Assembly: GCA_964552945.1 (NCBI GenBank) | Contig: CAZKIP010000004.1 | Span: 25,794 to 89,793, forward strand | Origin: an uncultured Methanosarcinales archaeon | GTDB lineage: Archaea > Nanobdellota > Nanobdellia > Woesearchaeales > GW2011-AR9 | Length of the DNA stretch: 64,000 nucleotides | Direction: 5' to 3' | Shown: positions 1-64,000 of the stretch, piece after piece | Layout: every line of letters starts with the position of its first letter | Position numbering within the stretch: the stretch's first letter is position 1 | The notes under the pieces: generated by a model | Told to the model about the DNA's origin: nothing | The model's input: the letters and a program-made list of their open reading frames with translations, nothing else | Database searches by the model: none | Position numbers and translations under genes: made by a program

Positions 1-707
1 TGATTAAGGTGGAGAATTCAGCTTTGAATTTTGCTAAAAAAGAAATGAGTGGAAAATGGGTTAAGATAGTCAATGGTGACAAATCTATCTGGGCTTCAAA
101 GAACTTTTCTCAAGAATGGGGAGAAAATGGAGAAAATTATTTTTCTTTGATTGAGAGAATTGATGAGGTTAGTTCTTTAACGGAAATTATTCCTTTGAAA
201 GTTGGAAATAAATGGAAATATGATGTTTTTTTATATGGGAGGAAGGTTGAAGAAGTTTCAACTGCTGTTAAATGCACTCGTAATGGTTACTTTTTATATG
301 GTCGAGAGGTTGTTAAGAATACTGGCGAAGGATTAGTTTCTGTTGGTCGTTCTAATAATTGTAAAAGTTTGAAAAAAGGAGATATTGAGGAGAGGGGCTG
401 TTTAGAATGGAGGAAAACTTATGCTGGTAAGGTTAGTACTGGAAAAGCTTGTGTTAGGTCAAAACCAGGTCTTCTTTACAGATATCCAGGGAAAGTTGGA
501 GAGGTTTATGATAATGGGAAATCTTTTTCTAAAATTGTTTCTGTTGCTGGGGTTTTTGGAGATAGAAAAGGTTGTTATGTTTATGAAGAAGGTGTGGGGA
601 AGGGTGGTCCTTTTGATTGTCCGGTTACTATTTGTCCCGGTTTAGGGCTGGTTAAGAGCAGTTGTGTGGATAAAAAATCTGTTTTAAAGAGTACTAATGT
701 TCGGTAA
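1..707 (+). CDS. C-terminal part of a Cys-containing secreted protein. The ORF is open to the window edge, so the 5' end is truncated.
   Basis: ORF in frame from position 3 with no upstream stop. Gly/Lys/Cys-rich with no TM. Lies directly upstream of the surface-protein island. Confidence 0.35.
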   Translation, partial: IKVENSALNFAKKEMSGKWVKIVNGDKSIWASKNFSQEWGENGENYFSLIERIDEVSSLTEIIPLKVGNKWKYDVFLYGRKVEEVSTAVKCTRNGYFLYGREVVKNTGEGLVSVGRSNNCKSLKKGDIEERGCLEWRKTYAGKVSTGKACVRSKPGLLYRYPGKVGEVYDNGKSFSKIVSVAGVFGDRKGCYVYEEGVGKGGPFDCPVTICPGLGLVKSSCVDKKSVLKSTNVR

Positions 708-720
708 TTTTATAAATATA
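705..720 (+). promoter_or_regulatory. Candidate archaeal TATA box/BRE upstream of the giant gene
   Basis: The string attttataaatata lies ~25-30 nt upstream of ATG 742. Confidence 0.35.
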
Positions 721-741
721 GAGTGATTGTTTTTCTTTATT

Positions 742-3700
742 ATGAAAAGAGGTGTGTTTTTAGTAGTTTTAGTTGTATTTCTCTTAGTTGGAAGTTTGAG
801 TGTTGTTGGTGGTACTGATGGGTTTGGTTGGAAAGTATATGATATGATGTATGCCCGGTATGATGGAGATGGTTGTGATGAAAATCAAATCGCTAAGGCA
901 AAACCTGTTGATGGTTTTGCCCATGGTGAAGGAATTGAAAAATGTTTTTTTAAGAAGGAGAGCGCAATAACTCCCTCGAAGCATGGATGTGTGGTTGGAG
1001 TTTCTGATGATTATGCGAATGGTAATGATTATTGTGCGGGAGGTTATAAGACTGAGGGGGCTTCTTTTGTCACTTCACCTACAAAAATAAAAAATTTTGC
1101 AGGATCAAAATTTTGGGAAGGAAGCGATTTTGGTGATAGTGATGCAAAAACATGTAGTGAGACTTTAATTCACCACCCGGATCCTTACCTATGTCAAAAT
1201 TCTAAATGGACATTGTGTGATTTTGGACAAAGAAATGAATATGTTACTTTGAAGAGTCTTAAAGATGGAGCATTACAATATTACTTCTGTGTTCAGGATA
1301 TTAATGGAGAAATGTCTTGGCAAAAAAAAGAACAATTGAGTAACTTTGATTCTGATGGAGATGGCGTTGCAGATCCTTTTGATTGTAGACCCAATAATAA
1401 AGAAATTTATGGAAAATTTCCTACAGGATGTGATCCTAGTGCTACTACTGGACCAAAAGTTTGTTTAAGTACATCCTCTGCCAAAGAAGTATGTAATAAC
1501 AATGGTCAAGATGATGATTGTGATGCCACAACTAATGATGATTGCGATAAAGATAAAGAAATTTGCCAAGCCTCACCAAATAAATTTTCTTGGATTGATG
1601 GTATTTCTGATAATAACAAGTGTTGCGGTAACAATGGACTTGATGATTTAGGAACTATTTCTTTAGATGGAACAACTCAAGAAAATATCTGTGTAGGCAA
1701 AGATCATGTTGGTGTTGCAAATGATAAAGGAGTAAAGGAAACAATGGGAACAGCATGGACTTCATCATGTGCTGGAGATTGGTGTTGGTTAAAAACAAGT
1801 GGAACTCCTGCTTTCAAAATAATGACCATTAGAACCCCTGAAGAAGACTATGATGTTGTCTCAAATACAAATAAATGGATAGAATGTAGGAAAAACAATC
1901 CTGATCAGAAAGTTCTTCCAACTAGTTTTTTAAATGAACAAAAGAATATAATGAATGCAAATAGATTTTATTGTTATGAAGAGGGAAATAGATGGAGCTG
2001 GGCAGATTGTAGAACTGAAGATATTCCAGATAGTGGAACCAACAATGGGGTAAAAAATAGATTTGAAGGAGATGGGCTGTTTTCTTTACATATTGACGAG
2101 GGGTATTCTACTGATTCTCAAAAGATTATTTTGGTTGAAAATAATCAAGGATTAAAAAATTATTATGGAGAGGGAAGATTATCTTTTGGAGATTATAATG
2201 TTTTAGAATTACACTTGAGATTTACTTCAATTGATTTGTTTAAAAAACCTGAAGTAACATTTGAGATTAGTGCAAAAGATAAACCATATTTGAAAGGAAA
2301 TGCGTTGAGTTATGCTGTTGGAAATTCACAAATAGAAGAAGGAAGGTGGATGAAAATTAGAATTCCTGTATCTGCTTACCCTAAAGTTGAAGCAATTTCT
2401 TTTAGTACTTTACCAAAACATGTTATTGAAGTAAGAAATGTTCGTTTAACAAAAGAAGATAATAGTGACAAAGCAGTTTGTTCAGGACAAGAGAGTGTTT
2501 CTAAAAAAGAAAGTTCTTGGTTGGAAAAAGGATTAGACACAATAAATGGAGAAATTAGTGGAGAAAACATTTGTAATGTCTTGTATGACCCAAATTATAA
2601 ACCTGCAGATTCTGATAAAAAGGTTGACTCTGTCGGAAACGCTTGGCTAGGAGGGGACAATTTTAACAATTTGGGAAAGAACCTTTGTTGTGGAAATACC
2701 GATGAAGAATATTATGCGGGAATGTCTAAGAACGAATATGGTTGTTGGAATTCTGTACCGGTAGAAAATAATCAACCAGTTACAAATGTTGGATATGAAG
2801 TTTCTTATATGAAAAAAGAGAGAGATGATATTAACGTTGGAACTGCAGAAATTACCTCAACAGTATATTTTACAACAAAAGAATACGTTGGATCAAAATA
2901 TCTCTTTTTTTGCTATCCTTCGGTTAATTTCCTGAACCTTGATGGGGACTCAGATAGTTTTGATTGTTCAATAATAAGTTCAAAAATGACCATCTCTAAA
3001 AACACACAGAATACTAATAATGAGGTGTTTAAAATTTCTGAAAAGGAAATTAATGAAAATTCCCTTATGGGGCATTTTGGAGGTTTTGTAAAAAAGATAA
3101 ATATTTATGCAGAAGCAGAAGACGAAACACACCCTGCCCAAATTCATATCAAATATGATATTTATAGTAATGTAGAGGCATTAAAAGATAATGATAAGGT
3201 TCACATAATTAATTATGCATTTCCACTTTCTGATTTGAGCCAGACACACCTATATGAAATAGATCTTGAAAAAAAAATTCTTAATGATAACCCCGAGGAT
3301 AAAAAGATAAAAGTGAAAGAATTTAAGATTACTTCCCAACTCAACCCTCAAGAACATAGTACATTTGGTAATCCTTTAGAAATTAAGGGAGTTCTTTTTT
3401 TTGAAAGTCCTCCTCCTAGTAATCAAGGACAATCTAGTGGAATATATAAAACACAAGTCAATTTTAAGAACAAAGAAAATATAATTCACAAGTTTGGAAA
3501 AAATGAACTTTCTAACCTAAAAGATGTAAAAACAACCAATCCAACAGTTAGTCTTACCGACGCTCCTTCTAATGCACAAATAAACGTAATAAAAACTTAT
3601 TTTTGGAATCCTCTTGGAAAAGATATCAAAAAAAGAGATTTAGGTAAGGAATTTAACCCTTTAAATATTGGAAATTATGATGAGATTCATTTGATTGCAG

Positions 3701-6060
3701 ATATAAATCCTAACGAAGAATTAAATTTGATTACAACAACTCCAAAAAAACCACTAGAAGTAAATAACAAGAAAATAATTAAACCATGCATGTCGGAAAC
3801 TTGTACCTACCCTCTCCCAGGAGAACCACCATATACAATAACTTATGAAGATACAGAGATGTATGATTTATTTTTCGTTGATGAAGAAGGAGAACATAAA
3901 TTAGGAAGAAAAATTACAATTGACCCCAATGTCCCGAATATGGCAGGTAATGCGCCAGGGATTCCTGCACTTCCTCCAACAGATGATGATGCAGGCACAG
4001 GCAAAGGAAAGACTGGAGGGTCATATCAACCAGGAGTACAAAAAATTGAGTCAGGGCCTTTCAACAATCATGGAGTTATTGTAGCAAAAAAGGTTCCTTT
4101 GTCCACAGTTAGAATATATGAAGATAAAGAGAAGGCATTCTATGGGTGTCAAGCACCAGATTATATCACCAATAATGCTTTGGTTAAACCCCATTTTAAA
4201 CAAGCAAACTTCTGCGATTTCCAAGGAGACAAATATTGTTCATATTCTGACAACGGATTAGGTAGCGAATGGAGTACTGAACCCTTAACTAAAGTGGGAT
4301 ACGACCTAAATAAAGGAGATGCTTCCTTCAAAAAAGACGAAAAAGGAAGTCTTATTTTTCCAGTTTTTGACCTTCTAGATTTGAAAGATAAACCATTCCT
4401 TCCAAAAGACAGAGTCCACACAACTTCCGTCCTCCCCGCAAGAAATTTCCTTTCAACAATTCAACCAGCTAAGGAATTGAAAAATTGGGAATTGTTAGGG
4501 GCGCAACCAGGTGCAGTAATATACTCTGATGCAGACGGAACTATAAACCTGTTAGATAAAAATCATTTGAAATCTAATAAAATTCCAGTACCTCAGAAAG
4601 TAGAGTTACATTTTTCTCATGAAGGAACTTGTAAGTCAAAAATAGTTCTTTATAATAAAGATGGAAAAGGTGTAATCAAAACAACTGATAAATTCAATAC
4701 AGGTGATTTTTCTTTATTAACGATTGAATTTTTTAAAGGACCCTGCACAATTAAAAATCCCTTTCTCCAATTAGTGGAAAAAGATGAGGAACCAGTAAAA
4801 TATGAAGAGTTCCAAGAACTGGAAACAGATAGAGCAGGTATCGCCTGCTGTCCAAAAGATTATTGCTGGAATGGATACGCATGTACAGCACCAATGGGAG
4901 AACATACCTTCCTTGCAGAAAAAACAAGTAATGGAAAAACATATCGTTGCTTAGCAGGAGAATGGACAATATCTACCCCTAAAAAAGATTGGAATGAAAA
5001 AGAATTTGGTTTCTGTGAAAAAATAGAGCAATGTTATGTGATGGGTTCCAATGATCCAAATAAAGGAGACTTCCAAGCATGTTTAGATAATAATGGCTAT
5101 GTGGCAGACCATTTCTGTGCAGCGGGTAACTGGACCAGTAGAACTAAATTTTTAGCATCAGCATTACTTGATGCGGTTGATAAAGAGGATTACACTATTT
5201 ATTGTACAGATCCAATCTCTGCTTTCAACATTGTTAAAGATGAAAATAAACCTTTCATCCTTGGAACAGAAAAAACTGTTTCAACTGGTGGAAAAGCTCC
5301 TCTACCTGGTCAAACACCAACCCCACCAAAAAAGATTCACACTTGCTCAAAACAAAGACATCCAAAAATTTCAGAAGAAGAAGACACTTGTATAAACAAT
5401 GTGTGTGTTGTTAGGTATGGTGAAAAAGATGAATTCTCAACAGCTTTTGCCACTACTATGAACAAACCTGGTAATTCAACTGGTTCTTTTTTAACACTTC
5501 TAAAAATTAATCCAACTGATTTAAATGACCTTTGTCAAGGAGAGGATAAAGGATTTGTTAAATGTAAATTGAAAGGGACAGAATTTTGGTACGATCAAAG
5601 AGTAGATGCAATTATTTACAGCGAAGACGGAATTTCTATCAAGAAAGATACTTTAGAAAAGATGTGGGATACTGTTAAAAATTTCTTTGCAAACTTCTTT
5701 GGACAAGGAAATAAGCCTTCCAAAACATCAAAAGAATTTCTTTTGAAAGCGCAGAACTTTAATGAGATATATCTTGCAAAGCAAGGGAAGCAGGAAGTAA
5801 GGGCAGTTAAAGAAGTATTGAACGAGTTAGAGGGAGGAATTACCGTTGAGTATGAGGGCTTTAAAACGCCTCTCTGTCAATATTATGATAAAACAAGGAT
5901 TAAGCATCCTTCTTTCAAAAGTAAAGGCGTTTTTAATACAAAAGATTTCGATTTCAGATGTGTTGATACAAACAAATTAACTACAATACAGGCTAAAACA
6001 AATTTAGATTATATCTTCCCAAATATCACTGCAAATTTGAGAGTGGCCCTAGAAGACTAA
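742..6060 (+). CDS. Giant secreted Cys-rich adhesin-like protein (~1772 aa) with a class III (prepilin-like) N-terminus
   Basis: The tracked ORF starts at TTG 727. The first ATG gives MKRGVFLVVLVVFLLVGSL, i.e. KRG followed by a hydrophobic helix. There are many Cys residues, repeated CCGN motifs, and DSDGDGVADPFDC, a thrombospondin type 3-like Ca-binding motif. No internal TM. Confidence 0.6.
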   Translation: MKRGVFLVVLVVFLLVGSLSVVGGTDGFGWKVYDMMYARYDGDGCDENQIAKAKPVDGFAHGEGIEKCFFKKESAITPSKHGCVVGVSDDYANGNDYCAGGYKTEGASFVTSPTKIKNFAGSKFWEGSDFGDSDAKTCSETLIHHPDPYLCQNSKWTLCDFGQRNEYVTLKSLKDGALQYYFCVQDINGEMSWQKKEQLSNFDSDGDGVADPFDCRPNNKEIYGKFPTGCDPSATTGPKVCLSTSSAKEVCNNNGQDDDCDATTNDDCDKDKEICQASPNKFSWIDGISDNNKCCGNNGLDDLGTISLDGTTQENICVGKDHVGVANDKGVKETMGTAWTSSCAGDWCWLKTSGTPAFKIMTIRTPEEDYDVVSNTNKWIECRKNNPDQKVLPTSFLNEQKNIMNANRFYCYEEGNRWSWADCRTEDIPDSGTNNGVKNRFEGDGLFSLHIDEGYSTDSQKIILVENNQGLKNYYGEGRLSFGDYNVLELHLRFTSIDLFKKPEVTFEISAKDKPYLKGNALSYAVGNSQIEEGRWMKIRIPVSAYPKVEAISFSTLPKHVIEVRNVRLTKEDNSDKAVCSGQESVSKKESSWLEKGLDTINGEISGENICNVLYDPNYKPADSDKKVDSVGNAWLGGDNFNNLGKNLCCGNTDEEYYAGMSKNEYGCWNSVPVENNQPVTNVGYEVSYMKKERDDINVGTAEITSTVYFTTKEYVGSKYLFFCYPSVNFLNLDGDSDSFDCSIISSKMTISKNTQNTNNEVFKISEKEINENSLMGHFGGFVKKINIYAEAEDETHPAQIHIKYDIYSNVEALKDNDKVHIINYAFPLSDLSQTHLYEIDLEKKILNDNPEDKKIKVKEFKITSQLNPQEHSTFGNPLEIKGVLFFESPPPSNQGQSSGIYKTQVNFKNKENIIHKFGKNELSNLKDVKTTNPTVSLTDAPSNAQINVIKTYFWNPLGKDIKKRDLGKEFNPLNIGNYDEIHLIADINPNEELNLITTTPKKPLEVNNKKIIKPCMSETCTYPLPGEPPYTITYEDTEMYDLFFVDEEGEHKLGRKITIDPNVPNMAGNAPGIPALPPTDDDAGTGKGKTGGSYQPGVQKIESGPFNNHGVIVAKKVPLSTVRIYEDKEKAFYGCQAPDYITNNALVKPHFKQANFCDFQGDKYCSYSDNGLGSEWSTEPLTKVGYDLNKGDASFKKDEKGSLIFPVFDLLDLKDKPFLPKDRVHTTSVLPARNFLSTIQPAKELKNWELLGAQPGAVIYSDADGTINLLDKNHLKSNKIPVPQKVELHFSHEGTCKSKIVLYNKDGKGVIKTTDKFNTGDFSLLTIEFFKGPCTIKNPFLQLVEKDEEPVKYEEFQELETDRAGIACCPKDYCWNGYACTAPMGEHTFLAEKTSNGKTYRCLAGEWTISTPKKDWNEKEFGFCEKIEQCYVMGSNDPNKGDFQACLDNNGYVADHFCAAGNWTSRTKFLASALLDAVDKEDYTIYCTDPISAFNIVKDENKPFILGTEKTVSTGGKAPLPGQTPTPPKKIHTCSKQRHPKISEEEDTCINNVCVVRYGEKDEFSTAFATTMNKPGNSTGSFLTLLKINPTDLNDLCQGEDKGFVKCKLKGTEFWYDQRVDAIIYSEDGISIKKDTLEKMWDTVKNFFANFFGQGNKPSKTSKEFLLKAQNFNEIYLAKQGKQEVRAVKEVLNELEGGITVEYEGFKTPLCQYYDKTRIKHPSFKSKGVFNTKDFDFRCVDTNKLTTIQAKTNLDYIFPNITANLRVALED

Positions 6061-6484
6061 ATCCTTCTTTCTTAATGTCTTCTATAAGATAATGCATATT
6101 AAAAGAAACTACTGCGTAATTCTTTTCAAGCAACTCTAAAAAAGTGTCTAGCTCTTTGATATTCTTACAAACCACCTCAGCTATGAAATCCCATCCATTG
6201 TTTGTTTTCTGTAAGGTATTTACATTATTGTGATGTTGCAAAAATAGAAGTAATCTATTTTTGTTTTCATTATCAACTTTCAAAAATACTTGAGCTCTGG
6301 CCCTGTAACCCATTTCATCGAAATTTAAAACAACCGTGTTTTTCTTAATTACACTATTTTGCAGCCCTTTCAGTAAATCGAAGAGGGTTGAAATTGGTAT
6401 GTGCGTTTTTTTGCTGATGGAAGTTAGTTTTGCGCGTGAATTTCTTCGCAAACATTCCAACAATAGCAAGGATTTTTCTTTCAT
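6026..6484 (-). CDS. Lrp/AsnC family transcriptional regulator
   Basis: 152 aa with an N-terminal HTH (LLLLECLRRNSRAKLTSISKKTHIPISTLFDLLKGLQ) and a C-terminal RAM-like domain. Its 3' end overlaps the giant gene convergently. Confidence 0.7.
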   Translation of the reverse strand: MKEKSLLLLECLRRNSRAKLTSISKKTHIPISTLFDLLKGLQNSVIKKNTVVLNFDEMGYRARAQVFLKVDNENKNRLLLFLQHHNNVNTLQKTNNGWDFIAEVVCKNIKELDTFLELLEKNYAVVSFNMHYLIEDIKKEGFSLLGPLSNLQ

Positions 6485-6581
6485 TTCTTTACCTTGCAGG
6501 AGTAACTATAAAAAGAAATATTTAAAAGTTCCGGCCACTTTTTTGAACAAAAAGCAACAACCTTCCTTAATTTATTACAAT

Positions 6582-7550
6582 ATGTTCAAGATAGACAAAT
6601 ATGATAGGAAAATCCTGTACGAACTAGATAAAAATGGCCGTGCTACCCTTACAGAGATAGCAAAAAAAATCAATAAGTCAAAATCCTTTGTTCTTTATCG
6701 TATTGATAAGATGAAAGAAAGCGGTTTCTACTTGCATGACATAGTTATTTACGACGTTTCTAAGTTAGGATATCAAACATATTATCTGTATCTAAGGGTG
6801 GTGGATCATACTGCTAAAAAGGAAGCCGAATTAATCAATTATCTTAAGAGTAAGCCAGAGGTTTATAGTATTCAGAGAATTATTGGAAAATATCAACTTT
6901 ATATCTCTATAATTGCTGAAGATGTCCTTTTGCTTGAAAGTATACTTCTGGAATTGGTAGAAAATTTTGAAAAGGTGGTTGTTGGATATCGGATTTTGCT
7001 TCTTTATAGTGCCAATTCCCCTTCCCATCATTACTTGTTTAAAGATTATCCCTGGATAGATAAAGATACTTCTATTTATGGAGCCGACCCTATTCCTGTA
7101 CTTCCAAAAGAAAGAGAATTTCTAAAAGTTCTTTCTGAGCACCCAAGGGGGTCTTTTAGTATGATTGCCAAAGAAATGGGAAGCAGTTTACCTAAAGTAA
7201 GAGACATGTATAAAGACTTGGTTAAAAGAAAAATTATTATTGCAATTCGTCCTTCATTGGAACCAAGGGTGATTGGTTTTTTGGATAAACATATCACCAT
7301 AAAAATGAAGTTTAAAGGATTGTTGAAATTGAAGGAGATTAAGAATTATCTAATGGGGTTGAAATCTACAAAATTTATTTCTTATACTTTTGGAAATTAT
7401 GATTTAACGGGAGCATTTGTTTTTGAAGACTTAGAAGAATTTAAGAATTTTCAAAGCGGCGTATTCAATCATTTTGGAGATTCGATAAATTTTATTGATT
7501 TCCACGATTACTTTGAAGAAATTAAATATCACCACTTTAAACGAGAGTAA
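6582..7550 (+). CDS. Tandem Lrp/AsnC-type HTH regulator with two AsnC-like modules
   Basis: The tracked ORF starts at 6336, but its first 82 codons overlap the opposite-strand Lrp gene. The in-frame ATG at 6582 gives MFKIDKYDRKILYELDKNGRATLTEIAKKINKSKSFVLYRIDKMKESG, a classic AsnC HTH. A second HTH-like segment is EREFLKVLSEHPRGSFSMIAKEMGSSLPKVRDMYKDLVKRKII. Confidence 0.6.
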   Translation: MFKIDKYDRKILYELDKNGRATLTEIAKKINKSKSFVLYRIDKMKESGFYLHDIVIYDVSKLGYQTYYLYLRVVDHTAKKEAELINYLKSKPEVYSIQRIIGKYQLYISIIAEDVLLLESILLELVENFEKVVVGYRILLLYSANSPSHHYLFKDYPWIDKDTSIYGADPIPVLPKEREFLKVLSEHPRGSFSMIAKEMGSSLPKVRDMYKDLVKRKIIIAIRPSLEPRVIGFLDKHITIKMKFKGLLKLKEIKNYLMGLKSTKFISYTFGNYDLTGAFVFEDLEEFKNFQSGVFNHFGDSINFIDFHDYFEEIKYHHFKRE

Positions 7551-7559
7551 ATTTATAAG
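7550..7559 (+). promoter_or_regulatory. Candidate TATA box
   Basis: aatttataag lies ~25-30 nt upstream of ATG 7583. Confidence 0.35.
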
Positions 7560-7582
7560 GTAGTATTGTTTTATTCCTTACA

Positions 7583-9937
7583 ATGAAAAAAAGAGGACAA
7601 ATTACCATCTTCATAATTTTAGGTGCAACGATTTTTCTAGTTTCCATTTTTTTACTATCTTTCACAAAAGAAGTTACCGAATCTTCTTTAAGTGATGAAC
7701 AAGATAGGTTTTATACTGAACTTTTACAAAGGGAAGGGTTGAGACTATTTGTAGAAGATTGCTTAGAGGATCCTTTGGATGAAGCATTGGAACTTATTGG
7801 TAAGCAAGGGAGATTATGGGCAGACCAACCAGGAGGGATTGTGGCTTTCTCGAAAGATTTAGGAGTAAGAGTTGCTGGAGAAGAAGATGTTAAAGGAGCC
7901 AGGGTTTTTTTTGGAATAAGAAATGAATTAAGGTCTTCCGATAATGTATATCCTTGTAATTCTGTTGATGCTCCTCCAGATTTATGTACCTATTCTTTTC
8001 CAAACACAACAATTGGTTTTGGAGATAGAGAAAGAATTCTTAATGTAATAGAGGGAGATTTAGAAAGATATTTACAAGAAGAAACTAAAAGGTGTGTTAA
8101 ACAGTTTGTTAATGAAGAAATCTCTAACGATGCAGTTATCAGTGAAACTGAGTTTACGATGGATGTAGAATTGAAAGCAGAAGCACTCCATGTTGATGTG
8201 GAATATCCACTACGTTTTGTTGTTAGAGGGAAGGAATTTTTTACAAATTCAAAATTTAATATGGTTGTAAAAACTAGATTTAAGAGATTTTTAGATTCCG
8301 TAGTTTCCCTTGCTTTAAGATGGGATGAGAAATATGCTGATTTCGAATTTACTTCTGATACTTTGAAGAAAAATTCTTTTTCTTATCAAAGTGAGAAAGA
8401 CATTTCTAATTGTGAAGGAATAGGTCCTTATACTTGTGAGTTATCTCTAACAGCGATGCAAACTTTTGATGTGGAAATGGAGAGACAGAGTGTCGATGGG
8501 CACGACCTTTTTATTTTCAAAGGGCCTGATTTTTTTTATAGGGTTGCTAGACAGAACAGGCCACCTGCTTTAGATTATGTTAATCGGAAAGCTTGTCCAG
8601 TTAGTTATGATTATTTGGTAATTAAGGAAGACCCCACTTTGAAAGATGTGGATATAACTCTTAACGCAGTTGATCCGGATGAGGAGAGTAAAGAGGTAAA
8701 ATATTTCTTTGAAGGATTGCCTACCGGATGGGACCAGTTTGTTAAAGGAAATAAGATGGTAATTCCTCCTCCTGAATTAACTTTGGAGAAATATGAATTT
8801 AAGGTAAGGGTAGAAGACGAACATGGTTTATCGGATTGGCAGAATGTTAGAATTGCCGTGGATAAACCTCTTGATTCCGAGATCTCTTTCAACCTTCCTT
8901 ACAAAGTTCTTGATAATAATGTCTTGGTTGATTACAAAGTTTATTCACAGAATTTAGGCACTTATATGGTTAGTAAAGAAGACCCTCTATTTTTGGAATT
9001 TAGATATCCTTCAGTTAATTTACAAGGACAGGAAGTAAATGCTAGAATAACAAAGAATGGAAACGAAATCCCAATTGTTACTGCGTTATCTAAGGGAAGT
9101 AATTTGTTTTGCATCCCTTCTGGAACGAGTTGTTTGATAGACGATTATAAGGATATTAATGATTTTGGAAAAATAGATTATAAAGATGGCGATAAGCTAA
9201 AGTTGGATGTTGATGTTAATTTCTGTGGAGGGTATAAAGATGAGAAGCAGCAGGAATTAGAAGTTAGAATGGTTGAGTGTATACCTCATCGAAATGAAGA
9301 GTATCCTTTTGCAGCTCCTTATAATGATTGGAAAAATGAAAAGGGAAAGATTGTTAGGGTTCAGACTCCAATAAATCCTTTCTTGGCTACTCATAGTTGT
9401 TGTGCTGACGATTTTAAAATTAAGAATAGTGGAGATTGTTTTGTAAATCCGGAGAAGACTTGCGGTGGAAATGTTGGCAAAATTGATTATATTTTGGAAG
9501 AGCAATATGCAACTTGTGATAAAGGAAGGGGAAATCTTTGTGGGGATCCAAAGTATCGCGAAGTTAAAGATGCCAATGGAAAAATTATTTGTCCAGACCC
9601 CGCAATACATACAACTTGTAGTAAGGTGGCTTCTGAATGTTCTGGTAGGGAGCAGTATTCTTTAGAACAGAAGAAGGATGGCTTTTGGTGTAATGGTCCC
9701 GCGGGTTGTGGTTTGGATAAGAAGGCTTGTGAGAGTGAGATTGTTTATACTGTTGATACCCCTAGTAATATTTTTCAGAATAATGTCGCTGTTGGAAAGG
9801 ATTTTAATAAGTATCAATGTGGATGTGATTCCACCAGTGCTAAAGATAAAAAAGTTTGTTATGATTTTGTTTCTGGAAAGCCAGGGGTTTGTGAAGACAT
9901 TGGTACCACCAGCTCAGTTTACAAATGTGTCACTTAA
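7583..9937 (+). CDS. Large secreted protein (784 aa) with a class III (pilin-like) signal and a Cys-rich C-terminal region
   Basis: N-terminus MKKRGQITIFIILGATIFLVSIFLLSF has the KRG-Q + hydrophobic-helix pattern of archaeal prepilins. The C-terminal third is Cys-rich (CCADDFKIKNSGDCF...). Confidence 0.6.
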   Translation: MKKRGQITIFIILGATIFLVSIFLLSFTKEVTESSLSDEQDRFYTELLQREGLRLFVEDCLEDPLDEALELIGKQGRLWADQPGGIVAFSKDLGVRVAGEEDVKGARVFFGIRNELRSSDNVYPCNSVDAPPDLCTYSFPNTTIGFGDRERILNVIEGDLERYLQEETKRCVKQFVNEEISNDAVISETEFTMDVELKAEALHVDVEYPLRFVVRGKEFFTNSKFNMVVKTRFKRFLDSVVSLALRWDEKYADFEFTSDTLKKNSFSYQSEKDISNCEGIGPYTCELSLTAMQTFDVEMERQSVDGHDLFIFKGPDFFYRVARQNRPPALDYVNRKACPVSYDYLVIKEDPTLKDVDITLNAVDPDEESKEVKYFFEGLPTGWDQFVKGNKMVIPPPELTLEKYEFKVRVEDEHGLSDWQNVRIAVDKPLDSEISFNLPYKVLDNNVLVDYKVYSQNLGTYMVSKEDPLFLEFRYPSVNLQGQEVNARITKNGNEIPIVTALSKGSNLFCIPSGTSCLIDDYKDINDFGKIDYKDGDKLKLDVDVNFCGGYKDEKQQELEVRMVECIPHRNEEYPFAAPYNDWKNEKGKIVRVQTPINPFLATHSCCADDFKIKNSGDCFVNPEKTCGGNVGKIDYILEEQYATCDKGRGNLCGDPKYREVKDANGKIICPDPAIHTTCSKVASECSGREQYSLEQKKDGFWCNGPAGCGLDKKACESEIVYTVDTPSNIFQNNVAVGKDFNKYQCGCDSTSAKDKKVCYDFVSGKPGVCEDIGTTSSVYKCVT

Positions 9938-11245
9938 TTATTCTTTTTCTAATTTGACATAATCAAAAGTACACTTAGAATTAGAATTACTTTGACAGGT
10001 AAGGTGGACTTTTGTAGGGATCTCTTTTGGAATACACTTTGTTTCAAATCCTTTTGAAGAATTATCAACAAAATAAGTAACTAAAGAACCTTTTTCAACT
10101 CTGAATTTAGTAGTTTGATATTTTGTTAAAGGACCCTCACACCCATTCACTATTTTTTCGCAAGTCTCATTTGAATTTCCGCAAAAGAATGTTTCTGATT
10201 TTGGAATGTAACCAAATGAAACTCCACCTTTGTCACTTGCAACACCTACTCTTACTTTTACTCCTTTATTACTATCAACTTTCCATCTAGCTTCGAATAC
10301 ATAAGTACCATTGCCCAATGTAACTTGTTTTTTGCTTTCTAAGAAACAAGAACCTTTACCATTAACAATTAAGTTTAATTTACCTTCTTCAAAATCATAA
10401 CCTGCTTTACTTCCACATGGTTTCTCTTCCCACCTACCATCCAACTCCTCGCCACTAAAGTCATCGCAAAACAACTCGTCCCCAGAACAACTAAATACCT
10501 CGTCCTTAATCTCTTTACAATTTGCATTCAAAGCATCGTAAGTGTCTTCATCAAAAATGTTCTTAGCCAAACCTCTCTGAACCAACAAAGGCATACCCAA
10601 AGGATTCGCAGGTGTTAACGAAAACCATTTCTTATTTGCAGGCAAATCATCCAATAATCCATGCTCCATCAACCAATCAATTTTATCATAAAAATATTTT
10701 ATCTTCCCCGTTGGATCAAAATAAGAAATTAACTCTACACTTAACTCGCGACCTTTAATTAAAGTTTCAGTAGTATAAATCCCATTACAAATATATTCGT
10801 TCCCAGAAGTCCATTTTAACAAATCATAAACAACTCCTTGAGAATCTTGGTCAAACAAAGTTACTCCCGGAGATGCTTGAACTACCAACTTCTTCTTCCC
10901 AGTTAAAGGAAAAGCCATTACATTATCATACTTTTTAGCAAGAGGAAAAACGGCCATGCCTCCTTTTTCAGAAAGATAAATATCTCCTTTCCTCCATTGA
11001 TATAAAGTTACATCAACACCGGCTTGAGGAGTTCCAGAATCATCAACAACTTCAAGTTCCTGCTCTCCAGAAAAAACTAAACCAGCGGAATCTGTTGTTC
11101 CTTGCAAAATTTTCATCTCTAAATTTTGTTCAACTTCTACAGAAGCATCTGGTTCAACGAACTCATCGGGTTCAGAAGTACCGCAAGCTGGCAAAGCTAC
11201 GCATAATGATAAAAGTCCTCTGAGTAATTTACTTTCCAAACCCAT
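9938..11245 (-). CDS. Secreted protein / putative lipoprotein, function unknown
   Basis: 435 aa. N-terminus MGLESKLLRGLLSLCVALPACG, a signal peptide with a lipobox-like Cys. Lies on the opposite strand inside the surface island. Confidence 0.5.
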   Translation of the reverse strand: MGLESKLLRGLLSLCVALPACGTSEPDEFVEPDASVEVEQNLEMKILQGTTDSAGLVFSGEQELEVVDDSGTPQAGVDVTLYQWRKGDIYLSEKGGMAVFPLAKKYDNVMAFPLTGKKKLVVQASPGVTLFDQDSQGVVYDLLKWTSGNEYICNGIYTTETLIKGRELSVELISYFDPTGKIKYFYDKIDWLMEHGLLDDLPANKKWFSLTPANPLGMPLLVQRGLAKNIFDEDTYDALNANCKEIKDEVFSCSGDELFCDDFSGEELDGRWEEKPCGSKAGYDFEEGKLNLIVNGKGSCFLESKKQVTLGNGTYVFEARWKVDSNKGVKVRVGVASDKGGVSFGYIPKSETFFCGNSNETCEKIVNGCEGPLTKYQTTKFRVEKGSLVTYFVDNSSKGFETKCIPKEIPTKVHLTCQSNSNSKCTFDYVKLEKE

Positions 11246-11319
11246 GGAGAGATAAAAAGGGCCATTTTTTAAAAGACTATCTAAGAAAAGTTTTTATATC
11301 TCGGCAACTTGATTTTAAT

Positions 11320-11997
11320 ATGAAAAAAATAATGGTGTTAGTGTTCTTCCTATTAGCAACCTCAGTAGTAGCACAAGTTTGCTTCTTAGAAAATGAAAGT
11401 TCTTATTATTGTCAAGAAATGGACAAAACTAAAGCCCAATCGATTTGTGAAGACGAATGCCAAATAAAAGAAACTCATTGCTCAACACTTCCAGAATGTC
11501 AACCTGTCTTTTGTCAAGATAATTGTAAAATCACTTTCAAAGGAGTCTGTGCAAAAGAAGTTCCTGCGGGAGAAGAAGCCAATTGTGTTGCACCAATAAA
11601 ACAAGAAGTTAAAGAAGTAAAAGAAGATTCATCAAACTCAGGACTATATTTCGTCATTTTTTTACTAGCGTTAATGGGGGGCATTTTCTGGTTTTTCAAA
11701 AAGCATCATGGAAATAGGACTGCTCAACAACCTCAAGGAGATAGCTGGGCTTCAACAATTATTCCAGAGTCAGAAGAAAGGCTTAATTGGTTAAAAAAAC
11801 AATTTGGAAAAAAGATGAAAAAGAAAAAAAGAGGACAAATTCTTTTCGAATTGGGGATTCCTTTGGACAACAAAACCCATGTTTCAAAATTAAGTAGGAT
11901 GATTAGGGCTCACGAGAATAAAAAGGATAAGAAAAAAGGAAAAACTTTTCATAATTTGGAAAAAATGGCTAGAGACAAATATTTTGGCAAAAAATAG
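11320..11997 (+). CDS. Membrane-anchored Cys-rich protein, paralogous to the N-terminal module of the 2140-aa giant
   Basis: Sec-type signal MKKIMVLVFFLLATSVVAQ. The Cys module CFLENESSYYCQEMDK...ECQ...PECQPVFCQDNCK aligns with CFLYKKASKGVYC...ECKDDC...PECKQVFCDLDC of the next gene. One TM (LYFVIFLLALMGGIFWFF) and a basic cytoplasmic tail. Confidence 0.55.
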   Translation: MKKIMVLVFFLLATSVVAQVCFLENESSYYCQEMDKTKAQSICEDECQIKETHCSTLPECQPVFCQDNCKITFKGVCAKEVPAGEEANCVAPIKQEVKEVKEDSSNSGLYFVIFLLALMGGIFWFFKKHHGNRTAQQPQGDSWASTIIPESEERLNWLKKQFGKKMKKKKRGQILFELGIPLDNKTHVSKLSRMIRAHENKKDKKKGKTFHNLEKMARDKYFGKK

Positions 11998-12015
11998 TAC
12001 TTTCTCTTCGTCGGA

Positions 12016-12027
12016 ATATTTATAAAC
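12016..12027 (+). promoter_or_regulatory. Candidate TATA box
   Basis: atatttataaac lies ~28 nt upstream of ATG 12054. Confidence 0.35.
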
Positions 12028-12053
12028 GTTAAAGGTTTCTTTTAAGGCTGTAG

Positions 12054-15000
12054 ATGAATAAACAAAAAAGAGGGATGTTTATAGTAGTTTTTAGTATATT
12101 TTTATTAGTTCTAGCTATATCAGTTTCTGCGGAAGAAAGTGGATGTTTTCTTTACAAAAAGGCCAGCAAAGGAGTGTATTGTACTTCCGGTATTTTGAAA
12201 TCTGTGGCTGTGAAGGAATGTAAAGATGATTGTGATATTACTAAAGATTTCCAAGAAGGAAAATTATGTAACCTCTTTCCAGAATGTAAACAAGTTTTCT
12301 GTGATTTAGATTGTCTTGAGAAACCCTTGGGTCTTTGTCAAGAAGAAGGAGGTAAAGAACTTTCAGATGACCAATACCAAAGTCAATGTGAAGCGGTTTG
12401 TTGTGTAGAAAAATATCCTAATGTGGACCAACTTGTGTGTAATTATCCTATGACAGAACAGGCATGTAAGGATAAAATAAAAATAAAACCAGGGATTTAT
12501 ACCCCCTACCATATTGCGGGAGGAAGTGAGGAAGATAAAGCAGCCAAATGTCAAATTGATTATTGTAAGGAAAAATTGGCTGAGGGTTCTCTCGAAGGAG
12601 TAATCAAGGATGTAGATGGGCCAGTTTCAGCAACAATTTCTTTAATTGGGAAAGATAAAACAGATTCTTTAGCAGATGGAAAATATTCCTTTCCAAAACT
12701 TGATCCAGGAACATATCCTGTTGAGGTTAGCAAGGAAGGTTATCAAACTGCTCAAGCAACAATTTCTATAGGGATTGGGGAAAAAAAGTCTTACGATTTT
12801 ACTTTAAATAAATTAATTATTGGTGCCATAGTTTCTGGAGTGGTTAAAGATGCTCAAGGACAACTTGTTGATGGTGCTACAGTTCTTTGGAAAGGGACTT
12901 CAATTACAGGGTCAACAACCACTTCTGCAGGAGGTAAGTTTTCTGCAAATTTACCAGAAGGGAAGTTTACTTTTACGGCTAATAAAGTTGGTTTTGAACA
13001 AGGTAGCAAGGAACTTGCGGTAATAAAAGGCACAAATAAAATAGAATTGATTTTAACGGGAACTCCAAAAACAATTTTGTCAGGAACGGCATTTTTAGAT
13101 AAGAATTCTGATAACAATTTGGATGCAAATGAAAAAACACCGGCGGTACAAATTTTTATTGATGGGAAACTTAGAGCAAGTTCACAATATGAACCTTTGG
13201 CAACTTATAGCATCGTTATGGATTTACAGAAAGATGAAGAACAACATTCCATTTCAGCAACTTATCTGAATGGTGAGTATGTTTTTGGACCAAAATCTTT
13301 TAAAATTACTAAAGCAGGTTTACAATATGATGTTCTTCTAAAAAAACTTGTAGGAGTATGTACGGCCGATGGTACCGATCCACAAAAAAAGGTTGATACT
13401 CTTAATTTAAATCATCTCCCTGGAGAGATAGGAGTTAAGCTTTCTTGGATAAAACCTTGTCCAGAAGTTGAAGGGTATGAAGTTGAAAGGAAAGGAGCAG
13501 AGGGGAAAACTAAAAAATTCATCTTTAATGGAGCAGAGAACTCTTATGTTGATAAGGAAGGATTAGAGTGGTTAGAAACTTATGAATATAAAATAAGGGC
13601 AGTTTACAAAGATGGAGGAATAAAATATTCAGATTATTCTCCTTCAAAATCAATCAAATTGGGTCAAAAGGAATGTGAAGGAAGGTACCTAAAAGATTGG
13701 GAAACTTTTTGTGAACCACATGCTCCTTACCAAGCAAATCAAATTTATACTTGTAGTAACAACAACGTTATTATTCCTGCTAAAAACTGTCCTCCGGGAT
13801 TGTTATGTGCACCATCAAACGATCCAAGAAAAGCAACTTGTATGGGCACAGATGCCTGTTTTGCTGACTTAGGACTTTTTGGACTACAAAGTACTGCCAA
13901 TCAATGTTATGGGATTAAAGATAAAGGAGATTCTCCTAAAAACTTCTGTTACTATGACCAAACTCATACGATTGTAGACTCTTGTAAAGTATGTTTAGAA
14001 TTGGAAAGTTGTTTTGATTACAAGAGTAAGGGGGCGTGTGAAATAAACAATTGTTTAACAAAACCTTGTGAATGGGTAGATGCAGCTTCAAACAAAGAAG
14101 TTCTTGACTATAGTCAAATTTTCAAAGGCTATGATAAAGATTCTTTGCTAACTACTAAGGAAACGGGCGCAGGGTATTGTATCGAAGAAAAATACGATAA
14201 CGATGATAAATGTTCTTTATGTAGTTCTTCAGCATCTCTTTTGGAAAATTTTTATTGTACTGCTGAAGTATGTACTGGTTTAGGAAGATGTTTCTCTAAT
14301 CCTCCTTATTTGGGAAAAGGGGCTTTATCTTCATGTAATGAATGTGGAGAAAGTCCTGCGAAAAATACAAATTGTTATACTTATGGAAGTAAATTGGAAT
14401 GTGAAGGAGAATCTCCTGTAAACATGGATATTAAGGGAAAGATTATTCCTTCTGCTGACAATTGTAATTGGGGAACTTGCAGATGGATAGGTAACAATAA
14501 AGATGGAAAGTGTGTTAAGGATGCGGATGTTGACAAACAAGTTACCGATGATTGTCAAGGTTTTAAAGGAGCAGACAAGGATTTATGTAAGAGCGACAAC
14601 ACTCCTCCAAAAACTTCCATTGTGGGAGATTTTACTTTTACGGTTTCTTCTGTGAACACCAATGTAACTTTAGAAGGAGATGAAAGTATTAACAAAAAGG
14701 GATGGCAAGGAAATCATTTGGGAGTGGCAGGAATTTGTTTAACCAGTGCTAGTTCTGACAAATGTTTGATGGAAAATTTTGTTAAAAAGCCTTATCCTGG
14801 TTTAAAATTTAAGGAAGAAGTTACTTTAAATCTTTATGAACAGTTGAAAGATAAAAAAATAGATGGAGAAATTTATCTCTTAAAATATTTCTCACAAGAC
14901 AGGTATTTCAACCAAGAAAATGTTCAAGAAGCGCAGATTTATGTTGATAACGTCCCTCCAGAATTTACAATTAAATCCACAAAAAAGACCCTTGGTGATA

Positions 15001-18000
15001 CGACTGATTTAAGTGTGTTTTTAGAAGATCTTAGCGAAGCAATGTCTTGTGACTTTGAACTAACTCCTCTACTGCCTTTGGGAACTAAAGTGAATAAAGC
15101 TGTTTCCATTACTGAACAAAAAATGGTTTCATTCCCTGGGTTAAAAGTGGTTAGGGCGGATGTAAAGGTTACTTGTAAAGATTCTTTGGGTAATGAAAAT
15201 AGTAAAAATAAAACATTTGTTTTTGATTTAGAAAAGAGAATAGAAATCTTATCACCAGAACTTGAGAGCATTCTTAGTAAAACCACTTTAACATTTGAAG
15301 TTAAGACCACTATAGATGCAACTTGTTCTTTATTCAATCAAGCTAAGAATCAGAAAGTTGCTGATTTCAAAGCTTCTTCAGATTTAAAAATTCACAAAAC
15401 AGATGCAATCCCTGGTTTCATTGAAGGTGATTATTCCGCTTCTCACAAAGTAATTTGCACAGACGTTGTTACTCAAGGAACTATGGAAGATTTCTTTAAT
15501 TTTAGGGTTGATTTCACTCCACCAAACACAGAAATTATTTTGAAAGAGGGTAAAAGGGTTGAGAAACCAGTGAAGTATGGATGGGAAGAATTTTTTGTTA
15601 AAGATGTGGAAGTAACCCTCTCTTGTAAGGCAGATGGCTTTTCTTGTGAAAAAAGATTTTATTGTTTAGGAAAAGGATGTGGACTAAAGTCCACGGGGAA
15701 ATTCGTAGAGTATACCGCTCCCTTTAAAGTAGATAAAACAACGAGTATCTGCTATTTCTCAAAAGATAAATCGGGGAATGAAGTTGTTCAGCCCTTCTGT
15801 GGAAAAATTATTGTTGAAGGTTATGGTTTAATTTTGGAAAGTCCTCCAATTAAAATGTTCGAAGATGAAATATGGGGAATAAGTAACAAACCACAATTTG
15901 AATTAAGGTTTACAACAAAAGTTTCTTCAAAAATATGTAAGTTAGGGTTGAGTGAAGGGTTTGATTACGATAAAGTTGATTTAGATAGAGTTTTGGAAGG
16001 GAAGGGAGGAAAATATATTTTTCCCAATTTCCCTAGCGGTTCCCTTGGTGCTTACCCCGAAAAAGGAGGAGTAAAAACCTTATATGTTGTTTGCGAAGCA
16101 GGTGATGGAGGGCTTAGTCCTGAACATGTCGTTCATATAGAGTATGACCCCTCTGCGCCAGAAATAATTGATCAAGGAGCTGAACCAAATAAAATTTTGA
16201 AAGAAAAAACAACTCGTTTATTTGCAACTACTGATGATAAAACCTTTTGCAGATATAGTGATAATTCTGCTGGAGATGGAAGTAGCGATTATTTAACAAT
16301 GGAATATTCGTTTCCAGGACAAGATAAAAATACTTTGTTCAAGAAACATGAGCAACATTACTCTATTTCATTTGTAGGTCTGAAGAAAGATTATTTGTTT
16401 AATGTTCAATGTAAAAATGGGGCAGACGATTTTTCAAAAGTTGAAGAGATTAAATTCGAAGTTGATTACACGGAAGAAAGTAAAAATGATGAAAAAAATG
16501 ATGATGGGACAGATAAAGTTACTGAAGGTTTTATCCTTAAAGCATCTCCTCAAGGAGGATATCTTCAAGGAACTTCCGCAAACTTATTTGTAGAAACCAG
16601 TAAAAATGCAATTTGTAGATATAAGCTAGGTAGCGAATACCAAAACTTTAATGTTACCGGAGAAAAAATTCATACTTCCACTTTGTTAAGCTTACCAGAT
16701 AAGGATTATCTAATCCCAGTAAGTTGCATAATGGGAAAGAAGACCGCTACAGCTTTACTTTCTTTTACCATAGACACAACTGCTCCAAGTGTGATCTCAG
16801 TAGAGGATGGGAATTATACTTGTGGAAGTAAGGAATGGTCAGTGATGGTGGAAACAAGCGATAACAATATTTCTGGTTATTATTACGAAATTTATGATAA
16901 TGGATTAATTCCTAGCGTTGCTTACAAAAAGATTTATGGTGAACAAAAATCAACTCAACTTGGAAGCGGGTATACGGGATACTATTCAATTTATGAAACT
17001 TTTTCAGAAAAGAATTATTCAAAGTTTTTAACAAATAAAAGTAAAGAAATTCAGAAGGGGGTCGTTTACAACAAATCTGTTGGTCCAACTTTGCCCTTAT
17101 CTATTCCAGTTTCAGAATTTAAAGAAGACCACATTTATTATACTAAAGTTTGGACATGGGATGCGGTCAAAAACCAAGGAAATCCTAAAGAGAGTGATGG
17201 TATTGCGGTTGTGCAAGAAAACTCTTCATTTTGTGTAACCACGAAAGAAAATAATGTGGCTCCAAAAGTAGATTATGTGGTTAATGATTCAAGTTGTTTG
17301 AAAACGGTAGTTAAATTGAAATGTTCTAGTCCAACTGGATGTAAGAGTATTGAGTATGGCATTTCTACTGCTTCATCAGAATGTCAAGCAAATAAATCTT
17401 ACAATGGAAAAAATTTGCTTATTAAAGGAAAGAAATGGGTTTGTTACACTGCTTCTGATTATACGGGAATTAATGTGAGTGGCAAAAAGTTGTTTACTTA
17501 TGTTGATCAGGATGGAGACAGTGTTAGAGACAAAAAAACTTGTGATCTTTGTTTAAAGACACCTGCTGGAAAAATAGTTGGTAACGATGGTTGTTCATTA
17601 GAACAGTTGACAGATGAAGAAGCTGGAAAAGACGAAGATAAAGATGGTTTGCCAGATTCTTGGGAAAAATTAAGATCTCGAGAAGGGTGCTTGTTAAGTC
17701 CGTTCAGTAAAGATTCAGATGGTGACGGAGTAGATGATGCAACTCAAGATTATGATGATGATGGAAGGAGTAATCTGCAAGAATACTACGCTGGTACAGA
17801 TCCTTGTGTAAAAGACGATGACTTTTTCAGTGATGATCTTTACAAATTTGATGAAGAAGAAGATGAAAAGAAAGTTGATGACAAAAAGAAGGACGATAAG
17901 AAAAAACCAACTACGGGAGTTTCAACTACAAAAGAAAAGGAAGAAGAATCTATCCTAGCTTTAATATTGATGTTAATAGGTCTTCTACTTATCCTTGGTG

Positions 18001-18476
18001 GAACTGGTTATTTAGTTTATTATTACTTATATTCTCCGCAGTCTAAAAAAGGAGAAACAGGGTTTGTAAGAACGGAACCAACAAAACAAGCGGTACAAAA
18101 ACCAGCAACTTTCAAAGAGAAATTCTTCGCTTGGAAGAAAAAAGACACTATTGAGAAATCTAAAGAGAAAAAGAGAAAATCGTTGTTTGGACAATTTTCA
18201 AAGTCTTCTTCAAGCATTCCTCCATTAGAAAAAGCTTTGAAGGGGAAAGGTTCTGACTTATCTCGTTTAGGTAACTTAGCACAACATTATTCCGAACATA
18301 AGGAGGAAATTAGGCCTGGGTTAAGGAAAGAAGAGAAAAATGTTTTTTCTAAATTGGACAAGATAGCTGGAAAAACAAAGGATAAAAAAATCCATGAAGT
18401 TGTTAGTAAGGATGAAGCAAAAGATATTTTTGGAAAGTTGAAAGATATCAGCAAAAAGAGAAAGAAAAGAAAATGA
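12054..18476 (+). CDS. Giant cell-surface protein (2140 aa) with a class III-like N-terminus, CarboxypepD_reg-like and FN3-like repeats, Ca-binding DxDxDG motifs, and a C-terminal TM plus Lys-rich tail
   Basis: N-terminus MNKQKRGMFIVVFSIFLLVLAISVSA. Two GVIKDVDGP...GKYSF...GTYPVEV-type repeats, and FN3-like LSWIKPCPEVEGYEVERK...YEYKIRAVY. DSDGDGVDDATQDYDDDG near the C-terminus. TM ILALILMLIGLLLILGGTGYLVYYYLY is followed by a ~170-aa K-rich tail. Confidence 0.65.
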   Translation: MNKQKRGMFIVVFSIFLLVLAISVSAEESGCFLYKKASKGVYCTSGILKSVAVKECKDDCDITKDFQEGKLCNLFPECKQVFCDLDCLEKPLGLCQEEGGKELSDDQYQSQCEAVCCVEKYPNVDQLVCNYPMTEQACKDKIKIKPGIYTPYHIAGGSEEDKAAKCQIDYCKEKLAEGSLEGVIKDVDGPVSATISLIGKDKTDSLADGKYSFPKLDPGTYPVEVSKEGYQTAQATISIGIGEKKSYDFTLNKLIIGAIVSGVVKDAQGQLVDGATVLWKGTSITGSTTTSAGGKFSANLPEGKFTFTANKVGFEQGSKELAVIKGTNKIELILTGTPKTILSGTAFLDKNSDNNLDANEKTPAVQIFIDGKLRASSQYEPLATYSIVMDLQKDEEQHSISATYLNGEYVFGPKSFKITKAGLQYDVLLKKLVGVCTADGTDPQKKVDTLNLNHLPGEIGVKLSWIKPCPEVEGYEVERKGAEGKTKKFIFNGAENSYVDKEGLEWLETYEYKIRAVYKDGGIKYSDYSPSKSIKLGQKECEGRYLKDWETFCEPHAPYQANQIYTCSNNNVIIPAKNCPPGLLCAPSNDPRKATCMGTDACFADLGLFGLQSTANQCYGIKDKGDSPKNFCYYDQTHTIVDSCKVCLELESCFDYKSKGACEINNCLTKPCEWVDAASNKEVLDYSQIFKGYDKDSLLTTKETGAGYCIEEKYDNDDKCSLCSSSASLLENFYCTAEVCTGLGRCFSNPPYLGKGALSSCNECGESPAKNTNCYTYGSKLECEGESPVNMDIKGKIIPSADNCNWGTCRWIGNNKDGKCVKDADVDKQVTDDCQGFKGADKDLCKSDNTPPKTSIVGDFTFTVSSVNTNVTLEGDESINKKGWQGNHLGVAGICLTSASSDKCLMENFVKKPYPGLKFKEEVTLNLYEQLKDKKIDGEIYLLKYFSQDRYFNQENVQEAQIYVDNVPPEFTIKSTKKTLGDTTDLSVFLEDLSEAMSCDFELTPLLPLGTKVNKAVSITEQKMVSFPGLKVVRADVKVTCKDSLGNENSKNKTFVFDLEKRIEILSPELESILSKTTLTFEVKTTIDATCSLFNQAKNQKVADFKASSDLKIHKTDAIPGFIEGDYSASHKVICTDVVTQGTMEDFFNFRVDFTPPNTEIILKEGKRVEKPVKYGWEEFFVKDVEVTLSCKADGFSCEKRFYCLGKGCGLKSTGKFVEYTAPFKVDKTTSICYFSKDKSGNEVVQPFCGKIIVEGYGLILESPPIKMFEDEIWGISNKPQFELRFTTKVSSKICKLGLSEGFDYDKVDLDRVLEGKGGKYIFPNFPSGSLGAYPEKGGVKTLYVVCEAGDGGLSPEHVVHIEYDPSAPEIIDQGAEPNKILKEKTTRLFATTDDKTFCRYSDNSAGDGSSDYLTMEYSFPGQDKNTLFKKHEQHYSISFVGLKKDYLFNVQCKNGADDFSKVEEIKFEVDYTEESKNDEKNDDGTDKVTEGFILKASPQGGYLQGTSANLFVETSKNAICRYKLGSEYQNFNVTGEKIHTSTLLSLPDKDYLIPVSCIMGKKTATALLSFTIDTTAPSVISVEDGNYTCGSKEWSVMVETSDNNISGYYYEIYDNGLIPSVAYKKIYGEQKSTQLGSGYTGYYSIYETFSEKNYSKFLTNKSKEIQKGVVYNKSVGPTLPLSIPVSEFKEDHIYYTKVWTWDAVKNQGNPKESDGIAVVQENSSFCVTTKENNVAPKVDYVVNDSSCLKTVVKLKCSSPTGCKSIEYGISTASSECQANKSYNGKNLLIKGKKWVCYTASDYTGINVSGKKLFTYVDQDGDSVRDKKTCDLCLKTPAGKIVGNDGCSLEQLTDEEAGKDEDKDGLPDSWEKLRSREGCLLSPFSKDSDGDGVDDATQDYDDDGRSNLQEYYAGTDPCVKDDDFFSDDLYKFDEEEDEKKVDDKKKDDKKKPTTGVSTTKEKEEESILALILMLIGLLLILGGTGYLVYYYLYSPQSKKGETGFVRTEPTKQAVQKPATFKEKFFAWKKKDTIEKSKEKKRKSLFGQFSKSSSSIPPLEKALKGKGSDLSRLGNLAQHYSEHKEEIRPGLRKEEKNVFSKLDKIAGKTKDKKIHEVVSKDEAKDIFGKLKDISKKRKKRK

Positions 18477-19021
18477 TGTTTGGAAAAAAAGGGATGGGTA
18501 TTGCACAGGCTTTTATTTTTATAGTTGTAGCTTTGACTTTCGCATTAATTATGATTTTTGGGTTTAAAGCAGTACAAGATTTTTTGGATAAAGGAGAAAA
18601 GGTAGTCTTTTTACAATTTAAAAATGATTTGGAAACTTCAGTGAAACAAATCTACACCAACTATGGGGCCGTAAGAATTAAAGATTTCCGAGCACCTGGC
18701 CAATATGAAAAGATTTGTTTTGTTAACATGGACATTAAACCCACTGAAGAGGATTTAGATGAACTCTTTCAGGAAGATTTCTATGCTAGTGAAGTATGGA
18801 GAGAAGCTTGGAGTAGAGACGATGTTACGGGAATTAAGGCTGTGGAAGAAAATGTTTTCCTTTCACCTAAAGTAGATACTATTCAAATGAAGATTCACAA
18901 AATCAAAATTTATGGAGAAAAGAATGAAGGATTTCTTTGTACAAAAATTGAAAAAGGATCTTTTCGTCTAGTCCTTGAAGGTAAAGGGGATAGTACGGAA
19001 TTATCCCTTCCCGAGCCTTGA
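18473..19021 (+). CDS. Pilin-like protein (class III signal)
   Basis: MMFGKKGMGIAQAFIFIVVALTFALIMIFG. Overlaps the upstream giant gene as ATGA. Confidence 0.5.
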   Translation: MMFGKKGMGIAQAFIFIVVALTFALIMIFGFKAVQDFLDKGEKVVFLQFKNDLETSVKQIYTNYGAVRIKDFRAPGQYEKICFVNMDIKPTEEDLDELFQEDFYASEVWREAWSRDDVTGIKAVEENVFLSPKVDTIQMKIHKIKIYGEKNEGFLCTKIEKGSFRLVLEGKGDSTELSLPEP

Positions 19022-19023
19022 TA

Positions 19024-20082
19024 ATGTTTAAAAAAGCCCAGATGCAGATTGGATTTAATTGGATTTTTGTTTTGATAGCTGGGGCGGTAATTTTACTTTT
19101 TTTTGTAGGTATTGTGGTTAAACAGCAACAAGTTTCTGAAGAAAATTTAGCAAGAGATATTGTAGGAACGATGGATTCAATATTTACTGCAGCTAGAGTT
19201 TCGGATAAAACTAAGAATGTAATTCCACTAAGAGGGTTAGAGAAAGAAATTTTATTGTTTAGTTGTGAGGATAGTGTTACCGAATTCTCGTTAAAAGACC
19301 AACCATTTAGGGAGCAGAATAATATTGACCCCCTTTTTTCGCCAAATGAAATAAAATCTTCAGAATTATTTTTAATAAGTTTGCCTTACAATTTACCCTA
19401 TAAAACTCTTGATTTTTTAATGCTAACTTCTCCAAGTGTGAAATATGTTTTGATTGGTAAAAAGGACTTGCCTTTTGTAGAAGAATTTCTTAATCAAACG
19501 GAAGGATTTAATGTAAAATATTTGCCAGAAGCCAAGTATGCTAAGTTGGACATAACTAGGGAGCTTCAGTTAAAAATTATTGATTTAGAAGGAGGCTTGA
19601 TTGTGGAAGGAGCCAAAGTTCCAGGAATTTTCGATGTGCTTGCAGATAAAAATGTTCGAGCAGTTTCTTTTTCAGGAAACCAGATTACTTATTATCAGAG
19701 GGAAGGAGATAGTTGGGCTTCTATGCATCAAGAACCTTTGCCTTTAATCTCTGTGGGAGGAGAGAGAGATGCCGCCAAATATGCCGCTATATTTGCTCAT
19801 GATGATTTGAATTATTGGTGTAACATGCAGAAGGCTTTCAACAGAATTTCTTTTGTTGATGAAATTTATCGTCAAAAAATAAAAGAGATGCTTCTGTATT
19901 ATGATAAAACAAAAAGTTCTTCCTGTGCTTCTGATACAAAATCTCTTTCTAAATCCTTAGAGGTTCATCAGGGACAAGCAGATATTTGTGAAAGGGATTC
20001 CTGTTCCGGATTTGTTGAAGAATCTAAGAAAATAAGAGAAACTAACCAGTTTTTGAAAGAATGTGAGATTCAATTATATTAA
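19024..20082 (+). CDS. Pilin-like protein (class III signal), 352 aa
   Basis: The tracked ORF starts at TTG 19018. The ATG at 19024 gives MFKKAQMQIGFNWIFVLIAGAVILLFFVG. Confidence 0.55.
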   Translation: MFKKAQMQIGFNWIFVLIAGAVILLFFVGIVVKQQQVSEENLARDIVGTMDSIFTAARVSDKTKNVIPLRGLEKEILLFSCEDSVTEFSLKDQPFREQNNIDPLFSPNEIKSSELFLISLPYNLPYKTLDFLMLTSPSVKYVLIGKKDLPFVEEFLNQTEGFNVKYLPEAKYAKLDITRELQLKIIDLEGGLIVEGAKVPGIFDVLADKNVRAVSFSGNQITYYQREGDSWASMHQEPLPLISVGGERDAAKYAAIFAHDDLNYWCNMQKAFNRISFVDEIYRQKIKEMLLYYDKTKSSSCASDTKSLSKSLEVHQGQADICERDSCSGFVEESKKIRETNQFLKECEIQLY

Positions 20083-20088
20083 ATAAAA

Positions 20089-20583
20089 ATGAAATTAAGC
20101 AAGAAAGCTCAAATAAGGATGACTGAAACAGTCTCGGTCTTATTCATTTTTTTTATTTTGGTAGCTTTTGGGATGCTTTTTTATGGGAAATATCAGGAAG
20201 GTGCAGTACTTGAGAAGGAAGAAGAGTTATTTGTTAAAAAAGCTCAAGATATTACCACTAAGCTGATTTATCTTCCCGAAATTGCTTGCACTAGAGGAGA
20301 TTCAGAGGCGGAAGCATTTTGTTTTGATTTGATGAAGTTAAGATCTGCCGGACAGGTGTTAGAAGATGATTACTATTTTGACATATTTTCATTTGCAAGA
20401 ATTACAATTAACCAAACTTATCCTAAAAAAGAGGAAGACATAATTATTTATGAAAGGCTTCCCAATGAAATTAAGAAAATCACCCCTTCAAGGTTTATAG
20501 TAGCTTTGAAAGATCAAAGTGAAGGAATTAATGGTGTTTCTTCATACCATTTTGGATTTGTTAAGGTGGAGGTTTTTTCATGA
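20089..20583 (+). CDS. Pilin-like protein (class III signal)
   Basis: MKLSKKAQIRMTETVSVLFIFFILVAFGMLFYG. Confidence 0.55.
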   Translation: MKLSKKAQIRMTETVSVLFIFFILVAFGMLFYGKYQEGAVLEKEEELFVKKAQDITTKLIYLPEIACTRGDSEAEAFCFDLMKLRSAGQVLEDDYYFDIFSFARITINQTYPKKEEDIIIYERLPNEIKKITPSRFIVALKDQSEGINGVSSYHFGFVKVEVFS

Positions 20584-21107
20584 ATCTCTTCTTTAAAAAA
20601 GGCCAGATGGAGATGGTTGGTTTGGTAGTTATCGTTATTCTTATTACGTTAGGGTTACTTTTTATGACCATTTTTGCTTTACAAAACGATGATAAGAAGG
20701 TTTTTACTCAGAAAGGGATAGCTGCTAGTACGATGGCTGCTTTAATGAAAACCACCATTTATGATTGTAATCAACCTAAACTTTCGTTAGAAAAAAAACT
20801 TCTTGATGATTGTGCAAAAAATCACGGGTTGCCAGAAGATTTATTTGAGTTTCATTGCGATGCTAAAAATAGTTGTGATTATTTAGAAGGGAAAATAACC
20901 GCTTTACTGAACGAAAGTTTGGGAAGGTGGGGTTTTCGTTACCAATATGAATCTACAGTTGTCCAAGGAGACGCGATTATTGGACCAATCGTTTCTTCCA
21001 GAGGAGGATGCGCTGCTAAAAAGATAGGGAGGGAAACCTCTAATCCATTCTTTCTTTCAGATGGGAAGGGAAGGTTGGTTAGAAGCGAATTATTCATCTG
21101 TGGATAG
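20580..21107 (+). CDS. Pilin-like protein (class III signal)
   Basis: MNLFFKKGQMEMVGLVVIVILITLGLLFM. ATGA overlap with the upstream gene. Confidence 0.6.
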   Translation: MNLFFKKGQMEMVGLVVIVILITLGLLFMTIFALQNDDKKVFTQKGIAASTMAALMKTTIYDCNQPKLSLEKKLLDDCAKNHGLPEDLFEFHCDAKNSCDYLEGKITALLNESLGRWGFRYQYESTVVQGDAIIGPIVSSRGGCAAKKIGRETSNPFFLSDGKGRLVRSELFICG

Positions 21108-21186
21108 TTGAAGATTTAGCAAAATTTATATAGGTTTATCTCTTTTTAAAAGGTAAATCGATATTTAAAAAACGAGGTGTAAAATT

Positions 21187-21537
21187 ATGTTTTCGAAAAA
21201 AGGTCAAGGTCTTTCATTAAATGTGATAATTATCGCGGCTTTAGCTCTGATAGTTCTGGTTGTTTTAGCAGCAGTTTTTATTGGTAGAATCACACCGGTA
21301 GGAGAAGATGTTGAAAGAGTAGGCAACACTGAATTGGTTAAAATGAAGCTTAAATATGGGACTTGCCATCCTAACGACGCAGAAGCGAACTCTTTTGTAA
21401 GTTCTTTTGGTCTAGCAGGATCTCCTGAAGATGGAGAGAAAGTTAAAGTTGAATTTAGTAATAAAATAAGTGATTGTAAAGAATTCAATGATGATCAGAA
21501 AAGTTGTGAAGCTTCTGGTGGATGTAGCTGGAAATAA
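21187..21537 (+). CDS. Pilin-like protein (class III signal), 116 aa; possible major subunit
   Basis: MFSKKGQGLSLNVIIIAALALIVLVVLAAVFIG. Has its own upstream AT-rich promoter-like region and a GAGGTG SD. Confidence 0.6.
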   Translation: MFSKKGQGLSLNVIIIAALALIVLVVLAAVFIGRITPVGEDVERVGNTELVKMKLKYGTCHPNDAEANSFVSSFGLAGSPEDGEKVKVEFSNKISDCKEFNDDQKSCEASGGCSWK

Positions 21538-21539
21538 AG

Positions 21540-21851
21540 ATGAATAAATCTTTTTTTTCTTTCCTTTTTGGGAAGAAAGCCTTAGCGAACATTTGGTGGA
21601 TTATTATTGGTGCAGTTCTGGCTTTAGTGGTTTTGATAGTTATATTACTTATTTTTACAGGAAAAACGACTCCCTTAGAACAAGGGTTACTTGATTGTGA
21701 AAGCAAAGGTGGACAATGTTTAAAGAAAGACGATTGTCTTAGCAAAAAGTACGATGGAACTGTCTCTTCAGCATTCGAATGCAGCGAGGGGAATGTTTGT
21801 TGTTTCACTCTTTTCAAAGAGACAGATAAAAAAGATTCGGATAATAAATGA
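21540..21851 (+). CDS. Pilin-like protein with a Cys-containing C-terminus
   Basis: MNKSFFSFLFGKKALANIWWIIIGAVLALVVLIVILLIF. C-terminus CESKGGQCLKKDDCLSKK...CSEGNVCCF. Confidence 0.5.
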   Translation: MNKSFFSFLFGKKALANIWWIIIGAVLALVVLIVILLIFTGKTTPLEQGLLDCESKGGQCLKKDDCLSKKYDGTVSSAFECSEGNVCCFTLFKETDKKDSDNK

Positions 21852-21870
21852 AAATATCAATAATAAAAAG

Positions 21871-21996
21871 ATGGTTTTTTCCAAGAAAGCACAGCTGATT
21901 ACCAAGGAAGCACTTTTGATTACTTTAGCGATTATTCTTTTTTTGTTGGTTTTTTATTTAGTGGTTGTTGAACCATTTATTTCAATAGGGATTTAA
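21871..21996 (+). CDS. Mini pilin-like protein (41 aa: signal plus helix only)
   Basis: MVFSKKAQLITKEALLITLAIILFLLVFYLVVV. In-frame ATG inside tracked ORF 21754..21996. Confidence 0.4.
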   Translation: MVFSKKAQLITKEALLITLAIILFLLVFYLVVVEPFISIGI

Positions 21997-22031
21997 AGAT
22001 GATAAATAGATGTTTATGTAATAAAAAGGGA

Positions 22032-22157
22032 ATGGCAAGATGGTTCTTAGCTTTTCTAATCCTTGCTTTAGTATTTTTAATTATGATGACGGTTTGGTTT
22101 GTTGCTTTGAAGGGGAATTTGGATTTTTTTTTTGATAAAATATTGGATTGGTTTTAA
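22032..22157 (+). CDS. Possible small single-TM protein (41 aa)
   Basis: MARWFLAFLILALVFLIMMTVWFVALKGNLDFFFDKILDWF. Not in the ORF track because it is under 60 aa. Fills the gap within the operon. Confidence 0.25.
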   Translation: MARWFLAFLILALVFLIMMTVWFVALKGNLDFFFDKILDWF

Positions 22158-23396
22158 ATGGGATTTGCATGGAGAAGATTGGGAGCAATACTTTTAGTGG
22201 TTATAGTGGTAGCTGTCGTTCTCACAATTGATAGTTCTACGTGGGGTGGAATTAAGGATGCTTTTGCTGATGCTGTGCTTAATAATAGTTTAAAGGTTGG
22301 CGGAAAGGACATAAAAGGAGTGAAACCAAAAGTCCCTCCAGACCACAAAGTTGCAATAGACTTATTGGTAGGGAGGATGAAAGACATGGCCAAATTGGAA
22401 GGCAATTATTGTTTTGCACAATATCAGAAACTTCCCCTCCTAAAGCAAACTACTTTACTTTTTGAAATGGACGGAGATAAAACACTTCTTCGTGTACTTG
22501 GTGGTGTTGGTGGTTTACAAGAAACAAATCTTAATTATGAACTTCCGCTAAAACTATGTGTTGTGGGGGGAGAACAAAACGGCGTTATTGTCTCTGAAGA
22601 CTTTTACAATACTTTTTTGGAACCAGATGGAGAAGCCCATAGCAATTTTTTTAAATCCGTAAACATTATTAAAATTGCCGGGGCCGATAATTCTAATAGG
22701 TTTAGTTATCTAGGGGTAGAAAATAAACTTGAAGATGGTGCTTGGTTATTCAAAGCTTCAGACAATCAAGTCTGCTTTTTCCCTGCCAGTTCAGACGAGG
22801 ATGAAGGAATTGATAGCGATTATTTAGTTGATAAGGAAGAAGAGAAAAGTATTTTTAACCAACTTAACAGAAATTCTTTGAAATGCCCCTCTTCTGAAGA
22901 TGATTGGCAGAAATATGAATCAATTGAAGTTACTGGTCTAAAATCAACTTCTGTTTCTCACGCAATCTCTCAGGGGTGTGAAGGATTGGTTGGAGAAGAT
23001 TGTCTTTCTGAAAGTGGCTGCAATGGAAAATATCCTGATATCTCTGGATTCAAGGAAGGTTGTGCCGTTTTTTCTACACGTGTTCATCTACCTTACGATG
23101 ATTGTGGAGCAGGAAAATCTCCCGAAGGACAAATTTTGTACCCCTATGGGAAGAATGTTCTTCAAAATAATGGCAATTTAAAATTGGTGCCTTATACATT
23201 TAAGGGTTTTGCTAGAACTAAAGAAATTGTTGAAAGTAACCTTTGGAAATCTTTTGACACTAAATCTTTAATTTGTGCAAAAAACGAATGGGTTGTATGT
23301 GATAGATTTCATTTAGATCAGGAATTTGTTGGTAAGGAAAAAACTTATCTTTGTAAGGAAGACAATGGGGTCATACTTTGGGAGGAAAAGACATGA
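22158..23396 (+). CDS. Secreted/membrane-anchored Cys-containing protein within the pilin operon
   Basis: MGFAWRRLGAILLVVIVVAVVLTI, an N-terminal TM. 412 aa with several Cys. ATGA overlap with the next gene. Confidence 0.45.
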   Translation: MGFAWRRLGAILLVVIVVAVVLTIDSSTWGGIKDAFADAVLNNSLKVGGKDIKGVKPKVPPDHKVAIDLLVGRMKDMAKLEGNYCFAQYQKLPLLKQTTLLFEMDGDKTLLRVLGGVGGLQETNLNYELPLKLCVVGGEQNGVIVSEDFYNTFLEPDGEAHSNFFKSVNIIKIAGADNSNRFSYLGVENKLEDGAWLFKASDNQVCFFPASSDEDEGIDSDYLVDKEEEKSIFNQLNRNSLKCPSSEDDWQKYESIEVTGLKSTSVSHAISQGCEGLVGEDCLSESGCNGKYPDISGFKEGCAVFSTRVHLPYDDCGAGKSPEGQILYPYGKNVLQNNGNLKLVPYTFKGFARTKEIVESNLWKSFDTKSLICAKNEWVVCDRFHLDQEFVGKEKTYLCKEDNGVILWEEKT

Positions 23397-24394
23397 AACG
23401 GCGCTTAAAAAGGTTTCTTAAAAGTAAGAGAGGAGTAGTTATGACTACTACTTTGGTTAAGATAACCGTTTTATTGATTTCCTTTATGTTAATAGGGGGA
23501 AGTATTGCGAGGTTTGCTTCTAAAGCAGGGGAGAAGGATACTGAAGCCATTTGTAGAACAAGTATAGATGCTAGAGTTGCTTCCATAACCAATGCTAAAC
23601 TTTTAGGAATTGAAGTGGAAGGAGTAAAATCTGTTCCAATGCTTTGTACTACTATCGATAAAAAACTTTCTGGCGAAAAGGAAGAGATAATGGATGATAT
23701 GGCGGAAATGATTTCTAGATGTTGGTGGATGTTCCGTTTGGGTAAAACCGCAGACTTGTTTAAATCCATCCCTGGAGTTGAAGGAGGAAATAAAGGGAAG
23801 ATTTGTTACACCGCTTTGATTAAAGACATCAAGGACGCAGATTATATTACTGGCCAAGAATTTTTTCAATATCTTTCCAAGAAACCTCATCCGGATATGG
23901 GTCCCGAAGAAACCTATACTGATTACGTTCAATATGCCGGTGGCCCAGGAAGAATTTTACTATTATTAAACCAGAAAAAAGGTGAAGCAACTGTAAAAAA
24001 AGATGCAGATTTACTCTCTCTCTTAAATGACGGGATCTCTGAAGGAGGAGTTTTCCAAGAAAATAATGCTTATGAGATTGCTTTCATAGAAAAAAGAGGT
24101 AATGAAAACGATTGGATTTCCTCCTCTTTAGTTGGAGGCGGTTCTGCGGCTGCAATAGGTGGTGGATTAGCAATTTGGGCGGGAGTAGCTACCGGCGGAA
24201 TTGGTTTGATTGTTTATGGTGTTGGTGCACTTGCTATAGGGGCTTATTCATTAGCTGAAGGAGCAGTGATTGAATTAGAAGATTTGTTTGCTCAAGAAGA
24301 TGTAAGCACAATAATTGTTGTTGATGTTTCAGACAAACAATTACAGAGAAAATTACATAAAAATGTTTTGCTTGACGATTCTGCAGGCAAGTAA
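23393..24394 (+). CDS. Pilin-like protein with a Gly-rich C-terminal TM segment
   Basis: The tracked ORF starts at TTG 23378. The ATG at 23393 gives MKRRLKRFLKSKRGVVMTTTLVKITVLLISFMLIGG. C-terminus GGGSAAAIGGGLAIWAGVATGGIGLIVYGVGALAIGAY is glycine-zipper-like. Confidence 0.45.
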   Translation: MKRRLKRFLKSKRGVVMTTTLVKITVLLISFMLIGGSIARFASKAGEKDTEAICRTSIDARVASITNAKLLGIEVEGVKSVPMLCTTIDKKLSGEKEEIMDDMAEMISRCWWMFRLGKTADLFKSIPGVEGGNKGKICYTALIKDIKDADYITGQEFFQYLSKKPHPDMGPEETYTDYVQYAGGPGRILLLLNQKKGEATVKKDADLLSLLNDGISEGGVFQENNAYEIAFIEKRGNENDWISSSLVGGGSAAAIGGGLAIWAGVATGGIGLIVYGVGALAIGAYSLAEGAVIELEDLFAQEDVSTIIVVDVSDKQLQRKLHKNVLLDDSAGK

Positions 24395-24406
24395 AAGGTG
24401 ATAAAG

Positions 24407-24676
24407 ATGAAAAATAAAAAAGGAGCCCTCTCTTGGGAGTATATTATAGTAGGCGTACTCGTTTTAGTAGTTCTAATTGTTGTTTTAATGATTTTTTCAA
24501 AAGGAGCGGAGAAAGGCGGAGATAGTTTGCTTGAAAAAATTGAAGGAACTAAACACGATACTGATAAAGATGGTGTGGCTAATTATTTAGACAAATGTCC
24601 TTGTGATCCTGAAGTGGGAGGAGAATGGACAGAAGATAAAGGTAGCATAGATAAGTGTACTCCTTGTACGGAATGA
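24407..24676 (+). CDS. Small pilin-like protein with a TSP3-like Ca-binding, Cys-containing C-terminus
   Basis: The tracked ORF starts at GTG 24398. The ATG at 24407 gives MKNKKGALSWEYIIVGVLVLVVLIVVLMIF, with Glu at +4 after the predicted cleavage. C-terminus DTDKDGVANYLDKCPCDPEVGG. Confidence 0.6.
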   Translation: MKNKKGALSWEYIIVGVLVLVVLIVVLMIFSKGAEKGGDSLLEKIEGTKHDTDKDGVANYLDKCPCDPEVGGEWTEDKGSIDKCTPCTE

Positions 24677-25314
24677 TTATAATGGTAAACAAAAGAGGAT
24701 TGATGTTAAATTTTTTAACTTCTCTACTCATAGCTATTTTTCTTTTTGGAACCGCTTTTGGAATTGTTTCAAAAGTTTTTAGGACAAGTTCGCAAGCAAA
24801 AGAAAGTTTTATAGAATTTTTGGAAGATATTGAAGATTTTTCAAATGGTGGTAAAGAGTTAGATAGTTCTTTATTGATTATGGATGAAGAAAGTTTAGTC
24901 ATACTTTTTAAAAATAAAGAGAGGAAATTGATTTTATCTCAGAGTAAAGCAGATTTTGATGCTAGTGTCACTTCATCATTTTTGGCACCAGATCCTGAAG
25001 AAATAAAAAAAAGGATTGATTGGAAATACAATTTTTATTTCTCATATCCTGCAAATTATTGCACTAAAGAGGAATGTGCTTGTTTATGTGATTCGTTTAG
25101 GATAGGACAGGCAAAATCTTATAATACCGATATTAAAAACGAGTTAATAGAACTTAGTGTTCCTTGTAAGAATTTATTTTGCAGAGAATTGGACGTTTCT
25201 TTGGAAGAAACTTGGTCCATTGACAGACAGAAAAAAGATAATAACATCTTCCGTCGCAGTTTGATTGAATTTACTAAGAATAGCAAAGGAGAAATAATTC
25301 TGGAGCAAAAATGA
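24673..25314 (+). CDS. Pilin-like protein
   Basis: MIIMVNKRGLMLNFLTSLLIAIFLFGTAFG. Alternative ATG at 24682. Cys-containing C-terminal part. Confidence 0.5.
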   Translation: MIIMVNKRGLMLNFLTSLLIAIFLFGTAFGIVSKVFRTSSQAKESFIEFLEDIEDFSNGGKELDSSLLIMDEESLVILFKNKERKLILSQSKADFDASVTSSFLAPDPEEIKKRIDWKYNFYFSYPANYCTKEECACLCDSFRIGQAKSYNTDIKNELIELSVPCKNLFCRELDVSLEETWSIDRQKKDNNIFRRSLIEFTKNSKGEIILEQK

Positions 25315-25718
25315 ATAAGAAAGGTGCAGGATTAATTGTGTTTATTTTAGAAATTGTTTTGGTAGTTTCCCTTATTTCCGTGTCTTCTTTTGCAGCAGTT
25401 AAATTATCTAGTGACGAAACTCTCGTGCAAATGAACCTAGCTAACGACATTAAAATGATGGTGGACGTTTTTATAGCTCTACCAGGAGATGCAGTAGTCG
25501 AAATTCCTTACAATACAGAGAAATATGTTGTTACACTACGACAGAAGGGAGTTGAAGTGAGGATAGGGGAAGAACTTTCTATTAAAAAAAGTTATTCTCT
25601 TCCTTTAGAATTTAGAGCAGCTAAGAAGTTGGAAAATGTTAAAACAATCTGTTTAGTTAAGAAAGAAAATATTATTACAATGAAAGAATGTGGAAAAGAT
25701 GAAAGGAGAACTTCATAA
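25311..25718 (+). CDS. Pilin-like protein
   Basis: MNKKGAGLIVFILEIVLVVSLISV. ATGA overlap. Confidence 0.6.
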   Translation: MNKKGAGLIVFILEIVLVVSLISVSSFAAVKLSSDETLVQMNLANDIKMMVDVFIALPGDAVVEIPYNTEKYVVTLRQKGVEVRIGEELSIKKSYSLPLEFRAAKKLENVKTICLVKKENIITMKECGKDERRTS

Positions 25719-26191
25719 TGAATAAGAAAGGTGTATCAGCATTTGATTTGGCTGGAAAATCAGTTTACTGGACCATTTCGGTGGTAGTTCTCACGGGAGT
25801 TATTTTAGCATTTATTGGAATGTTGGCAAGTTATTCAGCAGATTTAAGAAAAGTTCCAGAAGGTTTAGAGGTAGAATTGATTTCTTTACGTTTTACAAAT
25901 AGTCCAGATTGTTTCACTTACCAAGATGAAAAAAATGGGAGAATTTATCCTTTGGTGATTGATTTATCTAAATTTACCCAAAAGAGAATGGGCAATTGTT
26001 ATGCCACAAGCGAAGACCCAAAAATTGGATTTAAACAATTTAATTTTGCTTTGGAACTTTCTGGAAAAGAAGTTTTTAGTAACAATTTTGGTGGTAAGGA
26101 AGATTTCGTTTTGAAGAAAATTGTTTATCTTAAAAAAGAAAATGGTTTGGAAAAAGCTATTTTAAAAATTAAAGTACAGGAGAAAATCTAA
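25718..26191 (+). CDS. Pilin-like protein
   Basis: MNKKGVSAFDLAGKSVYWTISVVVLTGVILAFIG. TAATG overlap. Confidence 0.55.
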   Translation: MNKKGVSAFDLAGKSVYWTISVVVLTGVILAFIGMLASYSADLRKVPEGLEVELISLRFTNSPDCFTYQDEKNGRIYPLVIDLSKFTQKRMGNCYATSEDPKIGFKQFNFALELSGKEVFSNNFGGKEDFVLKKIVYLKKENGLEKAILKIKVQEKI

Positions 26192-26787
26192 TGTTTAATA
26201 AAAAAGGAGCTATGGTGGATGATGTCTTCGATTTCCTATTTTTAACTCTGGCCGCTTTTTTAACTTTATTTTTCTTTTATGGTTCTTTGCAAGATGGAAT
26301 CTCTCAATCAGAACTTCAAAGTTTACAAAATATGGAAGATTGGACTGCAAGAAGAGATTTTACTACTTTTTTATTTAGTCCTATGCAAGTTGAAGGAGCA
26401 ACAATTTCAACATCTCAGCTAATTTCTCAAGCAGATTTGGAAGAGTATAAGCAAGAAAGAATCAATTCTTTTCAAGAGAGTGCCGATAACTTTTTTACTG
26501 AAAAATATTCTTTTAAAAAGGAATATTGGTTAGATGAACCTACGGGAAATTTTCCTTGGTGGATTGAAATTTATTCAGAGAACGACCTTTCAGAAGAGCA
26601 AAAGTTGAAAGGAGACACTTTTAAAAGTACTCTTGCTCCGGTAGAAGGTTTCACTTATAATGCTGGATTTTGTGAACCAATTCGTACAGAATCGTTTATG
26701 TCTTTTAAAAAATCAATAGTCAAAAAAGGCCCAAGAAATTTTATCTTGTCTTTTTGTAGTGGGAGGGAGTATGTTGTTAAGGATTAA
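26191..26787 (+). CDS. Pilin-like protein
   Basis: MFNKKGAMVDDVFDFLFLTLAAFLTLFFFYG. Confidence 0.55.
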   Translation: MFNKKGAMVDDVFDFLFLTLAAFLTLFFFYGSLQDGISQSELQSLQNMEDWTARRDFTTFLFSPMQVEGATISTSQLISQADLEEYKQERINSFQESADNFFTEKYSFKKEYWLDEPTGNFPWWIEIYSENDLSEEQKLKGDTFKSTLAPVEGFTYNAGFCEPIRTESFMSFKKSIVKKGPRNFILSFCSGREYVVKD

Positions 26788-27919
26788 TAAAAAAGGAGCA
26801 TTGTTTCATTGGATTGTCCTAGGCTTGTTACTAGCTACAGGCCTCTTTTTTATGAATTTTGGTGAAGTAAATAAAGATGCAATTAAAGGAGAATGGCAAA
26901 TTTCTTTTTTGAACAATGTTTTTTTACCAGCGGAACATAATCTTCTTTCAAATGATGATCAAATTAGAATCATTTCACAACAAACATTGCTTGATTTAGG
27001 AGCCAAAGGTTGTGGAGAGGAAATATATCCTTTATGGGATGATAAAGATTGTTTAGATAGTGTCAAAGCAGATGATGTTTTTTCAGCTGAAATAAAGAAA
27101 CGACTTTCTCAAACATTTCCAGAAAGGTCTTATCATGATATTGAAGTAAAAAAGAATCAAGTTTCTGGAGAGGGCAATAGGGGAGAAGTAATAAACAAAA
27201 AAGGTTTCTTTGCTAATTATAGTTACGATACAGACTTTTCTGTTGATTTAGGTTACGATTTTGATGAGTTTAGGCAAGTTTTATTCGATTCAGAAGAGAT
27301 AGTATCAAAATGTAAAAATTCGCCTAATATGGAGGGATGCTTAAATAAAGAATTTTCCAAGAAGGAAATCAACTGGGGAGAGAATTTGTGTAAAAACGAT
27401 GACAAATTATTTTATGGTTTATATCTGGAATATCAAAGATGTTTAGAAACTTCTGATGATAATTGTTTATGTAGTTTGAACTTGGTAGAACATAATCTTG
27501 AAGATTATTTGCTTGAATTTAACCAGAAAAATGATAAATTAGAAATAACAAATGGGAAAGAAAGTTACCAGATTGAGCTAGGAAATAAGTTCCACATAAC
27601 TCCTTCAACTTTAAAAATTTCTGGGAAAGAAGCTGAATTGTTTTTTCCAAATAAAGGTGGTCAGCAAAGAGATTACACTTTGGTTATAAAAAATAATTTG
27701 GTTCTTCTTAAGAGAGGAGGCAAATTGGATTTTGTAAATTTGAAGAATAACGAAATTAGGTTATGGAATAACAAAATTGAGAGATTAAACAATCCTTTTG
27801 TTTGTTCACAAAAAAACCCTTCAGAGAAAAATTTATGCGTAGAATCGAACACAAAAGTTTTCGATATGAGAGGAAATTTGTTACCAATCAGATATAGATT
27901 TGCTCTAAATTTTGGATAA
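26771..27919 (+). CDS. Pilin-like protein, ~382 aa; last gene of the array
   Basis: The tracked ORF starts at GTG 26759. The ATG at 26771 gives MLLRINKKGALFHWIVLGLLLATGLFFMNF. Cys-containing globular domain. Confidence 0.55.
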   Translation: MLLRINKKGALFHWIVLGLLLATGLFFMNFGEVNKDAIKGEWQISFLNNVFLPAEHNLLSNDDQIRIISQQTLLDLGAKGCGEEIYPLWDDKDCLDSVKADDVFSAEIKKRLSQTFPERSYHDIEVKKNQVSGEGNRGEVINKKGFFANYSYDTDFSVDLGYDFDEFRQVLFDSEEIVSKCKNSPNMEGCLNKEFSKKEINWGENLCKNDDKLFYGLYLEYQRCLETSDDNCLCSLNLVEHNLEDYLLEFNQKNDKLEITNGKESYQIELGNKFHITPSTLKISGKEAELFFPNKGGQQRDYTLVIKNNLVLLKRGGKLDFVNLKNNEIRLWNNKIERLNNPFVCSQKNPSEKNLCVESNTKVFDMRGNLLPIRYRFALNFG

Positions 27920-27942
27920 AGTAGCGGTTGAATACCTAAATG

Positions 27943-27952
27943 TATATAAATA
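27943..27952 (+). promoter_or_regulatory. Candidate TATA box
   Basis: tatataaata lies ~32 nt upstream of ATG 27984. Confidence 0.4.
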
Positions 27953-27983
27953 ATTTTTATTGCCATTGTAAAGGGTGGTTTTA

Positions 27984-28973
27984 ATGTTCAAAATTCCAAT
28001 AGCTGAAATTAAAGAAAAAATTGTTGCAAGCGGAAAGATTTCTGCAGAAGATTTAGAAAATAAAATAAAGTTTAAGATAAATGAATTGTCTGGATTGATT
28101 AGTGAAGAAGGGGCTGCGCACATCCTTGCCAACGAATTAGGTGTTGAGATTATTTCTAAAGAACAAGGAAAATTGAAAATCAAGGAAATATATAGCGGAA
28201 TGAAATCTGTAAATACTGTAGGAAAGGTAGTTACAAAATATGATGTAAGGGAGTTTTCAAAGGGAGATAAGCAAGGAAAAGTATGTTCGTTGGTTCTTGG
28301 AGATGAAACAGGGGTTGTAAGAGTAGTTTTTTGGAATGAACAGGTTGATCTTCTTAAAGATGTAAATGAAGGAGACATTATTTTAGTGAACGACGCTTAT
28401 GCTAGAGAGAATAATAATAATAGAGAAGTTCATTTGGGTCAAAGAGGAAGTATTGAAATTAACCCAGAAGGAGAAATTGTTGGAAATGTTAGACAATCTA
28501 CTGAGTTTGAAAGAAAAAATATCGGTGAATTGAAAGGTGGAGAATCAGCTGTAGAAGTTCTTGGAACAGTTGTCCAAGTTTTTGATCCTCGTTTTTTCTA
28601 TTTATGTCCTCAATGTAACAAGAGAGCTAATGAAGCAGAAGGTGGTTTTAAGTGTGATACACACGGAGTTGTTGAACCGGCACTTTCTTACGTATTAAAT
28701 TTAATAATGGATGATGGTTCGGCGAATATAAGAACTGTTTTCTGGAAAAAGCAAACCAATCATCTTTTGGATACGAATGAAGAAAAGATGGCCAAATATA
28801 AAGAAGATTTGGGTGGGTTTGACAATTTAAAAAACGATTTGTTAGGAGAACAATTCAAATTGTTGGGGAAGGTTGTTCAAAACCAGATGTTTGAAAGGTT
28901 AGAATTCAGTGTTCAGATGGTTGAAAAAGCTAAAGCTGAAGATGAGATTGCTAAGTTAGAAAAAACGGAATAG
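27984..28973 (+). CDS. rpa: Replication protein A / single-stranded DNA-binding protein (OB fold plus zinc ribbon)
   Basis: N-terminus IAEIKEKIVASGKISAEDLENKIKFKINELSGLISEEGAAHILANELGV is typical of archaeal RPA. CPQCNKRANEAEGGFKCDTHG is a C4 zinc ribbon. The tracked ORF starts at GTG 27975. Confidence 0.75.
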   Translation: MFKIPIAEIKEKIVASGKISAEDLENKIKFKINELSGLISEEGAAHILANELGVEIISKEQGKLKIKEIYSGMKSVNTVGKVVTKYDVREFSKGDKQGKVCSLVLGDETGVVRVVFWNEQVDLLKDVNEGDIILVNDAYARENNNNREVHLGQRGSIEINPEGEIVGNVRQSTEFERKNIGELKGGESAVEVLGTVVQVFDPRFFYLCPQCNKRANEAEGGFKCDTHGVVEPALSYVLNLIMDDGSANIRTVFWKKQTNHLLDTNEEKMAKYKEDLGGFDNLKNDLLGEQFKLLGKVVQNQMFERLEFSVQMVEKAKAEDEIAKLEKTE

Positions 28974-29004
28974 ATTTATAAATTCATTTTTTATTTCTTA
29001 AATA

Positions 29005-29460
29005 ATGTTATTTCATACACATATTTTGTTGGGAGTAGTAGTTTTTTTGCTAATAAAAGATTTTTTTCATGGAGGAAATCAAATTATTTTTTTCTTTTTA
29101 GTTCTGCTTGGGAGCATCCTTCCAGATATTGATGAAAGAAAAAGTAAAATTAATAGGTGGAGTGGAATTTTAGGGATAGTAATTGCTTTTTTCTTTAAGC
29201 ACAGAGGATTGTTCCATTCTATTTTGTTTCATTTGGGAATTTTTTTCATTATTTATCATTTTTTTAATTTATATTATGCGTCAGGTCTGTTTATTGGATA
29301 CTTGGCGCATGTTTTGGGAGATGGTGTAACTTTAATGGGGCTATCTTTGTTTTATCCCTTTTCAAATTTTAAAGTTAAGGGGCCGATTAAAGTAGGCGGA
29401 TTTCTTGAAAGCATTATCTTAGTTGTTCTTTTTGTTTTAATAGTTTGGCAATTTGTTTAA
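29005..29460 (+). CDS. Membrane-bound metal-dependent hydrolase family protein (DUF457/YdjM-like)
   Basis: 151 aa, multi-TM, with conserved His/Asp (LPDIDE, GLFHS, HVLGDG). Confidence 0.5.
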   Translation: MLFHTHILLGVVVFLLIKDFFHGGNQIIFFFLVLLGSILPDIDERKSKINRWSGILGIVIAFFFKHRGLFHSILFHLGIFFIIYHFFNLYYASGLFIGYLAHVLGDGVTLMGLSLFYPFSNFKVKGPIKVGGFLESIILVVLFVLIVWQFV

Positions 29461-29580
29461 TATCACCTAAAGATTTATATACAAGGATTTTCTCTGAAAG
29501 CTAGTTAATCTAAATAATACGAGGACGGAAAATGCCTAAATAATTCGCATTTTTGGTATTGCTTAGAAAGGAGGAATAAA

Positions 29581-29991
29581 ATGGAAGGAACAGTAAGATG
29601 GTTTAATATTAGGAAAGGATATGGTTTTGTTAAAGGAGACGACGAACAAGATTATTTTGTTCATTACACCGCAGTACCTGAAGGTAAAACTTTACGTGAA
29701 AATGATCGTGTAAGTTTTGAAGCGTCAGATACTGAACGTGGTAAGCAAGCTCAGAACATTCAACTTTTAGGTAAGAGTGCACCTGCAGAAGAAACTCCAG
29801 CTGAAGAAGCACCTGCAGAGGAAGCTCCAGCAGAAGAGGCACCTGCAGAGGAAGCTCCAGCTGAAGAGGCACCTGCAGAAGAGGCACCAGCAGAAGAGGC
29901 ACCTGCAGAGGAAACTCCAGCAGAGGAAACTCCAGCAGAAGAAGCTCCAGCAGAAGAACCTGCCGCTGAAGAGGAGAAAAAAGAAGAATAA
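29581..29991 (+). CDS. csp: Cold-shock domain protein with a C-terminal (E-E-A-P-A) tandem-repeat tail
   Basis: MEGTVRWFNIRKGYGFVKGDDEQDYFVHYTAV matches the CspA RNP1/RNP2 motifs (KGYGFI, VFVHF). ~15 x APAEE repeats. Upstream GGAGG SD with a long leader. Confidence 0.8.
   Translation: MEGTVRWFNIRKGYGFVKGDDEQDYFVHYTAVPEGKTLRENDRVSFEASDTERGKQAQNIQLLGKSAPAEETPAEEAPAEEAPAEEAPAEEAPAEEAPAEEAPAEEAPAEETPAEETPAEEAPAEEPAAEEEKKEE
29780..29960 (+). repeat. 15-bp in-frame tandem repeat (gaagcacctgcagag variants, ~12 copies) encoding the (EEAPA)n tail
   Basis: Repeat is directly visible in the sequence. It generates spurious ORFs in the other frames (29630..29902 minus, 29777..30061 plus). Confidence 0.85.
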
Positions 29992-30015
29992 TTTTTCTTT
30001 CTTTATTTTTTATTT
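29992..30015. terminator. T-rich intergenic stretch between the convergent csp and trmB-like genes; candidate oligo-T archaeal terminator
   Basis: tttttctttctttattttttatttttatttc. Confidence 0.3.
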
Positions 30016-30744
30016 TTATTTCTTAGAGAATTCCCAAATGAAGTTGAACATCTGTCGATAAGTGTCTGCCAGGACCTTGTTTTCTATAACTATTGCCATG
30101 ATATTGCCTTCTAGAGGTAGAAGGTTAACTACCAAATTTCCACAGATGTCAATCATTCCTATGGTTTTAAATTTGTCTGGGATAAACCTTATTTGAGTTG
30201 TTTTATCTTGCCATCGCTTTAATTTGTCTTTTCTTGTAAATTCATAATACAAGACTTTCATCTTAATCTTTTGTTTTAATCTTTCCTTATTCCAAAGCTG
30301 ATGTCGGTGTTTGAGATATTTTCTATTTAGCCCAGATCCACCAAGCCCATAAACCACTGCTTTTTGTTCTAACATCATAAAATAAGCCCTCATAACTCCT
30401 TCTGGACCAAAGAATTGGTAAACCTGTTGTTTTTCTTTTTTGAGATTAAATTCCTGATTAAGTTGGGGCATTACTTGGTTCAAGACTTCTGCTTTTTGTT
30501 CTAATAATTTACTCAATTGATGAGGGTTAGCAACACGAAAGATCTTTTTAGTACCTTCCATAATGGAACTAATTAATCCTTTCTCTCTCAATCTTTCTAA
30601 TACATCATATACATTAACTCTGTGAACTCTTGATTTACGTGAGAGTTCTACTGCGGTAGCTTGATGTAGTTCTAATAAAGCGAGGTAAACTTTACTTTCG
30701 TTCTTAGTTAGCCCAGATTGGATGAGTGCTTCTTCTTTTTTCAT
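30016..30744 (-). CDS. TrmB family transcriptional regulator
   Basis: QSGLTKNESKVYLALLELHQATAVELSRKSRVHRVNVYDVLERLREKGLIS is the TrmB N-terminal HTH. The C-terminal region resembles the TrmB effector domain. Confidence 0.7.
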   Translation of the reverse strand: MKKEEALIQSGLTKNESKVYLALLELHQATAVELSRKSRVHRVNVYDVLERLREKGLISSIMEGTKKIFRVANPHQLSKLLEQKAEVLNQVMPQLNQEFNLKKEKQQVYQFFGPEGVMRAYFMMLEQKAVVYGLGGSGLNRKYLKHRHQLWNKERLKQKIKMKVLYYEFTRKDKLKRWQDKTTQIRFIPDKFKTIGMIDICGNLVVNLLPLEGNIMAIVIENKVLADTYRQMFNFIWEFSKK

Positions 30745-30958
30745 ATTGTTGTTAATTGTTAGGGGATATTTAAGTCTTTCTTTTTGTAGTAATAGATGTT
30801 ACTACATTTATTTAAGTACTCTCTGGTGTATTGACTAACTAGTAGTGATTTGGAGAACTGCAATTGGATTATCCATTACTTGAAATAGCAAATTATCAAA
30901 AAAGGGATAAGTATTGGAATGAACAGAAATTAGATAAAAATATGATGGAGAATAAAGA

Positions 30959-31225
30959 ATGAAAATAAACAAGAAAACGATAGCAACATTGGCTCTTGCT
31001 TTGATAGTAGGATGTGGAAATTCAAATAAAATTGCTGGAGAAATTACAGAATGCCAAAAAACACCTGAGCATTACATTAGTACAATGGTAACAAAAGGTT
31101 ATAATGGAATCAAAGTCCAAAGACCTGGAAAAGTTATAAAGATTCAAAGCGAAAATCCTTTAAAATTGGGAAATCAAAAGGTATATTGTAGTAAATTAAC
31201 TGAGGATTATTGTCTGAAAAAATAG
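30959..31225 (+). CDS. Small secreted protein / putative lipoprotein
   Basis: MKINKKTIATLALALIVGCGNS has a lipobox-like IVGC. Confidence 0.45.
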   Translation: MKINKKTIATLALALIVGCGNSNKIAGEITECQKTPEHYISTMVTKGYNGIKVQRPGKVIKIQSENPLKLGNQKVYCSKLTEDYCLKK

Positions 31226-31260
31226 ATAAGAAATAAAAAGACCAAAGCATTCATAATGCT

Positions 31261-32730
31261 ATGGAGCTTGATTCAAAACTTATTCAAAAAAAACTTTCTA
31301 AGATAAAAGGGTTCACTTTTTACAAACAGCGATTTGACGCATGTCCACATTTCATGTTTTTTTTGGGTGATGCGCATGCTTCAGATACAAATAAAAGCAA
31401 GTATCCCCTTGGACAAAGAATAACATGCGCCTATTTCTTACAAAATAAAGCTGATTGGCTTCACCCATACAGCGAATTAGAATATACTTCTAAAAAGATT
31501 CAACATTTGGCTAAATCAAACTCAAACATAGCAGAAAAGATGATTAAAGAGTTTAAACCATGGGAGATTAAATTCTATGAATTATGTAAAAAAATAGATA
31601 AAACTAACCTAAAAAAATTAGATAACAATAGGTTAATTGAGTTATATAAAGGGTTAGCAGAGATATATCTCAAAAAACTAAACCCTTCTCCATTAATCGA
31701 TGGTTTTGCTTTATCTACGGATATAGTATTGGCTAGTAAGTTAGAACTATTTTTAAAAAAGAGAGGAGAATTAAATAGATTTGTGCCATATTTTGAAACT
31801 CTTACTTCTCCAACTTTTCTTTCTTTTCTACAACAGGAAGAAGCTGATTTTTTCAAATTGATTACCAAAGGATCAAAAATCAACTCATTAAAGAAACATC
31901 AGCAGAAATATTTTTGGATTCAAAACAATTATGTTAAGGATAAAGTATTAAGTTTGAGTTTCTTTAATTCAAAATTGAAGAAGTATAAAAAAATTGATTC
32001 TCGGAAAAGGATTAAAGAATTAAAAGAGTTAGCTAGCAGAAATAAGAAGAAGAAAAACAGATTAATTAAGAAAATAGGTTTAACAAAAGAAATAATCACT
32101 CTTCTTAAAATAACTGATAAATTTAGTTATTGGCAAGATGAGCGGAAGAAAGGAACGTTCTGGGCAACACATTATTTTAGTTTATTATTAAGAGAGATTT
32201 CTAAAAGAACTAAATATACCTTAAGTGAGTTAAAATATGCAATTCCTCCTGAAATGAGTATGGTAATGGAAAATAAAATTGAAAAAAAAACATTACAGAA
32301 AAGATACAAGGGCTGTTTAATAATCTGGCAAAAAGACAAATTTGACATTACTACAAATCAGAGAGTCATAAAATCTATTCTAAACAAAAAAAGCGAGCCA
32401 ATAGAAAAAGAAATCAGAGGAATGAGTGTTTCTTTAGGGAAGGCTACTGGTCCAGTAAAAATTGTGAAAAGTGTTGAAGAAATTTCTAAAGTAAAAAAGG
32501 GAGATATCCTAGTGGCTATAATGACAAGACCTGATTATGTAATGGCGATGGAGAAAGCCGTTGGTTTTATTACTGAAGAAGGTGGTTTAACATGCCATGC
32601 TGCAATAGTTGCACGCGAATTAGGAGTTCCTTGTATTGTTGGTACGAGAATCGCTACACAAGTTTTGAAAGATGGAGATATTGTGGAATTAGATGCGAAT
32701 CATGGAGTTATTAGAAAAATAAAATCTTAA
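31261..32730 (+). CDS. Protein with a C-terminal PEP-utilising-enzyme mobile (phosphohistidine swivel) domain and an uncharacterised Lys-rich N-terminal region
   Basis: C-terminus GKATGPVKIVKSVEEISKVKKGDILVAIMTRPDYVMAMEKAVGFITEEGGLTCHAAIVARELGVPCIVGT is highly similar to the same segment of PpsA (37984..40284), including the catalytic TCHAAIV. Confidence 0.6.
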   Translation: MELDSKLIQKKLSKIKGFTFYKQRFDACPHFMFFLGDAHASDTNKSKYPLGQRITCAYFLQNKADWLHPYSELEYTSKKIQHLAKSNSNIAEKMIKEFKPWEIKFYELCKKIDKTNLKKLDNNRLIELYKGLAEIYLKKLNPSPLIDGFALSTDIVLASKLELFLKKRGELNRFVPYFETLTSPTFLSFLQQEEADFFKLITKGSKINSLKKHQQKYFWIQNNYVKDKVLSLSFFNSKLKKYKKIDSRKRIKELKELASRNKKKKNRLIKKIGLTKEIITLLKITDKFSYWQDERKKGTFWATHYFSLLLREISKRTKYTLSELKYAIPPEMSMVMENKIEKKTLQKRYKGCLIIWQKDKFDITTNQRVIKSILNKKSEPIEKEIRGMSVSLGKATGPVKIVKSVEEISKVKKGDILVAIMTRPDYVMAMEKAVGFITEEGGLTCHAAIVARELGVPCIVGTRIATQVLKDGDIVELDANHGVIRKIKS

Positions 32731-32927
32731 TCACCCACTGGACACCTATTTTTTAAGCCTATTTTCTCATAAAAAAGAAGCCACTCCCGCACTGGTCAAC
32801 CACGGATAGCGCTTATAAATCGCTTCTTCTATTATACAATTGTGGTTGAAAACGGCCACGTGCCTCTCAAGCGGCCAATTTTTTGTTGCTTGATGAAATA
32901 AAAAGCGAAAAGCAAGAGGTGATATAT

Positions 32928-33233
32928 ATGGCACAAAAAGTAGTAACAAAAATGAAGGAGATTCCTGAAGAGATTTTAGGAAACTTCCCTGAAAAAAAGT
33001 TTAGAGCAGGAGCGATTTCTGCTACGGTATGGTTGAATAAAGGCCATAAAGCAAATGGTGAGGAAACCGAGTATAAAACTATTTCTTTAGAAAGAAGTTA
33101 TACAGATAAGGAGGGAAAGTGGCATAGTACCAACTCTTTTCGAATAAATGATTTGCCAAAAGCGAATGTGGTCTTGAAAAAGGCTTACGAATATCTTGTT
33201 TTAAATCAACAAGATTTGTTTAGTGGTGCGTAA
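32928..33233 (+). CDS. Hypothetical protein (101 aa)
   Basis: The tracked ORF starts at TTG 32883. The ATG at 32928 is preceded by a gaggtga SD. No recognisable domain. Confidence 0.4.
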   Translation: MAQKVVTKMKEIPEEILGNFPEKKFRAGAISATVWLNKGHKANGEETEYKTISLERSYTDKEGKWHSTNSFRINDLPKANVVLKKAYEYLVLNQQDLFSGA

Positions 33234-33281
33234 GCACCCTTTTTTTAATACACAAAAAATAAAAACATAGAGGTAAATAAA

Positions 33282-34328
33282 ATGACTGAAGCAGAATTAC
33301 AATTGGAAGTTAAGATGGAAGAACCAACAAAAAAAAATCAAGAAGTAAAACAAAAAGCTAAGGAAGTAGTTTCTGAACCAAAGCAGAAAGAAACAAAGCA
33401 AAAAATTCAAGACCTTCCTGGGGTTGGAGCAGCAACTGCAGAGAAATTAGAAGGGGCAGGTTATCATGACATGATGTCTATAGCTGTGGCTACAATTGGA
33501 GAATTATGTGAAACTGCAGGAGTTTCTGAATCTGTGGCAAGAAAAATGATCAATGCGGCTCGTGACAACATGAAAATGGGTTTCGAATCCGGAATGGATA
33601 TTTTACGTAAGAGACAATTGGTAAATAAGATTTCCACCACCAGCGAAAATTTTAACAACTTAATGGGCGGAGGATTTGAAACAGGTGCTTTAACTGAATG
33701 TTTTGGAGAGTTTGGTTCCGGTAAGACCCAAATTGGCCATTTCTTAGCTGTAAGTGTATTGAAAGATTATCCTTCTTCAGTAATGGTTTATATTGATACT
33801 GAAAATACTTTCCGTCCTGAGAGAATTCGACAAATTGCAGAAGGAGCGGACCTAGATGCTGACGAAATTTTAAGTAGAATAATGGTAGCAAAGGTTTACA
33901 ACACAGACCATCAAATGTTGTTAGCGGAGAAAGTTGAAAGTTTAATAACCCAAGATAATAAAGATGTTAAATTGGTTGTAGTTGATTCTTTGACTTCTCA
34001 TTTTAGAGCAGAATTCATTGGAAGAGGAACTTTAGCAGAAAGGCAGCAGAAATTAAACCGGCATATGCACACTCTTTCTAAAATTGCTAACACCCACAAT
34101 GTTTGTGTTTATGTAACAAATCAAGTTATGGCTAAGCCTGACCAATTTTTTGGTGATCCTACAACTTCTATAGGCGGACATATCGTGGCACACGCATCTA
34201 CTTTTAGAATTTATCTTAGAAAAGGTCGGAAAGGAACAAGGGTTGCTAAGCTGATAGATGCTCCAAATCTTGCGGATGGAGAATGTTGCTTTGAAGTTAC
34301 TGAAACCAATTTAAAGGATATCAATTAA
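33282..34328 (+). CDS. radA: DNA repair and recombination protein RadA
   Basis: N-terminal HhH (DLPGVGAATAEKLEGAGY). Walker A GEFGSGKTQ. RecA/Rad51-core motifs (VVVDSLTSHFRAEF, GGHIVAHAST). Confidence 0.9.
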   Translation: MTEAELQLEVKMEEPTKKNQEVKQKAKEVVSEPKQKETKQKIQDLPGVGAATAEKLEGAGYHDMMSIAVATIGELCETAGVSESVARKMINAARDNMKMGFESGMDILRKRQLVNKISTTSENFNNLMGGGFETGALTECFGEFGSGKTQIGHFLAVSVLKDYPSSVMVYIDTENTFRPERIRQIAEGADLDADEILSRIMVAKVYNTDHQMLLAEKVESLITQDNKDVKLVVVDSLTSHFRAEFIGRGTLAERQQKLNRHMHTLSKIANTHNVCVYVTNQVMAKPDQFFGDPTTSIGGHIVAHASTFRIYLRKGRKGTRVAKLIDAPNLADGECCFEVTETNLKDIN

Positions 34329-34372
34329 CTTTTTTCTTTATTTTTTTCTTATTTTTCTTTTTTTTCCATAAC
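34329..34372 (+). terminator. Long T-rich tract downstream of radA; candidate archaeal terminator
   Basis: cttttttctttatttttttcttatttttcttttttttcc. Confidence 0.35.
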
Positions 34373-34403
34373 CTTTTAATAAAATAAGCCTAATTTTATA
34401 TTA

Positions 34404-35402
34404 ATGGCTTTATATTCTAAAGCAGATTTTGAACAAGCAAAAGAAGAAGGAAGACTGGTAATAGAAAATGGTTTAGACTTTGGTGCGTTTTCTTTAGATC
34501 TTAGAGTTGGAAAATTGTTTAGGAAAATCAGAGGCAGAGATGGAAACCATCAAATGAGTACTGAAGAGTTCTTGGCAAAATGTGCTGAAGAAGTATCCCT
34601 TGAAGGAGATGGAGCAGTGTTACCTCCAGGAGCGTTGTTCTATTGGCAAGCAATGGAAAGAATAAAAACCCAGGGATTACAAGGAGAAATTACATCTAGA
34701 AGTGGCTGGGCAAGGTTATCAACAAGATCAGAATCGATTGAAGATAGCTTTCGTCAACGAGGAGATTATGAGGGAAATCCACTAAGTGTCATTCTTTCTA
34801 GAGGAGCTCAAGTTAGAGTTAAAAAAGGAGATGCAGTTGCTCAACTATTTCTTCAAGATGATGCATATCCCTTTACTATACCAGGTGAAATAAATTTATT
34901 ATTAGATAAAAGAGAATTAATTGTTGAAAGGAGTGGCGAACCATCGGCAGATATTGTATATGACGAAATTCCTTTAACAATGGGCCCAGAAATTTGGATT
35001 TATGAGGGTGGAGTTTTAGAACCAGGAAAATCCTGGGAACAAAGTTTTAGAAAAGTTTCTTTAGAATCTGGAAAAATGTATTTACCGGAAGGGACTTTTT
35101 TTATCTCTTCAAGTGCAGAAATAGTTAGTATTCCTCCCGGATATGTTGGACATGTAAACGAATCTGCTTATCGAGGAGATTCTATCTTTACTACACATGC
35201 CAATGCGCCTTATGTTGGACCAAAAACTGTTTTTAATGGAAAAATAACTTTTGAAAATACAATGATGAATGGTGGAGGTAATGTAGGAGTAGGAGTAGAA
35301 CAATCAAGATTATCTTTGCGAAGACTAAAAACTCCTATTATAAAAGGAAAAAAATCCAGTTATGATGGTCAAAAAGGAGCCACTTTAAGCAGGTTATCTT
35401 AA
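34404..35402 (+). CDS. dcd: dCTP deaminase/dUTPase-superfamily protein with a ~140-aa C-terminal extension
   Basis: FSLDLRVGKLF and LPPGALFYWQAMERIK...GEITSRSGWARL match the dcd motifs SxDLRLG and GRSSLARLG. 332 aa, versus ~190 typical. Confidence 0.55.
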   Translation: MALYSKADFEQAKEEGRLVIENGLDFGAFSLDLRVGKLFRKIRGRDGNHQMSTEEFLAKCAEEVSLEGDGAVLPPGALFYWQAMERIKTQGLQGEITSRSGWARLSTRSESIEDSFRQRGDYEGNPLSVILSRGAQVRVKKGDAVAQLFLQDDAYPFTIPGEINLLLDKRELIVERSGEPSADIVYDEIPLTMGPEIWIYEGGVLEPGKSWEQSFRKVSLESGKMYLPEGTFFISSSAEIVSIPPGYVGHVNESAYRGDSIFTTHANAPYVGPKTVFNGKITFENTMMNGGGNVGVGVEQSRLSLRRLKTPIIKGKKSSYDGQKGATLSRLS

Positions 35403-35523
35403 TACTATATGCAAAACATTTAAATATAATATCCACATATTTAAAGTAAAGTTAATGATTAAAAAAACCTATGAAAAAATCTAATTCTTGTTTAAACGTA
35501 GAACTACTTGGAGGTATAAATAA

Positions 35524-35850
35524 ATGAATGAAGAAGCACCAGTAAAAATGGGAGAAACGCATGACGTATTTATTAATGCAGTTGGTGGAAAAGGTGACGG
35601 AATTGCTAAAGTTAAAGGTTTTGTTTTGTTTGTCCCAAATGTTAAAAAGGGAGATTATGTAAAAGTAAGAATAACTAAAGTTTTACCAAAAGTTGGTTTT
35701 GCAGAAGTGGTTGAAAAACTAGAGAAACCGGCAAGAAAGTCAAAATTTGCATCCATTTCTAAAGAAGAATTGGATAAGATGCATGAAGAACCTGAAGAAC
35801 ACCATGACGATACAGATGATTTTGGTGCAGATTTAGATGATGAAGACTAA
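35524..35850 (+). CDS. TRAM-domain RNA-binding protein with an acidic tail
   Basis: GETHDVFINAVGGKGDGIAKVKGFVLFVPNVKKGDYVKVRITKVLPKVGFAEVVE fits a TRAM domain. Upstream SD is ggaggt. Confidence 0.65.
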   Translation: MNEEAPVKMGETHDVFINAVGGKGDGIAKVKGFVLFVPNVKKGDYVKVRITKVLPKVGFAEVVEKLEKPARKSKFASISKEELDKMHEEPEEHHDDTDDFGADLDDED

Positions 35851-36382
35851 AAGGATATTTGTAGGAATACCCCTCACCTCAGAAGTTAAAGAGGGGATTA
35901 AATTTATTTATGATGAAATTCTAGATACTGAAGGAGATTTTTCTTTTGTTCCTCTAAAAGGCCTTCATTTCACACTAAAATTTTTGGGAGATGTTGAAAA
36001 AGAAAAAATTACTGAAATAAAACAAACATTATCTTCTGTTAAATTAAATAAATTTTTTGTGAATTTATCTGGCATGGGCGCGTTCCCTTCTTTAGAACAT
36101 ATTAAAGTAATTTGGATTGGTTGCGAGAAGTTAACGGAGCTAATGAAAGAAATAAATTCTCTTCTATCTTATGTAAAAAAGAATGATTATGAAGAAAAAC
36201 CTCACCTAACTTTAGCTAGAGTAAAATCGGCAAAAAATAAAGAATTAATCAAGAAACTTATTGAAAATTACAAAAATAAAGACTTTGGTAATATGGAAAT
36301 AAATAAGATTGTTCTTTATGAAAGTATCCTTACTTCTGAAGGACCAATATATTCTGTATTAGAAGAGTTTCCTCTTAGTTAA
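35837..36382 (+). CDS. thpR: RNA 2',3'-cyclic phosphodiesterase / 2'-5' RNA ligase (2H phosphoesterase, ThpR/LigT)
   Basis: Two H-x-T-x motifs: HFTLKFLG and HLTLARV. Confidence 0.7.
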   Translation: MMKTKRIFVGIPLTSEVKEGIKFIYDEILDTEGDFSFVPLKGLHFTLKFLGDVEKEKITEIKQTLSSVKLNKFFVNLSGMGAFPSLEHIKVIWIGCEKLTELMKEINSLLSYVKKNDYEEKPHLTLARVKSAKNKELIKKLIENYKNKDFGNMEINKIVLYESILTSEGPIYSVLEEFPLS

Positions 36383-36383
36383 T

Positions 36384-37844
36384 TTATTGATAGGGAACCA
36401 TGTTCCCCCTATTTAACCTAAAATTTGGATCCAATACTTTTTTTACATTGGCAATTTCTTCTAATCCTTCTTCTCCATACATTTGAAATAAATAAGGTTT
36501 CCCAGAAATTTGTTTTTTCCCAACTCCATGTTCTGCAGAAACAGTTCCTCCCAAAGAAACAATTTCTTGAAAAAGTTGTTTATGGATTTCAATAGCAGCT
36601 TCCAACTCTCCTTGATTTCGAGGGATTAAGTTTAGATGAAGATGGTAATCTCCAAGATGTCCAAATAAAGCAGAATTAATTTTTCCATTTCCACAGAAGG
36701 AGTCAAATTCTTCTTGAACTCTTTTGTAAGCAGCAAAAGATTCACTAAATTTTTCTGGAGAAGTGGCAAAATCTGTTGCTATTTTTCTAGTTTGATGTTG
36801 TTTAATTGTTCTGTTAATAGCTTCTGGAACAGAATGTCTTAACATTTTAATTCGCGAATCTTCCCAACCATCAATTGCTCCAGAGATTTCATAAAAATGA
36901 AGTAATAAGGAGGGAGTAAAAGAATCATCTTCAAAATATTCATACATCACTGCAGAGTTTGCACCATTTGGAATAGTTGAAGTGTTAGCTAGTGAGAGGG
37001 CTCTTTGATCAAAATATTCTAATGATAAAATGCCCTTTTCTCCATTATATCTTAAATCTCTTGCTGCATTAGCAAAGTTCATTCCGTCATTAGGGAAAAA
37101 AAACATTCCTGTAGAAATATCTCTTTTTTCATATGCTTTTAACCCTACTTCGGAGATTACTCCCAAGATTCCTTCACTGCCAATGAACAAATCGATAAGA
37201 TCTAAATCTTCTCCAGTATGAAGTCCGGCAGCATTTTTTCCTTCAAACATACGATATTTTGGAAGGGATACAGAATATTTTGTTCCAGAATCTGAAGAAA
37301 AGTCTAATTTGTAATCTTTAGCAAACACTTCTCCTCGATTAATTGAAAGAGTATCTCCATTTGCTAAAATAACTTTAAGATAAGTTACGTGGTTTCTAGT
37401 AGGGCCAAAGGAAAAAGTTCTTGATCCAGAAGCATTGGTGGCAATGGTTCCTCCTATCTGAGCAGAAAGTTCTGTAGGGTTTGGTTGATACCATAAACCA
37501 AGAGTAGAGAGGGTTCTTTCTAAGGAAGATAAAGTAAGACCGGAAGGAACAATGATTTCGTTGTCCTTTCTTAGAATTTTTCCTTCTCTTTCAAAACCGG
37601 GTCGATTTGGAAGGGAGAGGTAATTTTGCAAATTAATTATTAGGCCACCAGAAATAGGTACGGCTGCACCAGTTAAACCGCTTTGGGCACCTTGAATGGT
37701 TACCAATTCTCCCATTTCATGTGCTTCCTGTAAAATTTCTACTAAACAGGATTCATCTTTAGGAAACAAAACTCCTGTTATATTGTCAGGAGAAGCTTTT
37801 AGATTACTTTCATCTGTGAGAAAATCGGGATTAATTTCTTCCAT
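36384..37844 (-). CDS. FAD-binding oxidase (GlcD/D-lactate dehydrogenase-like, PCMH-type FAD domain)
   Basis: 486 aa. GAQSGLTGAAVPISGGLIINL is a FAD-binding motif. C-terminal FAD-linked oxidase domain. Confidence 0.6.
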   Translation of the reverse strand: MEEINPDFLTDESNLKASPDNITGVLFPKDESCLVEILQEAHEMGELVTIQGAQSGLTGAAVPISGGLIINLQNYLSLPNRPGFEREGKILRKDNEIIVPSGLTLSSLERTLSTLGLWYQPNPTELSAQIGGTIATNASGSRTFSFGPTRNHVTYLKVILANGDTLSINRGEVFAKDYKLDFSSDSGTKYSVSLPKYRMFEGKNAAGLHTGEDLDLIDLFIGSEGILGVISEVGLKAYEKRDISTGMFFFPNDGMNFANAARDLRYNGEKGILSLEYFDQRALSLANTSTIPNGANSAVMYEYFEDDSFTPSLLLHFYEISGAIDGWEDSRIKMLRHSVPEAINRTIKQHQTRKIATDFATSPEKFSESFAAYKRVQEEFDSFCGNGKINSALFGHLGDYHLHLNLIPRNQGELEAAIEIHKQLFQEIVSLGGTVSAEHGVGKKQISGKPYLFQMYGEEGLEEIANVKKVLDPNFRLNRGNMVPYQ

Positions 37845-37983
37845 AATTAGGATTATTTTTGATGGCTTTTAAATTATATGAATCATAATTTTTAGATATA
37901 TTAAGCAGAATAAGAAATGATTTAAAAATTTAAAACAAACTTTTAAATATTCCTTAATATAAAGATAGGTAAGAGGTGTTATA

Positions 37984-40284
37984 ATGTCATATGTTGCTTG
38001 GTTTAAAGATTTAAATAAAGATTCTATCGCTGTAGCCGGTGGGAAAGGTGCCAATTTAGGAGAGATGTTTAATTTAGGCCTTCCTATTCCAGGGGGATTT
38101 TCTGTTACCGCTCAAACATATAAAGAATTTATTGAGAAAACTGGTATTAAAAGTAAGATTGAAGAACTTTTAAAAGGACTCAATATCGAAGATACGAAAG
38201 TATTACAAGAAGTTGCTAAAAAAATTCAAGAATTAATTATTTCTATTCCAGTTCCTGAAGAAATGAAAGAGGAAATTCAAGATAGTTATGAACTTTTGGG
38301 AGCGGAAAAGGAAGCCCATGATTTGGTTGAAGCTAAAGAAGTTTTTGTAGCTGTAAGAAGTAGTGCAACTGCTGAAGATCTTCCCGAAGCTAGTTTTGCA
38401 GGACAGCAGGCAACCTTTCTAAATGTTAAAGGAAAAGATAATGTGGTTAAAGCGGTTAGGGCTTGTTGGGCATCTTTGTTTACAGCAAGAGCAATCTATT
38501 ACAGAGAAAAAAATGATTTTGATCATAGTAAAGTTTTAATTTCAGCAATAGTTCAGAAAATGGTTAATTCTGAGAAAGCAGGAATTATGTTTACCATTAA
38601 TCCCGCTACTAACAATGGAAAAGAAATTGTTATTGAGGCGGTGTATGGTTTAGGAGAATATATTGTTGGTGGCCAAGTAAACCCCGATTTATACATTGTT
38701 GACAAGGATAATAAAGAGATTAAGAAAAGAGAAATTAAGAAACAAGAAGTCGGTTTGTTTAGGGGAGAGACGGGAGAAAATGAAAAGCAAGAAATTCCTA
38801 AAGAAATACAAGAGCGTCAAATTGTTGTTGATTCAGATGTCTTAGAACTAGCAAGATTAGGAAGAAAAATCGAGGAACATTATGGGAAACCTCAAGATAT
38901 AGAGTGGGCCATTGAAGGTAATGATATTTTTATTGTTCAATCTAGAGCTGTAACAACTTACAAACCAAAAGAATGTAAAGATGAAAAAGAAGTTTGTGAA
39001 GAAGAAGGAAAAATTCTTTTGAAAGGGGAAACGGCTTCTTCGGGAGTATATTCTGGAAAAGTAAAATTAATCTCGGATCCATCGGAACTTGATAAAATTG
39101 AGAAGGGAGATGTTCTTGTTACGAGTATGACCACTCCGGATATGGTTCCTGCTATGCAAAGAGCAGGCGCAATAGTAACAAATGAAGGAGGAATGACTTG
39201 TCATGCCGCAATTGTTTCTAGAGAGATGGGTATTCCTTGTATTGTGGGTACGGACCATGCTACTGAAGTTTTGAAAGAAAATCAAATCATAACGGTTCAC
39301 GCTTCTAGAGGAATTGTTTATGAAGGTAAAATTGCGATAAAAAAGGAAGAGCAAGTTGAGAAAGTTGTTACTCAAGCTGCAGATATTATTACCGCAACAG
39401 AAGTTAAAGTGATAATGGATATCCCTGATTTTGCTGGAAGAGCAGCAGCTACTGGTGCCGATGGCGTTGGGTTGGTTAGGTTAGAGATAATGATTGCCAA
39501 TGGAGGAATTCATCCAGCGGAGTATATTAGAGAAGGTAATGAGAAGGCTTACATTGAATTACTCAAAAAAGGAATTGGAACAATTGCAAAATCTTTTGAT
39601 GGTAAAACTGTTTGGGTGAGATGTTCAGATATGAGGACTGACGAATATCGAAATTTGAAAGGCGGGGACCAAGAACCTAAAGAAACTGACCCAATGATTG
39701 GTTGGCATGCAATTAGAAGGTTATTGGATGAGGAAAAAATCTTACGTGCAGAATTTCAAGCAATAAGGGAGCTACATTATGAGGGACATAAGAATGTTGG
39801 AGTAATGATTCCTTTTGTGATTAATGTTGATGAAGTTAAGAAAGCTAAGGAAATAATGAGGGATGTTGGCTTAGAACCATGCAAGGCAATTGATTTTGGA
39901 GTAATGATTGAAACACCTGCTTCATGTTGGATTATTGAAGATTTGTGTAAGGAAGGAATTAGTTTTATTTCTTTTGGAACTAATGATTTAACTCAGCTAA
40001 CTTTGGGAATAGATAGAAACAATCAAAGAATCCAAAAATCGTTTGATGAAATGCATCCTGCGGTGTTGGGAGAAATGGCTAAAGTGATTAAAGTTTGCAA
40101 AACTTATGGGGTGAAGACTTCCATTTGTGGTCAAGCTGGTTCAAGACCAGAGATGGCCGAATTTTTAGTTCATCAAGGGATTGATTCCATCTCTGCGAAT
40201 GCGGATGCCGTTGATGAGATAAGGCATACCGTAGCTAGAGTTGAGAAGAAGCTGTTGTTGGATCATGAAAGAGAAAGGGAATAA
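37984..40284 (+). CDS. ppsA: Phosphoenolpyruvate synthase (pyruvate, water dikinase)
   Basis: 766 aa. N-terminal ATP-grasp-like PPDK_N. Swivel domain with GGMTCHAAIVSREMGIPCIVGT. C-terminal PEP-utilising TIM barrel. Confidence 0.9.
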   Translation: MSYVAWFKDLNKDSIAVAGGKGANLGEMFNLGLPIPGGFSVTAQTYKEFIEKTGIKSKIEELLKGLNIEDTKVLQEVAKKIQELIISIPVPEEMKEEIQDSYELLGAEKEAHDLVEAKEVFVAVRSSATAEDLPEASFAGQQATFLNVKGKDNVVKAVRACWASLFTARAIYYREKNDFDHSKVLISAIVQKMVNSEKAGIMFTINPATNNGKEIVIEAVYGLGEYIVGGQVNPDLYIVDKDNKEIKKREIKKQEVGLFRGETGENEKQEIPKEIQERQIVVDSDVLELARLGRKIEEHYGKPQDIEWAIEGNDIFIVQSRAVTTYKPKECKDEKEVCEEEGKILLKGETASSGVYSGKVKLISDPSELDKIEKGDVLVTSMTTPDMVPAMQRAGAIVTNEGGMTCHAAIVSREMGIPCIVGTDHATEVLKENQIITVHASRGIVYEGKIAIKKEEQVEKVVTQAADIITATEVKVIMDIPDFAGRAAATGADGVGLVRLEIMIANGGIHPAEYIREGNEKAYIELLKKGIGTIAKSFDGKTVWVRCSDMRTDEYRNLKGGDQEPKETDPMIGWHAIRRLLDEEKILRAEFQAIRELHYEGHKNVGVMIPFVINVDEVKKAKEIMRDVGLEPCKAIDFGVMIETPASCWIIEDLCKEGISFISFGTNDLTQLTLGIDRNNQRIQKSFDEMHPAVLGEMAKVIKVCKTYGVKTSICGQAGSRPEMAEFLVHQGIDSISANADAVDEIRHTVARVEKKLLLDHERERE

Positions 40285-40291
40285 TTTTATT

Positions 40292-40630
40292 TTATTTTTT
40301 AATTTTTTTTGAAATAGTTGTTTTAGAACTCTTCATAGGAATTCTTGTAAACTTCTTACATTCAAAACAGGAAATAACTACCTTACCTTCTCTAGTTCTG
40401 ACACGGCCATTCGAACCAGAGCGGATATACTTATAACAATGTTTACAATATTTCCTCTTATATTCCCGTGGCATTCTCAACTTAACTTTCATTGCTATTT
40501 TACGAGCCAAAGTAACGTATCTGTTTGCCAAAGGGGAAGGAAATGCGTCATCCGCTTTAGAAAAAAGAGTTTTTATTCTCTCTTTTGCAATATCCTTCTG
40601 TTTCTTTTTTGGAATTAATGGTTTACTCAT
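40292..40630 (-). CDS. rnp4: RNase P protein component 4 (Rpp21/Rpr2)
   Basis: ANRYVTLARKIAMKVKLRMPREYKRKYCKHCYKYIR...SCFECKKF. Rpr2 fold with a C-x2-C...C-x2-C zinc ribbon. Confidence 0.75.
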   Translation of the reverse strand: MSKPLIPKKKQKDIAKERIKTLFSKADDAFPSPLANRYVTLARKIAMKVKLRMPREYKRKYCKHCYKYIRSGSNGRVRTREGKVVISCFECKKFTRIPMKSSKTTISKKIKK

Positions 40631-40683
40631 ATCCTTTAAAGATAGGGAAACTTTATAAATTATTTTCTTTATTGTAAATAAAT

Positions 40684-41043
40684 ATGGTTAGAGGAAGGCC
40701 AACAAAAAGTATCATCCGGCAGAATATAATAGAAATTCTTAATGTTATAAACCAAGGTTATGGTTATCAGATAGCTAAAGTTTATAATGAGATTTTTCCT
40801 CCGGTGTCACAAAGAAGCATTTATTATCATTTAAGGAAAGGAGTTTTTACTAAGGAAATAGCGGTTCATAAAATTGAAGAGGAAAGAGGAGACTTTTCTT
40901 GGGGAAGTGTGGTTGAAAAAATTTATTACACTCTTGATAATAAAGCGAGCCCAAAGGGAGAGGAGAGAGTTAAAGATTTTTTTAAAAATAAAAAATCACT
41001 TAAGAAAGGTTTAAAAAATATATTTGGAAAATTTAAAAAATGA
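40684..41043 (+). CDS. PadR-like winged-helix transcriptional regulator
   Basis: IRQNIIEILNVINQGYGYQIAKVYNEIFPPVSQRSIYYHLRKGV. Confidence 0.55.
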   Translation: MVRGRPTKSIIRQNIIEILNVINQGYGYQIAKVYNEIFPPVSQRSIYYHLRKGVFTKEIAVHKIEEERGDFSWGSVVEKIYYTLDNKASPKGEERVKDFFKNKKSLKKGLKNIFGKFKK

Positions 41044-41729
41044 GCAAAATAAATAATTTTAAAGCAAAAATTGTTAAAAAAGAAGATTTGGCAGACTCAA
41101 TTATTCTCATTTCTCTATCAGCTCCAGAGGGATTTGAATTTGAAGCAGGACAATTTGTTACTTTGGTTATTAATAAAGAGGGGGAGAAAAAACCAAGGTC
41201 TTATTCAATCTTAAACCCACCTTCTAAGAAAGGAAAAATTGATTTATGCATTAAGATAGTTGAGGGAGGTTTTGCTTCAGAAATTTTTAGAAACCTAAAG
41301 ATTGGCGATGAATTTGAAGTTAAGGGGCCCTTTGGCCATTTTAAGTTTGAAGATGATGAGAATGAAGAAGCTTGGCTTTTATGTGCTGGTACAGGAGTAG
41401 TTCCATTTTATAGTATTTTAAAAGAGCATTTAGAAAAATCAAGCAAAAAGTTTGTTCTTTTATTTGGAGCTAGGACACAAAATGAGTTGTGTTTTAATAA
41501 GGAATTTCTTGAACTTGAAAAGAGCTATGAACGATTTACTTACAAACCAGTTATAAGTAGGGAAGATTGGGATGGATTAAAAGGGCATGTTCAAGATCAT
41601 TTACCAGAAAATTTGAAAAACAAAACTTTTTATATTTGTGGTTTGAAAGAACTGGTACTAGAAACAAAGGAGAAATTGTCTTCTTCTGGAGTTGATCCAA
41701 AATATATTAAATCTGAAAGATATTCGTAG
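41040..41729 (+). CDS. FNR-like FAD/NAD(P)-binding oxidoreductase (PyrK/sulfide dehydrogenase-like electron-transfer subunit)
   Basis: RSYSILN (RxYS FAD motif) and LLCAGTGVVPFYSIL (GTGxxP NAD motif). Confidence 0.6.
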   Translation: MSKINNFKAKIVKKEDLADSIILISLSAPEGFEFEAGQFVTLVINKEGEKKPRSYSILNPPSKKGKIDLCIKIVEGGFASEIFRNLKIGDEFEVKGPFGHFKFEDDENEEAWLLCAGTGVVPFYSILKEHLEKSSKKFVLLFGARTQNELCFNKEFLELEKSYERFTYKPVISREDWDGLKGHVQDHLPENLKNKTFYICGLKELVLETKEKLSSSGVDPKYIKSERYS

Positions 41730-43196
41730 GTGATTAAGGTGAAAATTGATATAAAAAATAAGTTAGATTCAAAGCAAGACGTTCTCATTGTTGGTAGGTT
41801 TGAGAAAGGAAAAATTGGAATGAATGTTTTGGATAAAGAATTATTATCTGAGAAAAGTTTTTCTGGAAAATGGGGGGACCAATATGTAACGACTCTTCCT
41901 TCTTACAAGAAAGTTTTAGTTCTTGGATTGGGAGATGAAAAAAAGTTAACTTTAGAAAAAGTTCGCAGATTAATGGGTAAGGCTGTATCTTTCACTAAAT
42001 CTTCTAAAAACAATGGTTTTACTACAGATATTTTACAGAAACTAAACTTTGATGCCGTTTTACTTGGAAGAGCTGTAACAGAAGGCTTAATTCTTGCCGA
42101 TTATGGATTTACAAAATATTTAGCTAAAGAAAAAAGGGATAAAAAGAAACCTCTTCAAGGAGTTTCAGTAGTTTTTTCATCAAACAAATCTTTTTCAAAA
42201 GGCCTAAATCAAGGGAAGATTATTGCTGAGTCTACAAATCTTGTAAGAGATTTAGTTAATGAACCGGCAAATGTAATTAATTCAATTTCTATTGAAAGAG
42301 TTGCTAAGAAAATAGTTGCTGGTTCAAAAAAATTAAAGTTGAAAGTTTTAAATCAACCAGAGTTAAAAAGGCTGGGGATGGGGGCTCTTCTTGGAGTTAA
42401 TGCTGGAAGTAGAAATCCTCCAAAGTTAATTATTTTAGAATATAATGGCGCTAAAAGCAAAGGAAAACCAACTGCTATAGTGGGAAAAGGAATTACTTTT
42501 GATTCTGGAGGTTACAACATAAAACCTACTGGTTATATAGAATCCATGAAAACTGATATGGGTGGAGCTGGCGCAGTTCTTGGGACTATGAAAGCTGCTG
42601 CTGCTCTTAACATAAATAAAAATTTGATTGGTGTATTGGCCGTTTGTGAGAATATGGTTGATGGTCAAGCGCAAAGACCAGGAGATATTATTAAAGCTTA
42701 CAATGGAAAAACAATTGAGATAGGTAATACAGATGCCGAGGGAAGGTTAGTTTTAGCAGATGCTCTTGCTTACACTGAAGAAAGATATAAACCAGAAATA
42801 ATGATAGATCTAGCCACTTTAACCGGTGCATGCGTAGTTGCATTAGGTTATTATGCTGCTGCATTGGTTGGTAATGATGATAAATTAATTGAAAAAATCA
42901 AAGAAGCAGGATCAAGTAGTGGAGATAGAGTTTGGCCTTTACCTTTTTTTGAAGATTACCATGATTGGATGGATGGCTCTATTTCTGATTTAAACAATAT
43001 GGCTCAGAAAGGAAAGGGATGGGAAGGCGGTTCAATTACTGCCGGAGTATTTTTGAGTAAATTTGTGAGTAAGGCAAAATGGGCTCATTTAGATATTGCT
43101 GGATCGGCTAGGTTACAAGTTGGAAACGATTACTTAAACAAAGGAGTTTCTGGTTCAGGAGTGAGGGTGTTAAGTTATTATTTGTTGAGGGAATGA
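41730..43196 (+). CDS. pepA: Leucyl aminopeptidase (M17)
   Basis: NTDAEGRLVLADALAY is the M17 signature. GTG start in the track; an alternative GTG at 41739 is preceded by aggtga. Confidence 0.85.
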   Translation: MIKVKIDIKNKLDSKQDVLIVGRFEKGKIGMNVLDKELLSEKSFSGKWGDQYVTTLPSYKKVLVLGLGDEKKLTLEKVRRLMGKAVSFTKSSKNNGFTTDILQKLNFDAVLLGRAVTEGLILADYGFTKYLAKEKRDKKKPLQGVSVVFSSNKSFSKGLNQGKIIAESTNLVRDLVNEPANVINSISIERVAKKIVAGSKKLKLKVLNQPELKRLGMGALLGVNAGSRNPPKLIILEYNGAKSKGKPTAIVGKGITFDSGGYNIKPTGYIESMKTDMGGAGAVLGTMKAAAALNINKNLIGVLAVCENMVDGQAQRPGDIIKAYNGKTIEIGNTDAEGRLVLADALAYTEERYKPEIMIDLATLTGACVVALGYYAAALVGNDDKLIEKIKEAGSSSGDRVWPLPFFEDYHDWMDGSISDLNNMAQKGKGWEGGSITAGVFLSKFVSKAKWAHLDIAGSARLQVGNDYLNKGVSGSGVRVLSYYLLRE

Positions 43197-44116
43197 ATAT
43201 GGAAAAAGTTGTTATTTTAGGTACTGGAATTGCTGGATGTACAGCGGGAATTTATGCTGCTCGTGCAAATTTGTCACCGCTTCTAATCTCTGGTGAGAAA
43301 GATGGCGGCCAATTGATGTTAACTACAGACGTGGAAAATTTTCCCGGTTTTCCTGAAGGAGTTCAGGGACCGGAGTTGGTTGAAAAGGCAAAAAAGCAGG
43401 CGGAAAAGTTTGGTGCCAAATTTAAGATTGATATTGCTCAATCGTTTGAGGAAATTGCAGGTGGTTTTGAAGTTGCTCTAATGGGTGGTGAAAAAGTGCA
43501 GACTGAAACACTTATCATCGCCACTGGGGCTTCTGCAAGATGGCTTGGCATTCCTTCGGAAGAGAAGTATAGGGGAAGAGGAGTTACCACTTGTGCTACT
43601 TGCGATGGGGCTTTCTTTAAAGATAAGGAAGTCATTGTAATAGGTGGCGGAGATTCGGCTATGGAAGAATCTTTATTTTTAACAAAATTCTGTTCTAAAG
43701 TTACTGTAGTACATAGAAGAGATGAGTTGAGGGCATCTAAAATAATGCAAGATAAAGCTAAAAAAAATCCAAAAATAAATTTTATTTGGGATTCAGTAAT
43801 AGAAGAAATTTATGGAGAGAAAGTTGTTCAAGGAGTGAAGTTAAAGAATTTAAAAACAAATGAAGTAAATGATTTCAAAACTGATGGAGTTTTTCTAGCA
43901 ATTGGCCACATTCCAAATACAAAATTTTTGGTGGGAAAATTAGAATTGGATGATCATGGCTATTTGAAAGCAAGTAAGGAGATGCATACTTCTATGAAAG
44001 GGGTTTTTGCAGCTGGAGATGTTCAGGATGTTAGATTTAGGCAGGCGATAACTGCAGCAGGTTCAGGATGTATGGCTGCAATGGAAGCTGAGAAATATTT
44101 AGCCGAGAAGGAATGA
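43193..44116 (+). CDS. trxB: Thioredoxin-disulfide reductase
   Basis: GTGIAGCTAGIYAARA (FAD binding), CATCDG redox-active site, GGGDSAMEE (NADPH binding). Confidence 0.9.
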   Translation: MNMEKVVILGTGIAGCTAGIYAARANLSPLLISGEKDGGQLMLTTDVENFPGFPEGVQGPELVEKAKKQAEKFGAKFKIDIAQSFEEIAGGFEVALMGGEKVQTETLIIATGASARWLGIPSEEKYRGRGVTTCATCDGAFFKDKEVIVIGGGDSAMEESLFLTKFCSKVTVVHRRDELRASKIMQDKAKKNPKINFIWDSVIEEIYGEKVVQGVKLKNLKTNEVNDFKTDGVFLAIGHIPNTKFLVGKLELDDHGYLKASKEMHTSMKGVFAAGDVQDVRFRQAITAAGSGCMAAMEAEKYLAEKE

Positions 44117-45406
44117 ACTTGGTTTTTTATAAATTGGAAAATCTCTACATAACAAATTTACATCGTTTCTTATTTTTTCTTTCATTTCTTTATTATCCAT
44201 ATTTTTAATAACTTTAGAAATCCATTCTCCAACCAATTGCATCTCTGACTCTTTCATCCCTTGAGTGGTTAGAGAAGGAGTACCTATCCTAACTCCAGAT
44301 GGTTTAAATGGTGTAGAAGGGTCGAAAGGAACGGTGTTACAATTGGTACAAATTCCTGCTTCTTCTAAAGAAATGGCGGCAGGTTTTCCTAAACCAATTC
44401 CAAAATTTCTTAGATCAATTAGGATCAAATGGTTATCGGTTCCATTTGTAACTAATTTAATCTCGTTTTCCATTAAAGTATTGGCAAGAACTTTTGCATT
44501 CTTAATAATTTGATGAGCGTAATTTTGAAATTCTGGTTGCGATGCTTCTTGGAAAGCGATTGCTTTAGCAGCGATAACATTTTCATGAGGCCCTCCTTGT
44601 AATCCTGGGAAAACTGCTCTGTCAATTTTTGCGGCAAGATTTTTTTTTCTTTTCGCCTTTTTTTCATCCAATCCTTCTACATTGGCTAACCTATCTTCTT
44701 TCTTAGAAAAAATCATTGCCCCTCTTGGTCCTCTGAGAGTTTTATGGGTAGTTGTCATAACTACATCTGTGAATGGAAAAGGTGAAGGGTGGGCGTTCCC
44801 AGCGATTAAACCGGCAATATGTGAAACATCGGCAAAAGAGTAAGCACCAACTTCTTCTGCAATTTCGTGAAATGCTTTGAAATCAATTTTACGAGGGTAA
44901 GCTGTAGCTCCCGAAACTAATATTTTTGGTCTTTCAATGAGGGCTTGTTTTCTAATAATATCCAAATCTAGAAGTTCTGTTTCTTTATCTACTCCATATT
45001 GTATTGCTTGGAAATATCTTGATGTTGCACTCACAGCATGGCCATGTGTTAAATGTCCTCCCATATCTAATCTCATTCCTAATATCTTTTCTCCTGGTTT
45101 GAGAAGTGCATGATATATAGCCAAGTTAGCTGGACTTCCCGAATAAGGTTGAACGTTTACATGTTCTGCATTAAACAATTTCTTTGCTCTTTCAATTGCT
45201 AGCATTTCAACAGAATCTACAAATTCATTTCCTTGATAATACCTTTTTTGTGGGTAACCTTCGGCATACTTGTTTGTAAGAACACTACCTGTTGCTTCTA
45301 GAACGGCTGAAGAAACAAAATTTTCTGAAGGAATCATATTTAGAGTAGTTTGTTGTCTTTGCAATTCCTTTTTAATCATCTCTTTAACTTGGAAATCCAT
45401 TTTCAT
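44099..45406 (-). CDS. glyA: Serine hydroxymethyltransferase
   Basis: TTTHKTLRGPRGAMIF is the PLP-lysine motif. 435 aa. Confidence 0.9.
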   Translation of the reverse strand: MKMDFQVKEMIKKELQRQQTTLNMIPSENFVSSAVLEATGSVLTNKYAEGYPQKRYYQGNEFVDSVEMLAIERAKKLFNAEHVNVQPYSGSPANLAIYHALLKPGEKILGMRLDMGGHLTHGHAVSATSRYFQAIQYGVDKETELLDLDIIRKQALIERPKILVSGATAYPRKIDFKAFHEIAEEVGAYSFADVSHIAGLIAGNAHPSPFPFTDVVMTTTHKTLRGPRGAMIFSKKEDRLANVEGLDEKKAKRKKNLAAKIDRAVFPGLQGGPHENVIAAKAIAFQEASQPEFQNYAHQIIKNAKVLANTLMENEIKLVTNGTDNHLILIDLRNFGIGLGKPAAISLEEAGICTNCNTVPFDPSTPFKPSGVRIGTPSLTTQGMKESEMQLVGEWISKVIKNMDNKEMKEKIRNDVNLLCRDFPIYKKPSSFLLG

Positions 45407-45887
45407 TTTTCTCTATGTTCTTATCTTTTCTCTTGTAAACTACAAATTCAAATTTTTCATGGTCCTCTTTTTTTTCTACTTCCCACTCCTCTTCATTCCA
45501 ATCGGGGAAGTAAGTGTCGCCTTCATAATCTTCTTTTATGAATGAAAGGTACATTTTGTCAACTAAAGGAATTGCCATATTATAAATTTGAGTTCCTCCT
45601 ATTACAAAAATGTTTTTTTCATGTTTTTTTGCTTTTTCTAAAGCCTGTTCCATGCTTGTTGCCCACTCAACTCGAGAATCTTCAAAACGAGGTGTTCTGC
45701 TAATAATGATGTTATTCCTTTTGGGCAATGGTCTACCAACAGAATCATATGTCTTACGTCCCATAATAACTGTGGAATTGGAAGTTAGTTTTCTAAACAT
45801 AGCTAGCTCTTCTGGAATTTCCCAAGGGAGCCAATTATTTTTACCTATAATCTTGTTCTTAGTCATTGCGGAAATTATTATTATCAT
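45384..45887 (-). CDS. folA: Dihydrofolate reductase
   Basis: MIIIISAMTKNKIIGKNNWLPW...VIMGRKTYDS...FVIGGTQIY. The tracked ORF extends to TTG 45899. The ATG at 45887 sits 1 nt from the thyA stop. Confidence 0.85.
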   Translation of the reverse strand: MIIIISAMTKNKIIGKNNWLPWEIPEELAMFRKLTSNSTVIMGRKTYDSVGRPLPKRNNIIISRTPRFEDSRVEWATSMEQALEKAKKHEKNIFVIGGTQIYNMAIPLVDKMYLSFIKEDYEGDTYFPDWNEEEWEVEKKEDHEKFEFVVYKRKDKNIEKNENGFPS

Positions 45888-45888
45888 C

Positions 45889-46785
45889 TTATACAGCAAT
45901 TGGTGCTTTTATCCTTGGATGGGGGTCATAATTTTCTAAAGTGAAATCATCAATCTTAAAATCAAAAATGTTTTTAATTTCTGGATTTAATTTCATTGTT
46001 GGTAGATCTCTTATATCCCTACTTAGTTGTTCTTTTACTTGATCAAGATGATTCAGGTAAATGTGAGTGTCTCCACCGGTCCAGACAAAATCTCCCAATT
46101 CAAGATTACAAACTTGTGCAATCATCATAGTTAATAATGCATAGGATGCAATGTTAAATGGGACTCCTAAAAAGACATCACAACTTCTTTGGTAAAGTTG
46201 GCAAGAAAGTTTATTATCACTAACGTAGAATTGGAATAATAAATGGCAAGGAGGTAAAGCCATTTTTTCAACTTCTGAAGGATTCCAAGCAACTACAATA
46301 TGTCTTCTACTATGGGGTTTATTTTTTATTTGCTCAATAACTTGAGTAATTTGATCAACTCCACCAAAGTTCCTCCATTGTCTTCCATATACAGGACCAA
46401 GGTTTCCCCATTTTTCTGCAAAAGAAGAATTTATTTTTATTTCTTCAACAAATTTTTTCATCTGTTCTTTCCACTCGTGGGAGTACTTAGGATATTTCTC
46501 TTCTAAATTCATCTCTTTTAGAAATTTCTGGAATGGCCACTCGTTCCAAATTTTAACATTATTGTCAACAAGATATTTAACATTAGTTTCACCTTTTAGA
46601 AACCATAACAATTCGTGTGTAATACCTCGCATGAACGTCTTTTTTGTTGTAAGAAGGGGGAATCCTTCTGCAAGATTGAAACGCATTTGGTGACCAAATA
46701 CTGCAATCGTTCCAGTCCCAGTTCGGTCTTCTTTTTTCACCCCTTTTTCAAGAATGTGTTTAAGTAAGTCTAGGTATTGTTTCAA
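45889..46785 (-). CDS. thyA: Thymidylate synthase (ThyA, bacterial type)
   Basis: [26 protein letters not shown]...[11 protein letters not shown]. The N-terminus is nearly identical to E. coli ThyA. TTG start codon. Confidence 0.9.
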
Positions 46786-46880
46786 TTTACCACCCCACTT
46801 TTTAGGATTAAAGGTTGTTTAAATAGATTGTTGTGATGGGGGAGAGATTTTTTAAATAAAAAGGATTTTTTTGTCTCAAA

Positions 46881-48068
46881 ATGCAAGAAACTTTAGATTA
46901 CCTTTACAACCTAAAAGTCTTTGGAAGTAAACTAGGTTTAGAAAACATGCGCCAGTTAATGGAAGCACTAAATTTTCCTTATAGAAAGTTCCCAGCAGTA
47001 CACATAGCGGGAACAAATGGTAAAGGAAGTACCTGTGCCTTTCTATCTTTAATCTTAAGAGAAGCAGGATATAAAGTAGGCCTTTATACAAGCCCCCATT
47101 TGATAAAGTTTAATGAGCGAATAAGAATAAATGGAAAAGAAATAACTGATGAGGAATTAGTTAATCTCACAAAACAAATTAAAAAAGTAATTGAAACCAA
47201 TAAAATTAGTACAACTTTCTTTGAATTTACAACGGCCTTAGCATTCCTTTATTTTGCTCAAGAAAATGTTGACATAGCTATAATAGAAGTTGGCTTGGGA
47301 GGAAAGTTGGACGCTACCAATGTTATTATTCCTGAAGTTGCAGGTATAACAAACATCAGTTTTGATCATACAAAAATTCTTGGTGAAACTAAAAAAGAGA
47401 TAGCTTATGAGAAAGCAGGAATTATAAAATCAGGTGTCCCAGTAGTGTGTGGAGAAGAGGATTCTGAAATATTTGATTATTTACAAAGTTTGGCTAATGA
47501 AAGAGGTTCAACCTTTGTTGCTTCTGAAAAAGAACCTCTTTTTGAAATTGGTTTAGAAGGAGAGCATCAAAAGAAAAATGCTTCTTTAGCTCTTACAATT
47601 CTAAACATTTTGGAAAAGAAAGGTTTTCCTGTAAAAAATAAGGATAAGAAGAATGGTTTGTTAAAAGTAGAATGGGCAGGAAGATTGCAAAAACTTTCAG
47701 AGAACGTTTTAATTGATGGTGCTCATAATGAAGCAGGAATGAAATCTTTGGTTTCTTATGTTAAAAAATTAGAAAATAGAAAAGTTTTAGTTTTGGCTTT
47801 TGCTAAAGATAAAGAATTTGCAAAAATGGTCCCAATGATCGTACCATTATTTGAAAGAATAATCATTACTAAGGGAAGTTTTAAACCAGAAGAAACAGCA
47901 GTTATTTCTAAAGAAGTGAGAAAATATACGAAAAATGTGCAGGAAATACCTTTAATTACAGAAGCAATTGAAAAAGCAACCAACATTTCTGAAGGAGGTT
48001 TAATCTTATTTACAGGTTCATTATATATGGCAGGAGATGTTTTGAAGTCTCGAAATTTATTTAAATAA
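46881..48068 (+). CDS. folC: Folylpolyglutamate synthase / dihydrofolate synthase
   Basis: HIAGTNGKGST is the Mur-ligase P-loop. 395 aa. Confidence 0.8.
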   Translation: MQETLDYLYNLKVFGSKLGLENMRQLMEALNFPYRKFPAVHIAGTNGKGSTCAFLSLILREAGYKVGLYTSPHLIKFNERIRINGKEITDEELVNLTKQIKKVIETNKISTTFFEFTTALAFLYFAQENVDIAIIEVGLGGKLDATNVIIPEVAGITNISFDHTKILGETKKEIAYEKAGIIKSGVPVVCGEEDSEIFDYLQSLANERGSTFVASEKEPLFEIGLEGEHQKKNASLALTILNILEKKGFPVKNKDKKNGLLKVEWAGRLQKLSENVLIDGAHNEAGMKSLVSYVKKLENRKVLVLAFAKDKEFAKMVPMIVPLFERIIITKGSFKPEETAVISKEVRKYTKNVQEIPLITEAIEKATNISEGGLILFTGSLYMAGDVLKSRNLFK

Positions 48069-48086
48069 TCCTTCTATGTAGATATT

Positions 48087-48818
48087 ATGAAGTTTAAGAG
48101 ATTATTTTCAAATCGTTCCATTTTCTTTATGTTGATATTTTTTATTTTAACATTAATTTCTAAGAACATCAATTTTTCTTCCTTGATAGGGGAAGCAAAC
48201 CAGTTTTTTACACTCTTCCAATTCTTTGGTCCAACAGCTGGTGCATTTCTTGGTCCATGGGTAGGAGGGGTAGCAGTATTATTTTCTCAATTGGCAGATT
48301 TTCTCTTAATGGGGAAAGAGATGAGTTTAGTAAGCATTTTGAGATTTTTACCAATGCTTTTTGCAGTTTATTATTTTGGGAGTAAAAGAAAAATTACAAG
48401 TTCTCTAATTTGTTTAGTCAGTATTTTTTTGTTTGTAATTCATCCGGTAGGAAGGGAAGTGTGGTTTCTTTCATTTTTTTGGCTAATCCCTATACTAGGG
48501 AAGGTTCTTCCTGATAAAATGAAAGGAGCTTTGCTATTAAGAAGCTTTGGAGCTACATTTACGGCTCATGCGGTTGGATCTGCAATTTGGATTTATACCG
48601 TTCCTATGACTGCTGGTCAATGGGTTTCGTTAGTTCCAATAATTGCTTATGAAAGATTTTTGTTTGGTTTAGGTATTGCTGGTTCTTATATTATATTTAA
48701 CACAGTATTGGACTTCTTAATTTGTAAACTGAAACTTAAAGTTCCTACAAGTGTTTTGTTTCTTGAAAAAAAATATACTCTTTCTAAACTTTCTAAAACT
48801 ATTAACTTATCAAAATAA
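48087..48818 (+). CDS. Multi-TM membrane protein, function unknown (possible small-molecule transporter S-component)
   Basis: 243 aa, ~6 TM. Adjacent to folC. Confidence 0.4.
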   Translation: MKFKRLFSNRSIFFMLIFFILTLISKNINFSSLIGEANQFFTLFQFFGPTAGAFLGPWVGGVAVLFSQLADFLLMGKEMSLVSILRFLPMLFAVYYFGSKRKITSSLICLVSIFLFVIHPVGREVWFLSFFWLIPILGKVLPDKMKGALLLRSFGATFTAHAVGSAIWIYTVPMTAGQWVSLVPIIAYERFLFGLGIAGSYIIFNTVLDFLICKLKLKVPTSVLFLEKKYTLSKLSKTINLSK

Positions 48819-49985
48819 GCCACTTAAGAAAGGGTAAACTAAGTTTAGAAGTAAGACAATTAGAAAGAATATGCTTACCTTAGCATAATATCTGTCTCCT
48901 TTTTCTTTCCCCTTTAACCTCTGAAGGAATACTTGGGCCATTCTTCCACCATCAACAATAGGTAGAGGAAGCAAGTTGAAAATTCCAATACCTAAACTTA
49001 ATAGGAATAACCATCTTAAAAAACCGGTGAACCAAGTTATAAAACTATGAATAAAAGTCCAAAATGAAGATTGATATTTCTCTTTAATTTCGTACTCATT
49101 TTTAATTTCTTTAATTCCCAAGAACCCTCTCTTAGGAAAATCTGGATTTTGTGCTAGAGTGATAGTGTAATCTTCTATTTCGGTATTAATTGTTATTTTT
49201 TCTCCAGGCCTATAAACTCTCAACTCTTCACTAAATTCTTCAAACTTAGTAATCCCTTGTCCGTTAATTCCATTAACTATTGTTCCAGGAAGTATTCCTG
49301 CTTTAGCAAAAGGCAAATCTTCACTTACATAGCTATCAAAAGTAAAACCATCTCCTGTAGCCATTCCAGATAGGGCAGGGGCTATTAAAGTTAGGAGTAG
49401 TAATGCTAAGACTGCTAGAACAATGTTAGAGAATGAGCCTGCAGCAAGAACGGAATATTGTACAATGTCCTCTTTTTTTCTTAATTGATTTTCATCAGGT
49501 TCAACAAATGCTCCCAATATTGGACCAAGTAAAACAATTCCCGTATTTTTTACTTTTAATTTGTGAGCCATTGCTACAATTCCGTGAGAGAACTCATGAA
49601 CAACGGCAATAATAAAAATGGCTATAATCCAATCCCAAAAAGGAAGAATCCCTAGTCCAGGAACGGTCATTCCAGGGTAAACTAAAGAAGCCGAGGAAAC
49701 AATTTCTTCAACTGTAAAGTATTCAATTAATGTTCTAACTAAATAATATGAGATGAAAACTAAACCTACAAAACCAACTCCTACTCCAGTATAACCAAGA
49801 AGAATAACCCATTCACGGAACTTTTTAGAATATTTGTCCATCCATTTAATTCCCCATTGCATACGATAGAGAAAAATTACTTTTGCCTGAACATCAACTT
49901 TCTTTCTTTTTAGATAAAGGAAGAGAATTATTAGTAAATAGAATAAAAAAATAAATTTGTATTTTAAAAAAATTTCTACAAGCAT
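48810..49985 (-). CDS. Site-2 protease (M50 family intramembrane metalloprotease) with a PDZ domain
   Basis: HEFSHGIVA is the HExxH motif within a TM. The tracked ORF extends to TTG 50003. The first ATG is at 49985 (MLVEIFL...). Confidence 0.75.
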   Translation of the reverse strand: MLVEIFLKYKFIFLFYLLIILFLYLKRKKVDVQAKVIFLYRMQWGIKWMDKYSKKFREWVILLGYTGVGVGFVGLVFISYYLVRTLIEYFTVEEIVSSASLVYPGMTVPGLGILPFWDWIIAIFIIAVVHEFSHGIVAMAHKLKVKNTGIVLLGPILGAFVEPDENQLRKKEDIVQYSVLAAGSFSNIVLAVLALLLLTLIAPALSGMATGDGFTFDSYVSEDLPFAKAGILPGTIVNGINGQGITKFEEFSEELRVYRPGEKITINTEIEDYTITLAQNPDFPKRGFLGIKEIKNEYEIKEKYQSSFWTFIHSFITWFTGFLRWLFLLSLGIGIFNLLPLPIVDGGRMAQVFLQRLKGKEKGDRYYAKVSIFFLIVLLLNLVYPFLSGLF

Positions 49986-50009
49986 AGTTAAAAGAAAAAA
50001 CAAGAGTAT

Positions 50010-50174
50010 TTATTTCTTTCTCTTTGGTCTAAGCTTTTTAGTGGCACCTTTTCCCCTTCCTCTGATCTTACCAGCTTGTACTTTAAGAGGGTTTGCCCTA
50101 ATCTTACGCTTTGTTTTTCGATCTACGAAAATGTTCTTAAACAGGCGCTTTTCAGCTTCTTCAAATTTAGCCAT
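50010..50174 (-). CDS. rpl40e: Ribosomal protein L40e-like small basic protein lacking the Zn-ribbon cysteines
   Basis: MAKFEEAEKRLFKNIFVDRKTKRKIRANPLKVQAGKIRGRGKGATKKLRPKRKK (54 aa). Not in the ORF track. Matches archaeal L40e at MAxFxEAExRL...NP...LRPK, but has no Cys. Confidence 0.45.
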   Translation of the reverse strand: MAKFEEAEKRLFKNIFVDRKTKRKIRANPLKVQAGKIRGRGKGATKKLRPKRKK

Positions 50175-50185
50175 TCTTTATATCC

Positions 50186-50584
50186 TCATTTAACTTGCTT
50201 CATTATCTTTGATCCCATTATTGTCCAGTAAAGGACTTCTTTACCTTCTGCTACTTGATCTTTAAGTTCTTCAGGGATATCAAGATCCATTGTTTCATAA
50301 CTTTCTAAGTCCATCACACTGGCAGTGTTTCCAGAAACTGATAACACTTGTGCGGTTTTCTTTTCAATTATTGGGGCTTCAACTTTATCGTGCCCCGGCA
50401 TGGTTAGTTGTCTTTTTTTACCATCTATAAGGCCAACTGCCATTAAATTTACTTTTGCGTGACCATGTTTTCCTGGTCGTGATGTTGAGGTATCAATAAT
50501 TTTACATGCGACACCATCAATAATGATTGTTTCTCCTTTCTTTAATGAACCTACACTGATTGTTTTCTTTTCATAATCACTCAT
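50186..50584 (-). CDS. eif5a: Translation initiation factor 5A (aIF-5A)
   Basis: MSDYEKKTISVGSLKKGETIIIDGVACKIIDTSTSRPGKHGHAKVNLMAVGLIDGKKR. The hypusine-site loop GKHGHAK is present. The tracked ORF starts at GTG 50593. Confidence 0.85.
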   Translation of the reverse strand: MSDYEKKTISVGSLKKGETIIIDGVACKIIDTSTSRPGKHGHAKVNLMAVGLIDGKKRQLTMPGHDKVEAPIIEKKTAQVLSVSGNTASVMDLESYETMDLDIPEELKDQVAEGKEVLYWTIMGSKIMKQVK

Positions 50585-50595
50585 GATAACCACCT

Positions 50596-50805
50596 TTATT
50601 TAATTGCTAACAAAATATCTTTTTCAGTTATTGTTTTTCTGCCAGCGTGCTCAGCAAATTTCTTCGCTTCATTTGAAATTTCTAGAGCCTTTTTCTCAAG
50701 AGCTTCAGCCAATGCCGCTTTTGCATCATCTGAAACACGTAATCCCCCTGCCTCACGCATAATTTTATCCATTGCGTTATGAGAGAGAAATCTCTTTTTT
50801 GTCAT
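50596..50805 (-). CDS. Archaeal histone (HMf family)
   Basis: 69 aa histone fold: AMDKIMREAGGLRVSDDAKAALAEALEKKALEISNEAKKFAEHAGRKTITEKDILLAIK. Confidence 0.8.
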   Translation of the reverse strand: MTKKRFLSHNAMDKIMREAGGLRVSDDAKAALAEALEKKALEISNEAKKFAEHAGRKTITEKDILLAIK

Positions 50806-50877
50806 GAATAAGCAGAATAATGTACCATTTTTAAAGTTATCGATACATTTTTGCTTTATTTACCCAAAAATCCTTAT

Positions 50878-51546
50878 TTAAGGCTTGAAATAATCCCATA
50901 TTTTTCTCGGTTTTTTACTTCTAAGGAGGCCGTTTATTTCTTTTTCAACTTCTTTCATATTGGGATATTGAAGTTCTGCTCTCTTAAAATCTGGAGAATG
51001 ATATGAACTTCGCCCATTTTTGTGGTTAAATTTGAAATGTTTATGCAAAAGTTCGTGATACATTAAATAATCAAGAATGTGTGTTGGAGCGTCTTTAAAG
51101 AGGGTAGAAATTGTTACTGTATCATCATGGAAGTTATAACAAGCTAATTTTCTTCGCGAATCTGTCCCCCACTTTATGTTAGGTTTTTCCATTTCATTTT
51201 GGAAAAAAAGTTCATTAATTCGATTGAAAGAATGATCTAAATAGGGTTCATTTTCTTTTTTCGGAGTTAAAATGTGGATATTTTTAATGAAATTGTGATA
51301 AAGTTCAATATTTGGAGTGTTTTTTTTATTTTTGAGAATTTTTCCCAGTAGGTGTTGGATTAACCCTATTTTGATTTCTTCATCTATATCCTTCCATTGC
51401 AAGTTTAGATGTACTTTTATCAAGTTTCTATGGAGGGTAATGTTAGCATTGAATGAAGAAAGTCGACGATTGTATTCTAGGTATGTTTGATATAGGAACT
51501 CTTTGTTTGGAAAAAGTCTTTGATAGGATTCTTGGATGAGATTCAT
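50878..51546 (-). CDS. SprT-like/DUF45 zinc metallohydrolase
   Basis: YLMYHELLHKHFKFNHKNGRSSYHSPDF has HExxH followed by NH and a distal His. Confidence 0.5.
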   Translation of the reverse strand: MNLIQESYQRLFPNKEFLYQTYLEYNRRLSSFNANITLHRNLIKVHLNLQWKDIDEEIKIGLIQHLLGKILKNKKNTPNIELYHNFIKNIHILTPKKENEPYLDHSFNRINELFFQNEMEKPNIKWGTDSRRKLACYNFHDDTVTISTLFKDAPTHILDYLMYHELLHKHFKFNHKNGRSSYHSPDFKRAELQYPNMKEVEKEINGLLRSKKPRKIWDYFKP

Positions 51547-51570
51547 TTTATTATTCTAATTACACTGTAA

Positions 51571-52680
51571 CTACCCTATCTCAAATCTCAAAATAGCAGC
51601 AATTCCACCTAAATCTTTCAGCTGAACACCTTCTCTAGTTTCTGTAGAAATAATCTTTACTTCTGAACCACCAGCTTGAGCTTTCTCTTCTAAATCAAAA
51701 ATCTTGTCTTCAGGAAGTGTTTCTGATAGAAATAAAGTAGCAATAGCGTTCATATCAAGGGCTTTAAGGATTTCTTTTTCTCCATAAGCTGCCTTGTTTG
51801 GATTATCTCTAAAAACTGCAAAAAAGGATTGCATAGCCTCTTTCTCTTGAGCAACTTCTTCCTCCGCTAGAAGATCAGAAGATTTATCCAGCAATTCTTG
51901 TAAGCCAAAATCTCCGGTATAAGAAAGGTCTTTGGTTCCGATAATCTTCTTCTTTAGGTCACCTGTCAAATAATCTTTATTTATGAAATCTTGTATGGTT
52001 GTTCCAGGACCACCAATAATTATTCCTTTCAAATTGTTTCCTAAATGAAGAAGTTGTTCTTTCATATGCTCTGAAATCTTTTTGAAATGGTCTTTGTATG
52101 CACCTTCTCTTTGTCTTGCAAACCTTTGTGCTGATTGCCCACCCGCTTTAAATTTTCCAGGAACTTCTGAATGTGTTTTCTTTAATGGAACAATGGTTTT
52201 CCCTTTTAGTAAAGCAATCACAGCATCTCTTCTATCCAATACAACAAGGCCATATACGTTATGTTCTACTAACATCTCATTGAGGATGTCGGTAACAAAC
52301 ATCTTGTCACAACGATAGATTCTGGTGTTTAATGGAACAGCTGGTTCAAAACTCCATACTTTGATGTCTAATTTACCTTCTCCGGCTGCAACATTTCCTG
52401 AGAATACTGCTAAACCATTTGGTGGAGTTCTTCCAATAGTTTTCAGATGTTGAATCATTTTTTCTAGAGCCATCTGAACATTTTTTCTGGTAGAAGCAGA
52501 TTTAATATTTGCAGCAGTTCCATATTCTTCTTGTAAGTGCTGTTGAATTTTGATTAAATCATATCCTGCAGGTACATAGACAGTAACAAATTCCGTGTGA
52601 GGAGCGCGGTAGCTAACTAACTCTTTGATTAACCTTTTTAGTTTCAATCTTTCTTGTGCAGTTAAGCTTGCCATATTCAT
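51571..52680 (-). CDS. prf1: Peptide chain release factor aRF1
   Basis: TAANIKSAS (NIKS motif) and GGQSAQRFAR (GGQ motif). 369 aa. Confidence 0.85.
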   Translation of the reverse strand: MNMASLTAQERLKLKRLIKELVSYRAPHTEFVTVYVPAGYDLIKIQQHLQEEYGTAANIKSASTRKNVQMALEKMIQHLKTIGRTPPNGLAVFSGNVAAGEGKLDIKVWSFEPAVPLNTRIYRCDKMFVTDILNEMLVEHNVYGLVVLDRRDAVIALLKGKTIVPLKKTHSEVPGKFKAGGQSAQRFARQREGAYKDHFKKISEHMKEQLLHLGNNLKGIIIGGPGTTIQDFINKDYLTGDLKKKIIGTKDLSYTGDFGLQELLDKSSDLLAEEEVAQEKEAMQSFFAVFRDNPNKAAYGEKEILKALDMNAIATLFLSETLPEDKIFDLEEKAQAGGSEVKIISTETREGVQLKDLGGIAAILRFEIG

Positions 52681-52724
52681 ATATTATAGAAGATTGTTTA
52701 TAAAGATAACTGCTCTTAATCCTA

Positions 52725-52800
52725 TTCAAGAATATAATTCTTGTATACTAGGGCACGGCGCCATTATGAGCTTCATGCCTTCAGCCCATCGCCTCCTTGG
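52725..52800 (-). ncRNA. Candidate small structured RNA: GC-rich core closed by a perfect 9-bp inverted repeat (gtatactag...ctagtatac)
   Basis: ~55-60 % GC island within AT-rich intergenic DNA, between the AK-like gene and aRF1. A T-run (gggttttttg on the minus strand) precedes it. Strand and class unresolved. Confidence 0.25.
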
Positions 52801-52819
52801 CGCTAGTATACAAAAAACC

Positions 52820-53302
52820 CTATAAGGCTTTAGAAATCTTAGAAATAAATTCTTTCTGAGTAATTTTCTTAGAAGTATCAAACACAACAACTTTGTGCCC
52901 CCTTTCCTTGGATTCCATTAAACATATTTGAAATATCTCTGCATCCAAGTTCTCCCTTATTTTTTTCTTACTATATTTTCGTTCTTGCAACCTTTTTTCC
53001 AGTTTCTTTAAGTTTGAACAAATTAAAATAATGGATAACTTAACCATGCTTTTTGGAAGAAGATGGGATATATGAGAATCCAAAATAAGATTGCCCTCTT
53101 TCAATTTTGATTTAACAAATTTCTCTAACTTTTTGATATCGATATCATAACATTTTTTTGATTTGTCATATCCTGTAGAAATCTCTTTATAATGGTCATG
53201 CAAATTGATTCTTTTGTAATTTAATTTTTTTTCTAATAAAAGAGCTAAAGTAGATTTACCTGTCCCAGGAGAACCAGAAATTGTGATTAGATTAAACTTC
53301 AT
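52820..53302 (-). CDS. Adenylate-kinase-like P-loop NTPase (Fap7/AK6-like)
   Basis: MKFNLITISGSPGTGKSTLALLL. 160 aa. Confidence 0.55.
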   Translation of the reverse strand: MKFNLITISGSPGTGKSTLALLLEKKLNYKRINLHDHYKEISTGYDKSKKCYDIDIKKLEKFVKSKLKEGNLILDSHISHLLPKSMVKLSIILICSNLKKLEKRLQERKYSKKKIRENLDAEIFQICLMESKERGHKVVVFDTSKKITQKEFISKISKAL

Positions 53303-55029
53303 TTGGATTTCTTTTTCTTATCCTTTTGTCTATGCCTAATATGATGATGTCTCATGAATCTATGTACAAGATGTTGGTGGAAAACCGATTCAATTAATAA
53401 TATTATTAAGAATAAAACTACAACATATCCAACAATGATCCCCAAATCTATCCAGACATCTTTTAGAGTTGATCCGAAAAGAAATAATTCTCTAACTAAA
53501 CTTTCTGAGAGAACAAATGGATTAAACAAGGCAATGTTACGGATTACTGCAGAAACACTTTCCAAAGGAAGGATTAAACCAGAGAATAGAAGAAATAAGC
53601 TGCCTAAGGAAATTGTTGCTAATACACCGGTTTCTTCAGATTTGAAAAGATAACCAACAATCATTCCTAAAAAAGTAAATACGGATGAAGAGATTAATAA
53701 CACTAAAGCGACAGCAGGAATCTTCTCCAATGCACCTTCCAGGAAAATTAAGGAAATTCCCAAGATAATGGTTATTTGAACTATGTTTAAAATTAGATTT
53801 GTTAAATAAATAGAACTTATGAAAGTTATTTTTCTAACTGGAAGGAAAAAGTTTCTTTGGAAAGCCGGACTATTTTTTTCCATCATTACTAAAGTTGTTC
53901 CCAGTACTAAGGAACTAAACATAATTACTAAAATAAGTAAACTTGAGAAAAGATAGTTTAAGTAAGTGCTTTCTTCATTAACAGTTTCAATTTTTGTAGT
54001 AATTGGCGAAGTAATTGTATCCACTTGGGTAACTTTAACTCCATCGACTTTCTTTTTCAATTCATCAACCTTACTTTGAACATTTTCTAAAGAAGCTAAA
54101 CTTTCTTTAAGATTGGCATTTACGCTACTTAAATCATTGTTACTTGAACTTATTTTTTCAGTTGCTGTTTTTAATTTTGTACTAATAGAATTTAATTCTA
54201 TATTCATATCTGTTACGATACTATCTAAGTTAGGAGAAGTGTTTCCTTTTAATCTTGAAATGGCATTATCTAATTCTTTCTCTGCATTTCCAATTAAGAC
54301 AAGTATGGGGGTTTTAGAAGCATTGCTTAATGAAGACACGCTTACCTTGGATTGTGCATCTTTTAAGAGTGTTCTTCCTTTTTTAACATCGGCATCTATG
54401 GTGTCTATTATACTCACATCATACCCCGAGGAATAAACTTTTAGGTCTAAACCTCCTAAGTTTGAGGTGGCAGATTCAGCTGATGTAGAAGCCCCACTTG
54501 TTTTATCTTTAATTGCATTAATTACTGGTTGGTTTTCAGATAAGAAATTTTTTGTATCTGCCAATTTAGAAACAAGGTTTTGGGTAAGTCCTTGAGAGAT
54601 TTCTTGAGATTTAATATTAAATTTATTCTTAACAGTTTCTTGAATCATCCAAACTAAATTAATTCGGCTTCTGTCAAGATAGAAAGTAACTTCTCTAGCT
54701 TCATTACTTTCAACGCTTAGACTTTCGGGTAAAGATAAACAAACATGGATGCTTCCTTTTTTAATTTGTTTTAAGCAATCATCTAACGATTCTTCATATT
54801 TAGTTATGGTAAATTCTTCATCTTGTAATATATTGATGAACTCGTTAACATCATCGGTAAAAGAAGTACTATGTACTCCAATGTTAAGCTCATATTGAGC
54901 AGAATTATTGAACGATAAACCAATAATAAACATTAATAATAGTGGAGCGAAAATTACGATAAGGGCGGAACCTTTCGCTCTAATTAACAAACGAAGGTTT
55001 TTCTTAGTAAGTAACCACAACTTTTTCAT
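53299..55029 (-). CDS. ABC-2 type transporter permease with a large extracytoplasmic coiled-coil domain (YhgE/Pip-like)
   Basis: One N-terminal TM, ~330 aa of Ser/Thr/Leu-rich helical ectodomain, then 5 C-terminal TMs. ATGA-overlaps the ABC ATPase gene. Confidence 0.55.
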   Translation of the reverse strand: MKKLWLLTKKNLRLLIRAKGSALIVIFAPLLLMFIIGLSFNNSAQYELNIGVHSTSFTDDVNEFINILQDEEFTITKYEESLDDCLKQIKKGSIHVCLSLPESLSVESNEAREVTFYLDRSRINLVWMIQETVKNKFNIKSQEISQGLTQNLVSKLADTKNFLSENQPVINAIKDKTSGASTSAESATSNLGGLDLKVYSSGYDVSIIDTIDADVKKGRTLLKDAQSKVSVSSLSNASKTPILVLIGNAEKELDNAISRLKGNTSPNLDSIVTDMNIELNSISTKLKTATEKISSSNNDLSSVNANLKESLASLENVQSKVDELKKKVDGVKVTQVDTITSPITTKIETVNEESTYLNYLFSSLLILVIMFSSLVLGTTLVMMEKNSPAFQRNFFLPVRKITFISSIYLTNLILNIVQITIILGISLIFLEGALEKIPAVALVLLISSSVFTFLGMIVGYLFKSEETGVLATISLGSLFLLFSGLILPLESVSAVIRNIALFNPFVLSESLVRELFLFGSTLKDVWIDLGIIVGYVVVLFLIILLIESVFHQHLVHRFMRHHHIRHRQKDKKKKSK

Positions 55030-55031
55030 TT

Positions 55032-55976
55032 TTATGCCTCAAGCACAATATCTTCAAATATTTCGTTAAGTGAAGGTTTACGTAAATCCATGTTATGTAA
55101 ATAAAGTCCTTCTTCTTGAATCGTGCTTAGAAGACTATTAACAGTCTTACCAACATGTTCAGGATAAATAATTAAACTATGTCCCTTGTCTACAATTTTC
55201 TTTATAGGATATTGTTTGAATTTCTCAATTAATTCTTCTTTGTTTTGTTGAGAGTGAACGCTTATCGTGAAATGGTCTCTTAAGTAAGGCTTTTTGATTT
55301 CTTCCATTAAACCATGGGTGTGTACTTTCCCTTTGTGAACAATTGCAACTTTGTTACAAATTTTTTCAATGCTTTCTAAATGATGAGAAGCTATAACTAT
55401 TGTAATTCCTTGTTCATTAACATCTTGAATAAGGTGAAGAATTTCTTTTTGTAAGATTGGATCTAAATCTGCTGTTGGTTCGTCAAGGATAAGTGTTTTA
55501 GGTTTATGTACTAAACTGCAAGAGATATCTAACCTCTTCTGCATTCCTCCGGAAAGATGTTCTGCAAGTTTATGTTTGTGATCATATAATCCTGTAATTT
55601 TGAGTAGGTTTTTGATGTTAATTACTAAAATGTCTTTCTTCATACCATATAATAATCCGAAATGTAACATATTTTCAGCAACGGTCAATTTTGGATAGAA
55701 TGAATTATGTTGGGGAGTGAAACCAATGCTTTTTTTCAATTTGTGAAGATTCTCATTTAAATCTCTTTCTTCATTGTTAACATTAGAAAATACAACTATC
55801 TCTCCTTCGGAAGGTTCTAAGAATCCAGCTACAAGATTTAGGAGGGTAGTTTTTCCACTTCCAGATTGACCAATTACACCTAAAATGTCTCCTTTCTCAA
55901 TAGTTAAATTTACTTTACTAAGTACTGGAGCCTTTCCATAACTCTTACTAACCTCTTTTAATTTGATTAAATCCAC
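55032..55976 (-). CDS. ABC transporter ATP-binding protein
   Basis: GQSGSGKTTL (Walker A), LSGGMQKRLDISCSL (signature), LILDEPT (Walker B). GTG start. Confidence 0.85.
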   Translation of the reverse strand: MDLIKLKEVSKSYGKAPVLSKVNLTIEKGDILGVIGQSGSGKTTLLNLVAGFLEPSEGEIVVFSNVNNEERDLNENLHKLKKSIGFTPQHNSFYPKLTVAENMLHFGLLYGMKKDILVINIKNLLKITGLYDHKHKLAEHLSGGMQKRLDISCSLVHKPKTLILDEPTADLDPILQKEILHLIQDVNEQGITIVIASHHLESIEKICNKVAIVHKGKVHTHGLMEEIKKPYLRDHFTISVHSQQNKEELIEKFKQYPIKKIVDKGHSLIIYPEHVGKTVNSLLSTIQEEGLYLHNMDLRKPSLNEIFEDIVLEA

Positions 55977-56124
55977 AAAAGGATGAATTAATAGAGATAT
56001 ATAAACTTTTTGGGGAGTCTCCTATTAATTATTTACAATATTTACTTTTAGAAATCATGATGAATTCGTCATCAACCGGTTGTGGGGAAGATTCTTAAAT
56101 TGTAACTTTGCTTCTTTATCTAAA

Positions 56125-57849
56125 ATGAGTGACATCTTAAGGGAAGTTTCTAAAAAAACTGAAGAAAATGAATTTTTCAACTCCGTACCCGAAAATTATG
56201 TTCAAGGAAAAACAAAATTTGTAGTTGTTTCTGGAACAGTTATGTCAGGTTTAGGAAAAGGTATTTTTGCTTCTTCCTTAGCTAAACTATTGCAATTGAA
56301 AGGATTGAATGTAACATTGATGAAATTTGATGGGTACCTTAACGTTGATGCAGGAACTTTGAATCCTTTTAGACATGGAGAGGTTTTTGTTCTTGATGAT
56401 GGTACCGAGAGTGATATGGATATAGGAACTTATGAACGTTTCTTGGGTAAAAATTTGACCAAGAACAATTATTTAACTGGAGGAAAACTATTTTCTAAAA
56501 TTCTTAGTCAAGAAAGAAAAGGAGATTATTTAGGAAGAGATGTCCAATTTATTCCTCATGTAACGGGAGAAATAAAAAATTTTGTTCGTAGTTTAGCTAT
56601 GAACTCTGGAGCAGACGTGGTATTTGTAGAGATAGGTGGAACCGTTGGAGATGTTGAAAACAATTATTTTATTGAAGCTATGCGTGAATTGAGTTATGAG
56701 GAAGGTAGGCAAAATGTTTGTCAAGTTGCTTTAACCTACGTTCTTTCTCCTGCTTTTTTAGGTGAACAAAAAAGTAAGGCAGCACAATTGGGTTTAAAAC
56801 AACTATTAGCCTTGGGGGTTCAACCGGACATTATTGCTTGTAGATGTGAGAATGTTGTTACAGATAAAGTTAGGGAAAAAATTAGTATGGCTGCCAATGT
56901 TCCTTTCTCAAGAGTTGTAAGTGTGCATGATTCTGAGAGTATTTATTTAATTCCAAAATTGCTTGAGAAAAGTAAATTAGATGAACAAACAATTGATTTA
57001 TTAGGAATTAGGGATCGTGTAAATCCTGACTATGAAGCACGTGAAAAATGGGAAAACTATGTTTTTAAAACCCAACATTCTGAAAGAAGAGAACTTGTTA
57101 TTGGGGTTACGGGGAAATATACCTCTTTAAGAGATTCTTATGCTTCAATAATTAAGGCTCTAGAACATGCAGCAACCACTGAAGGGGTTAAAACAAAATT
57201 AAAATGGATTGATACTTCTGATTTAAATGAGCAAGAAGTTGCAAAAGAGTTGTCCGATGTAGATGGAATAATTGTTCCTGGTGCGTTTGGTTCAAGAGGT
57301 GCCGAAGGAAAAATTAATTGTATCAAATTTGCTCGTGAAAATAAAATTCCTTATTTAGGATTATGCTATGGCTTTCAAATGGCTGTAATTGAATTTGCAA
57401 GAAATGTTTGTGGGTTATCTTCAGCGAATACAACCGAAATTGAAGCTAATTGTCAAGAACCAGTGATTGATATTCTTCCTGAACAAAAACAAATTTCTTC
57501 TTTAGGAGGAAATATGCGCCTGGGTGGCCAAGATGTGGAAATAAAACCCGGAACTAGGGCAGAAGAGTTGTATGGTAAATTATCTGTAAGGGAAAGGTTT
57601 AGACATCGTTGGGAATGTAATCCCGATTATTTAAGTAAACTTCAAGATAATGGTTTAATATATTCAGGAAGAGCTCCAGGGAGAGAGATAATGCAGATCC
57701 TAGAACTTCCTAAAACCATTCATCCGTTTTTTGTTGGTACCCAATATCATCCAGAGTATCTTTCAAGGCCTTTGGAACCCCATCCACTATATATTGGTTT
57801 TATCAGAGCTATCCTAACAATTTTTGCCGAAAAGGATAAAAATCTTTAA
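56125..57849 (+). CDS. pyrG: CTP synthase
   Basis: KFVVVSGTVMSGLGKG in the N-terminal synthetase domain. C-terminal GATase with LGLCYGFQ (catalytic Cys) and a conserved His. The tracked ORF starts at TTG 56080; the first ATG is at 56125. Confidence 0.9.
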   Translation: MSDILREVSKKTEENEFFNSVPENYVQGKTKFVVVSGTVMSGLGKGIFASSLAKLLQLKGLNVTLMKFDGYLNVDAGTLNPFRHGEVFVLDDGTESDMDIGTYERFLGKNLTKNNYLTGGKLFSKILSQERKGDYLGRDVQFIPHVTGEIKNFVRSLAMNSGADVVFVEIGGTVGDVENNYFIEAMRELSYEEGRQNVCQVALTYVLSPAFLGEQKSKAAQLGLKQLLALGVQPDIIACRCENVVTDKVREKISMAANVPFSRVVSVHDSESIYLIPKLLEKSKLDEQTIDLLGIRDRVNPDYEAREKWENYVFKTQHSERRELVIGVTGKYTSLRDSYASIIKALEHAATTEGVKTKLKWIDTSDLNEQEVAKELSDVDGIIVPGAFGSRGAEGKINCIKFARENKIPYLGLCYGFQMAVIEFARNVCGLSSANTTEIEANCQEPVIDILPEQKQISSLGGNMRLGGQDVEIKPGTRAEELYGKLSVRERFRHRWECNPDYLSKLQDNGLIYSGRAPGREIMQILELPKTIHPFFVGTQYHPEYLSRPLEPHPLYIGFIRAILTIFAEKDKNL

Positions 57850-57873
57850 GCCGAACATAATATTTATAAATTG

Positions 57874-58773
57874 ATGACTATCTTGGAGAAAGTAATGAAC
57901 AAACTTAAGCAGCTTTATGAAACTAAGTACAAACTTCTTTTGTTAATTCCTACACTTCTTTTAGTTTTTGCAGTGGTTCAAATTGGACTGCAATATTCCC
58001 TGACAGGGGATTTTGTTAATAGAGGAGTTAGTTTAAGTGGTGGTTCAACCATTACAATCATAGATGGTTCAATAGTTTCAGAAGAAGCATTACTTAATTT
58101 TCTCAATAAAAAGTTTCCTCAGAAGGAAATATCAATCAGAACTCTTGGTTCTGCAGGAAGTTCAATTAGTTTAGCAATAGATTCAGAACTTCAAGATGCA
58201 AAGGACATCACTGCTTTAAGAAATGTTTTGATTAAGGAATTAAAGTTAAAAGAAGGAGATTATACTGTAGAGGTAATGGGTTCATCTCTTGGAGAAAGAT
58301 TTTTTACTCAGACTATTTATGCACTTCTTGTTGCTTTCTTATTAATGGGAATAGTTGTTTTCATATATTTTAGATCTATTGCTCCTAGTCTGGCGGTAAT
58401 TTTGGCAGCATTTTCTGATATAATTGTGACTTTATCAATTTTTAATCTTACGGGAATTAAGTTAAGTACCGCAGGAATTGCAGCTTTCTTAATGTTGATT
58501 GGTTATTCTGTTGATACAGACATTTTGCTTAGTTCTAGGGTTTTGAAAAGAAAGGTAGGGACTATTATGGAAAGAGTATACGGAGCAATGAAAACTGGTT
58601 TAACTATGAGTTCTACCACTTTAACTGCAGTTTTTGTAGCTTTTATTTTTGTAAAAAGTGATGTAATTAAACAAATCATGATTATTTTATTCATTGGGTT
58701 ATTAGTAGATTTAATAATGACTTGGATTCAGAATGTAGGAATTTTGAGAATTTATTTGGAGAAGAAAAAATGA
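57874..58773 (+). CDS. secF: Protein-export membrane protein SecF
   Basis: ~300 aa, 6 TM, with a periplasmic loop after TM1. ATGA overlap with secD. The secF-secD order is typical of archaea. Confidence 0.7.
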   Translation: MTILEKVMNKLKQLYETKYKLLLLIPTLLLVFAVVQIGLQYSLTGDFVNRGVSLSGGSTITIIDGSIVSEEALLNFLNKKFPQKEISIRTLGSAGSSISLAIDSELQDAKDITALRNVLIKELKLKEGDYTVEVMGSSLGERFFTQTIYALLVAFLLMGIVVFIYFRSIAPSLAVILAAFSDIIVTLSIFNLTGIKLSTAGIAAFLMLIGYSVDTDILLSSRVLKRKVGTIMERVYGAMKTGLTMSSTTLTAVFVAFIFVKSDVIKQIMIILFIGLLVDLIMTWIQNVGILRIYLEKKK

Positions 58774-60356
58774 AAGATAATTTGAAAAAAATATTTACTC
58801 ATTGGAAAATCCTTCTCCTACTCTTTTTTGTGATTTTAGCAGTAGTAGCAATAAGACCACAATTTTTAGGTGCAGAAGGAGTTACAATAAGAAGTATCTA
58901 TCAAAACTCTTCAGCTGCTAATGCAGGAATGATTAATCCCTCTGATAAAGATATGCCTTTAGATAAAGAGCAGATTGTTTCCATAGATGGAGAAAAAATT
59001 TTATCTGAAGAAAGTTATTATAATATAGAAGGAAAACTTAAGAAAAACAGAACAGTAAGGGTTAAAACTAACAGACAAAGTTATACATTATTAACTAAAG
59101 AAAATCCTGAAGGTATCGTTGATTTAGGTTTAAAGATATACAATGCTCCTTCTAGCAATCTTCGTAAAGGTCTTGATTTGGAAGGTGGTACGAGAGTTCT
59201 TCTATCACCAGCTGAGAAAGTAAGTGATGAAATTTTTGATTTAACCATTGATAATTTGAAAGAAAGGTTGAATGTTTATGGTTTAAGTGATATTGTTGTT
59301 AGAAAAGCTGCAGATTTATCTGGAGATAATTTTATTTTAATTGAAATGGCAGGAGTTACGGAAGATGAAGTAAGAGAGCTTCTGTCTAAGCAGGGAAAAT
59401 TTGAAGCAGTTATAGTTAATGAAACTGTTTTTTTTGGTGGTAAGAAAGATATCACTTATGTTTGTAGGAGTGCAGAATGTTCAGGGATAGACCCAAATAG
59501 AGGATGTTCAAAATCAGGATCTGGTTACGCTTGCGGATTTTTCTTTTCTATTACTCTAAGCCCAGTAGCGGCTCAAAGACAAGCCGATGCTACTGCAACT
59601 TTGAAGAGAGTAAGTGAAGGTGGCCAGTGTTATTTAAGTGATAGTATTAAATTATTTCTTGATGATAAGGAAGTAGATAGTTTACGTATTGGGTGTGAGT
59701 TGCAAGGAAGAGCAACAACTCAAATTCAAATTTCTGGTTCAGGTCTTGGAAGAACTGAACAAGAAGCGGTCACAAATACTTTACAAGATATGAAGAAATT
59801 ACAGACGGTTATTATGACTGGAAGTTTGCCGGTTAAATTAGACGTTGTTAAGATGGATAGAGTTTCTCCAACATTGGGAGAAGAATTTTTAAATAATGTT
59901 TTATTGGTTGGTTTACTAGTAATTCTTGCAGTTGTTACAGTTGTTTTTATTAGATATAGGAGAATAAAAATAGTTCTTCCGATGATTTTAACATTAATCT
60001 CAGAAATAGTTCTTATTTTAGGGTTTGCTGCATCCTTCCGTTGGAACTTAGATTTGGCGGCTATTGCGGGAATAATTATTGTTGTAGGAACGGGAGTGGA
60101 TCATTTAATTGTAATTACCGATGAAACTTTGAGAGGAGAGGAGACCTCCAGTTGGAAAGCAAGAATTAAACAGGCTATGTTCATTGTAATGGGGGCTTAC
60201 TTAACTACGGTTGTGGGAATGCTTCCACTTTATTGGGCAGGTGCAGGTTTGTTGAAAGGTTTCGCTCTAACTACCATTGCAGGTATTTCTTTCGGAGTTT
60301 TAATTGCTCGACCTGCTTTTGCTGCTGCAATAGAAATATTGATTGGTGATGAATAA
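58770..60356 (+). CDS. secD: Protein-export membrane protein SecD
   Basis: N-terminal TM, ~370-aa periplasmic domain, C-terminal 5-TM SSD-like domain. The tracked ORF starts at TTG 58722. Confidence 0.7.
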   Translation: MKDNLKKIFTHWKILLLLFFVILAVVAIRPQFLGAEGVTIRSIYQNSSAANAGMINPSDKDMPLDKEQIVSIDGEKILSEESYYNIEGKLKKNRTVRVKTNRQSYTLLTKENPEGIVDLGLKIYNAPSSNLRKGLDLEGGTRVLLSPAEKVSDEIFDLTIDNLKERLNVYGLSDIVVRKAADLSGDNFILIEMAGVTEDEVRELLSKQGKFEAVIVNETVFFGGKKDITYVCRSAECSGIDPNRGCSKSGSGYACGFFFSITLSPVAAQRQADATATLKRVSEGGQCYLSDSIKLFLDDKEVDSLRIGCELQGRATTQIQISGSGLGRTEQEAVTNTLQDMKKLQTVIMTGSLPVKLDVVKMDRVSPTLGEEFLNNVLLVGLLVILAVVTVVFIRYRRIKIVLPMILTLISEIVLILGFAASFRWNLDLAAIAGIIIVVGTGVDHLIVITDETLRGEETSSWKARIKQAMFIVMGAYLTTVVGMLPLYWAGAGLLKGFALTTIAGISFGVLIARPAFAAAIEILIGDE

Positions 60357-60391
60357 AATTTTTTTAGAGTTTTTTAATTATAATTATTTAC

Positions 60392-60892
60392 TTATCTATT
60401 TTTTATGTGTATCCTTAGTTGATCAATAAGATAAGGTAGAATGAAAGCTACTGCAAAAATAATGCTTATTACCCAAGGATTGTGAGGATTGTTTTGTATT
60501 TCTAATTCAGAAATAAATCTGTTGGATATTATAACGACTACCACCATATTAACTAGAGTTAGCAAAGGAACAATTATACTGGCAAACAAATGATGTTTTT
60601 TTTCTAAATGTCCAATGTCTGTAATTAAAAAATTGTATGTGAACCCAATTGTTGCAGCTAAGATTGTGACAAAAGTATAGAGGACAGCTTTACTGAAAAC
60701 AATAAGAAAAGGAACCATCACAAGAGAAACTGCCAGGTTGGCTAAGATAATAACCACTAAGGCGGTTCCAAAAACAATTTTTGATAAGAAGACATCTTTC
60801 TTTTCTTCTTTTTCTAAAATGTTTTCTGCATTAATTATATCTTCATCGCTCCATCCTTTATTTTGAAGCTCAAGTTTTCTTGTTTTTCTCAT
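60392..60892 (-). CDS. Membrane protein (4 TM), function unknown; in an operon with the MinD-like ATPase
   Basis: 166 aa. ATGA-type overlap with the upstream gene. Confidence 0.45.
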   Translation of the reverse strand: MRKTRKLELQNKGWSDEDIINAENILEKEEKKDVFLSKIVFGTALVVIILANLAVSLVMVPFLIVFSKAVLYTFVTILAATIGFTYNFLITDIGHLEKKHHLFASIIVPLLTLVNMVVVVIISNRFISELEIQNNPHNPWVISIIFAVAFILPYLIDQLRIHIKNR

Positions 60893-61608
60893 TTTATTTT
60901 TTGTTCAAAAGCTAAGTGTTCAGCAACTTTGTTAAATTCTTTAGCGGAACGAGAACGAGGATAAAGATAGTTTAAAGGAAGTTGTTTATGTAGCGATTTC
61001 CTTATTTTGCGATCGTGTTTAACATTTCCAAGTAAAGGGTATCCTAGAATTTCAGAAATTTCTTTGGAAGAAAGTTCATGTCTTCCACCATTGCTCATGT
61101 TAAGAACTATCCCAGAAACAAGAGTTTCATGAGTTTTAGCCAACTTAATTGTTTTCAAAGCGTCCATAACTGAACTTAAATTAGGGTTGACAACAATAAG
61201 AACTTCATCACAATTTTTAATCACTTGGCTAACTTCATAACCAAGGCCGCTAGGAGAATCTACTAAAACAAAATCTGAAGATTGATGAAGATGATTAAAC
61301 ACTTTTGAAATATTTTGAACATTTGTTTTTAGAAATTCTTTGTAAGAAGGGGAAGAAGGTACAAACGAAAGACCACTTTCATGAAGATAAGTTATGTCCT
61401 TGATACTTTTTTCTTTTCTTAAGAATTGATTTAAAGTGTTTTGTGGATTCATTAAACCAAGTTGAATTGCTAAATTTGGAGTTACAAGGTTTGCGTCAAC
61501 CAAAACAACTTTTTTTCCAAGATTTACTAGAGCTTGGCCTAAATTCAAAGTGGTGGTAGTTTTTCCAACGCCTCCTTTTCCAGATGCTAAAGCAATAAAC
61601 TTAGTCAT
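60889..61608 (-). CDS. MinD/ParA-family P-loop ATPase
   Basis: ALASGKGGVGKTTTTLNLG is the deviant Walker A. 239 aa. Confidence 0.8.
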   Translation of the reverse strand: MTKFIALASGKGGVGKTTTTLNLGQALVNLGKKVVLVDANLVTPNLAIQLGLMNPQNTLNQFLRKEKSIKDITYLHESGLSFVPSSPSYKEFLKTNVQNISKVFNHLHQSSDFVLVDSPSGLGYEVSQVIKNCDEVLIVVNPNLSSVMDALKTIKLAKTHETLVSGIVLNMSNGGRHELSSKEISEILGYPLLGNVKHDRKIRKSLHKQLPLNYLYPRSRSAKEFNKVAEHLAFEQKIK

Positions 61609-61724
61609 TATGTATCCCTCTTTTAACTTTATTTAAAATTAATAGTTTAAAACAAAGAGAAGAAGTATTTAATATTTTTGCTCTCTCATCATCTAAGATT
61701 TAAAAATTATCCATAAATAATTGT

Positions 61725-62198
61725 TCATAAATCATCTTCTTCTGGTTTTCCTACAAGGGTTTCCCAAGCATAATTGAAAAATTTATGGATATACCTTTCA
61801 CTATTCAAAAGATTATCAATTGTTAATTCAGCAGTGCTATCCTCCAATTTGACAATAAGTGTTACATGCCTACGGAACTCTTCTCTTCTTTCATATGGTT
61901 GATTTAGGATATTTTTTAGAAAATGATAGAAAACCATATATTTTTCTAATTCCTTGTCTTCTGGTAACATTTCTAAGAGCCTTTTTGCCCTTAAAGCTGG
62001 ACTTTTAGGTAATGCTCCCATTTTTCCTTCTTCTTTACCTTTCTCTAGAAATGCTTCAATTATTAAATCGTATGTGCCTACTATTCTTCTCAAAGCGTTA
62101 AGAATTACGTCAACTGTCCGAGTATATTTCAAGCTCACATAAATGATGTGTTCAAGCCTCTTCAATTCTTCTCTTGCTTCTAAAATATAATCTTCCAT
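61725..62198 (-). CDS. Hypothetical alpha-helical protein
   Basis: 157 aa. No recognisable motif. Confidence 0.4.
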   Translation of the reverse strand: MEDYILEAREELKRLEHIIYVSLKYTRTVDVILNALRRIVGTYDLIIEAFLEKGKEEGKMGALPKSPALRAKRLLEMLPEDKELEKYMVFYHFLKNILNQPYERREEFRRHVTLIVKLEDSTAELTIDNLLNSERYIHKFFNYAWETLVGKPEEDDL

Positions 62199-62228
62199 TT
62201 GTTTGGGAAGAGATAATGAGTGCTTCTC

Positions 62229-62720
62229 CTATTTATTCTTTTCTGTTAAATTTTCAGTAATGATTTTTTCCATGAAGGAAAGGAATTCTTTATTTTTTTG
62301 CAAATGTCCTTTCAATTCTCTAAGTGTGATTGTTTTTAAGTCATAATCTCCTGTACAAATAACAAACTTTTTTTTTCTAGAGAAATCTATTGGGCTCTTT
62401 TTCTGGGCATCTATGATATCTTTAAGTGACAATATTAAGTCTAAATAATCTTGTGATAAATTGTGTCTTGAAGCAACTTTATGGATAAATACGTTCATTT
62501 TACCTTGAAAATTGTCATTGAAAGGAGGAATTAAATTTAATGAACGTTCATATTTTAAGATGGTTTCAATCGCTGCTTCATATGAATTTAGAATGTTTTG
62601 AGTTATCCCAAGAAGAAGTTTTGGATCTTTTATAAGGGGAAAAGTAACGTGAATAAGGTGGAATGCCACATCATGTTGCATATGGGCCTCCTTTCTCGAA
62701 GAAAGATGGTCAGAGGACAT
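62229..62720 (-). CDS. Hypothetical protein
   Basis: 163 aa. No recognisable motif. Confidence 0.4.
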   Translation of the reverse strand: MSSDHLSSRKEAHMQHDVAFHLIHVTFPLIKDPKLLLGITQNILNSYEAAIETILKYERSLNLIPPFNDNFQGKMNVFIHKVASRHNLSQDYLDLILSLKDIIDAQKKSPIDFSRKKKFVICTGDYDLKTITLRELKGHLQKNKEFLSFMEKIITENLTEKNK

Positions 62721-62791
62721 AATTTGCTCATAAGTTAAAGAACTATAAAAATTTATTGAGCAGAATTGAGAAAATTAGAATAATTTCTGGT

Positions 62792-63139
62792 TTATTCACT
62801 TTGGTTGGTAAGGCTGATAATCGCTTCGGCTAAATCGCCATTAGCTTCTTCAACGGCTTTCTTAGCAGTTTCTTCATCAACACTGGCTTGTTCCATAACC
62901 GTTTGAATATCTTCTTCAGATATCTCAGGAGTTGTGGAAAGTTCTCTCTCTGAGACTTCTCCAGAAATTTGGTAATTATCTTTTCCCATCATGTTAACTT
63001 TTGCTACAGAAGGGTTTGAAATAATTATCTCTTTATCGTCCGTTTTTATGATGACTTCAGTTGCAGGAATATCTACTTGTTGAATTCCCATCTGCTTCAT
63101 CATTTGCTGCATCTTTCTAGGATTGATTCCAGGGAACAT
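62792..63139 (-). CDS. nac: Nascent polypeptide-associated complex alpha subunit (NAC domain plus UBA)
   Basis: MFPGINPRKMQQMMKQMGIQ...EVIIKTDDKEIII (NAC). C-terminus EETAKKAVEEANGDLAEAIISL (UBA). Confidence 0.8.
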   Translation of the reverse strand: MFPGINPRKMQQMMKQMGIQQVDIPATEVIIKTDDKEIIISNPSVAKVNMMGKDNYQISGEVSERELSTTPEISEEDIQTVMEQASVDEETAKKAVEEANGDLAEAIISLTNQSE

Positions 63140-63145
63140 TTTTAG

Positions 63146-63315
63146 TTAAAAAAAAGCCCTCCAAATTGATGTAGGATTATTACAATAATCATAATAATGA
63201 TGCTTAGAACGATAATTGATCCTGGAGAAAGTTCGATTTTAGAAGTGGATTCTTCAAAATACCTTGTTAATCCTCCTTGTCCAGAAGGCATATTTATTCT
63301 GTTGTCTTTTCCCAT
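63146..63315 (-). CDS. secG: Preprotein translocase subunit Sec61-beta (SecG)
   Basis: Not in the ORF track. MGKDNRINMPSGQGGLTRYFEESTSKIELSPGSIIVLSIIIMIIVIILHQFGGLFF (56 aa). PSGxGGLxRYF plus a C-terminal TM is the Sec61-beta hallmark. Confidence 0.6.
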
Positions 63316-63339
63316 ATAAATCTTACAAAGTTCCCTGAG

Positions 63340-63450
63340 CGAAAAATGATATTTCGCTTGGGCGCCAGCAAAGTCGTTGCTTTGCTGTGCGTATCATCCG
63401 ATGAGATGCCACGTTCGCTTGCGCTCAGTGCCATGCGGAGATAAAAATTG
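63340..63450 (+). ncRNA. Candidate structured ncRNA (GC-rich with nested inverted repeats), class unknown
   Basis: ccctgagcg...cgctcag is a terminal IR. aatgata...tatcatt is an inner IR. cagcaaag-tcgttg-ctttgctg is a perfect 8-bp hairpin. Followed by cctcgttttttctc. ~55 % GC against a ~33 % background. Strand uncertain. Confidence 0.35.
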
Positions 63451-63528
63451 TCCTCGTTTTTTCTCTAGATTATTTATGTTTTATAAGGTTTTTGTTAATA
63501 ATGATATTTTGACCTTTTTAAAAAAGAG

Positions 63529-63867
63529 GGTAGAGTGACATAAGCCGCCTTCTGTCAACCTTCGAATCGAACAGGTTGTGGAAGCATTTTACTAAGCGTG
63601 CTAAGCACTTGCACCGGCAAGGATTCGCCGTTTCATCGATCCCATGTCCAACGTCATTGGGTTAACTCACTTGTTTCGCAACAAGCTTCGCCATAACAAA
63701 AACCCAGGGTTTTTGAGAGTTCCTAGGAACAAATCATTCTAAGACATGGACGTGTCGTTTCTGAGCCAGAGCCATGAATTTCTCCATCTCATGAAGTTGC
63801 CTTTTATGGTGGGCGGACTTTCCTCACAAACATCAATTGTTAGCGTGAGCTTCCTGCCACTACTACC
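63529..63867 (-). ncRNA. rnpB: RNase P RNA (archaeal type A-like)
   Basis: Minus-strand reading contains GUGAGGAAAGUCCGCCCACC (CR-I/P4 5' strand) and GACAGAAGGCGGCUUAUG (CR-V/P4 3' strand). The compensatory CCGCC/GGCGG pair replaces the usual CCGGG/CCCGG. A P3 hairpin CUCACgcuaacaauugauguuuGUGAG precedes CR-I. P1 pairs GGUAGUAGUG with CACUCUACC. Confidence 0.75.
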
Positions 63868-63929
63868 ATTAGTCTTTGGGAAGTAGTTACTATATAAATG
63901 TTTCCTATTATGAAGAATTAAGAACAAAT

Positions 63930-64000
63930 TTACCTTACAACTTCTACTTTTAGTAACAATTCCCTCATTCCTTCTTCATGGCCAGCTCCAACAATTGCTA
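63930..64000 (-). CDS. 3' end (C-terminus) of a minus-strand gene that continues beyond the window
   Basis: In-frame ...AIVGAGHEEGMRELLLKVEVVR* ending at the stop at 63930-63932. Identity unknown. Confidence 0.25.
   Translation of the reverse strand, partial: AIVGAGHEEGMRELLLKVEVVR

What the first reader, a model, noticed from the sequence alone, without database searches (positions are those of the whole stretch)
18473..27919. 9.4-kb operon of at least 15 translationally coupled genes, all with archaeal class III (type IV prepilin-like) N-termini
Every gene in the run begins with M-x(1-4)-[KR][KR]-[GA]-[QALVM] followed by a 20-25 residue hydrophobic helix. Examples are MFKKAQMQIGFNWIFVLIAGAVILLFFVG, MNLFFKKGQMEMVGLVVIVILI, MFSKKGQGLSLNVIIIAALALIVLVVL, MKNKKGALSWEYIIVGVLVLVVL and MNKKGAGLIVFILEIVLVV. 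This is the signature recognised by archaeal prepilin peptidases (PibD/FlaK/EppA), where Gly/Ala at -1 and often Gln at +1 is the EppA-type pilin pattern. Sizes range from 41 to ~385 aa. Many have Cys-rich globular C-termini, and one has Glu at +4. Neighbours overlap as ATGA or TAATG (19021/19024, 20580, 23393, 25311, 25718, 26191), which indicates a single operon. That many distinct pilin-like subunits in one array is unusual. It suggests a complex multi-subunit surface filament or adhesion fibre rather than a simple pilus.
Basis: partly seen in the sequence, partly recalled or inferred. Interest (0 to 1): 0.85.

Follow-up and report, generated by a model that had tools for sequence, protein, structure and literature searches.

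The report
Conserved pilin-like gene cluster, Woesearchaeota
A run of 16 genes in an uncultivated DPANN (Woesearchaeota) archaeon all encode surface proteins with pilin-type N-termini; together with a giant membrane-anchored protein they form an unannotated gene cluster kept in the same order in hundreds of related genomes, most likely specifying a multi-subunit surface fibre or attachment apparatus.

Summary
Window 18473-27919 (+) carries 16 tightly packed genes. Fifteen start with a short basic leader ending [KR][KR][G/A], followed by a ~20-residue hydrophobic helix. The motif occurs in no gene of the window outside 742-27919.

The host is a Woesearchaeota/Nanoarchaeota archaeon. The cluster is larger than reported. 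It includes a translationally coupled 2140-aa membrane-anchored giant protein, a 784-aa class III-like protein and a 225-aa protein. Gene order is the same in 41 of 41 fully sampled related loci, and 266 species-level genomes carry the g2 marker.

It splits into two modules: giant protein plus g1-g4, and g5-g16. The leader and helix are conserved per family, often more than the rest of the protein. The heads are unrelated to each other and match no Pfam, NCBIfam or PDB family.

AlphaFold gives g2 a 56-residue N-terminal helix on a globular body, and g5 a small disulfide-bonded helical head. One g13 orthologue carries a VWA adhesion module.

No assembly ATPase, platform protein or prepilin peptidase lies in the window or in any fetched locus. 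Processing and filament formation are therefore inferred, not shown.

Best reading (about 0.55): a lineage-specific type-IV-filament-like surface apparatus whose machinery is encoded elsewhere. Main rival: uncleaved signal-anchored envelope proteins.

The parts
7583..9937 (+). u784: a 784-aa class III-like protein (MKKRG-QITIFIILG...) with a Cys-rich C-terminal half. It belongs to the conserved cluster.
   Evidence: It was hit by the motif scan. Orthologues were found in 28 of 41 full loci. Their N-termini are K[GA]-QITxFMILG. In some genomes the gene lies downstream of g16 instead of upstream. It has no Pfam or NCBIfam hit.
11320..11997 (+). u225: a 225-aa secreted or anchored protein with a Sec-type signal. 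It shares a Cys-rich N-terminal domain with the giant protein.
   Evidence: BLASTP against u2140 gives E 1e-6 over the N-terminal 90 aa. Orthologues of 284-455 aa occur in 19 of 41 loci.
12054..18476 (+). u2140: a giant 2140-aa surface protein. It has a signal peptide with a KKRG n-region and an AxA-like site, CarboxypepD_reg/Ig-like domains, many Cys, one C-terminal TM helix and a K/R-rich cytoplasmic tail of about 155 aa. Its stop overlaps the g1 start.
   Evidence: Pfam CarboxypepD_reg scores E 3e-23. There is a partial match to the Kustd1514 S-layer glycoprotein family, E 7e-11. It is present in 41 of 41 full loci at 2039-2175 aa. Orthologue N-termini were inspected. TM helix and tail are conserved, with a median tail of 159 aa. 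The ATGA overlap with g1 is shown.
18473..19021 (+). g1: a 182-aa class III-like protein. Orthologue consensus is NKKG-MGVGQVF, with no acidic residue in the helix.
   Evidence: It is found in 40 of 41 loci. Helix identity is 0.70 against 0.49 for the rest of the protein.
19024..20082 (+). g2: a 352-aa class III-like protein. Consensus is KKG-QIEVTFNWIYILIAGAVILLFF, with six invariant Cys.
   Evidence: Alignment A1. The AlphaFold model has pLDDT 92.8, helix 4-59, beta domains 63-240 and C-terminal helices 250-347. It is found in 41 of 41 loci and in 266 species genomes. The family has 1,828 clusters at 50% identity.
20089..20583 (+). g3: a 164-aa class III-like protein. Consensus is KKG-QIQMTETI, with Glu at +6 in 98% of orthologues.
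   Evidence: 41 of 41 loci.
20580..21107 (+). g4: a 175-aa class III-like protein. Consensus is KKG-QMEMIGLV, with Glu at +3 in 94% of orthologues. It is the last gene of module A.
   Evidence: 41 of 41 loci. The cluster ends after g4 in L041, L045 and L050.
21121..21132 (+). AAAATTTATATA, a TATA/BRE-like element in the 79-nt g4-g5 gap. A GAGGTG Shine-Dalgarno-like motif follows before g5. This is a candidate internal promoter of module B.
   Evidence: Read by eye from the sequence. It is a consensus resemblance only. It is consistent with the module split seen in other genomes.
21187..21537 (+). g5: a 116-aa class III-like protein and candidate major subunit. Consensus is SKKG-QGLSLNVIIVAALALIVLVVL, with four invariant Cys.
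   Evidence: Alignments A2 and A3. The AlphaFold model has pLDDT 80.8, helix 11-34 and a small helical head. Helix identity is 0.81 against 0.40 for the rest. It is the first gene after the gap.
21540..21851 (+). g6: a 103-aa class III-like protein (KKA-SANMWWII) with a Cys-rich head. Its N-terminal module is paralogous to those of g5 and g11.
   Evidence: hhalign: g5-g6 98.3%, g6-g11 98.6%, N-terminal region only.
21871..21996 (+). g7: a 41-aa class III-like mini-protein, consisting of leader plus helix only.
   Evidence: A class III-like ORF of about 40 aa is conserved at this position.
21999..22157 (+). g8: a 52-aa class III-like mini-protein. Consensus is KKG-MEMWQLVLIIL.
   Evidence: Two small class III-like ORFs lie between g6 and g9 in 41 of 52 loci.
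22158..23396 (+). g9: a 412-aa N-terminally anchored, Cys-rich protein of variable length. Most orthologues lack the KKG motif.
   Evidence: 5 of 58 orthologues have the motif. Lengths range from 122 to 725 aa.
23393..24394 (+). g10: a 333-aa protein with a class III-like N-terminus and also Gly-rich C-terminal TM helices. It is probably a membrane-embedded component.
   Evidence: A C-terminal TM segment is present in 46 of 55 orthologues.
24407..24676 (+). g11: an 89-aa class III-like protein with a thrombospondin type 3-like Ca-binding motif. Orthologues reach 487 aa.
   Evidence: Pfam TSP_3 scores E 8e-5, below the curated cut-off. Lengths range from 85 to 487 aa. Long variants give weak CARDB hits.
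24682..25314 (+). g12: a 210-aa class III-like protein (an alternative start lies at 24673). Consensus is NKKG-IMVKFLV.
25311..25718 (+). g13: a 135-aa class III-like protein. Consensus is NKKA-VSILMMIFE. Some orthologues carry added modules.
   Evidence: The orthologue L016:17385-18932 (515 aa) has a VWA domain, E 4e-12.
25718..26191 (+). g14: a 157-aa class III-like protein.
   Evidence: 38 of 47 orthologues have the motif.
26191..26787 (+). g15: a 198-aa class III-like protein. Consensus is KKG-MMDDLFDF.
26771..27919 (+). g16: a 382-aa class III-like protein and the last gene of module B. Consensus is NKKG-ALFHWI. Orthologues fall into two size classes, about 250 and about 385 aa.

Best explanation
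The region encodes the structural parts of a surface apparatus specific to Woesearchaeota (GTDB Nanoarchaeota, Woesearchaeales-like). It is built from type-IV-pilin-like (class III signal peptide) proteins.

**Proposed mechanism.**
1. Each of about 15-17 proteins is inserted N-in/C-out.
2. Its short basic leader is removed after the conserved Gly/Ala by a class III signal peptidase (FlaK/PibD/EppA type) encoded elsewhere.
3. The conserved hydrophobic N-terminal helices then pack together outside the membrane into a filament or short pseudopilus-like stalk. This is driven by a FlaI/PilB-type ATPase and FlaJ/PilC-type platform, also encoded elsewhere.

**Module A** is the 2140-aa membrane-anchored giant protein plus g1-g4, with u784 and u225. 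It would be the conserved core. By analogy with bacterial PilY1 plus four minor pilins it could act as the tip, the priming complex or the anchor.

**Module B** is g5-g16.
- g5 is the likely major subunit. It is small, the first gene after a promoter-like gap, and has the most conserved helix.
- g6-g8 are small partners.
- g10 is a membrane-embedded component.
- g9, g11, g13 and g16 have variable lengths and sometimes carry adhesion modules. They would be exposed binding subunits.

**Shown:** gene anatomy, motif, conservation, synteny, predicted long N-terminal helix, and an extracellular-type Cys pattern.

**Inferred:** cleavage, filament formation, the role of each subunit, and a function in attachment to surfaces or host cells.
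For: - **Motif.** It is present in 15 of 16 genes and in no gene of the window outside 742-27919.
- **Motif conservation.** It is kept in orthologues of 14 families, present in 72/77 to 67/67 members for most of them. G6 and Q7 are near-invariant to invariant in g5, and Q6 is invariant in g2.
- **Helix conservation.** In g1-g6, g8, g12, g15 and u784 the hydrophobic helix is more conserved than the remainder (identity 0.41-0.81 against 0.18-0.49). The bona fide Sec-type u225 gives 0.23 against 0.28. The helix is therefore retained and constrained.
- **Acidic residues.** Conserved acidic residues sit near the start of the helix: g4 E+3 in 94%, g3 E+6 in 98%, g8 E+2 in 84%, g15 DD. Glu5 plays such a role in bacterial pilins (PMC10191384).
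- **Shared N-terminal module.** Profile-profile comparison links the families only through the N-terminal 30-60 residues. This is the pilin pattern of a shared helix with unrelated heads.
- **g2 model.** A continuous helix 4-59 packs on a globular body, pLDDT 92.8.
- **g5 model.** It has a small helical head. An all-helical head has a precedent in Com major pilins.
- **Extracellular heads.** Even numbers of invariant Cys in the heads point to an extracellular location.
- **Modular variant.** A VWA domain is grafted on a g13 orthologue. This is the same architecture as the modular tip pilin PilB of S. sanguinis.
- **Synteny.** Order is strict in 41 full loci, and 266 species genomes carry the g2 marker.
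- **Machinery in the lineage.** Published Woesearchaeota MAGs mostly carry flaI, flaJ and flaK (PMC11606122).
- **Precedent.** Archaeal type IV filament loci with S-layer-like proteins or large adhesins are known.
Against: - No curated pilin, archaellin or class III model matches any member. Pfam and NCBIfam were run at E<=1, and 135 orthologue N-termini were scanned.
- A PDB profile search found nothing.
- No ATPase, platform or A24 peptidase gene lies in the 64-kb window, in the 10 kb to its right, or in any related locus fetched. The ATPase and peptidase tests in the loci were simple motif searches.
- One preprint states that type IV pilus components are missing in DPANN genomes.
- The KKRG n-region also occurs on the giant protein, whose signal otherwise looks Sec/SPase I-type. 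The basic-Gly motif alone is therefore not diagnostic in this lineage.
- g10 has additional TM helices, and g7 and g8 are little more than a helix.
- In g9-g11, g13 and g14 the helix is no more conserved than the rest of the protein.
Confidence: 0.55

Rival explanations
1. The proteins are uncleaved signal-anchored (type II, N-in/C-out) membrane proteins. Together with the giant membrane-anchored protein, which may be the S-layer protein, they form a membrane-proximal envelope complex that spaces, anchors or organises the S-layer. No filament forms and no prepilin peptidase or assembly ATPase is involved.
For: - No machinery genes lie anywhere near the cluster in the window or in any related locus fetched.
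- No pilin model or pilin fold is matched.
- g10 is polytopic.
- g7 and g8 are essentially single helices.
- The giant protein has a TM anchor and a conserved cytoplasmic tail, and gives a weak S-layer-family hit.
- The KKRG n-region is also used by a protein with a Sec-like signal.
- A positive n-region is expected for any N-in anchor.
- One preprint states that DPANN lack type IV pilus components.
Against: - A plain anchor does not explain the near-fixed Gly/Ala at the end of the leader or the frequent Gln at +1 across 14 families.
- It does not explain conserved acidic residues inside the first turns of the helix.
- It does not explain the 56-residue continuous helix that runs from the membrane segment into the globular body of g2.
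- It does not explain the modular VWA variant typical of tip pilins.
- Woesearchaeota MAGs are reported to carry flaI, flaJ and flaK.
Confidence: 0.25
2. The proteins are processed class III proteins, but they do not form a long adhesive pilus. They build a short pseudopilus or a bindosome-like envelope assembly used for uptake (DNA, nutrients) or secretion at the contact site with a host. This would be analogous to bacterial Com or T2SS pseudopili, or to the Sulfolobus bindosome.
For: - Many distinct subunits kept in fixed order fit a defined machine better than a homopolymeric fibre.
- The pattern of four conserved small subunits plus a large partner resembles the T2SS, Com and T4aP minor-pilin sets.
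- The g5 helical head resembles the Com-type all-helical pilin head only in being all-helical.
- An RPA-like ssDNA-binding gene lies directly downstream of g16 in 24 of 42 loci.
- Class III signals on non-filament proteins are known from the Sulfolobus bindosome (PMC3047682, abstract listed).
Against: - There is no homology to any Com, T2SS or Bas component.
- No DNA channel, nuclease or binding-protein domain was detected.
- The RPA gene has its own TATA-like element and is probably the housekeeping RPA.
- The adhesion-type modules (VWA, weak CARDB and TSP3 hits) point to binding rather than transport.
Confidence: 0.15
3. The array is an artefact: chance ORFs or a low-complexity, AT-rich region that mimics the motif.
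For: The window has 30-36% G+C, which favours Lys codons and long spurious ORFs.
Against: - Every gene has orthologues at 36-54% identity in the same order in dozens of genomes.
- Public pipelines called the same genes.
- The motif is absent from the opposite strand and from the rest of the window.
- The AlphaFold models are confident.
Confidence: 0.01

Closest known systems
Epd pili of Methanococcus maripaludis (archaeal type IV filament 'system 1'; EppA-processed pilins)
   Same: - The leaders are short and basic, end in Lys-Gly and are followed by Gln at +1 (here in g2-g5, g7 and u784).
- Several different pilin-like genes sit in one co-transcribed cluster.
- Some subunits carry adhesin-like domains.
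- System 1 is reported from some DPANN.
   Different: - The Epd cluster has 11 genes and includes its own peptidase, ATPase and two platform genes. Here there are 16-17 class III-like genes plus a giant protein and no machinery gene.
- The curated class III and pilin models are not matched.
- The acidic residue is at +2, +3 or +6 rather than +5.
Bacterial T4aP / T2SS / Com minor-pilin sets (PilHIJK + PilC/PilY1; PulHIJK; ComGD-GG)
   Same: - Four conserved small pilin-like proteins are encoded together with a large non-pilin surface protein (module A: u2140 + g1-g4).
- They are separate from a small candidate major subunit (g5).
- One subunit (g1) lacks the acidic helix residue, as does the capping minor pilin.
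   Different: - There is no sequence or fold similarity.
- The giant protein has its own signal peptide, a C-terminal membrane anchor and a cytoplasmic tail, unlike PilY1.
- Twelve further subunits follow.
- The comparison is an analogy of layout only.
Modular type IV pilins (S. sanguinis PilB with a vWA module)
   Same: - An N-terminal pilin-type module has a functional adhesion domain grafted on.
- One g13 orthologue carries a VWA domain.
- The g9, g11 and g13 families vary three- to eight-fold in length.
   Different: - The hosts here are archaeal.
- The window's own g13 (135 aa) has no added module.
- Most added regions match no known domain.
Archaeal type IV filament loci with S-layer-like or large adhesin genes (Makarova et al. 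2016 clade 4 systems; 'system 2' of the 2026 MacSyFinder survey)
   Same: Pilin-like genes are co-located with a very large surface protein.
   Different: - Those loci are defined around an ATPase and a TadC/platform gene. Here neither is present within the cluster in any of the loci examined.
- Woesearchaeota were not among the genomes discussed.
Lineage-specific hypothetical protein modules of Woesearchaeota/Pacearchaeota (Castelle et al. 2021, Module 98)
   Same: These are families of unknown function, many predicted to be membrane or secreted proteins, restricted to these DPANN lineages. The families found here probably belong to such modules.
   Different: - That work lists families by presence and absence. 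The main text read here does not mention pili or pilins and describes no such cluster or class III-type N-termini.
- The identity of the families with Module 98 was not checked.

Membership tests
Archaeal class III signal peptide / type IV pilin-like proteins | A short, positively charged leader ends in a small residue (Gly/Ala/Ser) preceded by Lys/Arg. | tested here: met
   Met in 15 of 16 window genes. The feature is conserved in orthologues of 14 families, with consensus [NS]KK[GA].
Archaeal class III signal peptide / type IV pilin-like proteins | A hydrophobic stretch of about 20 residues follows the cleavage site directly. It is retained in the mature protein as the N-terminal half of a long alpha-helix. 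| tested here: met
   The hydrophobic 18-mer is present in all members. The helix is more conserved than the rest in 9 families plus u784. The g2 model has helix 4-59. The g5 model has helix 11-34, a low-confidence break, then helix 40-54.
Archaeal class III signal peptide / type IV pilin-like proteins | Match to curated models of archaeal pilin or archaellin N-termini (Pfam Class_IIIsignal PF04021, Pilin_N PF07790, Arch_flagellin PF01917, Flp1_like PF16982; NCBIfam/TIGRFAM equivalents). | tested here: not met
   No hit at E<=1 for any window protein. Among 135 orthologue N-termini only 5 gave weak Flp1_like hits, within the noise of generic TM matches.
Archaeal class III signal peptide / type IV pilin-like proteins | Globular head of a known pilin fold (alpha-beta roll), or similarity to a solved pilin. 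| tested here: not met
Archaeal class III signal peptide / type IV pilin-like proteins | Cleavage by a PibD/FlaK/EppA-type (A24) peptidase. | not testable with these tools
   No A24-like gene lies in the window or the fetched loci. The literature reports flaK in most Woesearchaeota MAGs of one study. This genome could not be searched.
Type IV filament system (pilus/pseudopilus) | Presence of an assembly ATPase (FlaI/PilB family) and a platform protein (FlaJ/PilC/TadC family) in the locus or the genome. | tested here: inconclusive
   Absent from the window, from 10 kb beyond its right end, and from the related loci fetched, by motif search. Genome-wide presence could not be tested. Published statements conflict.
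Sec-type (SPase I) signal peptides | A variable h-region is followed by an AxA-like cleavage site, and the signal is not retained. | tested here: not met
   This is not met for g1-g6, g8, g12 and g15, where the h-region is highly conserved. By contrast u2140 and u225 do show variable h-regions followed by small-x-small sites. No SignalP-type predictor was available.
Archaeal S-layer glycoprotein (for the 2140-aa protein) | An abundant, lattice-forming surface protein with a C-terminal membrane anchor, and similarity to known S-layer families. | tested here: inconclusive
   A signal peptide, a C-terminal TM helix and Ig-like domains are present. The only family match is partial, to Kustd1514 S-layer glycoprotein: 40 bits against a cut-off of 1400. 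Abundance and lattice formation are not testable.

The most novel reading that the evidence does not exclude
The cluster may specify a previously undescribed organelle confined to the Woesearchaeota lineage (g2 relatives carry only Woesearchaeota/Nanoarchaeota labels). It would be an envelope-spanning stalk or fibre of fixed composition, built from about 17 different class III-type proteins around a 2100-residue protein that is anchored in the membrane and has a cytoplasmic tail. It could be assembled without a dedicated neighbouring ATPase and could serve as the contact or uptake device of these putative symbionts. It would be a new branch, or a functional offshoot, of the type IV filament superfamily whose subunits no existing model recognises.
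Probability: 0.3. Interest if true: 0.85.

Novelty: new variant of a known kind. Interest (0 to 1): 0.66.

Why it matters
Woesearchaeota are among the most widespread uncultivated archaea and are thought to depend on other cells. How they attach to or exchange material with partners is unknown, and one preprint has stated that DPANN lack type IV pilus components.

A strictly syntenic cluster of about 20 genes, whose g2 marker is found in at least 266 species-level genomes, gives a concrete candidate for their cell-surface apparatus. It is made of 16-17 pilin-type proteins plus a giant anchored protein.

It also shows that current pilin models and type-IV-filament finders miss a whole set of families. 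The g2 family alone has about 1,800 clusters at 50% identity. These families could be added to annotation pipelines.

Testable targets follow from the analysis:
- g5 as the candidate major subunit.
- g1-g4 plus the giant protein as the candidate core complex.
- g9, g11 and g13 as candidate specificity determinants.

Tried and rejected
- **Family searches.** Pfam and NCBIfam scans of all 16 proteins and the flanking large proteins gave no meaningful family. The exceptions were CarboxypepD_reg in the giant protein and a sub-threshold TSP_3 hit in g11.
- **Orthologue N-termini.** A Pfam scan of 135 orthologue N-termini showed no consistent pilin model.
- **PDB sequence search.** A profile search with the g5 family found only transmembrane-helix noise.
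- **Structure prediction.** It was repeated with database proteins.
- **Machinery.** I looked at Pfam on the remaining window proteins, motif searches for T2SE-type ATPases and A24 peptidases in the window and all fetched loci, and a walk off both window ends. The right side gave 10 kb with no relevant gene. The recovered contigs end near the left edge.
- **Bacterial signals.** Sigma-70 promoter and intrinsic terminator scans did not exceed shuffled controls, as expected for an archaeon.
- **Paralogy.** I considered that the heads are paralogues and rejected it. BLASTP and hhalign link the families only through the N-termini.
- **Giant protein.** I considered that it is itself a class III protein. 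Its h-region is variable and followed by an AxA-like site, so Sec-type is more likely. The invariant KKRG remains unexplained.
- **YdjM hydrolase.** I considered the downstream YdjM membrane hydrolase as a processing enzyme. It follows the cluster in only 10 of 42 loci and nothing else supports the idea.
- **Literature.** Eight searches found no description of this cluster.

Full report
**1. What is in the sequence**

The window is AT-rich, 30-36% G+C, and archaeal. It carries an archaeal RNase P RNA and RadA, aRF1, aIF5A, NAC, SecDF and an RPA-type ssDNA-binding protein. Identical contigs come from a JGI metagenome and two public runs. Relatives of its proteins are labelled Candidatus Woesearchaeota, Nanoarchaeota or Nanoarchaeia. 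Some related MAGs are labelled 'uncultured Methanosarcinales', which looks like mislabelling.

Between 18473 and 27919 there are 16 co-directional genes (g1-g16). Junctions run from -17 to +19 nt, except for a 79-nt gap before g5. Public gene callers found the same 16 genes.

**2.

I scanned all six frames for M-x(0-12)-[KR][KR][GA] followed by a hydrophobic 18-mer. The scan hit 15 of the 16 genes, three genes just upstream, and nothing else in 64 kb. g9 has RRLG-A instead.

In 34 related loci the same strict test marks a median of 11 ORFs on the cluster strand and 0 on the opposite strand.

The count (16), the size range (41-412 aa) and the leader length (up to about 13 residues) need small corrections.

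**3. The cluster is larger, ancient and modular**

The stop codon of a 2140-aa gene (12054-18476) overlaps the g1 start, AAAATGATG.

A profile of the g2 family found relatives in 266 species-level genomes of the GTDB collection. It also found 1,828 clusters at 50% identity among 1.84 billion representative proteins. All named hits are hypothetical proteins.

Searching the window's proteins against the ORFs of the fetched loci shows one order everywhere: (u784, u225) - u2140 - g1 - g2 - g3 - g4 - g5 - g6 - (two mini-genes) - g9 ... g16. Among 41 loci with full flanks the counts are:

| Gene | Loci |
|---|---|
| u2140 | 41 |
| g1 | 40 |
| g2-g4 | 41 |
| g5, g6 | 38 |
| g9 | 35 |
| g10 | 38 |
| g11 | 34 |
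| g12 | 33 |
| g13 | 38 |
| g14 | 34 |
| g16 | 32 |

The two mini-genes are too short for phmmer. Class III-like ORFs of about 40 and 48 aa nevertheless sit between g6 and g9 in 41 of 52 loci. u784- and u225-like genes can lie after g16 instead of before the giant gene.

The cluster breaks at one place only, between g4 and g5.
- In L041, L045 and L050 nothing of g5-g16 follows g4. In L041 replication genes follow instead.
- In L056 five opposite-strand genes are inserted there: two histidine-phosphatase-like, two radical-SAM-like and a glycosyltransferase.
- In the window this is the 79-nt gap. It holds AAAATTTATATA and a GAGGTG Shine-Dalgarno-like motif. That is a resemblance to an archaeal promoter, not a demonstration.

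I therefore treat it as two modules. Module A is the giant protein plus g1-g4, with u784 and u225. Module B is g5-g16.

**4. Are the N-termini class III signals?**

*For.*
- The leader consensus in orthologues at 36-54% identity is [NS]KK[GA]. My extraction required a small residue at -1. The unbiased alignments of g2 and g5 show the same columns: Q6 is invariant in g2, and G6 and Q7 are near-invariant to invariant in g5.
- Each family has its own conserved helix after that point. Examples are g2 QIEVTFNWIYILIAGAVILLFF, g5 QGLSLNVIIVAALALIVL and g13 VSILMMIFE.
- In g1-g6, g8, g12, g15 and u784 this segment is clearly more conserved than the rest of the protein (0.41-0.81 against 0.18-0.49). 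In the plainly Sec-type u225 it is less conserved (0.23 against 0.28). The segment therefore stays in the mature protein and is under strong constraint, as in pilins.
- Several families keep an acidic residue in the first turns of the helix: g4 E+3 94%, g3 E+6 98%, g8 E+2 84%, g15 DD. That is costly in a simple anchor. It recalls Glu5 of bacterial pilins.
- hhalign links the families through the first 30-60 residues only.
- AlphaFold2 predicts g2 (pLDDT 92.8) with one helix from residue 4 to 59, followed by beta-rich domains and a C-terminal helical region.

*Against.*
- No curated model of archaeal pilins, archaellins or class III signals matches. This holds for the window proteins at E<=1 and for 135 orthologue N-termini.
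- The g5 model (pLDDT 80.8) has a helical, disulfide-bonded head and a low-confidence break after the membrane helix. An all-helical head is known for Com pilins, but this is a similarity of type only.
- The orthologues of the giant protein carry a near-invariant KKRG too. It is followed by a variable h-region and an AxA-like site before a conserved GCYxYP domain. The basic-Gly n-region by itself therefore does not identify class III substrates in this lineage. I have no explanation for its invariance there.

**5. What the individual parts suggest**

- **Extracellular heads.** Invariant Cys occur in even numbers (six in g2, four in g5), which points to extracellular heads.
- **Giant protein.** It has a signal peptide, two CarboxypepD_reg domains, an fn3-like stretch, many Cys, one C-terminal TM helix and a K/R-rich cytoplasmic tail. 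The tail length is conserved at a median of 159 aa. A partial hit to an S-layer glycoprotein family is far below threshold.
- **g10.** It has Gly-rich C-terminal TM helices in 46 of 55 orthologues, so it must stay in the membrane.
- **Variable families.** g9 (122-725 aa), g11 (85-487), g13 (64-526) and g16 (two size classes) vary in length. g1-g6 do not.
- **Adhesion modules.** One long g13 orthologue carries a VWA domain, E 4e-12. Long g11 variants give weak CARDB hits. The window's g11 has a sub-threshold thrombospondin type 3 motif. A pilin module with a grafted VWA domain is exactly the architecture of the tip adhesin PilB of S. sanguinis.

**6. Machinery**

None was found.
- The rest of the window has no A24 peptidase, secretion ATPase or platform protein. 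It has only a MinD/ParA-type ATPase 33 kb away.
- Ten kb beyond the right edge holds housekeeping genes. Contigs end near the left edge.
- Motif searches for T2SE-type ATPases and A24 peptidases in the window and all fetched loci were empty.
- I could not search whole genomes.

The literature is split. A 2024 study reports flaB, flaH, flaI, flaJ and flaK in most Woesearchaeota MAGs, with 'archaellin' and S-layer genes among the most expressed. A 2020 preprint says type IV pilus components are missing in DPANN. A 2026 survey places 'system 1' (Epd-like) in some DPANN.

At lineage level it is probably not met.

**7. Most likely mechanism**

My confidence in this reading is about 0.55. The proteins are class III substrates. 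After leader removal their conserved helices assemble into a heteromeric filament or stalk of the type IV filament kind.

Module A is the conserved core. Its layout, a large non-pilin protein plus four small conserved pilin-like proteins, parallels PilY1 plus PilHIJK, PulHIJK and ComGD-GG. This is an analogy of layout, not homology.

Module B supplies the probable major subunit g5, small partners, a membrane component (g10) and variable, sometimes modular, binding subunits.

The likely function is attachment to surfaces or partner cells, by inference from the adhesion modules and the lifestyle proposed for these archaea.

The main rival (0.25) is a non-filamentous envelope complex of uncleaved signal-anchored proteins around the giant protein. 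An artefact is excluded by the conservation.

**8. Comparison with what is known, and novelty**

The class III or pilin-like protein is a known kind. Archaeal loci that combine pilins with S-layer-like proteins or large adhesins have also been described.

Several things are new here:
- The number of distinct class III-type genes: 16-17 in one array, against 11 genes in the whole Epd cluster including its machinery.
- Their strict synteny, with the marker gene found across at least 266 species.
- The coupling to a 2100-residue protein that is anchored in the membrane and has a cytoplasmic tail.
- The absence of any adjacent machinery.
- The fact that no existing model or solved structure recognises any member.

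Earlier protein-family surveys noted many lineage-specific hypothetical families in Woesearchaeota and Pacearchaeota. None of the papers I searched or read describes this cluster.

I rate it a new variant of a known kind, with interest 0.66. It would rise if cleavage and a filament were shown, or if the apparatus proved independent of the canonical ATPase.

Noticed in passing
window 12054-18476, and orthologues in L004-L087: The giant protein's signal peptide keeps a near-invariant (K/Q)KRG n-region across about 60 orthologues. Its h-region is variable and is followed by an AxA-like site. The 1772-aa protein at 742-6060 also begins MKRG. It is unclear whether this is a shared targeting or processing signal or a lineage habit.
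   Followed up: partly
window 27975-28973 and 29005-29460: An RPA-like OB-fold/Zn-ribbon ssDNA-binding gene lies directly downstream of g16 in 24 of 42 related loci. A YdjM-family membrane hydrolase follows it in 10. This is probably conserved synteny without a functional link, but it is worth noting given the DNA-uptake roles of some pilus systems.
   Followed up: partly
L056 12239-16723: Five opposite-strand genes are inserted exactly between the g4 and g5 orthologues: two histidine-phosphatase-like, two radical-SAM-like and one glycosyltransferase. They could be a modification cassette for the surface proteins.
   Followed up: no
window 29581-29991: A cold-shock-domain protein has a C-terminal tail of (PAEEA)n. 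The tail is encoded by a 15-nt tandem repeat at 29785-29958, 11.6 copies.
   Followed up: no
window 63529-63867 (-): An archaeal RNase P RNA is present (Rfam RF00373, 138.9 bits). There is no tRNA gene anywhere in the 64 kb.
   Followed up: yes
window 742-6060 (+): A second giant secreted protein of 1772 aa, Cys-rich and without any Pfam hit, lies upstream of the cluster. phmmer found matches in only 3 fetched loci, most of them copies of the same contig. It appears strain-specific rather than part of the conserved cluster.
   Followed up: partly
window 6026-6484 (-) and 6576-7550 (+): Two Lrp/AsnC-type regulators are transcribed divergently just upstream of the 784-aa class III-like gene. They are candidate regulators of the cluster. 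They are not conserved at this position in other loci.
   Followed up: partly
window 44099-48068: There is a cluster of folate and thymidylate genes: serine hydroxymethyltransferase, DHFR, ThyA-type thymidylate synthase and FolC. A 243-aa polytopic membrane protein without a family match lies next to it at 48087-48818. The gene names are read from the translations and were not tested against family models.
   Followed up: no
window 9938-11245 (-) and 30959-31225 (+): Two putative lipoproteins have lipobox-like LPAC and LIVGC motifs. The 435-aa one is inserted on the opposite strand inside the conserved cluster, between u784 and u225. It was found in no other locus.
   Followed up: partly
window 60392-61608 (-): A MinD/ParA-type ATPase is translationally coupled to a 166-aa four-helix membrane protein. 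A published suggestion is that some archaeal type IV filament systems depend on MinD-like ATPases. No link to the cluster was tested.
   Followed up: no
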